DNA from: Bacilli bacterium
Lineage (GTDB): Bacteria; Bacillota_I; Bacilli_A; RFN20; CAG-631
Assembly: GCA_900754115.1 (NCBI GenBank)
Contig: CAAEBM010000052.1
Coordinates: forward strand, 10,716-74,715
Length of the DNA: 64,000 nt
Direction of reading: 5' to 3'
Shown here: positions 1-64,000 of the stretch, piece after piece
How positions within the stretch are numbered: the stretch's first letter is position 1
Layout of the letters: each line of letters begins with the position of its first letter
Translations under genes and position numbers: made by a program
The notes under the pieces: model-generated
What the model was told of the DNA's origin: nothing
Database searches by the model: none
Seen by the model: only the letters and a program-made list of their open reading frames with translations

Positions 1-254
1 GAGGAATTACTGTATTCTTTTTCGTTTGCAAAATCTTAGCTCTTTTTGGAACTGATAGTTTTGTACAAGTTGGAATGGGTGTCAAAGAAATGAAAATATT
101 TAATTATTTAACTATTATTTCTTTGTATGATACTTCTTCTATTGCAGCATTAAATCCTGTTTTCATTTATAAACTTCTTATTTTATTAGCAATTGGTGTA
201 ATTACAACGACAATTGGGATCTATTTTTTCAACAAGAAGGATTTGCCATTATAG
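1..254 (+). CDS. 3' end of a membrane protein; hydrophobic C-terminus ...LLILLAIGVITTTIGIYFFNKKDLPL*; gene begins upstream of the window. Possibly an ABC-2-type permease.
   Basis: Open frame from position 3 to the TAG at 252-254. The translation is strongly hydrophobic and transmembrane-like. Not in the ORF track because no start codon lies in the window. Confidence 0.4.
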   Translation, partial: GITVFFFVCKILALFGTDSFVQVGMGVKEMKIFNYLTIISLYDTSSIAALNPVFIYKLLILLAIGVITTTIGIYFFNKKDLPL

Positions 255-303
255 TATAAAGATTATCTGTCCTGGTCAAAATAATTAAAGGAGGACAACC
301 ATC

Positions 304-2307
304 ATGATTATTCGTGCCAATCCTTTCCCCATTTTTCCAAAATGGACTCAAATTAAAAAAAGAAAGAAAAAAGAACAACGATATACGATTACAAAACCTT
401 ATCAAATTGAATATGATGTCCATAAGAAGGGTAAACTTCCTTATTCTAATCATATTGAAACCGCAGGGTTTTATCACTCTAGTATTATTTTTTATCAAAT
501 TCAATCCAATCAAAAATTACGCTTAGCAAAACATTTAGTTTTCCCTACATATCGAAAAAAAGAAAACGATACAAGGGGAAGTTTTTCAATTTATACAGAA
601 AAAGAACTCGTCATTAAAATCAACCATCAACTCATTAAAGAAGAACGTTTTCAAAGTATTGTTCTAGATGGGTGTATTCATTTAAAAAGTGAACTTGCTG
701 ATGTACAACTGCAAAGAACAATTTTTGCAGCTTTTGATGCACCAGCAAATATCACTAAACTGACTTTTTATAATTCTAGTTCTTTTGAGCAAAAAATTGA
801 ATTACATACTCCTTCTTGCCTTTTTTTAGAAAACCAAGAACATTGTTATCAAAACCATTCTTATCAAATTAGTTCGCAAATTACTTTTGATTCCTTCCAA
901 ACTGACACAACAAATGAAACAATACAAATCATTTTACAACCAGCCCAAAGTTGTAGTCTTTATCATGTGATTGCTTGTCATTATTTAGATGAAAACTACA
1001 CTTTTTCTTGCAGTGAACAAGAAAAAAAACGGTTTTCTTTTTTAAAGCAAATGCAAGAACAAGTAATTTTGAAAACGAATCATCCTGTTTTAGATACGAT
1101 GTTTTATTTTGCAAAAATAAGAGCAAATGAAAGCATTTTTAAAACGAAAAGTGGATTTTTACATAGTCCTGGTGGTGGCAACTATTATGCGGCTATTTGG
1201 ACAAATGACCAATTAGAATACGCTAATCCTTGCTTTTCTTATTTTAGTTATTATCCTTCCTATACAGCCTGCATTCGTAGTATGGATTTATATGAAAAAT
1301 ATATGTATGGAGAAAATGCCTTGGTTTCTAGTATAATTGCTGAAGGCACTTCTTATTGGAATGGGGCAAAAGATCGCGGAGATGGTGCAATGTATGCTTA
1401 TGGCGCAAGTCGATTTTTATTAACCATTGGAGATGAAAAGTTAGCTCAAGCTTATGTAAAGCCCATTCAATGGTGTCTAGATTATACCTTAAGTAAAATC
1501 AATTCCTCAGGCGTAGTGGAGTCTGATAGCGATGAATTAGAAAATCGTTTTGAATCAGGAAAAGCGAATTTGGCAACCAATTCCATTGCTTATGCTGCAT
1601 TGATAAGTGGAGCAAATTTATTTGATGCTTTAAAATTAAAACATTCTTATCGCAAACAAGCAACAGAATTGAAAAAAAATATTGATTTATACTTTTTTGA
1701 CCAAGTAGAGGGATATCATACATATCGTTATTGTAAAGAAGAAAAACATCTCAGAGTGCAAATGTGTTATCCTTTAATTTGTGATATTTTAACTAAAAAA
1801 GATGACGTCGTTTCTACTCTGCTTCATGCTCCTTTATGGACTCAAGAAGGCTTTTTAACTTCGACTGAATCGACAATATTTTGGGATCGCTCTACATTAA
1901 TGGCCATTCGTGGATTATATAATGCTAATGAAAGTCATTCTGCAACAAAATATTTACTTTCTTATTCTTTCAATCGTCTTTTAACAGACCATGTTCCTTA
2001 TGCCGTCGAGGCCTATCCCGAAGGAAATCAAGCACAATTATCAGCTGAAAGTGCTTTATATATCCGCATCTTTGTGGAAGGAATTTTAGGTTTTGTTCCT
2101 CTTTCTTTTTCTTCTTTTTCTTTAAAACCTTCTTTATGTAAAACCTTATCTTGGATTGAAATCAATCATCTATATTTTTGCAATAAAAAAATTAATATCT
2201 GTGCAAAACTTTTAAAAAATCAACAAATTGAATTAACTCTAACCGGAGATATTCAACAAAAGCATATTCTTACAAATAATCAACAAATTTGCATTTCAAT
2301 TTTTTAA
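304..2307 (+). CDS. hypothetical 667-aa protein; the central region (GGGNYYAAIWTNDQLEYANP...GTSYWNGAKDRGDGAMYAYGASRF) loosely resembles six-hairpin (alpha/alpha)6 glycosidase-like folds
   Basis: Long ORF with a good SD (AAGGAGG) 9 nt upstream of the ATG. No secretion signal. Function could not be recognised with confidence. Confidence 0.75.
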   Translation: MIIRANPFPIFPKWTQIKKRKKKEQRYTITKPYQIEYDVHKKGKLPYSNHIETAGFYHSSIIFYQIQSNQKLRLAKHLVFPTYRKKENDTRGSFSIYTEKELVIKINHQLIKEERFQSIVLDGCIHLKSELADVQLQRTIFAAFDAPANITKLTFYNSSSFEQKIELHTPSCLFLENQEHCYQNHSYQISSQITFDSFQTDTTNETIQIILQPAQSCSLYHVIACHYLDENYTFSCSEQEKKRFSFLKQMQEQVILKTNHPVLDTMFYFAKIRANESIFKTKSGFLHSPGGGNYYAAIWTNDQLEYANPCFSYFSYYPSYTACIRSMDLYEKYMYGENALVSSIIAEGTSYWNGAKDRGDGAMYAYGASRFLLTIGDEKLAQAYVKPIQWCLDYTLSKINSSGVVESDSDELENRFESGKANLATNSIAYAALISGANLFDALKLKHSYRKQATELKKNIDLYFFDQVEGYHTYRYCKEEKHLRVQMCYPLICDILTKKDDVVSTLLHAPLWTQEGFLTSTESTIFWDRSTLMAIRGLYNANESHSATKYLLSYSFNRLLTDHVPYAVEAYPEGNQAQLSAESALYIRIFVEGILGFVPLSFSSFSLKPSLCKTLSWIEINHLYFCNKKINICAKLLKNQQIELTLTGDIQQKHILTNNQQICISIF

Positions 2308-2335
2308 TTTACTATAAAAGATAAAACGCAAAAAA

Positions 2336-2363
2336 CACTAGATTAAACTCTAGTGTTTTTTTT
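2336..2363. terminator. bidirectional intrinsic terminator between convergent genes
   Basis: Hairpin cactaga-ttaaac-tctagtg followed by an 8-T run. Lies between the stop of the 304..2307 (+) ORF and the stop of the 2391..3407 (-) ORF. Confidence 0.6.
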
Positions 2364-2390
2364 ATAAAATGCAGATGATTTTATTGGATT

Positions 2391-3407
2391 TTAAATATAA
2401 TATTCATTAAAAATAATAGATTGTACTGAAAAACTTTCACTATCTTCTAAACCACTGACAGGAGTGTCTACATCATTAATGACAAAACTGACATTTTCTA
2501 CTTCTTCATACAAGTTCATGGAGGCCAAAATGACTTCGTAAATATCGGATTGAACGCTATTTTCATCAAATAAAGCTTGTTCATTTAATGTCACTTTTAA
2601 AACTTGATTATCTAAAGTAGAACTAGCTTCTAGTTCAATATCTTGTAGACAAGCAACAACTTTTAAACGAGTGGTAATCGCTGGTTTTTCTAATAATTTT
2701 TCAATTGTTAAATCATAAATGGATAACTCTTTTTCATTTTGAACATATTGGGTCACTGGAATAATATAATCTACCTTATCAATTGTTTTAGTATAATAAG
2801 ATAAAATTCTAGTTGAACCTAAAATATCAGGTGTCGAGGTGACTAATAAATTGTTAATGCCCATTTCTCTTGTTAATATAGATGCTACAGGAGTTTGTCT
2901 ACGAGGCATTTTTAAAATTGGTTCTTGGTTTAAAGTCAATGAAATTCCTTCAATTTCATCAAATTCGGTCATTGTCCAAGTAATGGATTCCAATAAAGCA
3001 ACTTCATTTTTTTCATCATATTCAAAAAAACCTTCATCAAAATCAATTGTTAAAACATTTTGATCATCTAAACTCAATTGATTAATTTTTGCTTCTTCTG
3101 GAATTAAACCTTGGAAAGTATCGTTACAAATGGCACTGTTTTCTTTAATTAAAGAAAGCACCATTAACATATTTTCTCCCACTGTGTCTTTTTGATTAAA
3201 TTTAATCGTCAATGGAACCAAAGTGTGGTCTTTTGTGCTCGCTAAATAAACATTGGCTTGTTGTTGTAATAATGGTTCTTGCTTAGGTTCGTTTGCGGCT
3301 TCTTTTTTATTACTCTTCCCAATGAAAATCGTTGCAATGATTAAAATGATGATAATTGGAATTGCGATTAAGACAATTTTCTTCGCTTTTTTGTTTAATT
3401 GAATCAT
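2391..3407 (-). CDS. membrane-anchored hypothetical protein (N-terminal TM helix, extracytoplasmic acidic domains); possibly GerM-like (two GerMN-type domains)
   Basis: N-terminal KKAKKIVLIAIPIIIILIIATIFIG anchor. Adjacent to a GerE-like regulator. Domain assignment is from memory only. Confidence 0.6.
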   Translation of the reverse strand: MIQLNKKAKKIVLIAIPIIIILIIATIFIGKSNKKEAANEPKQEPLLQQQANVYLASTKDHTLVPLTIKFNQKDTVGENMLMVLSLIKENSAICNDTFQGLIPEEAKINQLSLDDQNVLTIDFDEGFFEYDEKNEVALLESITWTMTEFDEIEGISLTLNQEPILKMPRRQTPVASILTREMGINNLLVTSTPDILGSTRILSYYTKTIDKVDYIIPVTQYVQNEKELSIYDLTIEKLLEKPAITTRLKVVACLQDIELEASSTLDNQVLKVTLNEQALFDENSVQSDIYEVILASMNLYEEVENVSFVINDVDTPVSGLEDSESFSVQSIIFNEYYI

Positions 3408-3466
3408 ACTATCCTTCCCTTCACCAAAACTATATGAATGGATATCTTTAAAAATACCTTTTTTTA

Positions 3467-3492
3467 AAAATAAAATAGCCCCAAAGGGCTAT
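3467..3492 (-). terminator. intrinsic terminator after the gerE-like gene
   Basis: Hairpin atagccc-caaa-gggctat overlapping the stop codon, followed on the minus strand by TTTTATTTTT. Confidence 0.55.
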
Positions 3493-3692
3493 AAAGATAT
3501 TTCTTTCATTTTGAGAAGCTCAACAACGGCCTGCGCTCTACCTTTAACATCAAGTTTAAGCATAACGTTAGAAATATGATTGCGCACGGTTTTTTCACTA
3601 ATAAATAAACGTTCAGCGATTTCTTTTGTTGATTTATTTGAAATTAAAAGTTCAAATATTTCTCTTTCTCTTTTAGTGAGTACTGATGTCAT
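3489..3692 (-). CDS. gerE: LuxR-family HTH regulator, GerE-like (67 aa)
   Basis: [56 protein letters not shown] is near-identical in pattern to B. subtilis GerE as I recall it ([57 protein letters not shown]). Confidence 0.8.
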   Translation of the reverse strand: [67 protein letters not shown]

Positions 3693-3694
3693 AT

Positions 3695-5494
3695 TTAACC
3701 TCCGTTTGCCTCACTATCATCATATGCATTTTTTTGCAAAGGGTCCGTATTATTTAATACTTTTTGTAAGTTTTTTGCAACATTTAAAGGAACGATTTGA
3801 CTTAATTGTTCTAAGCTGCACTTTTTTAATTCATCAAGAGTTGGATATGCTTCCAGTAATCTTTTTTTTCTAGCTGGTCCTAATCCTTCTACTTGATCAA
3901 ATAATGAGGAAAACATTGATTTTGCTTTTTTAGCTTTAAAAAAGTGAATAGCATAACGATGGACTTCATCTTGTAATCGCACTAAAAACAAAAAGAGTTT
4001 ACTATCTTTTTTTAAAGGCACTTCTTCAAAATTAGGAAGGATTAAGGCTCTTGTGTGATGGTGGTCATCTTTTAAAAGTCCACAAACATCAATGGTCACA
4101 CCCAATGTTTGTAAAGCATTCATGGCTGCTTTCATTTGGTTGATTCCCCCATCAACAATTAAAAGGTCGCTAAATGGTAAGTGATCTTTTATTAAATTAT
4201 AAAATCGACGATAAATGACTTCATGAGTAGAAGCTAAATCATCTTGTTTATTTTCTCCCTTTATAATAAATTTCCGATATTTATTTTTTACAGGATAACC
4301 ATTTGTAAATACCACAATTCCACCAACCGCACTATCGCCACTGATATGACTAATATCACACATTTCTATCGTGCTTACTCGTTCTTTATTTAGATAATGT
4401 CCAAGTTCAACAAAAATATCTTCGTCTTTGGAAGCTAAAGAAACAAACTTTTCTTCTAATGATTTTTTAGCATTTTCTACTGCAATTAAAATCAAATCCA
4501 ATCCCTTTGCTGCTTTAGGATAAACAACTTTAATAGGAAGGGTTTCTTCTAACAAATCAAGTTGAATTCCATTACTTATAAAAATTTCTTTTGGAATGTC
4601 ATGTGTTTGATAAAATTGCATTAAATAATCCAATAATGGTTCTTCAATTGAGTCCAAAACATCTAAAATTTCATTGATTTTAGCGTTTAAATATCCATTA
4701 CGGTACATTAATACTGTCACGGATAAATAGCCTTCTTTTTGATAAAATCCAACTATATCTCGATTGATTTGATCGTGAAATTCAATCACTTGTTTATCGG
4801 TGACAATCTTGATTTGTTGAATTAATTGCTTATATTCATTGGCTCTTTCAAAGGCTAATTGCTCACTTGCTTGAAGCATTTTTTGAGTTAAATCTTGAAG
4901 AATATCTTTGGTATTCCCTTTAAAAAATTTATCGATTTCATTGACAATTTGTTGATATTTTTGTTGTTCAATTTCATAAACACAAGGAGCTAGACATTGT
5001 TTTAAATGATAATATAGACACACACTTTTAGGTAGCATTCGACATTTTCTTAATGGGTAAATGGCATTTAATAGATGCATCGTATTATATGCGGCTTTGG
5101 AATCAGGAAAAGGGCCATAGTGTTTATAACTTTTAGATTTTGCATCTCTTGTAATTCTTAAACGAGGATTTTTTTCTTTACTAATCGCAATATATGGATA
5201 ATGTTTATCATCCTTAAAAATGACATTAAAAGGAGGATAATATTGCTTAATTAAATTAATTTCTAAAACTAAGGCTTCTTTTTCTGAAAGGGTTACAAAA
5301 AATTCCAAATCATCAATCAGTTGTACTAATTTTGAGGTTTTATTATTGTAAACACGATTAAAGTATTGGAAAACACGATTCTTTAATTTTTTTGCTTTTC
5401 CAACATATAAAATATTTTGATCTGCATCTTTAAAAATATAACATCCTGGTTGCAAGGGCAATATATCTAACTTTGCTTTTAACTTTTCATTCAT
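3695..5494 (-). CDS. uvrC: excinuclease ABC subunit C
   Basis: N-terminal GIY-YIG motif (GCYIFKDADQNILYVGKAKKLKNRVFQYF). Length 599 aa. C-terminal HhH region. Confidence 0.9.
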   Translation of the reverse strand: MNEKLKAKLDILPLQPGCYIFKDADQNILYVGKAKKLKNRVFQYFNRVYNNKTSKLVQLIDDLEFFVTLSEKEALVLEINLIKQYYPPFNVIFKDDKHYPYIAISKEKNPRLRITRDAKSKSYKHYGPFPDSKAAYNTMHLLNAIYPLRKCRMLPKSVCLYYHLKQCLAPCVYEIEQQKYQQIVNEIDKFFKGNTKDILQDLTQKMLQASEQLAFERANEYKQLIQQIKIVTDKQVIEFHDQINRDIVGFYQKEGYLSVTVLMYRNGYLNAKINEILDVLDSIEEPLLDYLMQFYQTHDIPKEIFISNGIQLDLLEETLPIKVVYPKAAKGLDLILIAVENAKKSLEEKFVSLASKDEDIFVELGHYLNKERVSTIEMCDISHISGDSAVGGIVVFTNGYPVKNKYRKFIIKGENKQDDLASTHEVIYRRFYNLIKDHLPFSDLLIVDGGINQMKAAMNALQTLGVTIDVCGLLKDDHHHTRALILPNFEEVPLKKDSKLFLFLVRLQDEVHRYAIHFFKAKKAKSMFSSLFDQVEGLGPARKKRLLEAYPTLDELKKCSLEQLSQIVPLNVAKNLQKVLNNTDPLQKNAYDDSEANGG

Positions 5495-5504
5495 ATTGAT
5501 TCAC

Positions 5505-7814
5505 CTATTTTAATTGAACAATGGTTACCCCTGTGCCACCTTCTCCGTATCCTCCACTGCGGTAACTTTTTACAAAAGAGCGTTGTTTTAAAAACTCTTG
5601 AATCGCTTTTTTGAGCGTTCCTGTCCCTAAACCATGAATAATCGTTACTGAGGGGTAATTGGCAAGTAATGCTTGATCTAAGTAGGAAGTGAGCACATTT
5701 AATGCTTCTTCAACACGATAACCCACAACATTAATAGAAGTTGGTACATTTGGCAAACGATCTTGAGGATATAACAAAGGTTTACTAGTTGTTTTTTTAG
5801 GTTGACCTTGTGCTTTCTTTAAGTCTTTTAAAGACACTTTAATTGAAGTGTTATTGGAAAGGATAATGGCATACTGATTTTTGATTTCTTGTATTTTTCC
5901 ATAATTTTGTAAAGTTTTCACATATACATCATCTCCAATGTGAAATTCTTCGACCTGTAATTCTTGCTTTTCTTCCTCTTGTAATTGTTGTAATTGACTT
6001 AAAATTGCATTTTTGTGATGTAATTTAAATTCTTCTTTATTTGTATTTTGCAATTGAGAAATTAAAAGTTGAACTTCTTTTTTTGTTTGTTCAAGTATAT
6101 CTTCTTGTTGCTTTTTATAATCTTGTATAATTTTTTGTTTCTTTTGTTGTAATTCTTCTTGTTCTTTTTGTAATTTAATTTTTAATTGTTGAATGGTTTC
6201 TTCTTGCTTTTTTATATTGAATAGACGAAGTTCTTCTTCTTTTTTTTGTTGATTCATAGAATCAATGAGATGTTCTAAAGTAGAGGTATCTTCATCTTTA
6301 TACTTTTTAGCTTTTTCAATAATAGAAGAAGAAATTCCTAATCTTGTACTTATTTCTAAAGCATAGGAACGTCCAACTACATTAAAGAGTAGTTTATAAG
6401 TAGGGGTCATGGTATTTTCATCAAAAGACATACTAGAGAGTAGAATTGAACTAGAGGTTTTAGCAAAATCTTTAATTCCTACATAATGAGTCGTAACTAA
6501 AGCCATGATTTTTCTATCATCTAAATCATCTAAAATTGCTTTTGCCAAGGCTTCTCCCTCTTTAGGATCAGTTTTAGACCCCAATTCATCAAGAACAACT
6601 AATGAATGTTCATCAGCATTTTTTAATATTTTTGCAACATTGGCCATATGGCTACTAAATCCTGACATTGATTCTTCAATGGATTGTTCGTCACCAATAT
6701 CTACAAAAAGATGTTTAAAAATTTTTAAAGATGCATTTTGAACTGGCAAAGGTAAGCCACATTGATTCATGTAAACTAAAAGAGCAATGGTTTTTATAGA
6801 AACGGTTTTCCCACCTGCGTTTGGACCAGAAATTACCAAAATTCGTTGATGATTTTTCCCTAAAACATAATCATTAGGAATGACTTTTTGCGCATCAATT
6901 AAAGGATGTTTGGCTTGAATTAAAGAAATATAAGAATCATTTAAAGTAGCAATTTCATATCCCTTTTCTAAACCATAACAACCCTTCAAATATAAAAAAC
7001 TTAATTCTTTTAGTGCTTCATTGTTTTTATAAAACGCTTCTTTTTCTTTCAATAACATTTGGCACAATGCTTTTATAATACGCTTTTCTTCCACTCCTTG
7101 CTCGTATTTTAAAGATTCTAATCTTAAATTAAGTTCAATGACCTCTTGTGGTTCAATATAGTAGGTTTGTCCTGAATCACTAGTATCAATAATCATTCCT
7201 TTTATTGCATTTTTATAAGACGCTTTAATTGGTAAAACTAAATGATTATTTTTACTAGCAATCAAATAATCGGTTACATAATCAGCATATCTTTTTAATA
7301 ATTGTTGAAGTATATTTTTAATTTCTTCTTCACATTGGCGAATTCTTTTTTTTATACTTTTTAAATCACTGGAAGCATGGTCATATATCGTGAAATTAGG
7401 AGCAATACAAAATTGAATTTGGTTAACAATTGAAGAAAAATAAAATAATTGTTGAATGTATTGGAAAGTAAAAGGATAACTCTCAGTTGATAAATTTTTT
7501 TGGAATTGTTTTAATTCTTGAACAATTTGTAGATGAATTAAAAAATCATAAATTTCTGGTAATTCAAGAATCTTACCTCTTTGAAGTTGGTGAAGATAGA
7601 TTTCTAAATCTTTTAAAGCCGCTAAATTCGGCATTAAACCTAAAGTTTTGAGTTGATATCCTTCTTTAGTTTTATTTAACTCTTCTTGGACTCTTTCAAA
7701 AATATAGAAAGGTTGTAACTCTAAAACTTTTTTTTGGCTTAAAGAATTGATATTGAGTTTTAATATTTGTTCTTTGATTTTATCGAATTCTAATATCTCT
7801 GCTAAAGGTTTCAT
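5505..7814 (-). CDS. mutS2: endonuclease MutS2 (MutS domain plus C-terminal Smr)
   Basis: Walker A GPNAGGKT. Coiled-coil KE-rich middle. C-terminal Smr (IIHGLGTGTLKKAIQEFL). Length 769 aa. Confidence 0.9.
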   Translation of the reverse strand: MKPLAEILEFDKIKEQILKLNINSLSQKKVLELQPFYIFERVQEELNKTKEGYQLKTLGLMPNLAALKDLEIYLHQLQRGKILELPEIYDFLIHLQIVQELKQFQKNLSTESYPFTFQYIQQLFYFSSIVNQIQFCIAPNFTIYDHASSDLKSIKKRIRQCEEEIKNILQQLLKRYADYVTDYLIASKNNHLVLPIKASYKNAIKGMIIDTSDSGQTYYIEPQEVIELNLRLESLKYEQGVEEKRIIKALCQMLLKEKEAFYKNNEALKELSFLYLKGCYGLEKGYEIATLNDSYISLIQAKHPLIDAQKVIPNDYVLGKNHQRILVISGPNAGGKTVSIKTIALLVYMNQCGLPLPVQNASLKIFKHLFVDIGDEQSIEESMSGFSSHMANVAKILKNADEHSLVVLDELGSKTDPKEGEALAKAILDDLDDRKIMALVTTHYVGIKDFAKTSSSILLSSMSFDENTMTPTYKLLFNVVGRSYALEISTRLGISSSIIEKAKKYKDEDTSTLEHLIDSMNQQKKEEELRLFNIKKQEETIQQLKIKLQKEQEELQQKKQKIIQDYKKQQEDILEQTKKEVQLLISQLQNTNKEEFKLHHKNAILSQLQQLQEEEKQELQVEEFHIGDDVYVKTLQNYGKIQEIKNQYAIILSNNTSIKVSLKDLKKAQGQPKKTTSKPLLYPQDRLPNVPTSINVVGYRVEEALNVLTSYLDQALLANYPSVTIIHGLGTGTLKKAIQEFLKQRSFVKSYRSGGYGEGGTGVTIVQLK

Positions 7815-7899
7815 CTACCTCACCTCATCTTTATTATACCAAAATATTGGACAAAATGATTGAAATTTCGGTATAATATGAAAAAAGGAGTGAAGAAAA

Positions 7900-8928
7900 A
7901 TGAAATATCCTGCTTATTTAGATAAAAATTCTGCGATTTATTTCATTGCCCCTTCTTATGGTTCTTCAAAAGACCCTTACTATTCTAGATTAAATAAATG
8001 TATAGAACTCTTTCAAAATAAAGGGTTTACTATTTTAAAAGGACCTAATATTTATTTATTACACAAAGAAGAAAGCAATACTCCTCTTCTTCGGGCAAAG
8101 GAATTTATGGAAGCCTATCAATCTTCTTGTTCTTTAATATGGTCCGTTGCTGGAGGGGAATTGATGACCCTCATATTACCTTATTTAGATCAAAATAAAT
8201 TGATGCAAGCCACTCCAAAATGGTTTATGGGATATAGTGATAATACCATTTTAACTTATTTTTTAACGACTGCTTGTGATGTCTCTAGTCTTTATTCTTA
8301 TCATCCTCATAGTTATGGTTTAATCAACTCCTGGCCTTCTTTTTTAAAGGATCCTTTTTTATTTTTGTTTAACAAAAAAAAGACTTTTTCTTCTTATGAT
8401 AAATATGAAAAAAATTCTAAAAAAGAAGAAGGAGAAATATTTTATCCCTTTAACTTAACTGAACCCGTCTGTTGGAAAAATTTAGCAAAAAAACCTAAAG
8501 AGGTTTTTAAAGGACGATGTATTGGTGGATGTTTAGATGTATTGATTGCTTTTGCTGGAACTTGCTATGATCATACCTCTTCTTTTATTCATCGCTATCA
8601 ACAGGATGGATTCATTTGGTATTTTGATATCTTTAGTTTATCTCCTGTTGCTTTATCTCTTGCCTTATTTAAGCTAAAAGCACTTGGCTGGTTTAAAAAT
8701 GTCAATGGTTTTTTAATATCTAGAATCCCTGATTGGTCTTATTTTCCTTCTAGTGATTTAACTTATGAAGATGTTTTACACCAACATTTAGTTGAATATC
8801 ACGTTCCCATTCTTTATGATTGTGATATTGGACATCTTCCTCCTACTATTCCTATGGTGAATGGAGCGCTAATGAAGGTAAAATACAAAAATGCAAAAGC
8901 AACAATTGAATTTGATTTACAAGAATAA
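7900..8928 (+). CDS. LD-carboxypeptidase (peptidase S66, LdcA-like)
   Basis: S66 nucleophile motif GYSDNTIL and C-terminal DIGHLPP histidine motif. Length 342 aa. SD upstream. Confidence 0.75.
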   Translation: MKYPAYLDKNSAIYFIAPSYGSSKDPYYSRLNKCIELFQNKGFTILKGPNIYLLHKEESNTPLLRAKEFMEAYQSSCSLIWSVAGGELMTLILPYLDQNKLMQATPKWFMGYSDNTILTYFLTTACDVSSLYSYHPHSYGLINSWPSFLKDPFLFLFNKKKTFSSYDKYEKNSKKEEGEIFYPFNLTEPVCWKNLAKKPKEVFKGRCIGGCLDVLIAFAGTCYDHTSSFIHRYQQDGFIWYFDIFSLSPVALSLALFKLKALGWFKNVNGFLISRIPDWSYFPSSDLTYEDVLHQHLVEYHVPILYDCDIGHLPPTIPMVNGALMKVKYKNAKATIEFDLQE

Positions 8929-8930
8929 AA

Positions 8931-9005
8931 GGGTTTTAAGGTAATTAGATTCGGTAGTAAGTATAAAATTAATAAAAAATGACCCAACGATAAGACATCG
9001 TTGGT
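8931..9005. repeat. copy 1 of a ~75-bp direct repeat (gggttttaaggtaattagattcggtagtaagtataaaattaataaaaaatgacccaacgataagacatcgttgg); it is the 5' part of a terminator block, truncated inside the hairpin
   Basis: About 90% identical to 10811..10884. The copy breaks off at catcgttgg and continues directly into NADAR-homologous sequence. Confidence 0.85.
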
Positions 9006-9200
9006 ACTTAAAAGTTTATTTTTTAAACTTTCATTTTGACTAAATTTGGCTAGCAATCCTTCGTACACAACAATTTGCCTTATTCCATTCCAAGATTTGT
9101 TTTGCCACTTTTTGGTCGTTCAAAAAAAGTACCTTTTGATACATCATAAACTGTTCCATTAAAAAAAAAGTTTAACTTTCAATCATAAACTCTGATGTAA
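8997..9200 (-). pseudogene. NADAR/YbiA-family gene fragment: an internal ~200-bp remnant with an ~80-bp internal deletion, no start and no 3' end
   Basis: About 85-90% nucleotide identity to 11089..11370 of the intact NADAR gene. The encoded YEGLLAKFSQNESLKNKLLSTND stretch is identical. Frame-disrupted and truncated. Confidence 0.85.
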
Positions 9201-9440
9201 ATGATGATATTAAAGACTTAGAAGAAGCTTTATTAAATTATAATAATATCAATGGTGATGTAATAATATTTGAAGAGAAATTTAAACGCTTTATTGATTC
9301 ATTAACTGTTCTACCAGAAGTTGAATTAGATATAATCTTATTTTGTGTTTCTCAGGTGCTTCTAGATAAAAATAATGAAACTAGGGAAATAGATGTAACG
9401 ATACAATTCAAGTTTGAAGTTTAATGATAACCATTTTTTT

Positions 9441-9480
9441 GTTTCCCAAAAATGTAAAAAATTTGAATTTGGGAAATGAA
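9441..9480. repeat. palindromic element tttcccaaa-N20-tttgggaaatg immediately upstream of the AAA-ATPase gene (left boundary repeat)
   Basis: Imperfect inverted repeat TTTCCCAAA / TTTGGGAAA. A second copy of the same element lies immediately downstream of the gene (10701..10745). Confidence 0.6.
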
Positions 9481-9498
9481 GATGCATAATACTAATAG

Positions 9499-18817: not shown

Positions 18818-19396
18818 CTACTTTCTTAATAATTTAAGGCATTCCTTGATTAATTGTTCTGTTTTTAAATCATCAAGATTTGAAATTTTATTCATTGCAG
18901 CATCAATTTCTGCAACTTTAAACCCAAAAGTGCGCAAAGCATCGTAAACTTCTTCAAATTGAACATTTTTGCTTTGCGAAACAATTTTTTCTTCTAAAAC
19001 CAATTTCCCTTTTAAATCCAAAACAATTTGTTGAGCGGCTTTTGCACCAATAGAAGGCAGTTTTTTTAAAAAAGCTAAATTACCAGATTCAATAGCAGAA
19101 ATAAGATTAGACACTGTTGTCGCTCCAATCATGCCACTAGCTGTTTTAGGACCGATTCCATTGACATTAATTAATTTTAAAAATAAATCTTTTTCATTCT
19201 TTGACTTAAATCCATATAAAACTACACCATCATCTTTTTGATGATAATAGATGTGTACTAAACATCTTCCATAAGCAAAATCTTGCGGTTTTCCTACATA
19301 TACATGGTATCCGATTCCGTTGCAATCCACGACGATACTATCAAAAGAAATATCGACAATTTCTCCATTTAAATAAGATATCATGGCTACCACCAC
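18818..19396 (-). CDS. ruvA: Holliday junction DNA helicase RuvA
   Basis: N-terminal ISYLNGEI...[10 protein letters not shown]-fold motif. HhH domain. C-terminal RuvB-interacting domain. Confidence 0.9.
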
Positions 19397-19397
19397 C

Positions 19398-19895
19398 TTA
19401 AATTAATACTATTATACTATAAATAATACCCGATATACAAATTAAAAATCCATTTGTGCAAATACATCTCACTTTTGGTAAATAGCGGCATTTTGTCACA
19501 AGATTGATTAAAAAATAAACGCCAGCAACTCCTAATAAAAATAAGATATATCCTAGTAGCCGATAAATTCCGACAAAAGCACAAATGGCTAAAAAAATAC
19601 AAAAGTTTTCTTTTGTAATAATATGAAATAAAAACAAAATCATCCCTATTAATAATCCTGCACATACGGCTAAAAAAGAACTTCGTATTCCTAAAATTGG
19701 ATCGATAATTAAATCAAAAAACAAAAAATTCAAGCCCATTCCCAGTAAAATTGTTGGAAGATACAAAGAACGATGAACTGTAATTTTTCCAAATTCAGAT
19801 AATAACGCAATGGTTAAAACGACTAATAAAATAAAAAATAAGACATATTCTAAAAAGAAGTTTATGATAAACATATTTTCACCCACTACTACCAT
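19398..19895 (-). CDS. polytopic membrane protein, hypothetical (possibly an A24 prepilin-peptidase-like fold; weak)
   Basis: 165 aa, 5-6 TM helices. No clear catalytic Asp motifs. Confidence 0.4.
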   Translation of the reverse strand: MVVVGENMFIINFFLEYVLFFILLVVLTIALLSEFGKITVHRSLYLPTILLGMGLNFLFFDLIIDPILGIRSSFLAVCAGLLIGMILFLFHIITKENFCIFLAICAFVGIYRLLGYILFLLGVAGVYFLINLVTKCRYLPKVRCICTNGFLICISGIIYSIIVLI

Positions 19896-19922
19896 AATAT
19901 GTAGAAATTGGGCGAATGTTGA

Positions 19923-20438
19923 CTATGATTGTTTTTTAAAATGAATATTTTGACAAGAATCAAAGTAGTGCGCTTTCCCTTGAATAATCGCATTACATTG
20001 AACAAATTCTTTGCTATAAATAGAATCAGCAGGATGTTTTAAAATAATCGTGCCATATACTTTTCCTACAACATGAACATTACAAGGACTGACAATAACC
20101 ATCTCTTTTTCTACATCTCCAATAATGGTGATTTCAAAATCTTTTTTTTCTTCTTCTGTCTGCTTTTCATTTTGGGCAGTGAATAAAATTTTTTCAATGA
20201 CAATTCCTTGATGCACAACCAATTCATCAAATAATGAATATAATTCTTTCGCATTTAAATTTAAATCTTCAAATACCAATTCAATGGTAGGATTTTTAAT
20301 GTTTTGATCAAAACGAATTTGATCAATCTGGTTATTAATTGCTTCTAAAAATTTTTCTTTTGAAGTTATTTTAACAGTATAAACTTTATTTTGTTCCATT
20401 TTTATCACCAACACTATTGTATCGTTTTGTTTTGTCAT
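19923..20438 (-). CDS. hypothetical protein; C-terminal beta-helix-like repeats (possibly MinC-like)
   Basis: 171 aa. CNVHVVGKVYGTIILKHP...CNAIIQGKAHYF resembles the MinC C-terminal domain. Position between radC and ruvA. Confidence 0.4.
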   Translation of the reverse strand: MTKQNDTIVLVIKMEQNKVYTVKITSKEKFLEAINNQIDQIRFDQNIKNPTIELVFEDLNLNAKELYSLFDELVVHQGIVIEKILFTAQNEKQTEEEKKDFEITIIGDVEKEMVIVSPCNVHVVGKVYGTIILKHPADSIYSKEFVQCNAIIQGKAHYFDSCQNIHFKKQS

Positions 20439-20444
20439 AAATTG

Positions 20445-21143
20445 TCAAATCAATGACGAATCAATAAAATATTGCTTTTTTTCGATAATACTATAGTATT
20501 GATTTTTACCTAATACGAGATGATCTAAAACTTTGATTTGTAAAAAATCCCCAAGTTCAATCATCCTTTGTGTTAGTAAGATATCTGCAGAACTTGGTGT
20601 GGCATCTCCACTGGGATGATTATGAAAACAAATGATTTTTTTTGCATTCCATTGCATCGCTTTTTTAAATAACAAATTGACATCGACATAAGAGGCTTCA
20701 CTTCCACCAACAAACATTTTTTCTTCTTTGACAATTTGTAATTTTATATTTAAAAATAAAACATAAAAAACTTCTTGGCAATAATTCGTGGCTTGTAAAT
20801 GATATCGATCATAGACATCTTTTGCACAAGTAATCGTAATCTTTTTTTTATGTTCTTGTGTTTGATTTAATCGATTTGCTAATTCATAACAAACTTTTAA
20901 TTCTAAAGCCTTTACTTGATGAATCCCTTTTATATGGATTAATTCATTTAAATCGGCCTTTAATAACGCATTTAATCCTCCAAAATGAACTAATAATTGA
21001 TTTGCTAATTCTAAAACTGATACTCCTTTTGTGCCATTTTGCAATAAAATGGCGATTAATTCGCCATCAGATAAATTTTCAATTCCATTTTTTAAAGCTT
21101 TTTCTCTAGGACGTTCAAATTGAGGAATGTTTTTTAAATTCAT
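20445..21143 (-). CDS. radC: RadC-family JAMM protein
   Basis: JAMM motif HNHPSGDATPSSAD. N-terminal HhH. 232 aa. Confidence 0.9.
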   Translation of the reverse strand: MNLKNIPQFERPREKALKNGIENLSDGELIAILLQNGTKGVSVLELANQLLVHFGGLNALLKADLNELIHIKGIHQVKALELKVCYELANRLNQTQEHKKKITITCAKDVYDRYHLQATNYCQEVFYVLFLNIKLQIVKEEKMFVGGSEASYVDVNLLFKKAMQWNAKKIICFHNHPSGDATPSSADILLTQRMIELGDFLQIKVLDHLVLGKNQYYSIIEKKQYFIDSSLI

Positions 21144-21352
21144 TTATCCTGTAATTTAAATTTAAAGCCACCTGGTAAAGTGATATCTGCCATCTTGCAT
21201 CCAAATATCTTATAAATTAAAACGCTAACCATGGATAAAATAACAAAAGCAGTGACAACATCTAAGCCTAAAAAACCACCTCTTATTTCTTTAGACTGTT
21301 CCGTCGTCATTTCTTGATAATGCAATTTCGATAACATTTTATCCCTCCTCAT
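21140..21352 (-). CDS. small single-TM protein, hypothetical
   Basis: 70-aa ORF overlapping the radC start by 4 nt. One hydrophobic helix. Could be spurious. Confidence 0.3.
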   Translation of the reverse strand: MRRDKMLSKLHYQEMTTEQSKEIRGGFLGLDVVTAFVILSMVSVLIYKIFGCKMADITLPGGFKFKLQDK

Positions 21353-21463
21353 TTTATAATAGCATCCATTTTATAATAATCTTTTTATCTTTTAACTTTT
21401 TTAGCCAATATAAAAAGTTTGATTAAAAAATCAAACTTTTAAGACTTCAATAAGCAAATATTT

Positions 21464-24082
21464 TTATTGTTTTTTTAAATCTTGTAAATGTTTTTGCACG
21501 CTTTCTTTTCTTGATAAATAATTTTGTAACTTTTCTTTTTCTTCATTAATTTTAAAAACAGGCGCTTTCTTTAAAAATCCTTCATTTGAAAGCATCTTTT
21601 GACAACGCAAAACTTCTTGCTCTAAAGCATTTAATTCTTCTTCACATTTTTTTATTTCTTCTTCTAAATGAACTTCTTTTCGAAAACAAATAGAATATAT
21701 AGCATTTTCCGTTGTCAATCTTTCTGTCACAGAAATTGTGGAGTTGTTATCAGATAAAGTATTATTGATATTTAAAAACTGACTAAATAATAATTGGTTT
21801 TCTCGATAAATTTCTTCTCCTAACTCTGATTTTAATTCAACAATCATGGATAAATTAGTCTTATTTGAAATAGTTTGATTATTTCTAAAGTTTCTAACAA
21901 AAGTGACGATTTCCATTATTTCATTCATCTTTTTTTCTACAACAATCGATTCAAATTCTTCTTTTACAATTGGCCATTTTTCTAAATGAATGGATTCTAA
22001 AGCAAAAGGTAAAGATTGATATAATTCTTCACTGACAAAAGGAACAAACGGATGGAGTAATACTATAATTGATTTTAAAACATAATATAAAACTTGTTTT
22101 GTCCAAAGTGATTGGTTTGTATCATTTAAAGTCAATTTAGAAAGTTCGATATACCAGGAGCAAAAATCATTCCAAATAAAAGAAGTTAAATAGGAACCTA
22201 CATTTGCAAATTCATATTTTTCTAAATTTTCTTCCATGTTTTTAATGGTATAATTGAGTCTAATTAAAATCCATTGATCAAATAAAGTTAAGTTTTCTTT
22301 TTTAAAGTCGTGAATTTGAAATTGAGGAGTCAAATTCATTAAAACAAAGCGTGATGCATTCCAAACTTTATTGATAAAATTCCAACTTGAACTAATTTTT
22401 TCTTTTGAAAAACGAAAATCAATTCCTGGAGCACTATTCGTCACTAAAAAGAAACGTAAGGCATCCGCACCATATTGATCAATAACTTCCATAGGGTCAA
22501 TTCCATTTCCTAAGGATTTAGACATTTTTCTACCTTGTTCATCTCGAACTAATCCATGAATTAAAACATCTTTAAATGGTGTTTTCCCAGTAAATTCAAT
22601 CGCATCAAACATCATTCTTGAAACCCAAAAGAAAATAATATCATAAGCTGTAACTAATAAATCATTGGGATAATAGCGTAAAAAATCTGGAGTAGTTTCA
22701 GGCCAACCTAGTGTTGTAAAAGGCCATAAGGCAGAAGAAAACCAAGTGTCTAAAACGTCTTCATCTTGAACATAGTTTTCCATATCTTTAGGAGGTAAAT
22801 ACGAAACTAATAGTTCATCGGTTCCTTTTTTATAATAAGCAGGAATGCGATGTCCCCACCATAATTGACGAGAAATACACCAATCCTCAATGTTTTCTAA
22901 CCATTGCGTAAACACTTTTTCAAAACGTCGTGGATAAAAATGAACTTTATCTTTTTCTTTTTGCCGATCTAGCGTATTTTGCGCTAATTTTTTCATTGAT
23001 ACAAACCATTGTTTAGACAAAGTTGGTTCTACTATGGCATCACTGCGTTCTGAATGTCCCACTTGGTGAACATGTTTTTCTATTTTTTCAACCAAACCTT
23101 TTTGTTTTAATTCTTCAACTAATGCTTCTCGGCAAACAAATCGATCCATTTTTTCATATTTTAAAGCTTGTTGATTCATAGTTGCATCTAAATTCATACA
23201 AACTATTTGTTTTAAATGATATTTTTCACCAAGTAAATAGTCATTAGGGTCATGTGCGGGTGTACATTTCATCGCCCCTGTGGCAAAATCTATATCTACG
23301 TATTCATCAAATAAAATGGGCAATAAATCCCCATTTGCAGGATTAATTACTTTTTTTCCTTTTAAATGTTGATAGCGTTTATCTTTTGGATTGACAAAAA
23401 CAGCGACATCTCCAAACATCGTTTCTGGTCTTGTTGTTCCAACGATGATATAGTCTTTACTATTTTCAATATAATAACGGAAATAATACATTTTCCCTTC
23501 AATTTCTTTATAAACTACTTCAATATTTGATAAAGCAGTCTTTAAAACGGGATCCCAATTAATGATTTTTTCTTTGCGATATAAATATCCCTTTTCATAA
23601 AGTGTGACAAATACTTTTCGCACTGCTTCATTTCTTTTTTCATCTAATGTAAATACTTCCCGTGTATAATCTAAAGACAATCCAAGTTTTGCCCATTGTT
23701 TTCGAATAGTAGTGGCATATTCTTCTTTCCAATCCCAAGCTACTTTTAAAAATCCTTCTCGGCCTAATTGATATTTATCTATTCCTTGATCTCTTAATTT
23801 TTTTTCAATTTTGGCTTGTGTGGCAATTCCTGCATGATCCATTCCTGCAACCCACAAGACATCATATCCTTTTAAGCGTTTATAACGCATTAATACATCT
23901 TGTAAAGTGCCATTATAAGCATGTCCCAAATGAAGCATTCCTGTTACGTTTGGTGGGGGCAAAACAGCACAAAAAGGCCTTTTTGATTCATCCCCAGCTG
24001 TGTAATATCCTTTTTGAACCCAGCAATCATATTTATCCTTTTCCACTTCACGATGATTATATTTCACTTGTAATTCTTTCAT
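21464..24082 (-). CDS. valS: valine--tRNA ligase
   Basis: HIGH motif PPPNVTGMLHLGHA and KMSKSLGN. 872 aa. C-terminal coiled coil. T-box leader upstream. Confidence 0.95.
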   Translation of the reverse strand: MKELQVKYNHREVEKDKYDCWVQKGYYTAGDESKRPFCAVLPPPNVTGMLHLGHAYNGTLQDVLMRYKRLKGYDVLWVAGMDHAGIATQAKIEKKLRDQGIDKYQLGREGFLKVAWDWKEEYATTIRKQWAKLGLSLDYTREVFTLDEKRNEAVRKVFVTLYEKGYLYRKEKIINWDPVLKTALSNIEVVYKEIEGKMYYFRYYIENSKDYIIVGTTRPETMFGDVAVFVNPKDKRYQHLKGKKVINPANGDLLPILFDEYVDIDFATGAMKCTPAHDPNDYLLGEKYHLKQIVCMNLDATMNQQALKYEKMDRFVCREALVEELKQKGLVEKIEKHVHQVGHSERSDAIVEPTLSKQWFVSMKKLAQNTLDRQKEKDKVHFYPRRFEKVFTQWLENIEDWCISRQLWWGHRIPAYYKKGTDELLVSYLPPKDMENYVQDEDVLDTWFSSALWPFTTLGWPETTPDFLRYYPNDLLVTAYDIIFFWVSRMMFDAIEFTGKTPFKDVLIHGLVRDEQGRKMSKSLGNGIDPMEVIDQYGADALRFFLVTNSAPGIDFRFSKEKISSSWNFINKVWNASRFVLMNLTPQFQIHDFKKENLTLFDQWILIRLNYTIKNMEENLEKYEFANVGSYLTSFIWNDFCSWYIELSKLTLNDTNQSLWTKQVLYYVLKSIIVLLHPFVPFVSEELYQSLPFALESIHLEKWPIVKEEFESIVVEKKMNEIMEIVTFVRNFRNNQTISNKTNLSMIVELKSELGEEIYRENQLLFSQFLNINNTLSDNNSTISVTERLTTENAIYSICFRKEVHLEEEIKKCEEELNALEQEVLRCQKMLSNEGFLKKAPVFKINEEKEKLQNYLSRKESVQKHLQDLKKQ

Positions 24083-24094
24083 TCAATAACCCTC

Positions 24095-24350
24095 CTAAAA
24101 AATAAAAAAAGCATCCTTTTAGCTAAGGACGCTTGATGCGCGGTACCACCTTAGTTTATTTACAACTCATTTATTGTAAATACCCTCTTTTTCTTATTAA
24201 CGCTAAGAAACGATTGAACTACTGCTTTTCATTCAATATACTCCAAGACGACCTTCAAGTTCATTTCCTGTCATATTCCACCAATTTTTTGACTCTCTAT
24301 AAGGAAATAATACTTTACTCCTTCTTTTCTAAGTATATTCATATCATACA
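24095..24350 (-). promoter_or_regulatory. T-box riboswitch leader of valS
   Basis: Minus-strand sequence AACTAAGGTGGTACCGCGCATC matches the T-box consensus (AAnnnGGGUGGnACCGCG). It is followed by the terminator AGCGUCCUU-AGCUA-AAGGAUGCU plus a U8 run, then SD and ATG. Confidence 0.75.
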
Positions 24351-24360
24351 AATTTTACTG

Positions 24361-25095
24361 TCAATTGTCAATGGAATCTTTGATTTTTGCTTTTATATGC
24401 TGATATAAAGTTTCGCTAAAACGACTCATTTGTAAAGGAGTAATAGAGACATATCCTTGTTGGACAGCATAAACATCATCTTCTAAGGATTGTGTCGGTT
24501 GAATTAATTCTTTTCGAGATAAAAGTACCTGATCTTGATTAAACTGACATTGATAGATAATGTCTCGTCTATATTGTTTTGTTAAGCAAATACCTTTTGA
24601 TTGTTCAAATTTTGCAATTGGTAGATTGACATTGAGGATATAGTTTTTACTTACTAATTGATGAAAAAAGATAAAATGTAAAATTTTTTGTATTTCTTTT
24701 TCTAAGTTTGAAAAATGGTTATAATCCGCAGAAAAAGCAATGGTTGGTTTATTTCCTACTAATGCTTGAAAACAAGCGCCAATCGTTCCAGAATAAATAC
24801 TATCAAAGGATAAATTATATCCATTATTGCAACCACTAATGACAATATCAAAATCCACCTTCAAAGCATTTAAACCAAAGATAACGCAATCCACTGGATT
24901 TCCCGCTAAAGCATAATGAAATTCATCTATTTTTTTTATATTTAACCATTGAGCAATACTTAAACTAGCAGAAGCTCCACTTTTTCCTTGTTGTGGTGCA
25001 ACGACATAAACCGTTCCATAATTTTTTAAAATTTTTTCTAATATTTCAATTCCCTGTGCTTGATATCCATCATCATTAGTAAGTAATATGTTCAT
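24361..25095 (-). CDS. surE: 5'/3'-nucleotidase SurE
   Basis: MNILLTNDDGYQAQGIEIL...VYVVAPQQGKSGASASLSI. Confidence 0.9.
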   Translation of the reverse strand: MNILLTNDDGYQAQGIEILEKILKNYGTVYVVAPQQGKSGASASLSIAQWLNIKKIDEFHYALAGNPVDCVIFGLNALKVDFDIVISGCNNGYNLSFDSIYSGTIGACFQALVGNKPTIAFSADYNHFSNLEKEIQKILHFIFFHQLVSKNYILNVNLPIAKFEQSKGICLTKQYRRDIIYQCQFNQDQVLLSRKELIQPTQSLEDDVYAVQQGYVSITPLQMSRFSETLYQHIKAKIKDSIDN

Positions 25096-25672
25096 TTTCT
25101 CTCTCCTTTAAAAATTGTAGCAATTGATTAATTGCTTGTTTGCGGTGTGAAAGTTGATTTTTTTGCTCTTCACTCATTTCTGAAAAAGTTTGTTTGTATC
25201 CTTTAGGAATAAAAATTGGGTCATAACCAAAGCCATTTTCTCCTTTATAAGAAAAAGCAATTGTCCCTTCACAAACTCCTTCAAAGAAATAAACTTCTTT
25301 TTCTTTTGTTATAAGACAAAGTGCACAAACAAATCGTGCCGTTCGATTGGATTTGTTTTTCATTTTCTTTAAAAGAATAGAACATTTTTCTTCATAATTT
25401 TTTTTCTTTTTATAACGAGCCGAGTGAACTCCTAATAAACGAGGCAAAGCATCAATAATTAATCCTGAGTCATCTGCTAAAATGGTTTCATTGATTAGAG
25501 TTGCAGCCTTTTTTGCTTTTAAATAAGCATTTTGTTGAAAAGTTTTGCCATTTTCTTTTACTGAAAAAGAAATTTGCTTATCATTTAAAGTTAATATTTG
25601 ATAATTAGATAATATTTTTGCAAATTCGTTTTTTTTATGATCATTTGATGTTGCAAGAATCATGGTTTCCAT
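25076..25672 (-). CDS. rdgB: non-canonical purine NTP pyrophosphatase (RdgB/Ham1 family)
   Basis: ILATSNDHKKNEF and FGYDPIFIP motifs. 198 aa. Confidence 0.85.
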   Translation of the reverse strand: METMILATSNDHKKNEFAKILSNYQILTLNDKQISFSVKENGKTFQQNAYLKAKKAATLINETILADDSGLIIDALPRLLGVHSARYKKKKNYEEKCSILLKKMKNKSNRTARFVCALCLITKEKEVYFFEGVCEGTIAFSYKGENGFGYDPIFIPKGYKQTFSEMSEEQKNQLSHRKQAINQLLQFLKERENEHITY

Positions 25673-26225
25673 TTTCCTTCTCCTTTAATTTTTTTATAGC
25701 AATCAAATAAGGAGGCTCATGAATTTGATTAATAAAAGCATATTGCAATACTTCATATTCTTTTTGATTTAAATGTTTTACGTATTGTTGAATTTGTTGC
25801 GATTCTTTGAATCCTTCCTCATGTCCAGGATAAATCACACAAACACAAATTCCTCCTTGAACTAAGCACTCTAATGATTGTTTTAAAGCAATGAGTGTCG
25901 ATTCTACTTGAGTAGTAATTGTCTTATCTTTTCCAGGTAAATAACCTAAATTAAAAATAATTCCTTTTACTTTATCCAATTGATAAAAAGACAAGTGCGC
26001 ATGATTGTCTAAATATAACGTGACATTATCGATTTTTTGTGTTTTTAATTTTTCCTTTGTTTTGGTAATCGCCTCTTTTTGAATATCAAATCCGTAGACG
26101 TGTTTTGCAATATTTGCTAAAAAAAGAGTGTCATTGCCATTACCAACAGTCATATCAATGCAAACATCTTGTTTCGTTACATTTTCTGCTAATATTTGAT
26201 GGGCAAACTCTAAAACCTTTTTCAT
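25641..26225 (-). CDS. class I SAM-dependent methyltransferase (putative rRNA methylase, YtqB-like)
   Basis: Motif I DMTVGNGNDTLFLA. 194 aa. Confidence 0.65.
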   Translation of the reverse strand: MKKVLEFAHQILAENVTKQDVCIDMTVGNGNDTLFLANIAKHVYGFDIQKEAITKTKEKLKTQKIDNVTLYLDNHAHLSFYQLDKVKGIIFNLGYLPGKDKTITTQVESTLIALKQSLECLVQGGICVCVIYPGHEEGFKESQQIQQYVKHLNQKEYEVLQYAFINQIHEPPYLIAIKKLKEKENGNHDSCNIK

Positions 26226-26941
26226 TAAAAAATGACCTTTGCTTTAACATGAATGGAGTCTTCTACTTTTCCTTCAAAATATAATGTCGTATCTTCTTGA
26301 TAACAATTAAATTTTAATGTTTGCCCTAATTTTGTCTCTTTTACAAAATTGATTTCAAACTGGCTGGCATTTACTCTCAAGTCTTTTAAACATTGATCAA
26401 TCATCGTCGCATATTCGGTATTATTGAGATGATTATTTTGATCAATTTGGTTTTTATTAACTGTGTATTCCCAATTTTTATCTAATGGCTCTCCTTTGAC
26501 ATTAATTTGGATTAAAGGTGTAGTAAAATTACTATCTGATACATAACCCTCATTGGGAAGTAAATCATTTACAATCGCAATTCTTTTTTGCACTTTATCT
26601 AAAATACACCATTTACTATCTCCTATAATATATGTTTTACCAGTTAAACTAGTAATTTGGTATTCTCGATCATAATCAAAACGTTTCGTAGGATGAGGCC
26701 AAGTTGAAACGATTACTGTTTCTCCTATTTGTGGGGATTGAATGATGTGATGACGATTGCGAACAACGACCCACATCAAATTGCGTTTTCCTAAATGAAT
26801 GTAATCAATTTTTAATTTGGTCGCATGCAATCCTGCAACAGTTTGAAATAAATAAAGAATAGCATGATTTGTTAAAGAATGATTGTCATTAAACATTTCT
26901 TTGGTCAATGTTATTTTTTCTTGGTAAAAAAGTTTTTCCAT
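26225..26941 (-). CDS. acyl-ACP thioesterase (double hot-dog)
   Basis: 238 aa. Two hot-dog halves. The N-terminal region is typical of Firmicute acyl-ACP thioesterases. Confidence 0.6.
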   Translation of the reverse strand: MEKLFYQEKITLTKEMFNDNHSLTNHAILYLFQTVAGLHATKLKIDYIHLGKRNLMWVVVRNRHHIIQSPQIGETVIVSTWPHPTKRFDYDREYQITSLTGKTYIIGDSKWCILDKVQKRIAIVNDLLPNEGYVSDSNFTTPLIQINVKGEPLDKNWEYTVNKNQIDQNNHLNNTEYATMIDQCLKDLRVNASQFEINFVKETKLGQTLKFNCYQEDTTLYFEGKVEDSIHVKAKVIF

Positions 26942-26991
26942 AAAATTTCCTCCTTTTATGCATAAAAAAACAAGTATACACTTGTTTTTAT

Positions 26992-27459
26992 TTAAAATGT
27001 ATTTCTACCTTTAGCAAAGAAAACTGTAAATCCAGCCCAAAGAATTAAAATTAAGCTGACAAATAATCCTATTCCTGTTCCGTCTTTTACAGAAACATTA
27101 CCAAAATTATAATGAGATAATAACTCTTCAACTAAAGACAAATCAAAGAATATCCAACATAAAGCACCGATGGCAGCAACAGATAAGCCTACAACGACAT
27201 ACTTATACTTAAATTTTCCACCAACAGCAAAACAACCCGCTATAATCAATAATACCATTGGTAAAAAATATTGAACGACTTGTAAAAAACTTGCTCCAGT
27301 AAATCCACCTTTAATTAACATCGTAATAATGCTACAACTAAAGGTAAAATTTTCTATTGTTGCACTATAAACAGGCAAAAATAAATATAAAATAGCAGTA
27401 ATAAATAATACTGTTCCAGCAATACTAATTTTTCCACTTCTGCTAACCATAATGAACAC
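26992..27459 (-). CDS. integral membrane protein, hypothetical (4-5 TM)
   Basis: Hydrophobic 155-aa ORF with SD upstream. Confidence 0.5.
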   Translation of the reverse strand: MFIMVSRSGKISIAGTVLFITAILYLFLPVYSATIENFTFSCSIITMLIKGGFTGASFLQVVQYFLPMVLLIIAGCFAVGGKFKYKYVVVGLSVAAIGALCWIFFDLSLVEELLSHYNFGNVSVKDGTGIGLFVSLILILWAGFTVFFAKGRNTF

Positions 27460-27523
27460 TCCTCTTCTATTCGTTATTAATTATTGTATCATATTTTTAA
27501 AAAAATACAATTCTATTTTTTAG

Positions 27524-27556
27524 ACAAAAAAAACAAGGCCGAATTTTCGACCTTGT
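27524..27556 (-). terminator. intrinsic terminator downstream of the giant lipoprotein gene
   Basis: Hairpin caaggucga-aaau-ucggccuug (9 bp including a G-U pair) followed by a U-run on the minus strand. Confidence 0.6.
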
Positions 27557-27577
27557 CTTCCTTCACTTAAAATTTGA

Positions 27578-30500
27578 TTAAGCTAGATAAGTAATCGTAA
27601 TTGTACAACCAATTACAGAACCACTAGTAAACTTCGCTGCAGAAAGTAATTTGAAGTAAGTAATTCCATCAGCAGCATCAAATTCAAAAGTCATTTGTAA
27701 ATCGTTTGTTAAAACACCATCTCTACAATCAGTTACATCCGTTACATCTGCTTGTGAGGTTGTTCCAACAGCTACTTTCATTGCATTAGAGAACTTATTA
27801 TTTCCAGTTGCAGTTGAAGTAATTTCAATCTTTGTAATTACACCTGGCATTGCTGTTGTATTGGCAAAATAGAAGTTATCAGCAACAGCTGTTTTGTTTC
27901 CTCTAATTTGTCCATTTGCCATGTAATTATTTGCTACGTAAGTTACCCCCCCTACTTCAGCAGTTTGTTCTGAAGTAGCATAACTAGTTCCAGCAAAATC
28001 AGCAAATCCTGTCATTGCAATGGCAGAAGTTTGAGGTGTTGGTTCTACAACTGTAACTTCTGTAACAGTTAACACGCCATCAGTAACGCTAAGTGTGAAA
28101 TCATCTTTAACAGCTAATAAACTAGCATAAACTGTATCTCTATTTGTATCACTAATAACAGTATCTTCGCCTAAGATGTAAGTTAAGAATTCGTTAATTG
28201 TAGCATCATGTGCAGCTAAAGCAAAACCTTCGCCAACAGTTGTTGCAGCATAAATGCCATAACTAACATTTGTAATTTTTCCACTTGCATCTACTGTAAT
28301 CAATGTTCTATAAGCATTTGCCATAGTTTTTCCAACTTCAAGGTTTTGACCTGTTGTCCAGTAAGACATCAAAGTTCCATAACCATCAAGCCCTACTGAA
28401 ATGTCAAATTTGCCTTCCGCTGCTACAGCAGTTTTAGAAATTGCTGAAATTGTTGTATTTTCAGTTAAAGTAAAACTATAAACATCGTCTCTAACAATTA
28501 AAACTCCATCTTTTAAGTATGAACTGACATCCACACCATCTTGTTGCCACTTAATGAAGTTTTCAACTGTATCAGCTTTTTTAACAGTGATTTCATCACC
28601 TGCTAATGTTTTAGTATCTTCAACATAAGCAATACCATTAATTGTTTCAATTACAGCACCTTCAAGAGTAATTGTTACTTCTTCAGGAGCAGAAGTGTCA
28701 ACTGCTTCCCAACTCTTATTTTCAATAACAACTACGCGATCTCTTAAATCATCAACGATAATTGTTCCATTTGCTTCGCGAATTGCATCTGCTGTCATGT
28801 TTGCTGATGCACTTTCTGTGTTTGCATGGTAAACGATACCAGATTGAATTGCACGAATTGTATTTCCAGTAATTCCTGCTAAGTCTTGGCTTTCTTCAGT
28901 ACCAAATACCCATAAAGAACCATTTAAAGTACAATTCTTAACAACAATAGCACCATTACCGCCTTGGAATCTTAATGCACCTTCACCACGAACACCTGCC
29001 ATACCTTCTTCTGTAACATTGATCGTTACATTTTCAAATGCGGTATGTGCATTTTCAGCTACATCTACGTGGCAAGTTGTTTGTATTGTTAAGTCTTTGA
29101 CTCCTTGTAAACTAGTAGAAATGTGTTGACTAGAAGTCAAGATTGTAGATTCTTGATTGACACCTTGTAAAACAATATTCTTTGTTAAATCAATACCAGT
29201 AATATCAATAGTTGTTGCACCGATTTTAACAATATCATTTTCTTCGGCTTTTGCAATCATATCAATTAAATCTGTTCTGTTTTTAGCAACTAGTTTAGAA
29301 ACAGTAAGTACACCATTTTCTACAACTAATTTATAATCAGCTTTTTCAGCTTCTAATTTAGCTAAAACAGTATCTTTGTTTGATTCATTTTCTAAAATCG
29401 TTTCTCCTAACATGTAGGATAACAATTCATTGAATGGAGTTAAATGACCAACAATTGCAAATCCTTCTTCAACAACTAAACGTTCAGTTGCTGGTAAGAC
29501 TGGAAGAATTTGTGTAATTGTTCCTTCTTCATTGACTAATAAAACCATACGGAATTGGTTAGCAACCTTTGTTCCGACTTTGATAGAGCTTCCAGCTGGC
29601 CAATAAGAATTCAAAGTGCCATAACCATCTAATTTTACAGAAACATCAAATGATCCACTTGCATATTCTTGTTTTGCTACAGCCTTAATTGTTGTTTCTC
29701 CTGCTTCTACAGTAAATGTATAAGCAGCATCTCTAACAATTAAAACTCCATCTTTTAAGTATGAACTGACATCCACACCATCTTGTTGCCATTTTACAAA
29801 TTCAATTCCTTCAGCTTTTTCAACAGTGACTACGTCACCTGCATAAATTTTAGTAACGCCTTCTTCATAAGGAACATCATCTACAGTTTTGATAACAGCA
29901 TTTTCAACATTAACTGTTGCTTCAACTGTATCAGGTTCATATTCTGTATCAAATTTAGCAGTTAAATTAGCCCCCGTTTTACTTAATCTAAAGGTATAAG
30001 CTTCTTCAGTAGATACAAGTTCATCCCATTCATTATACCAACCAGCAAATACTTTACCTTCTTGGTTATTAGCGAAAACAGTGACCAAAGAATTTGCTTC
30101 TAAAGTTGCTGTCGTTTCACCATTTACTGTTCCACCTACTAAAGTAACAGTAGCAGTAACATAAACAGGATCTACTTGTATATTTGTTCTATCTTGAACA
30201 CGAATATTTCCAGCTTCAGTTAAAGATAAATGCCATTTATCTAAAGAACCATCTGCCGTATTCGTTTCAAACAAAGCATTGTTTGTAGTAGGAATAGTGG
30301 TTTGACCAGTTATATGTTTTAATAAATTAACCATCGTTACATCAGTAGCAGATGCAGTAAATACAAATCCACCATCAGGAATAATGTAATCAAAATGGTT
30401 ATGATTGTCTTTTCCGGCTTGCCAAGGAGCCCAGTCATCTCCTACGTAGAAGATTGGGTTTTTAGTTCCTTCTTGACCAACTCTTGAATAGAAACCATCA

Positions 30501-33500
30501 CCTGGTCCACCATATCCGCCACCAAATCCAAAGGAAGCATATACAATATATCCATTAGCATCTACAGCGATAGTATATCCAGTAGTATCTTTAAAGAAAG
30601 TTTTACTTCCTTCTGGAGCCTTGCCATATGTGTTTGGACAATCGGCAGCAATTGTTCCAGAAACTTCATTATCTGTATAAATTGTAAATTCGCCTTTAGT
30701 TGGTGCTGCTTCAGGATTGATTAAATCATAAGCAAAACCTTGTTCAGTAATTGCAAATTTTGCAGTTAAAGTAATTGTTTCAGTAACTAAATAAGTATAC
30801 TCTTTATCTGTTGATAATAATTCTTCTCCATTGTACCATCCTAAGAAAGTTTGTCCTACAGGATTGTTTGCAACAATAGTTACATTCGTATTTTTATCAA
30901 CGATTTTTTGAGTAGTCGTTTCATCTTTAAAGGTTCCACCTTCAACTTTTACAAAAGCTTTATTTGAAGCAAGTCCAGCATTGACTGTAACTTCATAAGT
31001 TTCTCTGTCTAAAGTTAAGGTTGTATCATCAGATACTAAAGCATGTAAAGCTTGATCTCTATTAATTTGTTGTGCAGCTGCTGTTCTAGATGTCACAGTA
31101 GATAAATCAAAGGTTTGACCAAAGATTTGATCTAAGAAATCATTAGCTGCTTCACCTTTAGCAACTACAACGAATCCATCTTGTGGTACAACAAGTTGCC
31201 ACTTAGAATAGAAGCCCCATGAAAGTGCACTAGTTTCGTCAACAACTAAAGCTGGATTAACTCTATCAGTGCCAAATTCATGATTTGGAAGTTCATCTTC
31301 TTCGCGTGTACCATAAGCATAATAAGAGTTTCTATAATAAGAATCAGAATAAGCAGTTCCATGTCCTAATCTAGGAGCAAAAACTAAGTATGTAATTCTT
31401 CCTTCACTATCAACTGCAATGTATAATAGTTCAGCACTTGAGTCAGCTAAATATTTTTCTTGATTTTTATCTGCTGATTCAACAACTGCAGTTCTTGTGC
31501 TATCGATTCCAGAAGCAACTGCATTTTCTGCATCTTCAACGAAGACAGAATAAGTATCGCTATAAGGAGCAACATTTATTTGAGGAGTATCTTCCACTGG
31601 AGCATTGTCATCAACGACACAAATTTTTCCCATTTTTGTTAATGAGAATGTAAAGTGATCCCATACACCATTTGAAACAAGACCAGCACTCATTGCAGTT
31701 CCAAAAAGAAGATCATTATTTGTTGGAACAGGATTATCAACACTATAAGGAGTATCAACAATTCCCTTCATCAACATATTCATAATTGTGACTAAGCCTT
31801 CATCTGTTGGATCAGTTAAAGTAAAGACAAATCCACCTTCTGGAATGACACAATCATATTCATCAAAATGAGAATCAGGCCAAGGAGCAAATTCATCACT
31901 GACATAGAAGATTGGATTATTAACTCCTTCTTCTCCAACTCTAGAATAGAATTTATCGGCTGGAGAGCCATAACCTGCATTTAATCCATAAGAAGCATAA
32001 ACTAATTTTCCTTGAGCATTAACAGCGAAGGTGAATCCAGCAGCTTTTTGACCATCAGCAGCTTCAGGAGTAATAAATGTTCTTCTTCCTTCAGGAACAT
32101 TACCATACTTATTTTCACTTTCTGGAGCAATGGTTCCATTCAACCAATTATCTGTCCAAAGAGCAAAATCATTAGTTGCGCTTGATGGATTAATAACAGT
32201 TGGAGTAGCTTTTACATTCTTTTCATAATCAATAAGAATTTGATTATCAAATGTTAAATATAAACGAGTATATTCAGGAATGCCATTAGGATAATCAGCT
32301 TTAAAATGAGAGTAATTATAAACATCTCCACCTTGTGCTACTTTAGCTTCTAAAGAAGCATCATCCATAATTAATGCCAAGATTTTTCCCGTTGCAGATC
32401 CTTTCATTCCGATTAAAAATCCGCCTTCTGGAACAGCCCATTCCCACAAATTAGAATATTTGCTACCATCTTCTTGAGTCCATGGTTTCCAATTTGGAGA
32501 AACTGCAAAAGAAGGATTATCTTTATTTAATAAATCAGGATATTGGTTAAATCCATTAAATGTATTATCTGGTCCATTATAACTACCACCATAACCCAAC
32601 CAATAACTAAATCCAATAGCCAAAATTTTTCCTTCATCACTTACAGAAACAACACTAGTCCAAGATTCAAGAGAATTGAAAGTATATTTAGAACTATCGT
32701 ATTGACTAGTTTGAGGTAATTTACCATTAATTGCTTCATCAGTATAGATACCGATTTCATTACCATCATTAGCAGCAAAATTTTGATTCATTAAATCTGG
32801 AGTAATTGCACCTTCTACTGGATCAGGATTGAATTCTCTTTCAAATTTAGCAGTATAAGTAACATTATCTTTTAATTGGAAAGTGAAAGTTGATTCAGCA
32901 CTGATAAGTGTATCGCCACTATACCATCCAGAGAAAATGTATCCAGATTCTGGTTGGTTAGCAATAATTGTTACTTCTGTATCTACGTTTAATTCAACAG
33001 TTGTTCCTTCTTGACCATCAATTGTTCCATTAACAACTGTAATTGTAGCTTTATCAGAATATTCAGCAGTCCATGTTACATTGCCATTGACTGGAATTTC
33101 GTATTCTTTTGATGTAGCTACGCTATCTCCACTAACCCAACGAACAAAACGTTCTCCTGTTTTATCATCTGCAACAATTGTAACTTTGCTGCCTAAAGCA
33201 AAATCTTTTACGCTTTCATCAGTACCTTTAAATGTACCATTTACTAAAGTTATTGTCGCATAACCGGTGACATCGTTTAAAGAATTAGTTCTAAAGATAA
33301 CTTCTGTATTATTTTCAACTTGAAGTACACCTTTAATATCAAATTTATCATTCGGTTGAGCATCCGCATAAAGCGTAATATTTCTTCCTTTATAAACATT
33401 ACCTTCAGCATCATTGAAAGTTGAAATTTCTCCAGTAGTTCCAACATAAATTAATTCTTTCATTGTTACTATTTTGTTTTGATTTGCTACAACCCATTGT

Positions 33501-34693
33501 GTTGCATAATCAGTAATAACAATTGGATTTGGAGAAGTAACTGCCCAATATTTACTTAAAACTTCTGGTTCTTGTGTAGGTGTAATTGTGTTTTGTCCAG
33601 CAACAACACTAAATGTACCATCTACGCGAACTGTTTGTCCGATAGTATATGCTCTTTCAGCCTTTTCAGGAACGTATTGGAAAGTAGTATCTTTAACTAA
33701 TACAGAACCTGTTTCATCTGCAATAACTAATATACCATCATCATACATACTTGTAATGACACCACGTACTGTAACTGCAGTATCATTTTCTTTAGTAATC
33801 ACTTCAGCAATGTCATCAAATAAATCTACTGGAGCTTCTTCTGGTTCACATAAGTAAGCAGGAGTTTCATCTCCAGCATCTTCTCTTAACATTACTTCTA
33901 GTTGTTTATCTTCATTGATAAAAACATAAAAATCATCAAAATCACCTTTTGCAGTGTCAAGTTCTAATAATTTATTAGATTCTTGCATTGCAACTACTTC
34001 TTCTGAAGTATATGTGCTTTCAGGATAAAGGAAATTTAAAAATTGAACAAAACCATTTGCATCTTCCCCACGGCCAGTAATGATAAATCCGCCTTCGGGA
34101 ATAACATAATCGTAATGGCTCGCAGTGCCAGCTGGCCAAGCTTCCCAGTCTGCAGCAATAGCAAATACTGGAAAACTATCAGTACCTGCAGCAGTAGTCT
34201 TGTCCCATTGATAAGCAGGACGATAATAGAAACCATCACTTGGTCCACCATAACCTGCATTTGTTCCCCAGCTAGCATAAGCAATATAACCATTTGCATC
34301 AATAGCAAAATTCCAACGATAATTTCCTTCTGGATTCGTTGTTCTTCTATCTTCTGCTAAGCCTGAAACGTTAGCGCTTAATGGAGCAATAGTTCCATCA
34401 ACATAACGGTCTGTCCAAATTGACATTCCTTCTGTTGTTACGTGAGTATTGGTGTCCCAGTTAAATACGACATCCAATGCTAACGATGTAGGATCAGGAG
34501 GGATAGGTGTTGTACTACTGCTACTACTATCACTACCACCAGTAATAGGAGGATTAGTTGAAGTACCAGAGCTAGATGAATCTGGATTAGGTTTAGAAGA
34601 TGAAGAATCACCTTTTTTTGTACATCCAGTTAACACCAATGTTAACCCTGCCAAACTCCATAAAAGCGTTTTAAACAGCTTTTTAGAATTCAT
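27578..34693 (-). CDS. giant (2371-aa) cell-surface lipoprotein with repetitive architecture: Ser-rich linker, 5 copies of an unknown ~140-aa module, 4 Listeria-Bacteroides (Flg_new-type) repeats, a pectate-lyase-like beta-helix flanked by a duplicated 210-aa unit, and a C-terminal beta-rich domain
   Basis: Lipobox LTLVLTG-C at residues 17-24. Repeated motifs NAGYGGP.DGFY.R and V[IV]PEGGF. Listeria-Bacteroides-repeat-like VTIVANNPVGQTFLGWYNGEELLSTDKEYTY...LTAKF. WQQDGVDVSSYLKDGVLIVRD occurs twice. See findings. Confidence 0.9.
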   Translation of the reverse strand: MNSKKLFKTLLWSLAGLTLVLTGCTKKGDSSSSKPNPDSSSSGTSTNPPITGGSDSSSSSTTPIPPDPTSLALDVVFNWDTNTHVTTEGMSIWTDRYVDGTIAPLSANVSGLAEDRRTTNPEGNYRWNFAIDANGYIAYASWGTNAGYGGPSDGFYYRPAYQWDKTTAAGTDSFPVFAIAADWEAWPAGTASHYDYVIPEGGFIITGRGEDANGFVQFLNFLYPESTYTSEEVVAMQESNKLLELDTAKGDFDDFYVFINEDKQLEVMLREDAGDETPAYLCEPEEAPVDLFDDIAEVITKENDTAVTVRGVITSMYDDGILVIADETGSVLVKDTTFQYVPEKAERAYTIGQTVRVDGTFSVVAGQNTITPTQEPEVLSKYWAVTSPNPIVITDYATQWVVANQNKIVTMKELIYVGTTGEISTFNDAEGNVYKGRNITLYADAQPNDKFDIKGVLQVENNTEVIFRTNSLNDVTGYATITLVNGTFKGTDESVKDFALGSKVTIVADDKTGERFVRWVSGDSVATSKEYEIPVNGNVTWTAEYSDKATITVVNGTIDGQEGTTVELNVDTEVTIIANQPESGYIFSGWYSGDTLISAESTFTFQLKDNVTYTAKFEREFNPDPVEGAITPDLMNQNFAANDGNEIGIYTDEAINGKLPQTSQYDSSKYTFNSLESWTSVVSVSDEGKILAIGFSYWLGYGGSYNGPDNTFNGFNQYPDLLNKDNPSFAVSPNWKPWTQEDGSKYSNLWEWAVPEGGFLIGMKGSATGKILALIMDDASLEAKVAQGGDVYNYSHFKADYPNGIPEYTRLYLTFDNQILIDYEKNVKATPTVINPSSATNDFALWTDNWLNGTIAPESENKYGNVPEGRRTFITPEAADGQKAAGFTFAVNAQGKLVYASYGLNAGYGSPADKFYSRVGEEGVNNPIFYVSDEFAPWPDSHFDEYDCVIPEGGFVFTLTDPTDEGLVTIMNMLMKGIVDTPYSVDNPVPTNNDLLFGTAMSAGLVSNGVWDHFTFSLTKMGKICVVDDNAPVEDTPQINVAPYSDTYSVFVEDAENAVASGIDSTRTAVVESADKNQEKYLADSSAELLYIAVDSEGRITYLVFAPRLGHGTAYSDSYYRNSYYAYGTREEDELPNHEFGTDRVNPALVVDETSALSWGFYSKWQLVVPQDGFVVVAKGEAANDFLDQIFGQTFDLSTVTSRTAAAQQINRDQALHALVSDDTTLTLDRETYEVTVNAGLASNKAFVKVEGGTFKDETTTQKIVDKNTNVTIVANNPVGQTFLGWYNGEELLSTDKEYTYLVTETITLTAKFAITEQGFAYDLINPEAAPTKGEFTIYTDNEVSGTIAADCPNTYGKAPEGSKTFFKDTTGYTIAVDANGYIVYASFGFGGGYGGPGDGFYSRVGQEGTKNPIFYVGDDWAPWQAGKDNHNHFDYIIPDGGFVFTASATDVTMVNLLKHITGQTTIPTTNNALFETNTADGSLDKWHLSLTEAGNIRVQDRTNIQVDPVYVTATVTLVGGTVNGETTATLEANSLVTVFANNQEGKVFAGWYNEWDELVSTEEAYTFRLSKTGANLTAKFDTEYEPDTVEATVNVENAVIKTVDDVPYEEGVTKIYAGDVVTVEKAEGIEFVKWQQDGVDVSSYLKDGVLIVRDAAYTFTVEAGETTIKAVAKQEYASGSFDVSVKLDGYGTLNSYWPAGSSIKVGTKVANQFRMVLLVNEEGTITQILPVLPATERLVVEEGFAIVGHLTPFNELLSYMLGETILENESNKDTVLAKLEAEKADYKLVVENGVLTVSKLVAKNRTDLIDMIAKAEENDIVKIGATTIDITGIDLTKNIVLQGVNQESTILTSSQHISTSLQGVKDLTIQTTCHVDVAENAHTAFENVTINVTEEGMAGVRGEGALRFQGGNGAIVVKNCTLNGSLWVFGTEESQDLAGITGNTIRAIQSGIVYHANTESASANMTADAIREANGTIIVDDLRDRVVVIENKSWEAVDTSAPEEVTITLEGAVIETINGIAYVEDTKTLAGDEITVKKADTVENFIKWQQDGVDVSSYLKDGVLIVRDDVYSFTLTENTTISAISKTAVAAEGKFDISVGLDGYGTLMSYWTTGQNLEVGKTMANAYRTLITVDASGKITNVSYGIYAATTVGEGFALAAHDATINEFLTYILGEDTVISDTNRDTVYASLLAVKDDFTLSVTDGVLTVTEVTVVEPTPQTSAIAMTGFADFAGTSYATSEQTAEVGGVTYVANNYMANGQIRGNKTAVADNFYFANTTAMPGVITKIEITSTATGNNKFSNAMKVAVGTTSQADVTDVTDCRDGVLTNDLQMTFEFDAADGITYFKLLSAAKFTSGSVIGCTITITYLA
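28057..28687 (-). repeat. second copy (A') of the duplicated ~210-aa unit inside the giant gene (residues ~2003-2212)
   Basis: About 50% amino-acid identity to unit A, including the exact 21-aa match WQQDGVDVSSYLKDGVLIVRD and a ~60-nt identical DNA stretch (28489..28550 versus 29732..29793). Confidence 0.8.
29293..29926 (-). repeat. first copy (A) of the duplicated ~210-aa unit (residues ~1590-1800)
   Basis: See copy A'. The two units are 1.26 kb apart, separated by the beta-helix-encoding segment. Confidence 0.8.
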
Positions 34694-34804
34694 ATATTTT
34701 TCCCCTTTCTTTAAAATATGGATTCAATATCCATTTTGATTATAATACTTATATTTTAAAAAAGCAAGGCAAAAAATGGTAACGCTTTCATTTTTTTAAA
34801 ACAA

Positions 34805-34836
34805 AAAAACAAAGCGTTCGGCAAGAGCGCTTTGTT
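34805..34836 (-). terminator. intrinsic terminator after rpoC
   Basis: Minus strand CAAAGCGCUCUUGCCGAACGCUUUG, followed by UUUUUUUGUUUU. Confidence 0.6.
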
Positions 34837-34845
34837 TTAGACATT

Positions 34846-37800
34846 TTAAACAATTGATTGTTCGACTGTTTCCTCATTTTCTTCAGAAAGCAAGGCTTTT
34901 TCTTGCTCTTTTTTAGCTACTTCAGGACAAGGAATAAGTTTACCAACAATAACATTTTCTTTTAATCCTGTCAAATGATCCACTTTTCCTTTAACAGCCG
35001 CATCCGTTAAAACACGGGTTGTTTCTTGGAAAGAAGCAGCAGACAAGAAAGATTCAGTTTCTAAAGAAGCTTTTGTGATGCTCAAAATAATTTGTTTTGC
35101 GACTGCAGGGCGGCCATGATGAATCAAAGTATCACGATTAATACGTGTAAATTCATGCATATCGATTTTACTTCCTGGTAATAAATCAGTATCTCCGCCA
35201 TCTAAAACAATTAATTTGCGTAACATTTGACGAATCATCACTTCAATATGTTTATCACCAATAGGAATACCGGTTAAGCGATAAACTTTTTGAACTTCTT
35301 TTAAGATATATTTTTGAACTTCAACGCTATCTGCTACTTCAAGTAATTGTTTTGGATTAATCGGTCCTTCTGTAATTTTTTGACCATTTTTAACTTCATC
35401 GCCAACTTGTACACGAATTCTTGCTCCAAAAGGTATGACATATTCTTCTGAATCTAAATCATTTTTAATGGTAACAACTGTTTTTTCGCCATCTTTGAAA
35501 TCTTTTGTTTCAATGCTTTGAACTGTACCAGCAGTCTTTGAAATAATCGCTTCTCCACGAGGAGGACGTGTTTCAAACAATTCTTGAACCCGAGGTAAAC
35601 CTTGAGTAATGTCTGAACTTCCCGTAACTCCACCGGTATGGAAAGTTCTCATGGTTAATTGCGTTCCTGGTTCCCCAATAGATTGAGCAGCCATTGTTCC
35701 AATCGCTTCTCCAACTTCTACTTCTTTTCCAGTTGCTAAATTTAAACCATAACACTTTCTGCACACACCATTATGAGTTTTACAACCAAATAAAGAACGA
35801 ATTTTAATTTTCTTATATCCTGCTTGAATAATTTTATCTGCAGTTTCTTCACTAATTAAACTATCTTTATCCACGATTAATTCTTTGGTTTCTGGATGAT
35901 AGATATTATTTAGTGGGTAACGACCGACTAAACGATCTTTGAAAGGAACGACAATTGAATCATTTTTCGTGTCTTTGATTTCTTCAACTTCAAATCCAAT
36001 ATCGGTATGGCAATCATCTTCACGGACAATGACATCATGAGCCACATCGACTAAACGTCTAGTTAAATATCCAGATTCTGCTGTCTTTAAAGCAGTATCG
36101 GACATGGTTTTTCTAGCACCATGGGTAGAAATAAAGAATTCAGATACGGTTAAACCTTCACGGAAAGAAGATTTAATCGGTAATTCAATTGCTCTTTCAG
36201 TTGAAATAGACATTTGATTTAATTGAGAAATTTCAGCAGAAGTTAATTTTCCACCTGTTTGAGTTAATTTCTTAATTAAATCTTTATGTGCATCTCTTGA
36301 AGAGGGTTTAAATGGTTTAGACATTAATCCTCTCATTCCGGCAAGTTGCGTAAAGTTTGAAGCATTTCCTCTAGCACCAGAATCAGACATCATAAAGAAT
36401 GGATTTCGATTGTTTTGTTTTAATTGTTTTGCCAAAGAGGTTTCAACTTCACTTTTTACTTTTTCCCAAACTTTAACGACTTTATTATGTCTTTCATCAT
36501 CCGTTAATAAACCTTTATTATAGAATTTAACAATTTGTTCGACTTGTTTATCTCCATCAGCGATAATATCGTATTTTCCTTCGGCTACTTTAATATCATC
36601 AATAGAAACAGTAACACCAGAAACTGTCGCATATTTAAATCCTTGATCTTTCATTTTATCAAGCATAACGGAAGTTTCTTCAGTACCATAGTGTTTAAAC
36701 ACATAGTCGATGATTTTTCCTAAATCTCCCTTTTTAAAAGGTGGATTTAGTTCACTAGTGGCGATGATTTCTTTGATATTTCCACCACGAGGAACAAAAT
36801 ATTTTTCAGGGATTTTTTCAAATCCATCTTTAGGACTATTTAAATAAACAAGTGTTTTTGGATAAATGCTATTAAAGATAATTTTACCAACGGTTGTAAT
36901 TAAATATTGATTTTTTTGCTCTTCAGTAAAACATTCTTTATCTAAAGAGGAAGCTAAAATCGCAATCCGTGTTTGTAAATGAATATTTCCTGTTTGATAA
37001 GCTAAAATCGCTTCATCTGGATTTGCAAAAACTTTTCCTTCACAATCTCCATATAATTCGTATTTTTCTGCATTCATTTCATCGCCATCTTCACGATATT
37101 TTGCAGCACGTTGATAAAAATCATTTTTGGTCCATTCTAGCGTAATATAATAATTTCCAAGCACCATGTCATGACCTGGAGTAACAATTGGTTTTCCATC
37201 TTTTGGTCCTAAAATATTTTTTGAACCAATCATTAGTTCACGGGCTTCATGAATAGCATCTTTTGATAAAGGAACATGGACAGCCATTTGGTCTCCATCA
37301 AAGTCAGCATTAAATGCTGGACAAACTAATGGATGCAAACGAATTGCTCTTCCATCAACTAATTTCACTTCAAAAGCTTGAATTCCTAAACGGTGTAACG
37401 TTGGTGCACGGTTTAATAATACAGGATGATCTTTAATAATGTTATCTAAAGCATCCCATACTCTTTCATCTTGACGATCAATTAATCGTTCGGCTTGTTT
37501 ATGAGAAGTGACTTGTCCTTCAGCAATCATTTTTGCAGCAATGAAAGGTTTAAATAATTGAACAGCCATTTCTCTTGGAATACCACATTGATACATCTTT
37601 AAATCAGGTCCGACAACAATAACACTACGTCCTGAATAATCGACTCTTTTTCCAAGTAAGTTTTGACGGAAACGACCTTGTTTTCCTTTTAAAGTATTGG
37701 ATAAAGATTTTAATGCTCTTCCACCAGCGCCTAAAACTGGTTTGCTACGACGACCATTGTCAATTAAAGCATCAACGGCTTCTTGTAACATTCTTTTTTC

Positions 37801-38787
37801 ATTGATTAAAATGACTCCAGGAGCATTAATTTCTTTTAATCTTTTTAGACGAATATTTCGGGTGATAACACGACGATATAAATCATTTAAATCACTTGTT
37901 GCAAAACGTCCTCCATCTAATTGTAACATCGGTCTTAAATCAGGTGGAATGACGGGAACAACCGTTAAAACCATCCATTCTGGACGATTATTTGATTTTC
38001 TAAAAGATTCGACAACGTCAAGTCTTTTTAATAATTTTTGTCTTTTTAATTTTTGACTTTGTGTTTCTTTTAGTTCTGTTTTAATTTCTTCAAGAATTTT
38101 ATCTAAATCAACTTGTTCTAATAAAGTTTTAATGGCTTCTGCCCCCATACCAAATTCAGCACCTGTGTGTTGCGTGATAAAGGTAGCATAAGTATAAAAA
38201 TCAAATTCTTTTGAATTTTCCAAACGATTAATAATATCCGTACCACGAATATATTCTGCATCATCTTCAGAAAATCTTGAAATAATTTCTTTTACTACAG
38301 CCACAAATTTAATTCTAGCTTCTTTTTCTCCTAAAACTTCTCCTTTGTATAATAAAGAAGTAGTTCCAGGATTTAAAACAATTCTAGAAACAAAGTAGAC
38401 GACATCTTCTAATTGCTTAGCAGAAATATCTAAAATTAAAGCAATTCGACTAGGAGTTCCTCTTAAATACCAAATATGAGCCACTGGACTTGCTAATTCA
38501 ATATGTCCCATTCTTTCACGACGAACTGCTTTTGTAGTCACTTCTACTCCGCATTTTTCACATTTAATGCCTTGGAAACGAATCTTTTTATATTTTCCAC
38601 AATGACATTCATAATCTTTTGACGGACCAAAAATTCTTTCACAAAACAAACCATCCAATTCTGGCTTTTGAGACCGATAATTAATGGTTTCTGGTTTTGT
38701 CACTTCTCCATATGACCATTCTAAGATTTTTTCTGGAGAAGCCAAGCCAATTTGAATAGCAGAAAGTTTATTGATATCAATGGCCAT
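34846..38787 (-). CDS. rpoC: DNA-directed RNA polymerase subunit beta'
   Basis: [14 protein letters not shown] catalytic motif. Zn-binding [23 protein letters not shown]. 1313 aa. The ATG overlaps the rpoB stop (TAATG). Confidence 0.97.
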
Positions 38788-41700
38788 TAAAATTCACCTC
38801 CGTCATCAAGATTTGCTGAGATATTTAATCCACTCGCTTCTAAATCTTCAGAAAGGGTTTCAAATGTCGGATATTTATCTCGACTTTGTGCTTCTTTCAT
38901 AATATCTTTGGTTTCCATGATATTTCCTTGATCATCAAGTAAATTGACATCAATAGCCAAAGATTGCAATTCTTTTTGTAAGACTCTAAACGATTCAGGA
39001 ATTCCAGGATTAGGAATTTCTTTTCCTTTTAAGATTGCTTCATAAGCTTTCACACGTCCCACTACATCATCGGATTTAATAGTCAATATTTCTTGTAAAG
39101 TATGTGCAGCTCCATAAGCTTCTAAAGCCCATACTTCCATTTCACCAAAACGTTGACCACCATTTTGAGCTTTACCTCCAAGAGGTTGTTGTGTGACAAG
39201 TGAATAAGGACCTGTCGCACGAGCATGTAATTTATCGTCAACCATGTGTGATAGTTTAATCATATACATGACTCCGACAGAAACTTTTTCATCATATTTT
39301 TCACCGGTTTTTCCATCATAAAGAACTGTTTTTCCATCTTTTGACATACCGGCTTTATTCATCAAATCGAGCAATTCTTCATTTGAAATTCCATCAAATG
39401 AAGAAGTAGCTACTTTCATTCCTAAAGTTTTAGCAGCCATTCCTAAATGAAGTTCCAACACTTGTCCAATGTTCATTCGGCTTGGAACCCCTAAAGGATT
39501 AAGCATAATATCTACTGGTGTGCCATCTGGTAAAAAGGGCATATCTTCTTCAGGCATGATTCGTGAAATGACCCCTTTATTTCCATGACGTCCAGCCATT
39601 TTATCTCCTTCAGAAATTTTCCGTTTTTGAGCGATATAAACTCTAACGATTTGATTAACACCAGGAGCTAAATCCACTCCTCCTGTCTTCCGATTGAATA
39701 CTTTTACACCGACAACAATTCCTTCTCCACCGTGAGGAACGCGTAAAGAATTATCTTTTCCTTCTTTTGTGCGATCGCCAAAGATAGACATTAATAGTTT
39801 TTCTTCAGGAGTGGGTTCAGTTTGTCCTTTTGGTGTAATTTTTCCAACTAAAATATCGCCTTCTTTAACTTCTGAACCAGGAATAACAATTCCAAGTTCA
39901 TCTAAGTGAGCCTTTGCTTCTTCTGAAACATTGGGCACATCCCGTGTAATTTCTTCTGGACCTAATTTTGTTTCACGACATTCTGTATCGTAATCTTCAA
40001 TATGAATAGAAGTATATACATCATCTTTAACTAAACGTTGAGACATGATGACTGCATCTTCATAGTTATATCCATGCCAGGTCATAAATGCAACGACAAC
40101 ATTTTGTCCTAAAGCTAACTCTCCTTGTTCCATAGAAGGTCCATCGGCTAAAATTTCACCCTTTGCTACTTGTTGGCCCACTTTAACAATCGGGTTTTGG
40201 TTAAAACAAGTACCCGCATTAGAACGAGCAAATTTATATAATGTATAGGTACGTGGTCCTTCTTTTTCATCCACAATAATTTTTTTAGAATCGACATAAC
40301 GTACAATTCCATCTTCTTTTGCAACTACAGCAACACCAGAGTCATGTGCACTAATGTATTCAATACCTGTACCAACAATAGGTGCACTAGGACGTAAAAG
40401 AGGAATGGCTTGCCGTTGCATGTTTGCACCCATCATTGCCCGGTTTGCATCATCGTTTTCAATAAATGGAATTAATGCTGTCGGAATCGAAATGATTTGT
40501 TTAGGTGAAACATCGACATAATCGACATTTTCTTTATCCGCTAAGATATCTTCTCCACGGAAACGAGCGATAATTTTATCTTGTAAAATTTCGCCATCTT
40601 TTCCTAATTGAATGTTTGCTTGACCAATGACAAATTCGTTTTCTTCATCAGCTGATAAATAATCACATAATTCATCTTTTACAAAATGCTTTCCATTTTC
40701 GTGAACTACTTTACGGAAAGGAGTTTCAATAAATCCATATTCGTTAATTTTAGCATGACTTGCTAAATTATTAATTAATCCAATATTTGGTCCTTCTGGC
40801 GTTTCAATTGGACAAATTCGACCATAATGGGAATAGTGAACATCCCGCACTTCAAAACTAGCGCGATCACGCGAAATTCCACCAGGTCCTAATGCAGACA
40901 AACGACGTTTATTGGTAAGTTCTGCAATTGGATTGGTTTGATCCATGAATTGAGAAAGTTGTGAAGAAGAATAAAATTCTTTAATCGCAGCCGTTAACGG
41001 TCTAATGTTAATGAGATTGGTCGGTGTCATCGATTCTGTATCTGTAATGGACATTCTTTCACGAACAGAACGTTCCATTCTAGAAAGACCAATTCTGAAT
41101 TGATTTTGTAACAATTCACCAACAGCACGTACCCGACGATTACCTAAATGGTCAATGTCATCAACATCGCCAATATTATCGGCTAAATTGAGTAAATAAG
41201 AAAAAGTAGCATAAATATCAGGAACGGTAATATGCTTGTTTTTTAAATTCAAGTCTGTCCCCATGATTTGTACAACTTTTGACTTTGTTTCATCTGGGTA
41301 AACTTTGACAATATTCACTTGATTATAAGGTCCAAAATCCGTATTTACTTTTACTTCATAAGCATGGGCTCCTTTTTCAAAAAGTTCCATGTTCATGATG
41401 TTTTTGACTCTTTCTTTAGTCATATGAGTGCCTTTTTCATAAATGACTTCCCCATTGACATCGACTAAATTTTCAGCCAAATAACAATCTAAAATACGAT
41501 TATAAACACTTAATTTGCTTTTTAATTTAAAGCGTCCTGCCACGCCTAAATCATAACGTCTTTTATCAAAAAACTTTTGAAATAATAACGTTTTAGGTCC
41601 TTCTTCTGTAGCAGGTTCACCTGGTCTTAATTTAGAATGAATTTCAACCAATGCTTCACGAATGGTAGAAGCATGATCTTTTTCAAATGTATTTACAAGC

Positions 41701-42389
41701 AAAGGATTATTACCAAACAAATCACAGATATCTTCATTTGTTGGTAAACCGATTGCTCTTAACAATACAGTAGCAGGCATTTTCCGAGTACGATCAACAC
41801 GCACTTGAATTTGATCTTTGATATCACTTTCAAATTCAAGCCAAGTTCCTCTTGCTGGAATTAAGTCTGCACCATAAAGTAATTTTCCATTTTTAGTGTC
41901 CACATTCTTTTTAAAATAAGCGCCTGGAGAACGAACAAGTTGCGAAACAATAACCCGTTCAGCACCATTGATGACAAAGGTACCAGTATCTGTCATCATT
42001 GGGAAATCTCCCATATAGACTTCAGATTCTTTAATTTCTCCTGTAGTCATGTTATTTAATCGCAATAATGCGCGTAGTGGACGAGAATAAGTTAGATCTC
42101 GATTCTTACAATCAACTTCGCTGAATTTTGGTTCATCAAAACGGCATGATAAAAATTCAAGGGTTAAATCGCCTTTACTACTAGCTATTGGAAAGACATC
42201 TTGGAAAACTTCTCCAATTCCTTTTTTTAAGAACCAATCAAAAGATGATGTTTGAATTTCAATCAAATTTGGAAGGGCTAATGAACCACTAATTTTAGAG
42301 TAATTAACTCTATTTTTAGAATACTTTTGTTTTTCAAAAGTTGTTTTTATCACTTTTGTGTCACCCCTTGTTTTATTATTCGGATTCAC
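38787..42389 (-). CDS. rpoB: DNA-directed RNA polymerase subunit beta
   Basis: [19 protein letters not shown]-terminal signature. 1200 aa as given in the track. The true start is more likely the GTG at 42351-42353, which has AAGGGGTGA 8 nt upstream and removes a 14-nt overlap with the upstream gene. Confidence 0.95.
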
Positions 42390-42987
42390 AGTTTTCTTTT
42401 GTTGCTTGCAGAATCCAATATCCTTTATGCTTTAAAACAACACGCACCTGTTTAAATATTTCAAGCAACTTTTTTTGGGCACTTAAAGCACCTAAATCTT
42501 TTTTTATAACAATCCATAATTCGCCCTGATGTTTTAAATGATAAAATGCATCTAAAAACATGGAATAAATAACTTTTTTTCCTGCACGAATTGGTGGATT
42601 CATTACAATAGTATCAAAAATCTTTTTTACATTTGTAAATCCATCACTTAAATAAACTTCTGCATTACTTAAATGAAAATTTTTTGCATTTTTTAAAGTT
42701 AATTCTATTGCTCTAGGATTCACATCTATCAAATCAACCTGTTGACATTTTTTAAAATAAGACAATGTCAATCCAATGACTCCATATCCACAACCAACAT
42801 CTAATAACGTCTCAACAGATGGCTGCTTTAATAATTCTAAAATTAAAAGATACGAGCCAAAATCGATTTCATTTTTTGAAAAAACTCCTATATCGGTAAG
42901 GAAAGATAGTTTTTCATTGCCGATATAGGCATTAATTTGTTTCGGTTTGCTTTGTAAAGAAGGATCAAAATCATAATAATGACTCAT
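42376..42987 (-). CDS. class I SAM-dependent methyltransferase, YbxB-like (methyltransferase small domain)
   Basis: [13 protein letters not shown] motif I and VMNPP motif IV. Occupies the conserved rplL-ybxB-rpoB position seen in Bacillus. Confidence 0.75.
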
Positions 42988-43002
42988 GTTTTCACTCCTT
43001 TA

Positions 43003-43041
43003 AAAAATGCGAAAAACCCGCCTATCAAAAAGCAGGTTTAA
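43003..43041 (-). terminator. intrinsic terminator/attenuator after rplL
   Basis: Minus strand AAACCUGC-UUUUUGAUAG-GCGGGUUU followed by UUCGCAUUUUUU. Confidence 0.55.
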
Positions 43042-43063
43042 AGATGAGAAAGTAAAAGTTAAA

Positions 43064-43441
43064 TTACTTAACTTCAACTTCAGCACCTTGTTCAACAAGT
43101 TGTGCTTTAATTGCTTCAGCTTGTTCAGGTGTAATTTTTTCTTTTAATAAAGCAGGTAATGTATCACATAATTTTTTAGCTTCTAAAAGTCCTTTTTCAG
43201 TAATTGCTTGAACAGCTTTAATTACAGGAATTTTAGCTTGTCCAACGCTAACTAAATAGACTGAAACTTCTTTTGGTCCTTCAGCAACTTCTTCAGCTGG
43301 AGCAGCAGCAGCTGCAGCAGCAACTGGAGCAGCAGCAGTAACACCAAAAGCTTCTTCGATTGCTTTTACTAATTCATTGACTTCTAAAATTGTCATTTCT
43401 TTTAATGATTCAATTACTTGTTCATTTGTTAATTTTGCCAT
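43064..43441 (-). CDS. rplL: 50S ribosomal protein L7/L12
   Basis: Ala-rich hinge [16 protein letters not shown]-terminal [12 protein letters not shown]...[19 protein letters not shown]. Confidence 0.97.
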
Positions 43442-43464
43442 TTTTTATTCCTCCTATAAATTTT

Positions 43465-43962
43465 TTATGCATCGGCATTTTCTTTTTGTGCTGCAACTTC
43501 TTTAACAGCATAAGCAAATTTCGTTAATGGAGATTGTAAACATCCCAATAACATAGAAATGAGTGTTGGTTTTGTAGGTAATTTTGCAATGGATTGCATT
43601 TGATTAGCATCCACAATTTGCGATTCTACAATTCCACCTTTAACGACTAAATTTGGATTTTTCTTTGCAAATTTGTAAAGCAAATTAGGTACACTGACTG
43701 GATCTTGAGTCGCACTGACAAAAGCATTTGGTCCGCTTAACATTTCATCCAATTCATAACCATTTTCCTTTGCTGCTCTTGAAACTAAATTGTTCTTATA
43801 AACCGTGAATTTTCCACCGATTTTTGCTAAATCACGACGTAAAGTCATCAATTGAGCAACATTTAATCCGCGATATTCAACGACTACATAAGATTGAGAA
43901 TTCTTAATTTCAGTAGCAATTTCAGAAACAATTTGCGCTTTTTTTGCAATGATTTCTTTCAT
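43465..43962 (-). CDS. rplJ: 50S ribosomal protein L10
   Basis: 165 aa, typical L10 N-terminus. Lies upstream of rplL. Confidence 0.95.
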   Translation of the reverse strand: MKEIIAKKAQIVSEIATEIKNSQSYVVVEYRGLNVAQLMTLRRDLAKIGGKFTVYKNNLVSRAAKENGYELDEMLSGPNAFVSATQDPVSVPNLLYKFAKKNPNLVVKGGIVESQIVDANQMQSIAKLPTKPTLISMLLGCLQSPLTKFAYAVKEVAAQKENADA

Positions 43963-44108
43963 TCTTGCACCTCCTGTTTAATTTATTAAACAATACGCAC
44001 TAAAAATTTATAGAAAATTCATTGAATTTAAAAACTTTTGTATTTTCACCTCGGCAACAAATTAAGCTTGTTAGCAGTTGCTTTCTAGGGCGTATTGAAC
44101 AACCAAAA
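43963..44108 (-). promoter_or_regulatory. probable L10 (rplJL) leader RNA region
   Basis: 146-nt untranslated spacer between rplA and rplJ, where Firmicutes carry the L10 leader autoregulatory structure. Assigned by position only. Confidence 0.35.
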
Positions 44109-44795
44109 TTAGAATGTAGAAAAATCAACTTTGATGCCAGGACCCATTGTAGTAGTCACGGCAACATTTTTAATATAATTTCCTTTAATTGTAGAAGGTT
44201 TAGCTTTTACAATTGCATCTTTTAAAACTTTAAAATTATCAATTAATTTTTGCGCATCAAAGGATGCACGACCAATACAAACATTGATATTTCCTTGTTT
44301 GTCTACACGATAAGCCACTTTACCAGCTTTGATTTCTGTAACTGCTTTTGCAATATCAGGATTGACTGTTCCTGTTTTAGGATTAGGCATTAAACCTTTA
44401 GGACCTAAAACACGTCCAAGTTTTCCAAGTTCTCCCATCATATCAGGAGTAGCAACGATGACATCAAAATCAAACCAGTTTTCTTTGCTAATTTTTTCAA
44501 GCATTTCTTTGCCACCGACAAAATCAGCACCAGCTGCTTCAGCAGCCTTTACATCATTTGTAATCGCAAGAACTTTTTTTGTTTTTCCAGTTCCGTGTGG
44601 TAAAACAATTGCCCCACGAACTTGTTGTTCTGCATAACGTGGGTCGACATTTAAACGAAAAGATACATCAACAGAAGCGTCAAATTTTGTAATAGAAGTT
44701 TTTCCAACTAAATTTAATGCTTCTTCATATTGATAAGCTTTTGTTTGATCAATTAATTTTACAGCTTCTAAATATTTTTTTCCTCTTTTTGCCAT
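44109..44795 (-). CDS. rplA: 50S ribosomal protein L1
   Basis: 228 aa. [16 protein letters not shown]... is a typical L1 N-terminus. Confidence 0.97.
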
Positions 44796-44808
44796 TTTCA
44801 GTACCTCC

Positions 44809-45219
44809 CTATTCTACTTCAATACCCATATTACGGGCTGTACCTTCGACAATTTTACAAGCTGCTTCTACATCATTAGCATTTAAATCAGGCATTTTGT
44901 ATTCCGCAATTTTGCGAATTTCTTCTTTTGAAATTTTCGCTACTTTTACTTTATTTGGCGTTCCTGATCCCTTTTTAATGTTTGTAGCTTTTTTTAATAA
45001 ATCAGCAGTTGGAGTTGTCTTTAAAACAAAAGTAAAACTTTTGTCTTCGTAAGCAGTAATAATAACTGGTACGATATCTCCTGCTCTGTCTCGAGTTTGA
45101 TCATTAAACTCTTGACAAAATTTTGGCATCAAAATTCCAGCTGATGCTAATGCTGGTCCCGGCTTTGCTTGTCCGGCTGGGATTTGTAATTTTACAACCT
45201 TTGCGACTTTTTTACTCAC
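44809..45219 (-). CDS. rplK: 50S ribosomal protein L11 (start revised to the second GTG)
   Basis: [22 protein letters not shown] is the L11 signature. The track's start (GTG at 45226-45228) abuts the SD with no spacer. The GTG at 45217-45219 gives AGGAGGTG-N8-GTG and an [13 protein letters not shown]-terminus. Confidence 0.9.
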
Positions 45220-45418
45220 GTGACGCACCTCCTATTTTTCCCGTGTCGTGGTGATAATGAATGAAATATTCTTCCACTACGACGCAAAAGTTTCGCGTAT
45301 GCACACACATACGCTATGATATTATACAATACTTGCCATCTTTTTTTCAATAGTTATTTTAATTTTTTTCAAATGTTTACAAAACAAAAAGAAAAAAACT
45401 TTATCGCTAAAGTTTTTT

Positions 45419-46003
45419 CTAATTATATTTTTCAATATCGTTAATACTTACTTGAACATTGTTTTCTCTACCAAAGAAAACAGTTGAAATATTTACTAAA
45501 CCTTTTTCTTTATCAATAGCGGTTATAGTAGAAATTTGATCTGCTAATGGGCCATTTACTACTCGAATTGTATCGCCCACTTCATATTCATTAAAGTAAG
45601 ATGCATCTACCAATCCCATACGTTTTAATACGGTTTCAATTTCTTCTTTTGAAACAGGGAATGGTTTTGTTCCTTTTCCTGATGAACCAATAAATCCCGT
45701 TACACCCGGCGTATTTCTAACGACATACCACGCTTCATCCGTCATATACATTTCAATAAATATATATCCTGGATACATATTTTTCATTTTTGTTTTTCCC
45801 GTAGGAATGCCATTTTTCTTTACAGGTTCTTCATATTCAGCAACGATGACTCTAAAGATATAATCTTGCATATTCATCGTTTCAATTCTTCTTAAAATAT
45901 TGTCTTTTACTTTGTTTTCATGACTTGCATAGGTATTGACCACATACCAATTTTTGTCTAATTGTTCCATCTTTTTAAACCTGCTTTCTTTACATATATT
46001 CAA
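45419..46003 (-). CDS. nusG: transcription termination/antitermination factor NusG
   Basis: NGN domain (WYVVNTYASHENKV) and KOW motif (GDTIRVVNGPLADQISTI). Confidence 0.95.
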   Translation of the reverse strand: MNICKESRFKKMEQLDKNWYVVNTYASHENKVKDNILRRIETMNMQDYIFRVIVAEYEEPVKKNGIPTGKTKMKNMYPGYIFIEMYMTDEAWYVVRNTPGVTGFIGSSGKGTKPFPVSKEEIETVLKRMGLVDASYFNEYEVGDTIRVVNGPLADQISTITAIDKEKGLVNISTVFFGRENNVQVSINDIEKYN

Positions 46004-46208
46004 TTGCTTTTAAAATAGATTGAGCAATGACATAACCTGCACTAAAGAACAAACCAAAAAAGACACAGAAAACTAAAACCGTTGATGTATTTTCATACAT
46101 ACTTTTTTTATTGGGCCAACGCACCTTTTTTCCTTCACGAACGACACCTTTAAAAAATAATCCAATTGAAGAAAACATTCTTTTGAAAAATCTACCTATT
46201 TTTTTCAT
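45990..46208 (-). CDS. secE: preprotein translocase subunit SecE
   Basis: 72 aa, single C-terminal TM helix. Conserved position between rpmG and nusG. SD AGGAGG upstream. Confidence 0.85.
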   Translation of the reverse strand: MKKIGRFFKRMFSSIGLFFKGVVREGKKVRWPNKKSMYENTSTVLVFCVFFGLFFSAGYVIAQSILKAIEYM

Positions 46209-46223
46209 TTGCGAAACAACCTC

Positions 46224-46373
46224 CTATTTACTTTGCTTATGGATTGTATACTTATTACACTTTGGGCAAAATTTTTTAATTTCAAAACGAGTAGTTGATA
46301 CTGCTTTTTTCCTTGTCGTCGTATAATTCCGAGAGAGACATTCTTCACAAACTAAAATCATCTTTTCTCTCAT
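46224..46373 (-). CDS. rpmG: 50S ribosomal protein L33 (49 aa; missed by the ORF track because it is under 60 aa)
   Basis: Translation [49 protein letters not shown] carries the L33 C-x2-C ... C-x2-C pattern and the conserved RNY / KKxCPxC blocks. Confidence 0.85.
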
Positions 46374-46416
46374 TTATACCACACTCCACTTTACAATTTT
46401 ACTATAAGTAAAAAGA

Positions 46417-47058
46417 TTAGTCAATTGTAATTTTATGTCCCTCTTTGTTTTTATTTTCTTGATCCATTTTTTTACGAATTTTTAATTTTGCACGATTTAG
46501 ATAGTTTCTAACTTGTTTAGGGGTCATTTTAAATTCTTTTGCGATTTCATTTGTACTCACACCATTTTCATACCAATGAAAAAAAGTCCACTCTTTTTCA
46601 TTTAAAAATTGTTGTGAATACTGGTATTGTTCTTCTAATTCTTGCATTTGATAAGCAAGAATAGGATCGGTTGTATAATAGGTACTGCTTAAGATATCTT
46701 GCATATTCATCTTATTTAATTCATCCATTGGTTCATCTAAAGATAAGGCTTGATAATGCATTTTTTCTGAAGGAGAAAAATAGTTTTTTAAAAGTCTTGC
46801 CGCACATCGCTTCAAGCAAATGTATAAATATGAAAAAAAATTTCCTTTTGTTTCTACATAAGAATCAATACATTTGATAAAAGTGATAATTAACTCTTGA
46901 TAAACATCATTTTTATCCAACAAATAACAAATTTCAAGTAATTCTTTTTCAATCGTTTTCACTGCTCCCATATGCTTTTTTAAAAGAATTTCCAAAGCTT
47001 TTTGTTCTCCACAACGGTACAAATAAATCAGTTCATAGTCATTCCATTGTTTATCCAT
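46417..47058 (-). CDS. sigH: sigma-70-family sigma factor, SigH-like by synteny (cysS-rlmB-sigH-rpmG-secE-nusG)
   Basis: 213 aa. Region-2-like N-terminus and a region-4 HTH (STNEIAKEFKMTPKQVRNYLNRAKLKIRK). Position matches B. subtilis sigH. Confidence 0.6.
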   Translation of the reverse strand: MDKQWNDYELIYLYRCGEQKALEILLKKHMGAVKTIEKELLEICYLLDKNDVYQELIITFIKCIDSYVETKGNFFSYLYICLKRCAARLLKNYFSPSEKMHYQALSLDEPMDELNKMNMQDILSSTYYTTDPILAYQMQELEEQYQYSQQFLNEKEWTFFHWYENGVSTNEIAKEFKMTPKQVRNYLNRAKLKIRKKMDQENKNKEGHKITID

Positions 47059-47140
47059 CCCATCACCACAATAATTGTCCCATATTTTGATAAAAAATGT
47101 GTCTCAACTTTCTTTTAAATTTTTATCAAAAAAAGGCCAA

Positions 47141-47878
47141 TTACTGGCGCTTTTGATTTTGTATGTGAGCTAATAAAATTGCTGTAGCTACCGATACATT
47201 TAACGAATTCACTTTTCCAACCATCGGAATATAGACGTTAAAATCGGATTGTTTTTTTACTAACTGAGAAATTCCAAACCCTTCAGAACCGACAACTAAA
47301 ACCAAGGGCATATGATAATCAATGGTATGATAATCTACTCCTTGATAAGCTTCGGCTGAAACAATCCAAAACCCTTTCTTTTTTAAGTCAATTAAAGTTT
47401 GTGTTAAATTGGTCACTTGAATGATTTTAACATTTGCCAAAGCCCCTGTAGAAACTTTGGCAACCGTCGCATTAATGGGAGCTTGATGATGTTTTTTTAA
47501 AAGAATTGCATCCACTTGGAAAGCTTCAACCGTACGAATAATAGCTCCTAAATTGTGAGGGTCTTCAATTCCATCTAACATTAACAAGGTGGGATTTTGA
47601 GCAAGATCAATATCTTTTAATGTATTTTGGTAAGACGCATAGGTAAAATCTTTTATTTTTGCAACCATTCCTTGATGACGTGCATTGTCAGTCAAACGAT
47701 CTAAAAAATCTTTTTTCTTTTCTATTACAGGAATATTTTTTTGCAGGGCTTGTTTTTGTATACTTTGGTCTTTTAATCCTATTTCTATATAAATTTCTAG
47801 CACTTGATTAGCATCTAAAAAAGCAGCTACGGTATTTTTCCCAAAAATATATTCCATTTTATAAAATTCCTCTTTCAA
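47141..47878 (-). CDS. rlmB: SpoU/TrmH-family 23S rRNA 2'-O-methyltransferase (RlmB/YacO-like)
   Basis: GIEDPHNLGAIIRT and later SPOUT-knot motifs. Conserved position after cysS. The annotated start overlaps cysS by 20 nt, so an internal ATG (MEYIFGKN) is possible. Confidence 0.8.
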   Translation of the reverse strand: MKEEFYKMEYIFGKNTVAAFLDANQVLEIYIEIGLKDQSIQKQALQKNIPVIEKKKDFLDRLTDNARHQGMVAKIKDFTYASYQNTLKDIDLAQNPTLLMLDGIEDPHNLGAIIRTVEAFQVDAILLKKHHQAPINATVAKVSTGALANVKIIQVTNLTQTLIDLKKKGFWIVSAEAYQGVDYHTIDYHMPLVLVVGSEGFGISQLVKKQSDFNVYIPMVGKVNSLNVSVATAILLAHIQNQKRQ

Positions 47879-49211
47879 TCAATTCTTTTCTTACTTGATC
47901 TGCTTTTTCAAAAGATTGATTTTGCTTTAACTCATTCCAATAAAGCACGAGTTGTTTTTCATCCTCTGTAAAAACTTTTGTGACTTCTTGCATTCCTAAA
48001 ATGGATAACATTTGATTACAAGTTTTAAATGCCTTTGCAAGTTCTTCAAATTGTATCATTTTTTGTCGTAATGCTGTATTTAAAACTTTAATTTCTTCAA
48101 ATAGAATCGTAATGGCAAGCGAAGTATTTAAATCATCAGCCAAAGCGTTTAAAAAGTTTTCATATTTTTCTTGATGAATCGCCATAGCATATTTTTGACC
48201 TTCCATTTGTAATTTTAAATTTGCTTGCTTTAAAGGAGTATACACTTTATTTAACTCTGCTATCGCATTTTTAAAGCCTTCATCACTAAAATTAATAGGG
48301 GCACGATAATGAGTGCTATTCATCACCCAACGCAAGACATTTCCTCCATATTGTTCAATTAAATCTTTAGCCAATATAAAGTTGTTTAACGATTTTGACA
48401 TCTTTTCATCATTGATATTGACCATCCCGTTGTGCATCCAAATATCTGCCAAAGGATGATGGCAATAGGCATAGGCTTGGGCTTGTTCATTTTCATGATG
48501 AGGGAATTTTAAATCCATTCCTCCACCATGAATATGAACATGTGTATTGTGCGTCAATTTAGAAATCATGACAACACATTCTGTATGCCATCCTGGACGA
48601 CCGACAGACCAAGGAGATTCCCAACGAATTCCATCCGTTGTCTTTTTCCACAAAGTAAAATCGAGTGGATTTTCTTTTTTATCATTTTCTTCAATGCGAG
48701 CACCAACTTTTAAATCTTCGATATTTCGATTGGATATTTCGCCATATTCTTGAATTTTATTTACGCGAAAATAAACATCGCCATCCATGACATAAGCAAA
48801 ATCTGTTTTTACTAATTGTTCAATAAAAGCAATAATTGCCTCCATGTTTTCGGTTACTTTTGGTGTATAATCAGGAGCAAAAACATTTAAATCTTGACGT
48901 AATTGTTGATAAGCTTGAATGTATTTTTTAGTCAATTCTTCTTCGGTAAGATTTTCTTTTTTTGCAGCTTGAATAATTTTATCGTCAACATCGGTATAAT
49001 TTGAAATATAAACAACATCATAGCCACAAGCTTTTAAAGTTCTTCTTAAAGTATCAAAAACCATTAAAGGCCTTGCATTCCCAATGTGGGCATGATTATA
49101 AACCGTGGGTCCACAGACATAAAGGTATGTTTTATTATTTTCATCCATTTTCACTTCTCGTAATTGTTTACTTCGGCTATCATATAAATGAACTGGAATC
49201 ATTTTTATCAC
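47859..49211 (-). CDS. cysS: cysteine--tRNA ligase
   Basis: HIGH motif (CGPTVYNHAHIGNARP), KMSKS and Zn-binding cysteines. 450 aa. Confidence 0.95.
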   Translation of the reverse strand: MIKMIPVHLYDSRSKQLREVKMDENNKTYLYVCGPTVYNHAHIGNARPLMVFDTLRRTLKACGYDVVYISNYTDVDDKIIQAAKKENLTEEELTKKYIQAYQQLRQDLNVFAPDYTPKVTENMEAIIAFIEQLVKTDFAYVMDGDVYFRVNKIQEYGEISNRNIEDLKVGARIEENDKKENPLDFTLWKKTTDGIRWESPWSVGRPGWHTECVVMISKLTHNTHVHIHGGGMDLKFPHHENEQAQAYAYCHHPLADIWMHNGMVNINDEKMSKSLNNFILAKDLIEQYGGNVLRWVMNSTHYRAPINFSDEGFKNAIAELNKVYTPLKQANLKLQMEGQKYAMAIHQEKYENFLNALADDLNTSLAITILFEEIKVLNTALRQKMIQFEELAKAFKTCNQMLSILGMQEVTKVFTEDEKQLVLYWNELKQNQSFEKADQVRKELIERGIL

Positions 49212-49262
49212 ATCACTTTCTTTACTATTATATCAAATATCGTACAAAAGAAAAACTAAAAA

Positions 49263-49289
49263 CTTCCGCTTTAAAACGGAAGTTCACTT
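49263..49289 (-). terminator. intrinsic terminator at the end of the hydrogenase operon
   Basis: Minus strand AACUUCCG-UUUUAAAG-CGGAAGUU followed by UUUUAGUUUUUC. Confidence 0.65.
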
Positions 49290-51062
49290 TTATTTTTTAG
49301 GAAATGGTGTTCGCGCATGATAGGTAGTATGTAATAATTCATGTGCAAGATGACTATTTGGTTCTTTTAAGTAATTTTGGTATAAATCTTGCACTTGTTT
49401 ATTTAAATGAGAGCGACGAATGACTTGCTTTTCATCTTCAGAATATAAAGCCGAAGCTCTTTTTTGAATGTAGGTATTTAAAATATCTGCATCTTCATTA
49501 GGTAAGAAACAAGGTTTAACGAAAGGTTGTCCTCCACCATTTACACATCCACCAGGGCAACCCATGATTTCAATAAAATGATATTTGGATTCTTTTTTAC
49601 GAATTTGGTCCAATAATGGTTTAGCGTTTTTCATGCCATGCGCTACTGCAATATTGATTTTTAAACCATTAATATCTAATTGAGCTTCTTTAATACCTTC
49701 TAATCCTCTAACAGGTGTAAAATGTAACAAATCTTCTGCCTCTTGGTTTGTAAGCATATGGTAAGCCGTTCTTACAGCTGCTTCCATTACTCCACCTGTC
49801 ACACCAAATATGACACCAGCTCCACTATATTCTCCTAATAAATCTTGATCAAATTCTTCTTCTGGTAAGCGATTGAATTGAATCCCACTTCTTTTGATTA
49901 AAACGGCTAATTCTCGAGTGGTCAAAACAGCATCGACATCTTGTATTCCATTTACAGCATTTTCCTTCCGTTCTTTTTCATATTTTTTGGCAGTACAAGG
50001 CATAATGGAAACGACAAAAATATCTTTTGGATCTAATTGATGTTTTTGTGCATAATAAGACTTAATAATTGCACCAAGCATTTCATGAGGAGACTTACAA
50101 CTGGATAAGTGATCTAATAAATCCCCATAGAAATATTCAGCATAATTTACCCAACCTGGAGAACAAGATGTAATCATTGGTAAAACTCCTTGGTTTTGTA
50201 TGCGATGAATTAATTCGGATGCTTCTTCCATAATGGTTAAATCAGCACCAAAATTCGTATCATAAACTTTTTCAAAACCTAAGCGATGTAAAGCGGCAAC
50301 CATTTTTCCTGTAACAGCTGTTCCAATTGGCAAACCAAACTCTTCACCAAGGGCAGCTCTTACTGCTGGAGCAGTTTGTACAATGACATGCTTTCCTTGA
50401 CGAAAAGCTTCATCAACGAGGTCAATTTCTCCCTTTTCCATTAAAGCACCTGTTGGACAAACATTCACACATTGTCCACATAAAATACAAGGAGAGTTTT
50501 TAAAAGAACGATTATAAGCAGGGCCAACAATCGTTTTAAATCCCCGATTTTCAAAGCCTAAAATGCCAGTACCATGTGCTTCGATACAACGAGTAACACA
50601 TCTTCCACATAAAATACATTTGGAAGTATCGCGAATAATAGAAGGAGTCAATTCATCATAAGTAACTGGTGTTTGTTCACCTAAATAAACATTATCTCTT
50701 GCTCCTGTAATGGTTGCAACATGTAATAACTCACATTTCCCATTCTTTTTACATTGTTGGCAATTTTTAGAGTGATTAGATAAAATTAATTCTACACTTG
50801 TACGACGAGCTTGAACCGCTTTTGGACTAGAGATGATAATTTCCATTCCTTCATTGACAGGATAAACACAAGAAGCGACAAGACCTCTTGCACCTTTTAC
50901 TTCAACTAAACAAACGCGGCATGAACCTTGAGAGCATTTTCCATCATTAAAAGCGCATAGAGTAGGAATTTCATAGCCACATTCTTGTGCTGCTTTTAAA
51001 ATCGTCAATCCTTTTTTTACTTGATAAGGATGTCCTTCAATTTTAATATTTACATATTCCAT
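49290..51062 (-). CDS. hydA: [FeFe]-hydrogenase catalytic subunit (HydA/HndD-type, with N-terminal 2Fe-2S and 4Fe-4S ferredoxin domains)
   Basis: H-cluster motifs L1 TSCSPGW, L2 MPCTAKKYE and L3 EIMGCPGGCVNGGGQP. 590 aa. Confidence 0.9.
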   Translation of the reverse strand: MEYVNIKIEGHPYQVKKGLTILKAAQECGYEIPTLCAFNDGKCSQGSCRVCLVEVKGARGLVASCVYPVNEGMEIIISSPKAVQARRTSVELILSNHSKNCQQCKKNGKCELLHVATITGARDNVYLGEQTPVTYDELTPSIIRDTSKCILCGRCVTRCIEAHGTGILGFENRGFKTIVGPAYNRSFKNSPCILCGQCVNVCPTGALMEKGEIDLVDEAFRQGKHVIVQTAPAVRAALGEEFGLPIGTAVTGKMVAALHRLGFEKVYDTNFGADLTIMEEASELIHRIQNQGVLPMITSCSPGWVNYAEYFYGDLLDHLSSCKSPHEMLGAIIKSYYAQKHQLDPKDIFVVSIMPCTAKKYEKERKENAVNGIQDVDAVLTTRELAVLIKRSGIQFNRLPEEEFDQDLLGEYSGAGVIFGVTGGVMEAAVRTAYHMLTNQEAEDLLHFTPVRGLEGIKEAQLDINGLKINIAVAHGMKNAKPLLDQIRKKESKYHFIEIMGCPGGCVNGGGQPFVKPCFLPNEDADILNTYIQKRASALYSEDEKQVIRRSHLNKQVQDLYQNYLKEPNSHLAHELLHTTYHARTPFPKK

Positions 51063-51074
51063 GATTCCATCCTC

Positions 51075-52940
51075 CTATCGTTTTTCAATGGCATTAAATC
51101 TACATGAAGATTGACACATGCCACATTTAATACATTTACTTTGGTCAATTTCATAAACCGTTTTGCCCACTTCCCCTTTAATACAAGAAACAGGACAATT
51201 CCGCGCACATAAACTACATTTTTTACATTTTTCAGGAACAATGTAGTATTGCATTAATTTTTTGCACACTTTTGCAGGACATTTTTTATCGACAACGTGA
51301 GCAATATATTCATCTTTAAAATGAGTTAGTGTAGAAATAATTGGATTTGCTGCTGTTTGACCAAGTCCACATAAAGAACCCGTTTTTACCGCTTGTCCTA
51401 ATTCTTCTAACGCTTCTATATCTTGTAACGTTCCTTTTCCTTCAGTAATTCTTGTCAATATTTCTAACATTCTTTTCGTTCCAATACGACAAGGAGAACA
51501 TTTTCCACAAGATTCATCACAAATAAATTCCATATAGAATTTAGCGACATCCACCATACAATTATCTTCATCCATGACAATCGCACCACCTGAACCCATC
51601 ATTGAGCCTAGTGCTACTAAATTGTCAAAGTCAATGGGTGTATCTAAATATTTTTCAGTTAAACATCCTCCTGAAGGGCCTCCTGTTTGAATGGCTTTAA
51701 ATTTTTTGCCATTTGGAATTCCTCCACCGATGTCATATATTAATTCCCGTAAGGTCGTTCCCATAGGAATTTCGACTAAACCGACATTATTGATTTTGCC
51801 ACCAAGTGCAAAAACTTTCGTTCCTTTTGACTTTTCTGTTCCAAATTTAGTAAAAGCAGCGGTTCCTTCTCTTAAAATATAAGGAACTGTTGCTAATGTT
51901 TCAACATTGTTAATAATGGTTGGCTTATCCCATAATCCTTTTACAGCAGGAAAGGGTGGACGTGGACGAGGCATTCCTCTTTTTCCTTCAATAGAATTTA
52001 ATAAAGCCGTTTCCTCACCGCAGACAAACGCGCCCGCACCTAAACGAATGTGAACTCTAAAACTAAAATCAGTATTTAAAATGTGATCGCCTAAAAGTCC
52101 CAATTCTTCTGCTTGTTGAATAGCAATTCTTAAGCGTTTTACCGCAACAGGATACTCAGCCCGAACATAAAAATAACCATTTTTAGCGCCAATCGCATAT
52201 CCTGCAATCATCATTCCTTCAATTACAGCTAAAGGATTTCCTTCTAAAATGGAACGATCCATAAAGGCTCCAGGGTCCCCTTCATCACCATTACAAACGA
52301 CATATTTTTCATCATTTTCTTGATCATAAGCGAATTTCCATTTTAATCCTGTTGGAAATCCACCGCCTCCACGACCCCGTAAACCAGAATCTAATACTTG
52401 TTGAATGACCGCAAAACGATCCATTTTTAAAGCATTGGATAATCCTTGAAAAGCACCATATCCTAAAGCTTCTTCTATATTTTCAGGATTAATTGTGCCA
52501 CAACCATGTAAAGCAATTCTTTTCTGTTTTTTATAAAAATTGATGTCATCTTGTTTAGCAACTTTTTCTTTTGTCACTGGATCCACATATAAAAGACGTT
52601 CTACAATTTCATGATTGACAATGTCTTTGTCCACGATTTCAGCGACATCGCTTTCCTTTACTAAACGATACAAAGTATCTTCAGGATAAATTTTAACAAA
52701 TGGTCCTTGAGAACAAAAACCAAAGCAACCTGCAATATTGACACTGACATCTTCTTCTAAATTTCTTTCCTTTAAAATCGCTTTAAATTTTTCAGCAATT
52801 TCAGCAGAATTAGAAGATAGACATCCTGTTCCACCACATAAAATAATCGCTCTTTTTCCTTCGGCACCAGCAAATTTTTTGTCTAAACAACTTTTACAAC
52901 TTTGAATTTTAGCTACTAATTCTTCTTGCGTTTTAATCAT
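51075..52940 (-). CDS. NuoF-like NADH-binding flavoprotein subunit of bifurcating hydrogenase (HydB/HndC)
   Basis: GRGGGGFPTGLKW NADH/FMN site. N-terminal thioredoxin-like 2Fe-2S. C-terminal 2x[4Fe-4S] CxxCxxCxxxCP. Confidence 0.85.
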   Translation of the reverse strand: MIKTQEELVAKIQSCKSCLDKKFAGAEGKRAIILCGGTGCLSSNSAEIAEKFKAILKERNLEEDVSVNIAGCFGFCSQGPFVKIYPEDTLYRLVKESDVAEIVDKDIVNHEIVERLLYVDPVTKEKVAKQDDINFYKKQKRIALHGCGTINPENIEEALGYGAFQGLSNALKMDRFAVIQQVLDSGLRGRGGGGFPTGLKWKFAYDQENDEKYVVCNGDEGDPGAFMDRSILEGNPLAVIEGMMIAGYAIGAKNGYFYVRAEYPVAVKRLRIAIQQAEELGLLGDHILNTDFSFRVHIRLGAGAFVCGEETALLNSIEGKRGMPRPRPPFPAVKGLWDKPTIINNVETLATVPYILREGTAAFTKFGTEKSKGTKVFALGGKINNVGLVEIPMGTTLRELIYDIGGGIPNGKKFKAIQTGGPSGGCLTEKYLDTPIDFDNLVALGSMMGSGGAIVMDEDNCMVDVAKFYMEFICDESCGKCSPCRIGTKRMLEILTRITEGKGTLQDIEALEELGQAVKTGSLCGLGQTAANPIISTLTHFKDEYIAHVVDKKCPAKVCKKLMQYYIVPEKCKKCSLCARNCPVSCIKGEVGKTVYEIDQSKCIKCGMCQSSCRFNAIEKR

Positions 52941-52942
52941 GT

Positions 52943-53431
52943 TTATTCTACTCCTTCACTTGTCCGATATGAATTGATAATCTTGGGAACTTCTTGAACT
53001 GTTAATTTGGGATAAACTTTTCCATTAATGGTCACTGCAGGAGCAATTCCACACGCTCCAATACAGCGTAATGCATCAATTGTAAACAATCCATCTTCTG
53101 TGGTTTCTCCTGGTTGAACATTTAAAAGTTCACAGAACTTATCACATACTTGTTGTGCCCCTTTGACATAACAAGCGGTTCCTAAACAAACTCCAATAAC
53201 ATATTTTCCTTTTGGTTTTAATGAAAAAAAGGAATAGAATGTGATTACACCATATATTTCTGCTACAGGAATTCCTGTCGCTTCTGATATTATTTCTTGT
53301 ACTTCTAATGGAATATATCCATATTTACTTTGTACATCACTTAAAATCATCATTAGTGGTGTTTTTTCATTCGCATATTTTTCTATGATTTGTAATATCT
53401 CTTTTTTGGCTTCTGCCTGAATTAAACCCAT
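52943..53431 (-). CDS. NuoE-like 2Fe-2S subunit (HydC/HndA)
   Basis: CLGTACYVKG ... CIGACGIAPAVTING thioredoxin-like [2Fe-2S] motifs. 162 aa. Confidence 0.85.
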   Translation of the reverse strand: MGLIQAEAKKEILQIIEKYANEKTPLMMILSDVQSKYGYIPLEVQEIISEATGIPVAEIYGVITFYSFFSLKPKGKYVIGVCLGTACYVKGAQQVCDKFCELLNVQPGETTEDGLFTIDALRCIGACGIAPAVTINGKVYPKLTVQEVPKIINSYRTSEGVE

Positions 53432-53541
53432 TGCGAAATCCTCCTCAACATACGATTAATTATATCAAAAAAGTATCCCCGTTGGAATACTAATTGATGA
53501 ATTTTTATCGATTTTTTTTGGAAAAAACAACCAGTTCTGTT

Positions 53542-54018
53542 TCATTGTAAAAGATATCTTTGGAGAGTTTGATTTTTTAATGCGATTTTCCATAAAATAT
53601 AGCCACAAATGAGAATGATACATTCACTGACAAAAACACTTCCCATGGCTAACCATAGTGGTTCATTGATAAAAAAATGTAATTCTAAGCCAATGATAAC
53701 TCCACAACTAACAGCGGCTAAAAACAAACTAAAATAACGATTTTTTACCCAATACAAAAGAAGACAGGCAAGTAGAGTTTGGGCTGTACCAATCAACCAA
53801 TCAAAAGGAAGTCCTGAAAAAATATTCACTAATAAACAGCCACCAACAATTCCAGGAATAAACTTTTTATTAAACATCGCTAAAACTACAAAAATTTCAG
53901 AAATCCGTATATTAATAATGCCATAATTTAATTGACCAAGTGGTAAAGAAAAGACATAATAAAGTGCCAAAATTAAGGCATTTAAAGTAATACTTTGAAT
54001 AATTTTATTTCTTTGCAT
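53542..54018 (-). CDS. queT: QueT-like queuosine-precursor transporter (ECF-type S component)
   Basis: 158 aa, about 5 TM helices. The GIINIRISEIFVVL block resembles the QueT IQFRISEAL signature. A preQ1-like RNA motif lies upstream. Confidence 0.55.
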   Translation of the reverse strand: MQRNKIIQSITLNALILALYYVFSLPLGQLNYGIINIRISEIFVVLAMFNKKFIPGIVGGCLLVNIFSGLPFDWLIGTAQTLLACLLLYWVKNRYFSLFLAAVSCGVIIGLELHFFINEPLWLAMGSVFVSECIILICGYILWKIALKNQTLQRYLLQ

Positions 54019-54025
54019 AAAAAAA

Positions 54026-54085
54026 CCTCCATTGATTTTTTATAGCAGGGTGCCAAGAAGGGTAAAACTGCTTGCCATTATTATA
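54026..54085 (-). promoter_or_regulatory. possible preQ1-I riboswitch upstream of queT
   Basis: Minus strand AGCAG-N19-CUGCU-AUAAAAAAUCAAUGGAGG. The tail closely resembles the B. subtilis preQ1-I consensus (..CCCUCUAUAAAAAACUAAGG) and ends in the SD. The loop is longer than canonical. Confidence 0.35.
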
Positions 54086-54106
54086 TAAAAGGTCTTTTAA
54101 ATTGTA

Positions 54107-54134
54107 AAGAAAAAACTTACCCACGTGGTAAGTT
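54107..54134 (-). terminator. intrinsic terminator after the SGNH-hydrolase gene
   Basis: Minus strand ACUUACC-ACGU-GGGUAAGU followed by UUUUUUCUUU. Confidence 0.65.
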
Positions 54135-55103
54135 TTAGCAAGAAATAATTCGTTCAAACATTTTTAAGTTTCCTTGCGAATTGGGATGTAGTCCATCATT
54201 GCTATACACGGAAACATTTTCAGCATTCCATAAATCGTAAAGAGGAATAAACTTAACTTCATTATAATAACATTGATTGCGTAAAGCTTTATTAAAGTCT
54301 TGTACAATTGGTACTGAACGATACAATAACTCTAAAAAAATGATGCGTAAATTAGGATTGTGCTCTCTTAAAATTTTTACTGCATAATTAATTGCACCCT
54401 TATAAGTAGGATTTTTATCATCATAATTGGTCAACATTTCTGCATCTCTTATTCCAACTGGTGTTGCTTCATCGATGTCATTTGTTCCATATAAAATGAA
54501 AACGTAATCGGCCCATTCATGTTCTTGTTGATGATGATACATGTAGGTTACACCATTTTCTTTTCCTTGATAACGGGAACTATAAGCAATTGTCGTTCCA
54601 CTTTTTGCAAAATTTTGATGTTCAAATTGATAATAATCTTTTAAATGGAGTACATATTCACCTTCCCATTGTTCATATTGGGTAATGGAATCTCCATAAA
54701 AGAGTACATTTTTTTGATATAACCGACCTTTATCCATACTAAAAGTATCTTTTAAAGCATTTTTTGCAAATACTTGAATCGTTATTCCTTGTCTTTTCCC
54801 TTGGTCATCAAATATTTGTAATTGAGCTTTCCCTTCTTTTTTACCGATAATTTCTTGTTGATTTTGAATTGAAAAAATAGAAGAATTGTTTGATTTAAAA
54901 GTAATAGAGGACGTTGCAAACTCTTCTTTTAACATGACTTGAACATTATATACTTCTTCTATTTCAATATCAATTTTATCGACAGTTAAAAAAGTTTCAT
55001 TGGAAGTGATTTCTTCTACATCATTTTCTTTTTTACAACCCGAAATAACCATACAACATAAAAAAATAAACATGAATAAGCATTTTTTTCTCATCATTGG
55101 CAC
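54135..55103 (-). CDS. lipoprotein with Ig-like (Big_2-type) domain and C-terminal SGNH/GDSL hydrolase domain
   Basis: Lipobox VISG-C. GDS motif VLFYGDSITQ, GTNDI and DGLHPN (Asp-x-x-His). Confidence 0.75.
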   Translation of the reverse strand: MPMMRKKCLFMFIFLCCMVISGCKKENDVEEITSNETFLTVDKIDIEIEEVYNVQVMLKEEFATSSITFKSNNSSIFSIQNQQEIIGKKEGKAQLQIFDDQGKRQGITIQVFAKNALKDTFSMDKGRLYQKNVLFYGDSITQYEQWEGEYVLHLKDYYQFEHQNFAKSGTTIAYSSRYQGKENGVTYMYHHQQEHEWADYVFILYGTNDIDEATPVGIRDAEMLTNYDDKNPTYKGAINYAVKILREHNPNLRIIFLELLYRSVPIVQDFNKALRNQCYYNEVKFIPLYDLWNAENVSVYSNDGLHPNSQGNLKMFERIISC

Positions 55104-55182
55104 CTCTTATAAAAAGACTCTCTAAAAATATTATACTTTTTAAGATTAAGAAAGTAAAGAAAAACACTTTCCAAAGAAAGTG

Positions 55183-56601
55183 CTATTCTACTTCGATAAT
55201 ACGAATGGTGTTGGTAGAACCATGTTTTTGTCCCATTCCAGAAGTTAAAATTAAGGTTGTCCCTTTTTCAAATCCAAAATGCATGGCAATTCTTTGAGCT
55301 TCTTCATCCCATTTGACTACATCGTTTTCATACTTTGCAATAATTGGATAGACTCCCCAATAATAACACATTTTTTGACAAGTTTGTGGATTATCCGAAC
55401 AAGCAATAATTGGTACATTGGGACGGAATTTACGAATTCTTTTGGCTGTTCCACCTGTTTCAGTAAACGCAAAAACAGCGGATACATTTTCTAAAGTTAA
55501 ACAACATTCAGTCACGCTAATTCCAATCGCATCGTTTTTAGTGCGTTGACTAGATTTTACTGATCGATATAAATCACTGCGATAGTCTAAAACATCTTCC
55601 ACAGATAAAGCAATTTTATCCATCATTTCAACGCTTTCTACAGGATATTTTCCTACAGCCGATTCTCCACTTAACATAACTGCATCGGTACCATCAAAAA
55701 TGGCATTCGCCACATCGTTTACTTCTGCACGTGTAGGACGTGGTGAAGTAATCATGGATTCTAACATATGCGTTGCCGTGATGACTACTTTTCCCATTTG
55801 ATTTGCCAATTTAATCATTTCTTTTTGATATAATGGCACTTTTTCAGGAAGAACTTCTACTCCTAAATCTCCACGAGCCACCATAATTCCATCTGCAACA
55901 CTTAAAATATCTTTTAAATGGTCCATTCCTTCTTGGCTTTCAATTTTAGCAATCAAAGCAATATCGGGTTTGCCAAACTTTTGTAAAAGTTCTTTTACTG
56001 CTAAAATATCTTCTTTTTTCCGTACAAAAGATAAAGCCAACGTATCCACATCTTGTTTACATGCAAATTCAATATCTTTGTAATCTTGCTTGGAAATAAA
56101 AGGCATACTTAAGGTTACACCAGGAACATTAATTCCTTTACGGTCTTTAATGATGGCTGGATTTTGAAATTCACAGTAAATTTTATTTTCATCACATTCT
56201 AAAACTTTTAAAATGAATTTTCCATCGTCAATTAAAATCGTATTTCCAACTTTTATATCAACAAATAATTCTGGGCAGCAAACTTGGAATTGTTTTTGAT
56301 TTCCAAGACAAGCTTCTTTAACTAAATAAACTCTGTCTCCTTGTTTATATTGTTGCATCCCATTTTCAAAATATCCACAACGGATTTCAGGACCTTTTGT
56401 ATCAATCATTACTCCGACAAAAGCATTTAATTCATTTGCCACTTGACGAATGCGGTTAATTTTCATCTCATATTCTTCATAATTCCCATGGGAACAATTA
56501 ATTCTTGCCACATTCATTCCCGCTTGAATCATCTTTTTTAACATTTCGCAACTTTCTGTAGCTGGTCCAATCGTACAGACAATTTTTGTTTTCCGTCTCA
56601 T
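55183..56601 (-). CDS. pyk: pyruvate kinase
   Basis: MRRKTKIVCTIGPATES. K+ and Mg-site motifs. 472 aa. Confidence 0.95.
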   Translation of the reverse strand: MRRKTKIVCTIGPATESCEMLKKMIQAGMNVARINCSHGNYEEYEMKINRIRQVANELNAFVGVMIDTKGPEIRCGYFENGMQQYKQGDRVYLVKEACLGNQKQFQVCCPELFVDIKVGNTILIDDGKFILKVLECDENKIYCEFQNPAIIKDRKGINVPGVTLSMPFISKQDYKDIEFACKQDVDTLALSFVRKKEDILAVKELLQKFGKPDIALIAKIESQEGMDHLKDILSVADGIMVARGDLGVEVLPEKVPLYQKEMIKLANQMGKVVITATHMLESMITSPRPTRAEVNDVANAIFDGTDAVMLSGESAVGKYPVESVEMMDKIALSVEDVLDYRSDLYRSVKSSQRTKNDAIGISVTECCLTLENVSAVFAFTETGGTAKRIRKFRPNVPIIACSDNPQTCQKMCYYWGVYPIIAKYENDVVKWDEEAQRIAMHFGFEKGTTLILTSGMGQKHGSTNTIRIIEVE

Positions 56602-56650
56602 CTTATTCCTCCTGCAACTAAAAGGTCAATTAAAGAATTGACCTTGTTTT

Positions 56651-57415
56651 TTAATATAAGTTTTGAATTAATTCTATAAATGAGTCACTTTTTAAAGAAG
56701 CTCCACCAACTAATGCACCATCAATATCTTCTTGAGCTAAATATTCTTGAATATTTTCTGGTTTAACTGAACCGCCGTATTGAATGATAACTTCATTTGC
56801 TACTTCTTCTGAATACAATTCTTTAAGAGTTTGCCGAATAAAATGACAAACATCTTGAGCAATTTCACTGCTTGCATTTTTACCAGTTCCAATTGACCAA
56901 ACTGGTTCATAAGCAATAATCATATTTTTTGCTTTTGTAGCTGGAATTTTATTCAATCCTTCAACTAATTGTTGTTTAACTACTTCTTTTGTTTGATTAT
57001 TTTCATATTGCTCTAATGTTTCCCCTACACAATAAATAGGAAACATATCATTACTAAATAAAGCTAGCATTTTTGCATTGCAAGAAGCATTGGTTTCATG
57101 ATAATATTGACGTCTTTCTGAATGGCCAATAATACAATAATTAATGGCAATTTCTTTTAACATTTCAATACTTACTTCACCCGTATAAGCTCCTGATGGA
57201 TGTTCATTCACATTTTGAGCACAAATTAATAAAGGAGAACGTTTAGCTACCGCTGTGGCTAAACATAAATAAGAAGGAGCAATACCAACTACAATGTCTT
57301 TTGTATTCGCAATAGCGACTTCTTCTTTTACTTGGTCGATGAATCGAAAAGCATCTCGATTTAATAAATTCATCTTCCAGTTTCCGATAATTACTTTTTT
57401 TCTCATGGATTTCAC
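56651..57415 (-). CDS. tpiA: triose-phosphate isomerase
   Basis: IIGNWKMN ... GHSERR ... AYEPVWSIGTG catalytic motifs. Confidence 0.95.
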   Translation of the reverse strand: MKSMRKKVIIGNWKMNLLNRDAFRFIDQVKEEVAIANTKDIVVGIAPSYLCLATAVAKRSPLLICAQNVNEHPSGAYTGEVSIEMLKEIAINYCIIGHSERRQYYHETNASCNAKMLALFSNDMFPIYCVGETLEQYENNQTKEVVKQQLVEGLNKIPATKAKNMIIAYEPVWSIGTGKNASSEIAQDVCHFIRQTLKELYSEEVANEVIIQYGGSVKPENIQEYLAQEDIDGALVGGASLKSDSFIELIQNLY

Positions 57416-58630
57416 CTATTTATCTGCAATGACATCAATTCCAGGTAAATGGCCATCTTTTTCGATTAATTCTAAAGATGCTCCTCCACCCGTTGATACA
57501 TGAGAGAATTGATCTTTATAACCAAATTCTGCGGCTGCAGCTGCACTATCGCCACCACCAATAACTGTAAAGGCATCTTTCAATTCAGCTAATGTTTTGC
57601 AAATTGAAATCGTTCCGTTTGCAAACAAAGGATTTTCAAAAACACCCATTGGACCATTCCAAAAGACAATTTTTGCATCTTGTAAAACTTGCTTATACAA
57701 TTCACAGGTTTTCGGTCCAATATCTAATCTTTCATAATTTTCTTTAATTTCTAAACCATTTGTCACTAAAACATCGGTAGGATTAGCAAAATCATCAGCA
57801 ATGACATGGTCAATTGGTAAAACAATTTTGTCTTTTCCTTCTTTTAAACATTTTCTAGCAAAGTCTAATTGATCGGCTTCATAACGAGAAGTTCCAACAT
57901 CATATCCCATTGCTTTTAAGAAAGTACAAGTAATGGCACCACCAATAATGACTTTATCAGCTTTTTCTAATAGTTTTTCAACAACTAGGATTTTATCAGA
58001 AACTTTTGCACCACCTAAAATCGCAACATAAGGGTGTTCATCTGCCCGAACGCATCTTCCAAGTCCTTCTACTTCTTTTTGCATTAAAAATCCTAAAGCT
58101 GTTTGTCTGCCTGTTTGATTTAAAATTTCTGGAATACCATAAGTAGAGCTATGAGCACGGTGAGCAGAACCAAAAGCATCCATGACAAAAACGTCTGCTA
58201 AAGAAGCCCAATACTTCGATAATTCAGCATCGTTTTTGCTTTCTCCTTTTTCATAGCGCGTATTTTGCATTAACAAAACTTCGCCATCTTTTAAATTTGC
58301 AATGGCATCTTCTAATTCTTTTCCTTTTGTCATTGGAACATAAGTCACTTTTGTTTTTAAAAGTTCAGTCACGCGTGGATAAACAAATTTCATATCGTTT
58401 TTAGCCATGTCTGCTTTTTTAGCTTCTTCATCTTTATGATTGATTTTTCCTAAATGAGAAAATAAAACGACTTTGGCTTTTGCATCAATTAAATAATTAA
58501 TCGTTGGTAATGCAGCGACAATACGATTGTCATCACTAATTTTTCCATCACGTAAAGGAACATTAAAATCAACACGTACAAAGACAACTTTTCCTTGAAG
58601 ATTCGTTAAATCTTTAATAGTTTTTTTCAT
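57416..58630 (-). CDS. pgk: phosphoglycerate kinase
   Basis: VFVRVDFNVP N-terminus and GGGASLE C-terminal hinge motif. 404 aa. Confidence 0.95.
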   Translation of the reverse strand: MKKTIKDLTNLQGKVVFVRVDFNVPLRDGKISDDNRIVAALPTINYLIDAKAKVVLFSHLGKINHKDEEAKKADMAKNDMKFVYPRVTELLKTKVTYVPMTKGKELEDAIANLKDGEVLLMQNTRYEKGESKNDAELSKYWASLADVFVMDAFGSAHRAHSSTYGIPEILNQTGRQTALGFLMQKEVEGLGRCVRADEHPYVAILGGAKVSDKILVVEKLLEKADKVIIGGAITCTFLKAMGYDVGTSRYEADQLDFARKCLKEGKDKIVLPIDHVIADDFANPTDVLVTNGLEIKENYERLDIGPKTCELYKQVLQDAKIVFWNGPMGVFENPLFANGTISICKTLAELKDAFTVIGGGDSAAAAAEFGYKDQFSHVSTGGGASLELIEKDGHLPGIDVIADK

Positions 58631-58695
58631 GAGTTTTTCCTCCCTATCATAAATAAAGCACCCAAAAAGAGTGCTTTTTTGTTTTTTTTATTAAC

Positions 58696-59724
58696 TTACT
58701 TTTGTGCAAATTCTTTTGCTAAACGTACAAATTGGCAAGTGTAAGAATTTTCATTGTCATACCAAGCGACAACTTGAACTTGATATAATCCTTCACTAAT
58801 TTTAGTTACCATTGTTTGTGTAGCATCAAATAAGGAACCATAAGTAATACCGATGACATCAGATGAAACTAATGGTTCTTCTGTATATCCAAAAGATGGA
58901 CTAGATTGAGCTTTCATTGCAGCATTAATGCCTTCAACTGTTAAATCTTGCGCTTTAACAACTGCTACCAAAATCGTAGTTGAACCAGTAGGAACTGGAA
59001 CGCGTTGTGCTGATCCGATTAATTTTTTATTTAATTCTGGAATAACTAAACCAATTGCTTTTGCTGCGCCAGTAGAATTAGGAACAATATTTACAGCTGC
59101 AGCACGAGCTCTTCTTAAATCTCCTTTACGATGTGGTCCATCAAGAACCATTTGGTCACCAGTATAGGCATGAACTGTTGTCATGATTCCAGATTGAATT
59201 GGTGCATAATCATTTAATGCTTTTGCCATTGGAGCTAAACAGTTTGTTGTACAAGAAGCTGCAGAAATAATTTGATCTTCAGCAGTCAAAGTATTGTCGT
59301 TTACTCCATAAACGATTGTTTTTAAATCATTTCCTGCAGGAGCTGAAATAATAACTTTTTTCGCTCCAGCATGAATGTGAGCCATGGATTTTTCTTTTGA
59401 ACAATAAAATCCTGTACATTCTAAAACAACATCGACATCTAATGCTTTCCAAGGACAATTTGCAGCATCTTTTTCGGCATAAATACGAATTTTTTTGCCA
59501 TCAACTGCAATCCAACCTTCTGCAGCACCATCTTCAGAACAAGTAACCTTATCTGCTAAAGCATATCTACCTTGTGCAGAATCATATTTTAATAAATGAG
59601 CCAACATTTTTGGGCTTGTTAAATCATTAATCGCTACAACTTCATAGCCTTCTGCGCTAAACATTTGTCTAAATGCTAAACGACCGATTCTTCCGAATCC
59701 ATTAATTGCAATTTTTACACTCAT
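58696..59724 (-). CDS. gap: glyceraldehyde-3-phosphate dehydrogenase
   Basis: INGFGRIGR Rossmann motif and [10 protein letters not shown] active-site motif. 342 aa. Confidence 0.95.
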
Positions 59725-59899
59725 ACGAAAAATCTCCTTTCCATCATTTCTTTTATTATTCGTACATATTAATTATAAATTAAACCGAAATATTGTCAAT
59801 AATTTAAACGGAATTTTTGCTAGAAAATAATATTTTATAAAATATTATTGTGTATAAATTCTGAATTAAGGACATAATGTAAGGTAGGAGGACAAACCA

Positions 59900-64000: not shown

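Follow-up and report, generated by a model that had tools for sequence, protein, structure and literature searches.

The open reading frame at positions 27578..34693 (ATG start, stop codon included) is a genuine gene, and it encodes a protein of 2371 aa. The window, that is the whole 64-kb stretch of DNA that was analysed, carries rpoB (38787..42389) and rpoC (34846..38787) upstream of it on the same strand, with a gap of 152 nt between rpoC and the gene; all the features described here lie on the minus strand. On balance, our analysis favours a monocistronic gene for a giant acidic cell-surface lipoprotein, which would act as an abundant, multivalent and non-catalytic binding or coat protein. 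The computed mass of the mature protein is 254.6 kDa and its computed pI is 4.26. A protein search found 60 homologues, every one of them without a name. From the N-terminus onwards, with M for a ~200-aa module and B for a B-repeat, the domains run M1, beta region 285-478, B1, B2, M2, M3, M4, B3, M5 and B4, followed by a B'-M' unit, a beta-helix, a second B'-M' unit and a C-terminal beta-sandwich. Searches of Pfam and NCBIfam with the whole protein and with each region gave B-repeat matches only, and no catalytic family.

The lipobox signal peptide claimed in the original prediction can be read directly at the N-terminus. In the sequence MNSKKLFKTLLWSLAGLTLVLTG|C, an n-region rich in K leads into a hydrophobic core, and the lipobox is L-T-G-C24; a positively charged n-region, an h-region and an [LVI][ASTVI][GAS]C lipobox are all present within the first ~35 residues. 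The signal peptide spans aa 1-23 (34625..34693) and is cut at LTG|C, which makes Cys24 the predicted lipidated N-terminus. The leader MNSKKLL...LTGC recurs in many family members. It is followed by a Ser/Thr/Pro-rich linker of 42 residues (aa 24-65, 34499..34624), the Ser/Pro linker that had been noticed earlier. The protein is acidic and devoid of an LPXTG-like motif, as had been stated, and the search for a sortase anchor found neither an LP.[TSA][GNA] motif nor a C-terminal hydrophobic segment. There is no second hydrophobic segment beyond the signal peptide in the 2371-aa protein, and the Pfam and NCBIfam scans gave no SLH, CWB2, GW, LysM or other wall or S-layer anchoring domain. From the lipobox and the established course of lipoprotein biogenesis, it could be expected that Sec exports the protein, Lgt adds diacylglycerol to Cys24 and LspA removes the signal peptide; the ORFs scanned in the window included neither lgt nor lspA. 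The lipid would then tether the mature 254-kDa chain to the membrane, with the Ser/Thr/Pro linker pointing outward.

A module of ~200 aa occurs in five copies, as supported by fragment self-BLAST (E down to 1e-29) and by an HMM built from the copies. Copy 1 covers aa 66-284 (33842..34498), copies 2, 3 and 4 stand in tandem in aa 623-1240 (30974..32827; assigned to aa 623-830, 831-1028 and 1029-1240, with envelopes 623-837, 829-1031 and 1028-1240), and copy 5 covers aa 1316-1512 (30158..30748; envelope 1316-1515). The original prediction had counted five copies of a ~140-aa module; the number is right, while the ~140 aa correspond only to the conserved core of a longer domain. It had also taken the module for a sugar-binding beta-sandwich, and here the model of copy 5 speaks otherwise, as it shows a mixed alpha/beta domain of ~200 aa with a confident fold (pLDDT 84). 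The near-invariant motifs of the module, rich in Gly, Pro, Asp and Arg, are GYGxPxDGFYxR, NPxF and VIPEGGF; such motifs could equally mark an active site. That the module belongs to no named family, as suspected, agrees with the searches: Pfam was blank at E<=10, NCBIfam was blank, and PDB sequences gave nothing significant, also with profiles built from 15- and 29-sequence alignments of the module. The module is rare: of 1.84 billion cluster representatives, 189 matched it at E<=1e-3.

In a survey of 130 family members, most had a lipobox at the N-terminus and an S/T/P linker behind it. Another set (19 of 79 members scanned) consists of HTH_3-module proteins with an N-terminal Xre HTH, and those inspected have an acidic coiled-coil C-terminus and no detected membrane segment. 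The module occurs almost only in lipoproteins, plus this HTH-module-coiled-coil subfamily. Since it is fused to an Xre HTH in proteins without a detectable membrane segment, the module is not exclusively extracellular, and the fusions argue for a ligand-binding or sensor role. Its further partners, namely Flg_new, collagen, BspA LRR and CBM26, are of the binding type. Ligand sensing or binding appears a better guess for the module than the glycan processing that had been put forward; an enzymatic activity of the module finds no support. The genomic context of two HTH-module regulators gave no hint of the ligand.

The remaining parts of the protein are a mixture of known and undescribed elements. 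Pfam PF18998 (Flg_new_2) matched four stretches, with a score of 68.9 bits where its gathering threshold is 23.6, and TIGR02543 of NCBIfam reached 21.0 against 20.95. Together with self-BLAST, the PF18998 matches place InlB-type B-repeats 1 and 2 at aa 479-546 and 549-620 (32834..33259), B-repeat 3 at aa 1246-1313 (30755..30958) and B-repeat 4 at aa 1514-1585 (29939..30154), and these are the four Listeria-Bacteroides-type repeats recognised earlier. Self-comparison also recovered the duplicated ~210-aa unit of the original prediction, the two copies of which, at aa 1588-1800 (29294..29932) and aa 2002-2212 (28058..28690; model pLDDT 80-95), share 46-57% identity. In hhalign comparisons the N-terminal half of the unit matched the B-repeats with a probability of 97.8% (E 1e-12), and the C-terminal half matched the module with a probability of 79% (E 1.6e-5, 114 columns). 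Each unit is probably a divergent B-repeat joined to a reduced, loop-deleted module, and counted in this way the protein has 5+2 modules and 4+2 B-repeats. The region at aa 285-478 (33260..33841) is beta-rich and possibly OB-fold-like, given a weak match to Pfam BOF (E 0.021); it holds a dense run of invariant columns across 14 aligned homologues and has no match in PDB sequences.

Between the two units, the AlphaFold model suggests a short right-handed parallel beta-helix segment at aa 1801-2001 (28691..29293), of low confidence (pLDDT mostly 43-80). Residues 1796-2010 matched no Pfam family at E<=10, PbH1 and Beta_helix included, and no PDB sequence. This low-confidence model had a generic likeness to adhesin-type and lyase-like beta-helices. 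The beta-helix that had been proposed between the duplicated units is therefore supported by the model, but not strongly and not by a sequence match. The segment is wholly absent from homologues of 48% identity. The beta-rich C-terminal domain foreseen in the original prediction was modelled as all-beta (aa 2213-2371, 27581..28057; pLDDT 72-89), and it may be weakly discoidin/CBM-like. Foldseek gave weak matches to F5/8C, CBM32, CBM27 and lectinolysin, none of them at or below E 1e-3 (E 0.02-0.07 for the first three), with a probability of 0.9-0.99 and a TM to target of 0.33-0.47 over ~110-170 columns. The Foldseek output carries no query ranges, and we infer that these matches belong to the C-terminal domain of the model. 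No sequence match to this domain was found in Pfam or PDB, and the corresponding domain of the relative P0055 has only 21% identity.

Terminators had been predicted on both sides of the gene, and both are present. The intrinsic terminator of rpoC lies at 34799..34838, with a hairpin at 34806..34838 that folds at -13.6 kcal/mol and stands ahead of a T-run, and the gene has its own intrinsic terminator at 27526..27561 (-19.1 kcal/mol, followed by a T8 run). A consensus terminator scanner missed both hairpins, though they are plain in the sequence. A hairpin and T-run were found in the spacer between rpoC and the lipoprotein gene in all five related loci examined. Alignment of six loci located a promoter at 34739..34767, with a -35 box TTGCTT (34762..34767), a 17-nt spacer and a -10 box TATAAT (34739..34744). 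The -10 box is invariant in the six loci, and the -35 box is TTGAC in L004, L007 and L008. Just 3' of the -10 box there is a palindrome, ATGGAT-N5-ATCCAT (34718..34734; fold -5.3 kcal/mol). Its GGA...TCC is invariant in the six loci, and L007 and L008 carry a paired change from GGAT/ATCC to GGAA/TTCC. The palindrome is probably the 5'-terminal stem-loop of the mRNA; the hairpin is weak, and it could be a protein operator instead. The Shine-Dalgarno sequence AAAGGGGA (34701..34708) follows, and AAAGGRG is kept in related loci. Upstream of the promoter lies a tentative cre-like box, TGAAAGCGTTACCA (34777..34790), which agrees with the consensus TGWAANCGNTNWCA at 13 of 14 positions; L006 and L002 have it in the corresponding position, and L004 carries it without any mismatch. 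The box was set aside as lacking statistical support in the window, where the pattern has 7 matches against 5.7 expected by chance.

The CAI of the gene, calculated against a small reference set of genes from the window, is 0.718; no other non-reference gene there scores as high, and the value lies among those of the ribosomal and glycolytic genes of the set. The gene has a promoter and a terminator of its own; in the favoured reading it is monocistronic and probably highly expressed. High expression is indicated by the consensus-like promoter, the 5' hairpin, the strong Shine-Dalgarno sequence and a codon usage like that of ribosomal-protein genes.

The placement of such a gene behind rpoBC was earlier considered unusual; it is not peculiar to this genome, as the same locus is conserved in lineages with 71-80% RpoC identity. 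The order of rpoC and then the lipoprotein gene was found in the window and in L001, L002, L006, L004/L005 and L007, and in L008 the product of the gene upstream of the lipoprotein is related to RpoC (73.5% identity). The adjacency holds even where the downstream flank differs: in L007 rpsL-rpsG-fusA-tuf follow the lipoprotein gene directly, and in L004 two small ORFs come before rpsL-rpsG. One family member, P0107 (L009), sits elsewhere, away from rpoC. Conservation of the locus suggests that the position right after rpoC is ancestral to a clade of family or order level. No relevant literature was found on a lipoprotein downstream of rpoC.

Identity in BLAST local alignments of the lipoprotein is 26-31%, while that of RpoC is >70%, and alignments of homologues show gain, loss and replacement of domains between relatives. 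The check on conservation across related genomes that had been recommended thus gave a locus that is kept and a gene that differs by whole domains, the modules of which fall in no well-known family. The view that the gene is hypervariable and positively selected has to be toned down. Against L006 its dN/dS is 0.275, no single domain exceeds 0.66, and the neighbouring acyl-ACP thioesterase gene, which is of housekeeping type, has 0.257, which means that fast evolution is not specific to the lipoprotein gene. The dS of the lipoprotein gene matches that of the adjacent genes, and this together with the dN/dS of 0.275 was counted for selection and vertical descent. An origin from a mobile element was rejected, as tblastn of the whole protein had no match in phage or plasmid collections. 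A wall-less host of the Mollicute type was likewise rejected; the window holds LD-carboxypeptidase, GerM- and YetF-type genes, and these peptidoglycan-related and spore-related genes indicate a walled host.

It could be argued that the protein is a surface-anchored glycan-processing enzyme, with the beta-helix (as a lyase or hydrolase) or a NAGPA/DUF2233-related module as the catalyst and with the B-repeats and C-terminal domain for targeting. The module carries conserved Gly-rich loops (GYGGP, PEGGF), and the stretch of Slr0280 (5h3k) that was touched by the first, 15-sequence module profile is assigned to NAGPA by Pfam (E 3e-8). But the match to Slr0280 had an E of only 0.18 and was gone with the broader, 29-sequence profile, and homology of the module to NAGPA at the sequence level was rejected on this account. 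With PF09992 (NAGPA/DUF2233) there was no match at E<=10, whether for the five copies or for three further members of the family. DGGGS is the invariant sugar-phosphate loop of the NAGPA/DUF2233 phosphodiester glycosidases (PMC13474241), and it was not found in the consensus or the conserved columns of the module, where [VI]PEGGF comes nearest. The literature held nothing relevant on Slr0280. Even with the cut-off relaxed to E<=10, no region matched an enzyme family in Pfam, NCBIfam or PDB sequences. The beta-helix, for its part, is missing from the 48%-identity homologues and is equally like the non-catalytic adhesin helices of EtpA, 4wa0 and Cthe_2159, and a module fused to an HTH occupies the usual position of a sensor, not of a hydrolase. 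An enzymatic activity of the lipoprotein is not supported, and we consider this explanation quite unlikely.

A structural coat is still unlikely but deserves slightly more credit. Here, the protein would form a very abundant S-layer-like layer for protection or spacing, tethered by lipid in place of SLH or cell-wall-binding domains. Its very large size and pI of 4.26, the strong and conserved promoter, 5' stem-loop and Shine-Dalgarno sequence, the CAI level with ribosomal and glycolytic genes and the single conserved locus per genome beside the core expression machinery would all suit a coat. The mRNAs of S-layer genes are stabilised, and the set of promoter, 5' stem-loop and Shine-Dalgarno sequence seen here may resemble theirs. 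On the other hand, SLH, CWB2 and other S-layer domains were not found in Pfam or NCBIfam, an array of independent beads is atypical of lattice-forming proteins, and domain gain, loss and replacement are more in keeping with a repertoire of binding functions than with a lattice. Least probable of all is a functional linkage to rpoC, by which read-through of the terminator would co-transcribe the gene with rpoBC and make the surface protein track the growth rate. The short same-strand gap and an adjacency kept down to 71% RpoC identity despite a differing downstream flank would agree with it; against it, a terminator-like hairpin and T-run follow rpoC in every locus examined, a separate consensus-like promoter stands before each lipoprotein gene, and P0107 sits elsewhere. 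Vertical inheritance of an old insertion accounts for the adjacency without functional coupling.

The reading of an abundant multivalent binding or coat lipoprotein is thus the one we carry forward, and the function proposed with it is drawn from architecture and analogy. The host would be a walled, anaerobic, low-GC Firmicute of gut type, encountered in metagenomes only. In such a cell the lipoprotein could serve as an adhesin or as a scaffold for the capture of glycans or other ligands, laid out as a beads-on-a-string array, and the M module would be its ligand-binding element and, in the Xre-type regulators without a detectable membrane segment, would act as the sensor. The conserved locus, promoter, 5' stem-loop, Shine-Dalgarno sequence and codon usage suggest high surface abundance, with few surface components of the cell likely to be more abundant. 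It is conceivable, though doubtful, that the module of ~200 aa represents a new family of ligand-binding domains that one clade of uncultured Firmicutes uses in two ways, multimerised on a lipid-anchored scaffold as the dominant, highly expressed surface layer encoded at the rpoC-rpsL junction, and as a single-copy sensor in Xre regulators, with a shared ligand. If true, the same ligand (e.g. a fragment of a glycan from host or diet) would be captured on the outside of the cell and sensed within it.

In uncultured gut Firmicutes, large surface proteins decide on attachment and on how the cell presents itself to phages and immune systems, and most such proteins are unannotated. The module, being compact, undescribed, modelled at pLDDT 84 and present both on the surface and in regulators, is well suited to ligand screens and structural work. 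The address after rpoC could help to locate the corresponding major surface protein in metagenome-assembled genomes of relatives, even where its sequence has diverged too far to be recognised, and the signals of high expression make the protein a plausible dominant antigen or metaproteomic marker of the clade. If it is an ordinary adhesin, annotation would be the sole gain.

Among known systems, giant Gram-positive adhesins of the LPXTG-anchored Ebh, SasG and Mub types are likewise very large, acidic and modular and show gain and loss of domains. The protein described here differs from them in lacking a sortase signal and in having a different and mostly undescribed set of domains. A lipid anchor is shared with the large surface lipoproteins of Mollicutes; unlike those, the protein here is encoded near peptidoglycan- and spore-related genes in the window. 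The right-handed parallel beta-helices of Cthe_2159 (4phb), the Caldicellulosiruptor adhesin domain (4wa0), EtpA (8vba) and pectate lyases were also compared; the segment here has a low-confidence model, no PbH1 or Beta_helix match in Pfam and no identified catalytic signature, and is dispensable in related proteins. To the F5/8 type C discoidin domain, CBM32, CBM27 and the lectin domain of lectinolysin there are weak fold matches only and no sequence similarity. Slr0280 of Synechocystis (5h3k) and BPSS2145 of Burkholderia pseudomallei (6ozd) are uncharacterised exported proteins, the former with NAGPA/DUF2233; under half of the module aligns to them, and the HMM similarity is lost with the broader profile. 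In Slr0280, moreover, the two matched motifs stand in a different order than in the module, and the module has no DGGGS. The B-repeats (PF18998, PF09479 Flg_new), four bona fide and two divergent, are shared with the InlB/BspA-like surface proteins, and in both cases they would be spacer or binding beads of a large extracellular protein. Unlike the InlB-type proteins, the present one has no LRR cap, GW or LPXTG and is held by a lipid anchor, and the B-repeats make up a minor share of its mass, the bulk of which is the unnamed module.

The gene under study (27578..34693, minus strand; 2371 aa) lies directly 3' of rpoC, and the N-terminus of its product, MNSKKLFKTLLWSLAGLTLVLTG followed by C, has the classic features of a lipoprotein signal, including the lipobox LTGC. 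A Ser/Thr/Pro-rich stretch follows the lipobox and extends to about residue 65. The mature protein has a mass of 254.6 kDa and a pI of 4.26, and no LPXTG-like motif or second hydrophobic segment was found in it. The original prediction of a lipoprotein signal peptide on an acidic protein without LPXTG thus stands. The five proposed copies of one module were established by fragment-versus-whole self-BLAST and by an HMM built from the copies, at residues 66-284, 623-837, 829-1031, 1028-1240 and 1316-1515 (HMM envelopes), with pairwise identities to copy 5 of 21-45%. The module had been put at ~140 aa, which describes a conserved core, but the full domain is ~200 aa long and includes two helices and a terminal beta-hairpin. 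The four repeats described as Listeria-Bacteroides-type are InlB-type B-repeats (PF18998; score 68.9 bits, cut-off 23.6). This was the only Pfam family above threshold in the lipoprotein, and the NCBIfam scan added TIGR02543 only. The duplicated 210-aa unit is also real (residues 1588-1800 and 2002-2212), and it is composite. Its N-terminal ~90 aa constitute a diverged B-repeat into which 10 residues are inserted (hhalign probability 97.8%, E 1e-12). Its C-terminal ~115 aa, which do not have the GYGGP...NPxF...PW loop region, match the module end to end (hhalign probability 79%, E 1.6e-5, 114 columns), and weak reciprocal HMM matches agree with this. With M for module copies, B for B-repeats and B'M' for the duplicated unit, the order along the protein is signal peptide, linker, M1, X (285-478), B1, B2, M2, M3, M4, B3, M5, B4, B'M', predicted beta-helix, B'M' and C-terminal domain. 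Region X contains many alignment columns that are invariant across homologues. It had no match among PDB sequences, its sole match was a weak one to an OB-fold (BOF, E 0.021), and it is possibly OB-like.

A word-indexed search found 60 homologues of the lipoprotein, none of which is named in any source. Most of them are 68-74% identical to it and ~2650 aa long, with an additional OB-like and Big_2 insertion ahead of the C-terminal domain, and three at 47-48% identity lack the predicted beta-helix and carry three or four duplicated units as against two. Per-domain identities show whole-domain mosaicism among the homologues: identity in M2 falls to 42% in one sub-lineage, and the C-terminal domain of the homologue P0055 is only 21% identical. 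The module itself is rare and biased towards lipoproteins. An exhaustive profile search of 1.84 billion representatives yielded 189 at E<=1e-3, of which 93 reached E<=1e-10, and in most of the 130 of these 189 that were surveyed a lipobox and an S/T/P-rich linker come first, followed by 1-7 modules. In six of the lipoproteins (P0129, P0144, P0156, P0165, P0167 and P0168) the lipobox is directly followed by a His/Trp-rich motif, approximately HEHTYxTEWSxDxxxHWHxxT, which looks like a small metal-binding domain. Among the 79 shorter members, 19 have an N-terminal Xre HTH_3 domain joined directly to the module. An acidic coiled coil forms the C-terminus of the ones inspected, in which no membrane segment could be detected. 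This subfamily comprises P0176, P0186, P0207, P0222 and about 15 others, of 300-370 aa with one module each. In these proteins the module seems to be the sensor domain of a transcription factor, and the neighbourhoods of two of the genes gave no hint of the ligand. Further partner domains of the module are Flg_new, collagen repeats, metallophosphoesterase, BspA-type LRR, CBM26 and RsgI_M. A tblastn search of phage and plasmid collections with the whole lipoprotein gave no match.

The window has a G+C content of ~30%, and nearly all genes surrounding the lipoprotein gene are on the minus strand. Upstream on this strand are rpoC (34846..38787), rpoB (38787..42389) and the L7/L12 and methyltransferase genes; downstream are the genes for a 155-aa protein (26992..27459, minus strand), an acyl-ACP thioesterase, an rRNA methylase, Ham1 and SurE, and valS. 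Rfam matched only two leaders in the window, a T-box upstream of valS (24122..24340, minus strand; 124.7 bits) and a ribosomal protein L10 leader upstream of rplJ (43992..44108, minus strand; 46.3 bits). The window also encodes SecDF, MutS2, UvrC and an uncharacterised ORF of 667 aa (304..2307, plus strand) to which no Pfam family was assigned at E<=1e-5. Two neighbouring genes (49290..52940, minus strand), for the large subunit of an [FeFe] hydrogenase and for a Nuo51/NuoF-like flavoprotein, resemble the electron-bifurcating HydABC type, which indicates an anaerobic fermenter. A GerM (Germane) domain protein (2391..3407, minus strand), an LD-carboxypeptidase (7900..8928, plus strand) and a YetF/DUF421 protein (16737..17372, minus strand) have peptidoglycan- and spore-related functions, and these rule out a Mollicute. 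The host is thus an anaerobic Firmicute with a cell wall and possibly the capacity for sporulation.

The position after rpoC is conserved well beyond close relatives. In all of these (loci L001, L002 and L006) the lipoprotein gene directly follows rpoC. The order is rpoC, lipoprotein, two small ORFs, rpsL and rpsG for the homologue P0085 (L004/L005), and rpoB, rpoC, lipoprotein, rpsL, rpsG, fusA and tuf for P0088 (L007). Upstream of P0091 (L008) is a gene of 1396 aa, cut by the contig end, whose product is 73.5% identical to the RpoC of the window; one family member, P0107 (L009), is located elsewhere. Identities to the window for RpoC and the lipoprotein (the latter from the best BLAST local alignment) are 96.6% and 72.6% in L006, 89.7% and 48.2% in L002, 79.6% and 25.7% in L004, 73.5% and 30.8% in L008, and 71.3% and 27.9% in L007; thus the address is old and stable and the protein diverges fast. 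RpoC is 1462 aa in L007 (1424..5812) and at least 1396 aa in L008 (3..4193), as against 1313 aa in the window; BLAST offsets place the excess in the N-terminal part, which indicates a lineage-specific insertion. Against L006, dS is alike for rpoC, the lipoprotein gene and the downstream genes (0.70-0.91), indicating common vertical descent. In the same comparison dN/dS is 0.038 in rpoC, as against 0.275 in the lipoprotein gene, no domain of which exceeds 0.66; the adjoining thioesterase gene has 0.257, so the relaxation is not peculiar to the lipoprotein gene. The 155-aa protein, encoded immediately downstream of the lipoprotein gene, has four predicted membrane spans, no Pfam family and a dN/dS against L006 of 0.05, i.e. 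strong purifying selection. Its counterpart of 152 aa is kept downstream in L001, L002 and L006, and the distant loci L004 and L007 do not have the gene; its product may act together with the lipoprotein or have nothing to do with it.

Its position invites the explanation that the lipoprotein gene is functionally co-transcribed with rpoBC, and specific evidence speaks against this. The rpoC-lipoprotein spacer has a layout common to six loci and opens with a terminator hairpin, in the window at 34806..34838 (minus strand; -13.6 kcal/mol, then a T-run). The lipoprotein gene has its own hairpin with T8 (27526..27561, minus strand; -19.1 kcal/mol); a promoter/terminator scanner picked up neither terminator, and both are evident from the sequence. 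The promoter region is conserved: TATAAT is invariant in the six loci, the -35 is TTGAC in the distant loci and a weaker TTGCTT in the window, and the Shine-Dalgarno AAAGGRG is conserved. Just after the -10 lies an inverted repeat, ATGGAT-N5-ATCCAT (34718..34734, minus strand; -5.3 kcal/mol), found at aligned positions in L002, L004, L006, L007 and L008 and altered by one pair on both sides to GGAA...TTCC in L007 and L008. In Firmicutes a 5'-terminal stem-loop can stabilise mRNAs, and the repeat could be such an element or else the operator of a regulator that binds as a dimer. A cre-like (CcpA-type) box, TGAAAGCGTTACCA (34777..34790, minus strand), precedes the -35 by about 10 nt; it is kept at the same position in the window, L006, L002 and L004, and the L004 copy is the perfect consensus TGTAAACGCTTTCA; within the window the pattern is not above chance (7 found, 5.7 expected). 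Against a reference set made up of the window's ribosomal-protein and glycolytic genes, the lipoprotein gene has a CAI of 0.718, first among 40 non-reference genes and within the reference range of 0.66-0.87. Taken together, these signals suggest that the gene is expressed strongly and from a transcript of its own.

It could also be argued that the protein is a glycan-processing enzyme. The first module profile reached Slr0280 weakly by sequence (E 0.18), in a stretch that is Pfam NAGPA (E 3e-8). However, no module copy matched NAGPA even at E<=10, Slr0280 was no longer matched by a broader 29-sequence profile, and the DGGGS loop, invariant in phosphodiester glycosidases (PMC13474241), was not seen in the module consensus. 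The resemblance is therefore read as partial similarity of fold rather than membership of NAGPA. The structure of copy 5, predicted from a module-copy alignment of 15 rows, is a mixed alpha/beta domain (pLDDT 84.3, pTM 0.86), and the lipoprotein has no recognisable catalytic family. The model of residues 1790-2371 (mean pLDDT 69.8) contains a well-modelled second duplicated unit (pLDDT 80-95) and an all-beta domain in the C-terminal 150 aa (pLDDT 72-89). Foldseek of the model against the PDB gave nothing at E<=1e-3 and weak matches (E 0.02-0.07) to discoidin, CBM32, CBM27 and lectin jelly rolls; the output has no query ranges, and these matches are attributed by size to the predicted C-terminal domain. 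A mainly structural, S-layer-like coat likewise has specific evidence against it; all three rival readings, this one, the enzyme and co-transcription, are possible but less probable. We infer that the lipoprotein is surface-exposed and highly abundant, and that it serves in multivalent binding or as a coat, with the module as the ligand-binding unit.

At the level of mechanism the lipoprotein holds no surprise, and since giant modular surface proteins are already common in Firmicute genomes it is of a known kind. What is new is an undescribed domain family, confidently folding as modelled, that makes up most of the protein; the use of this module both by surface lipoproteins and by Xre regulators in which no membrane segment can be detected; and the address after rpoC, conserved across a deep clade.
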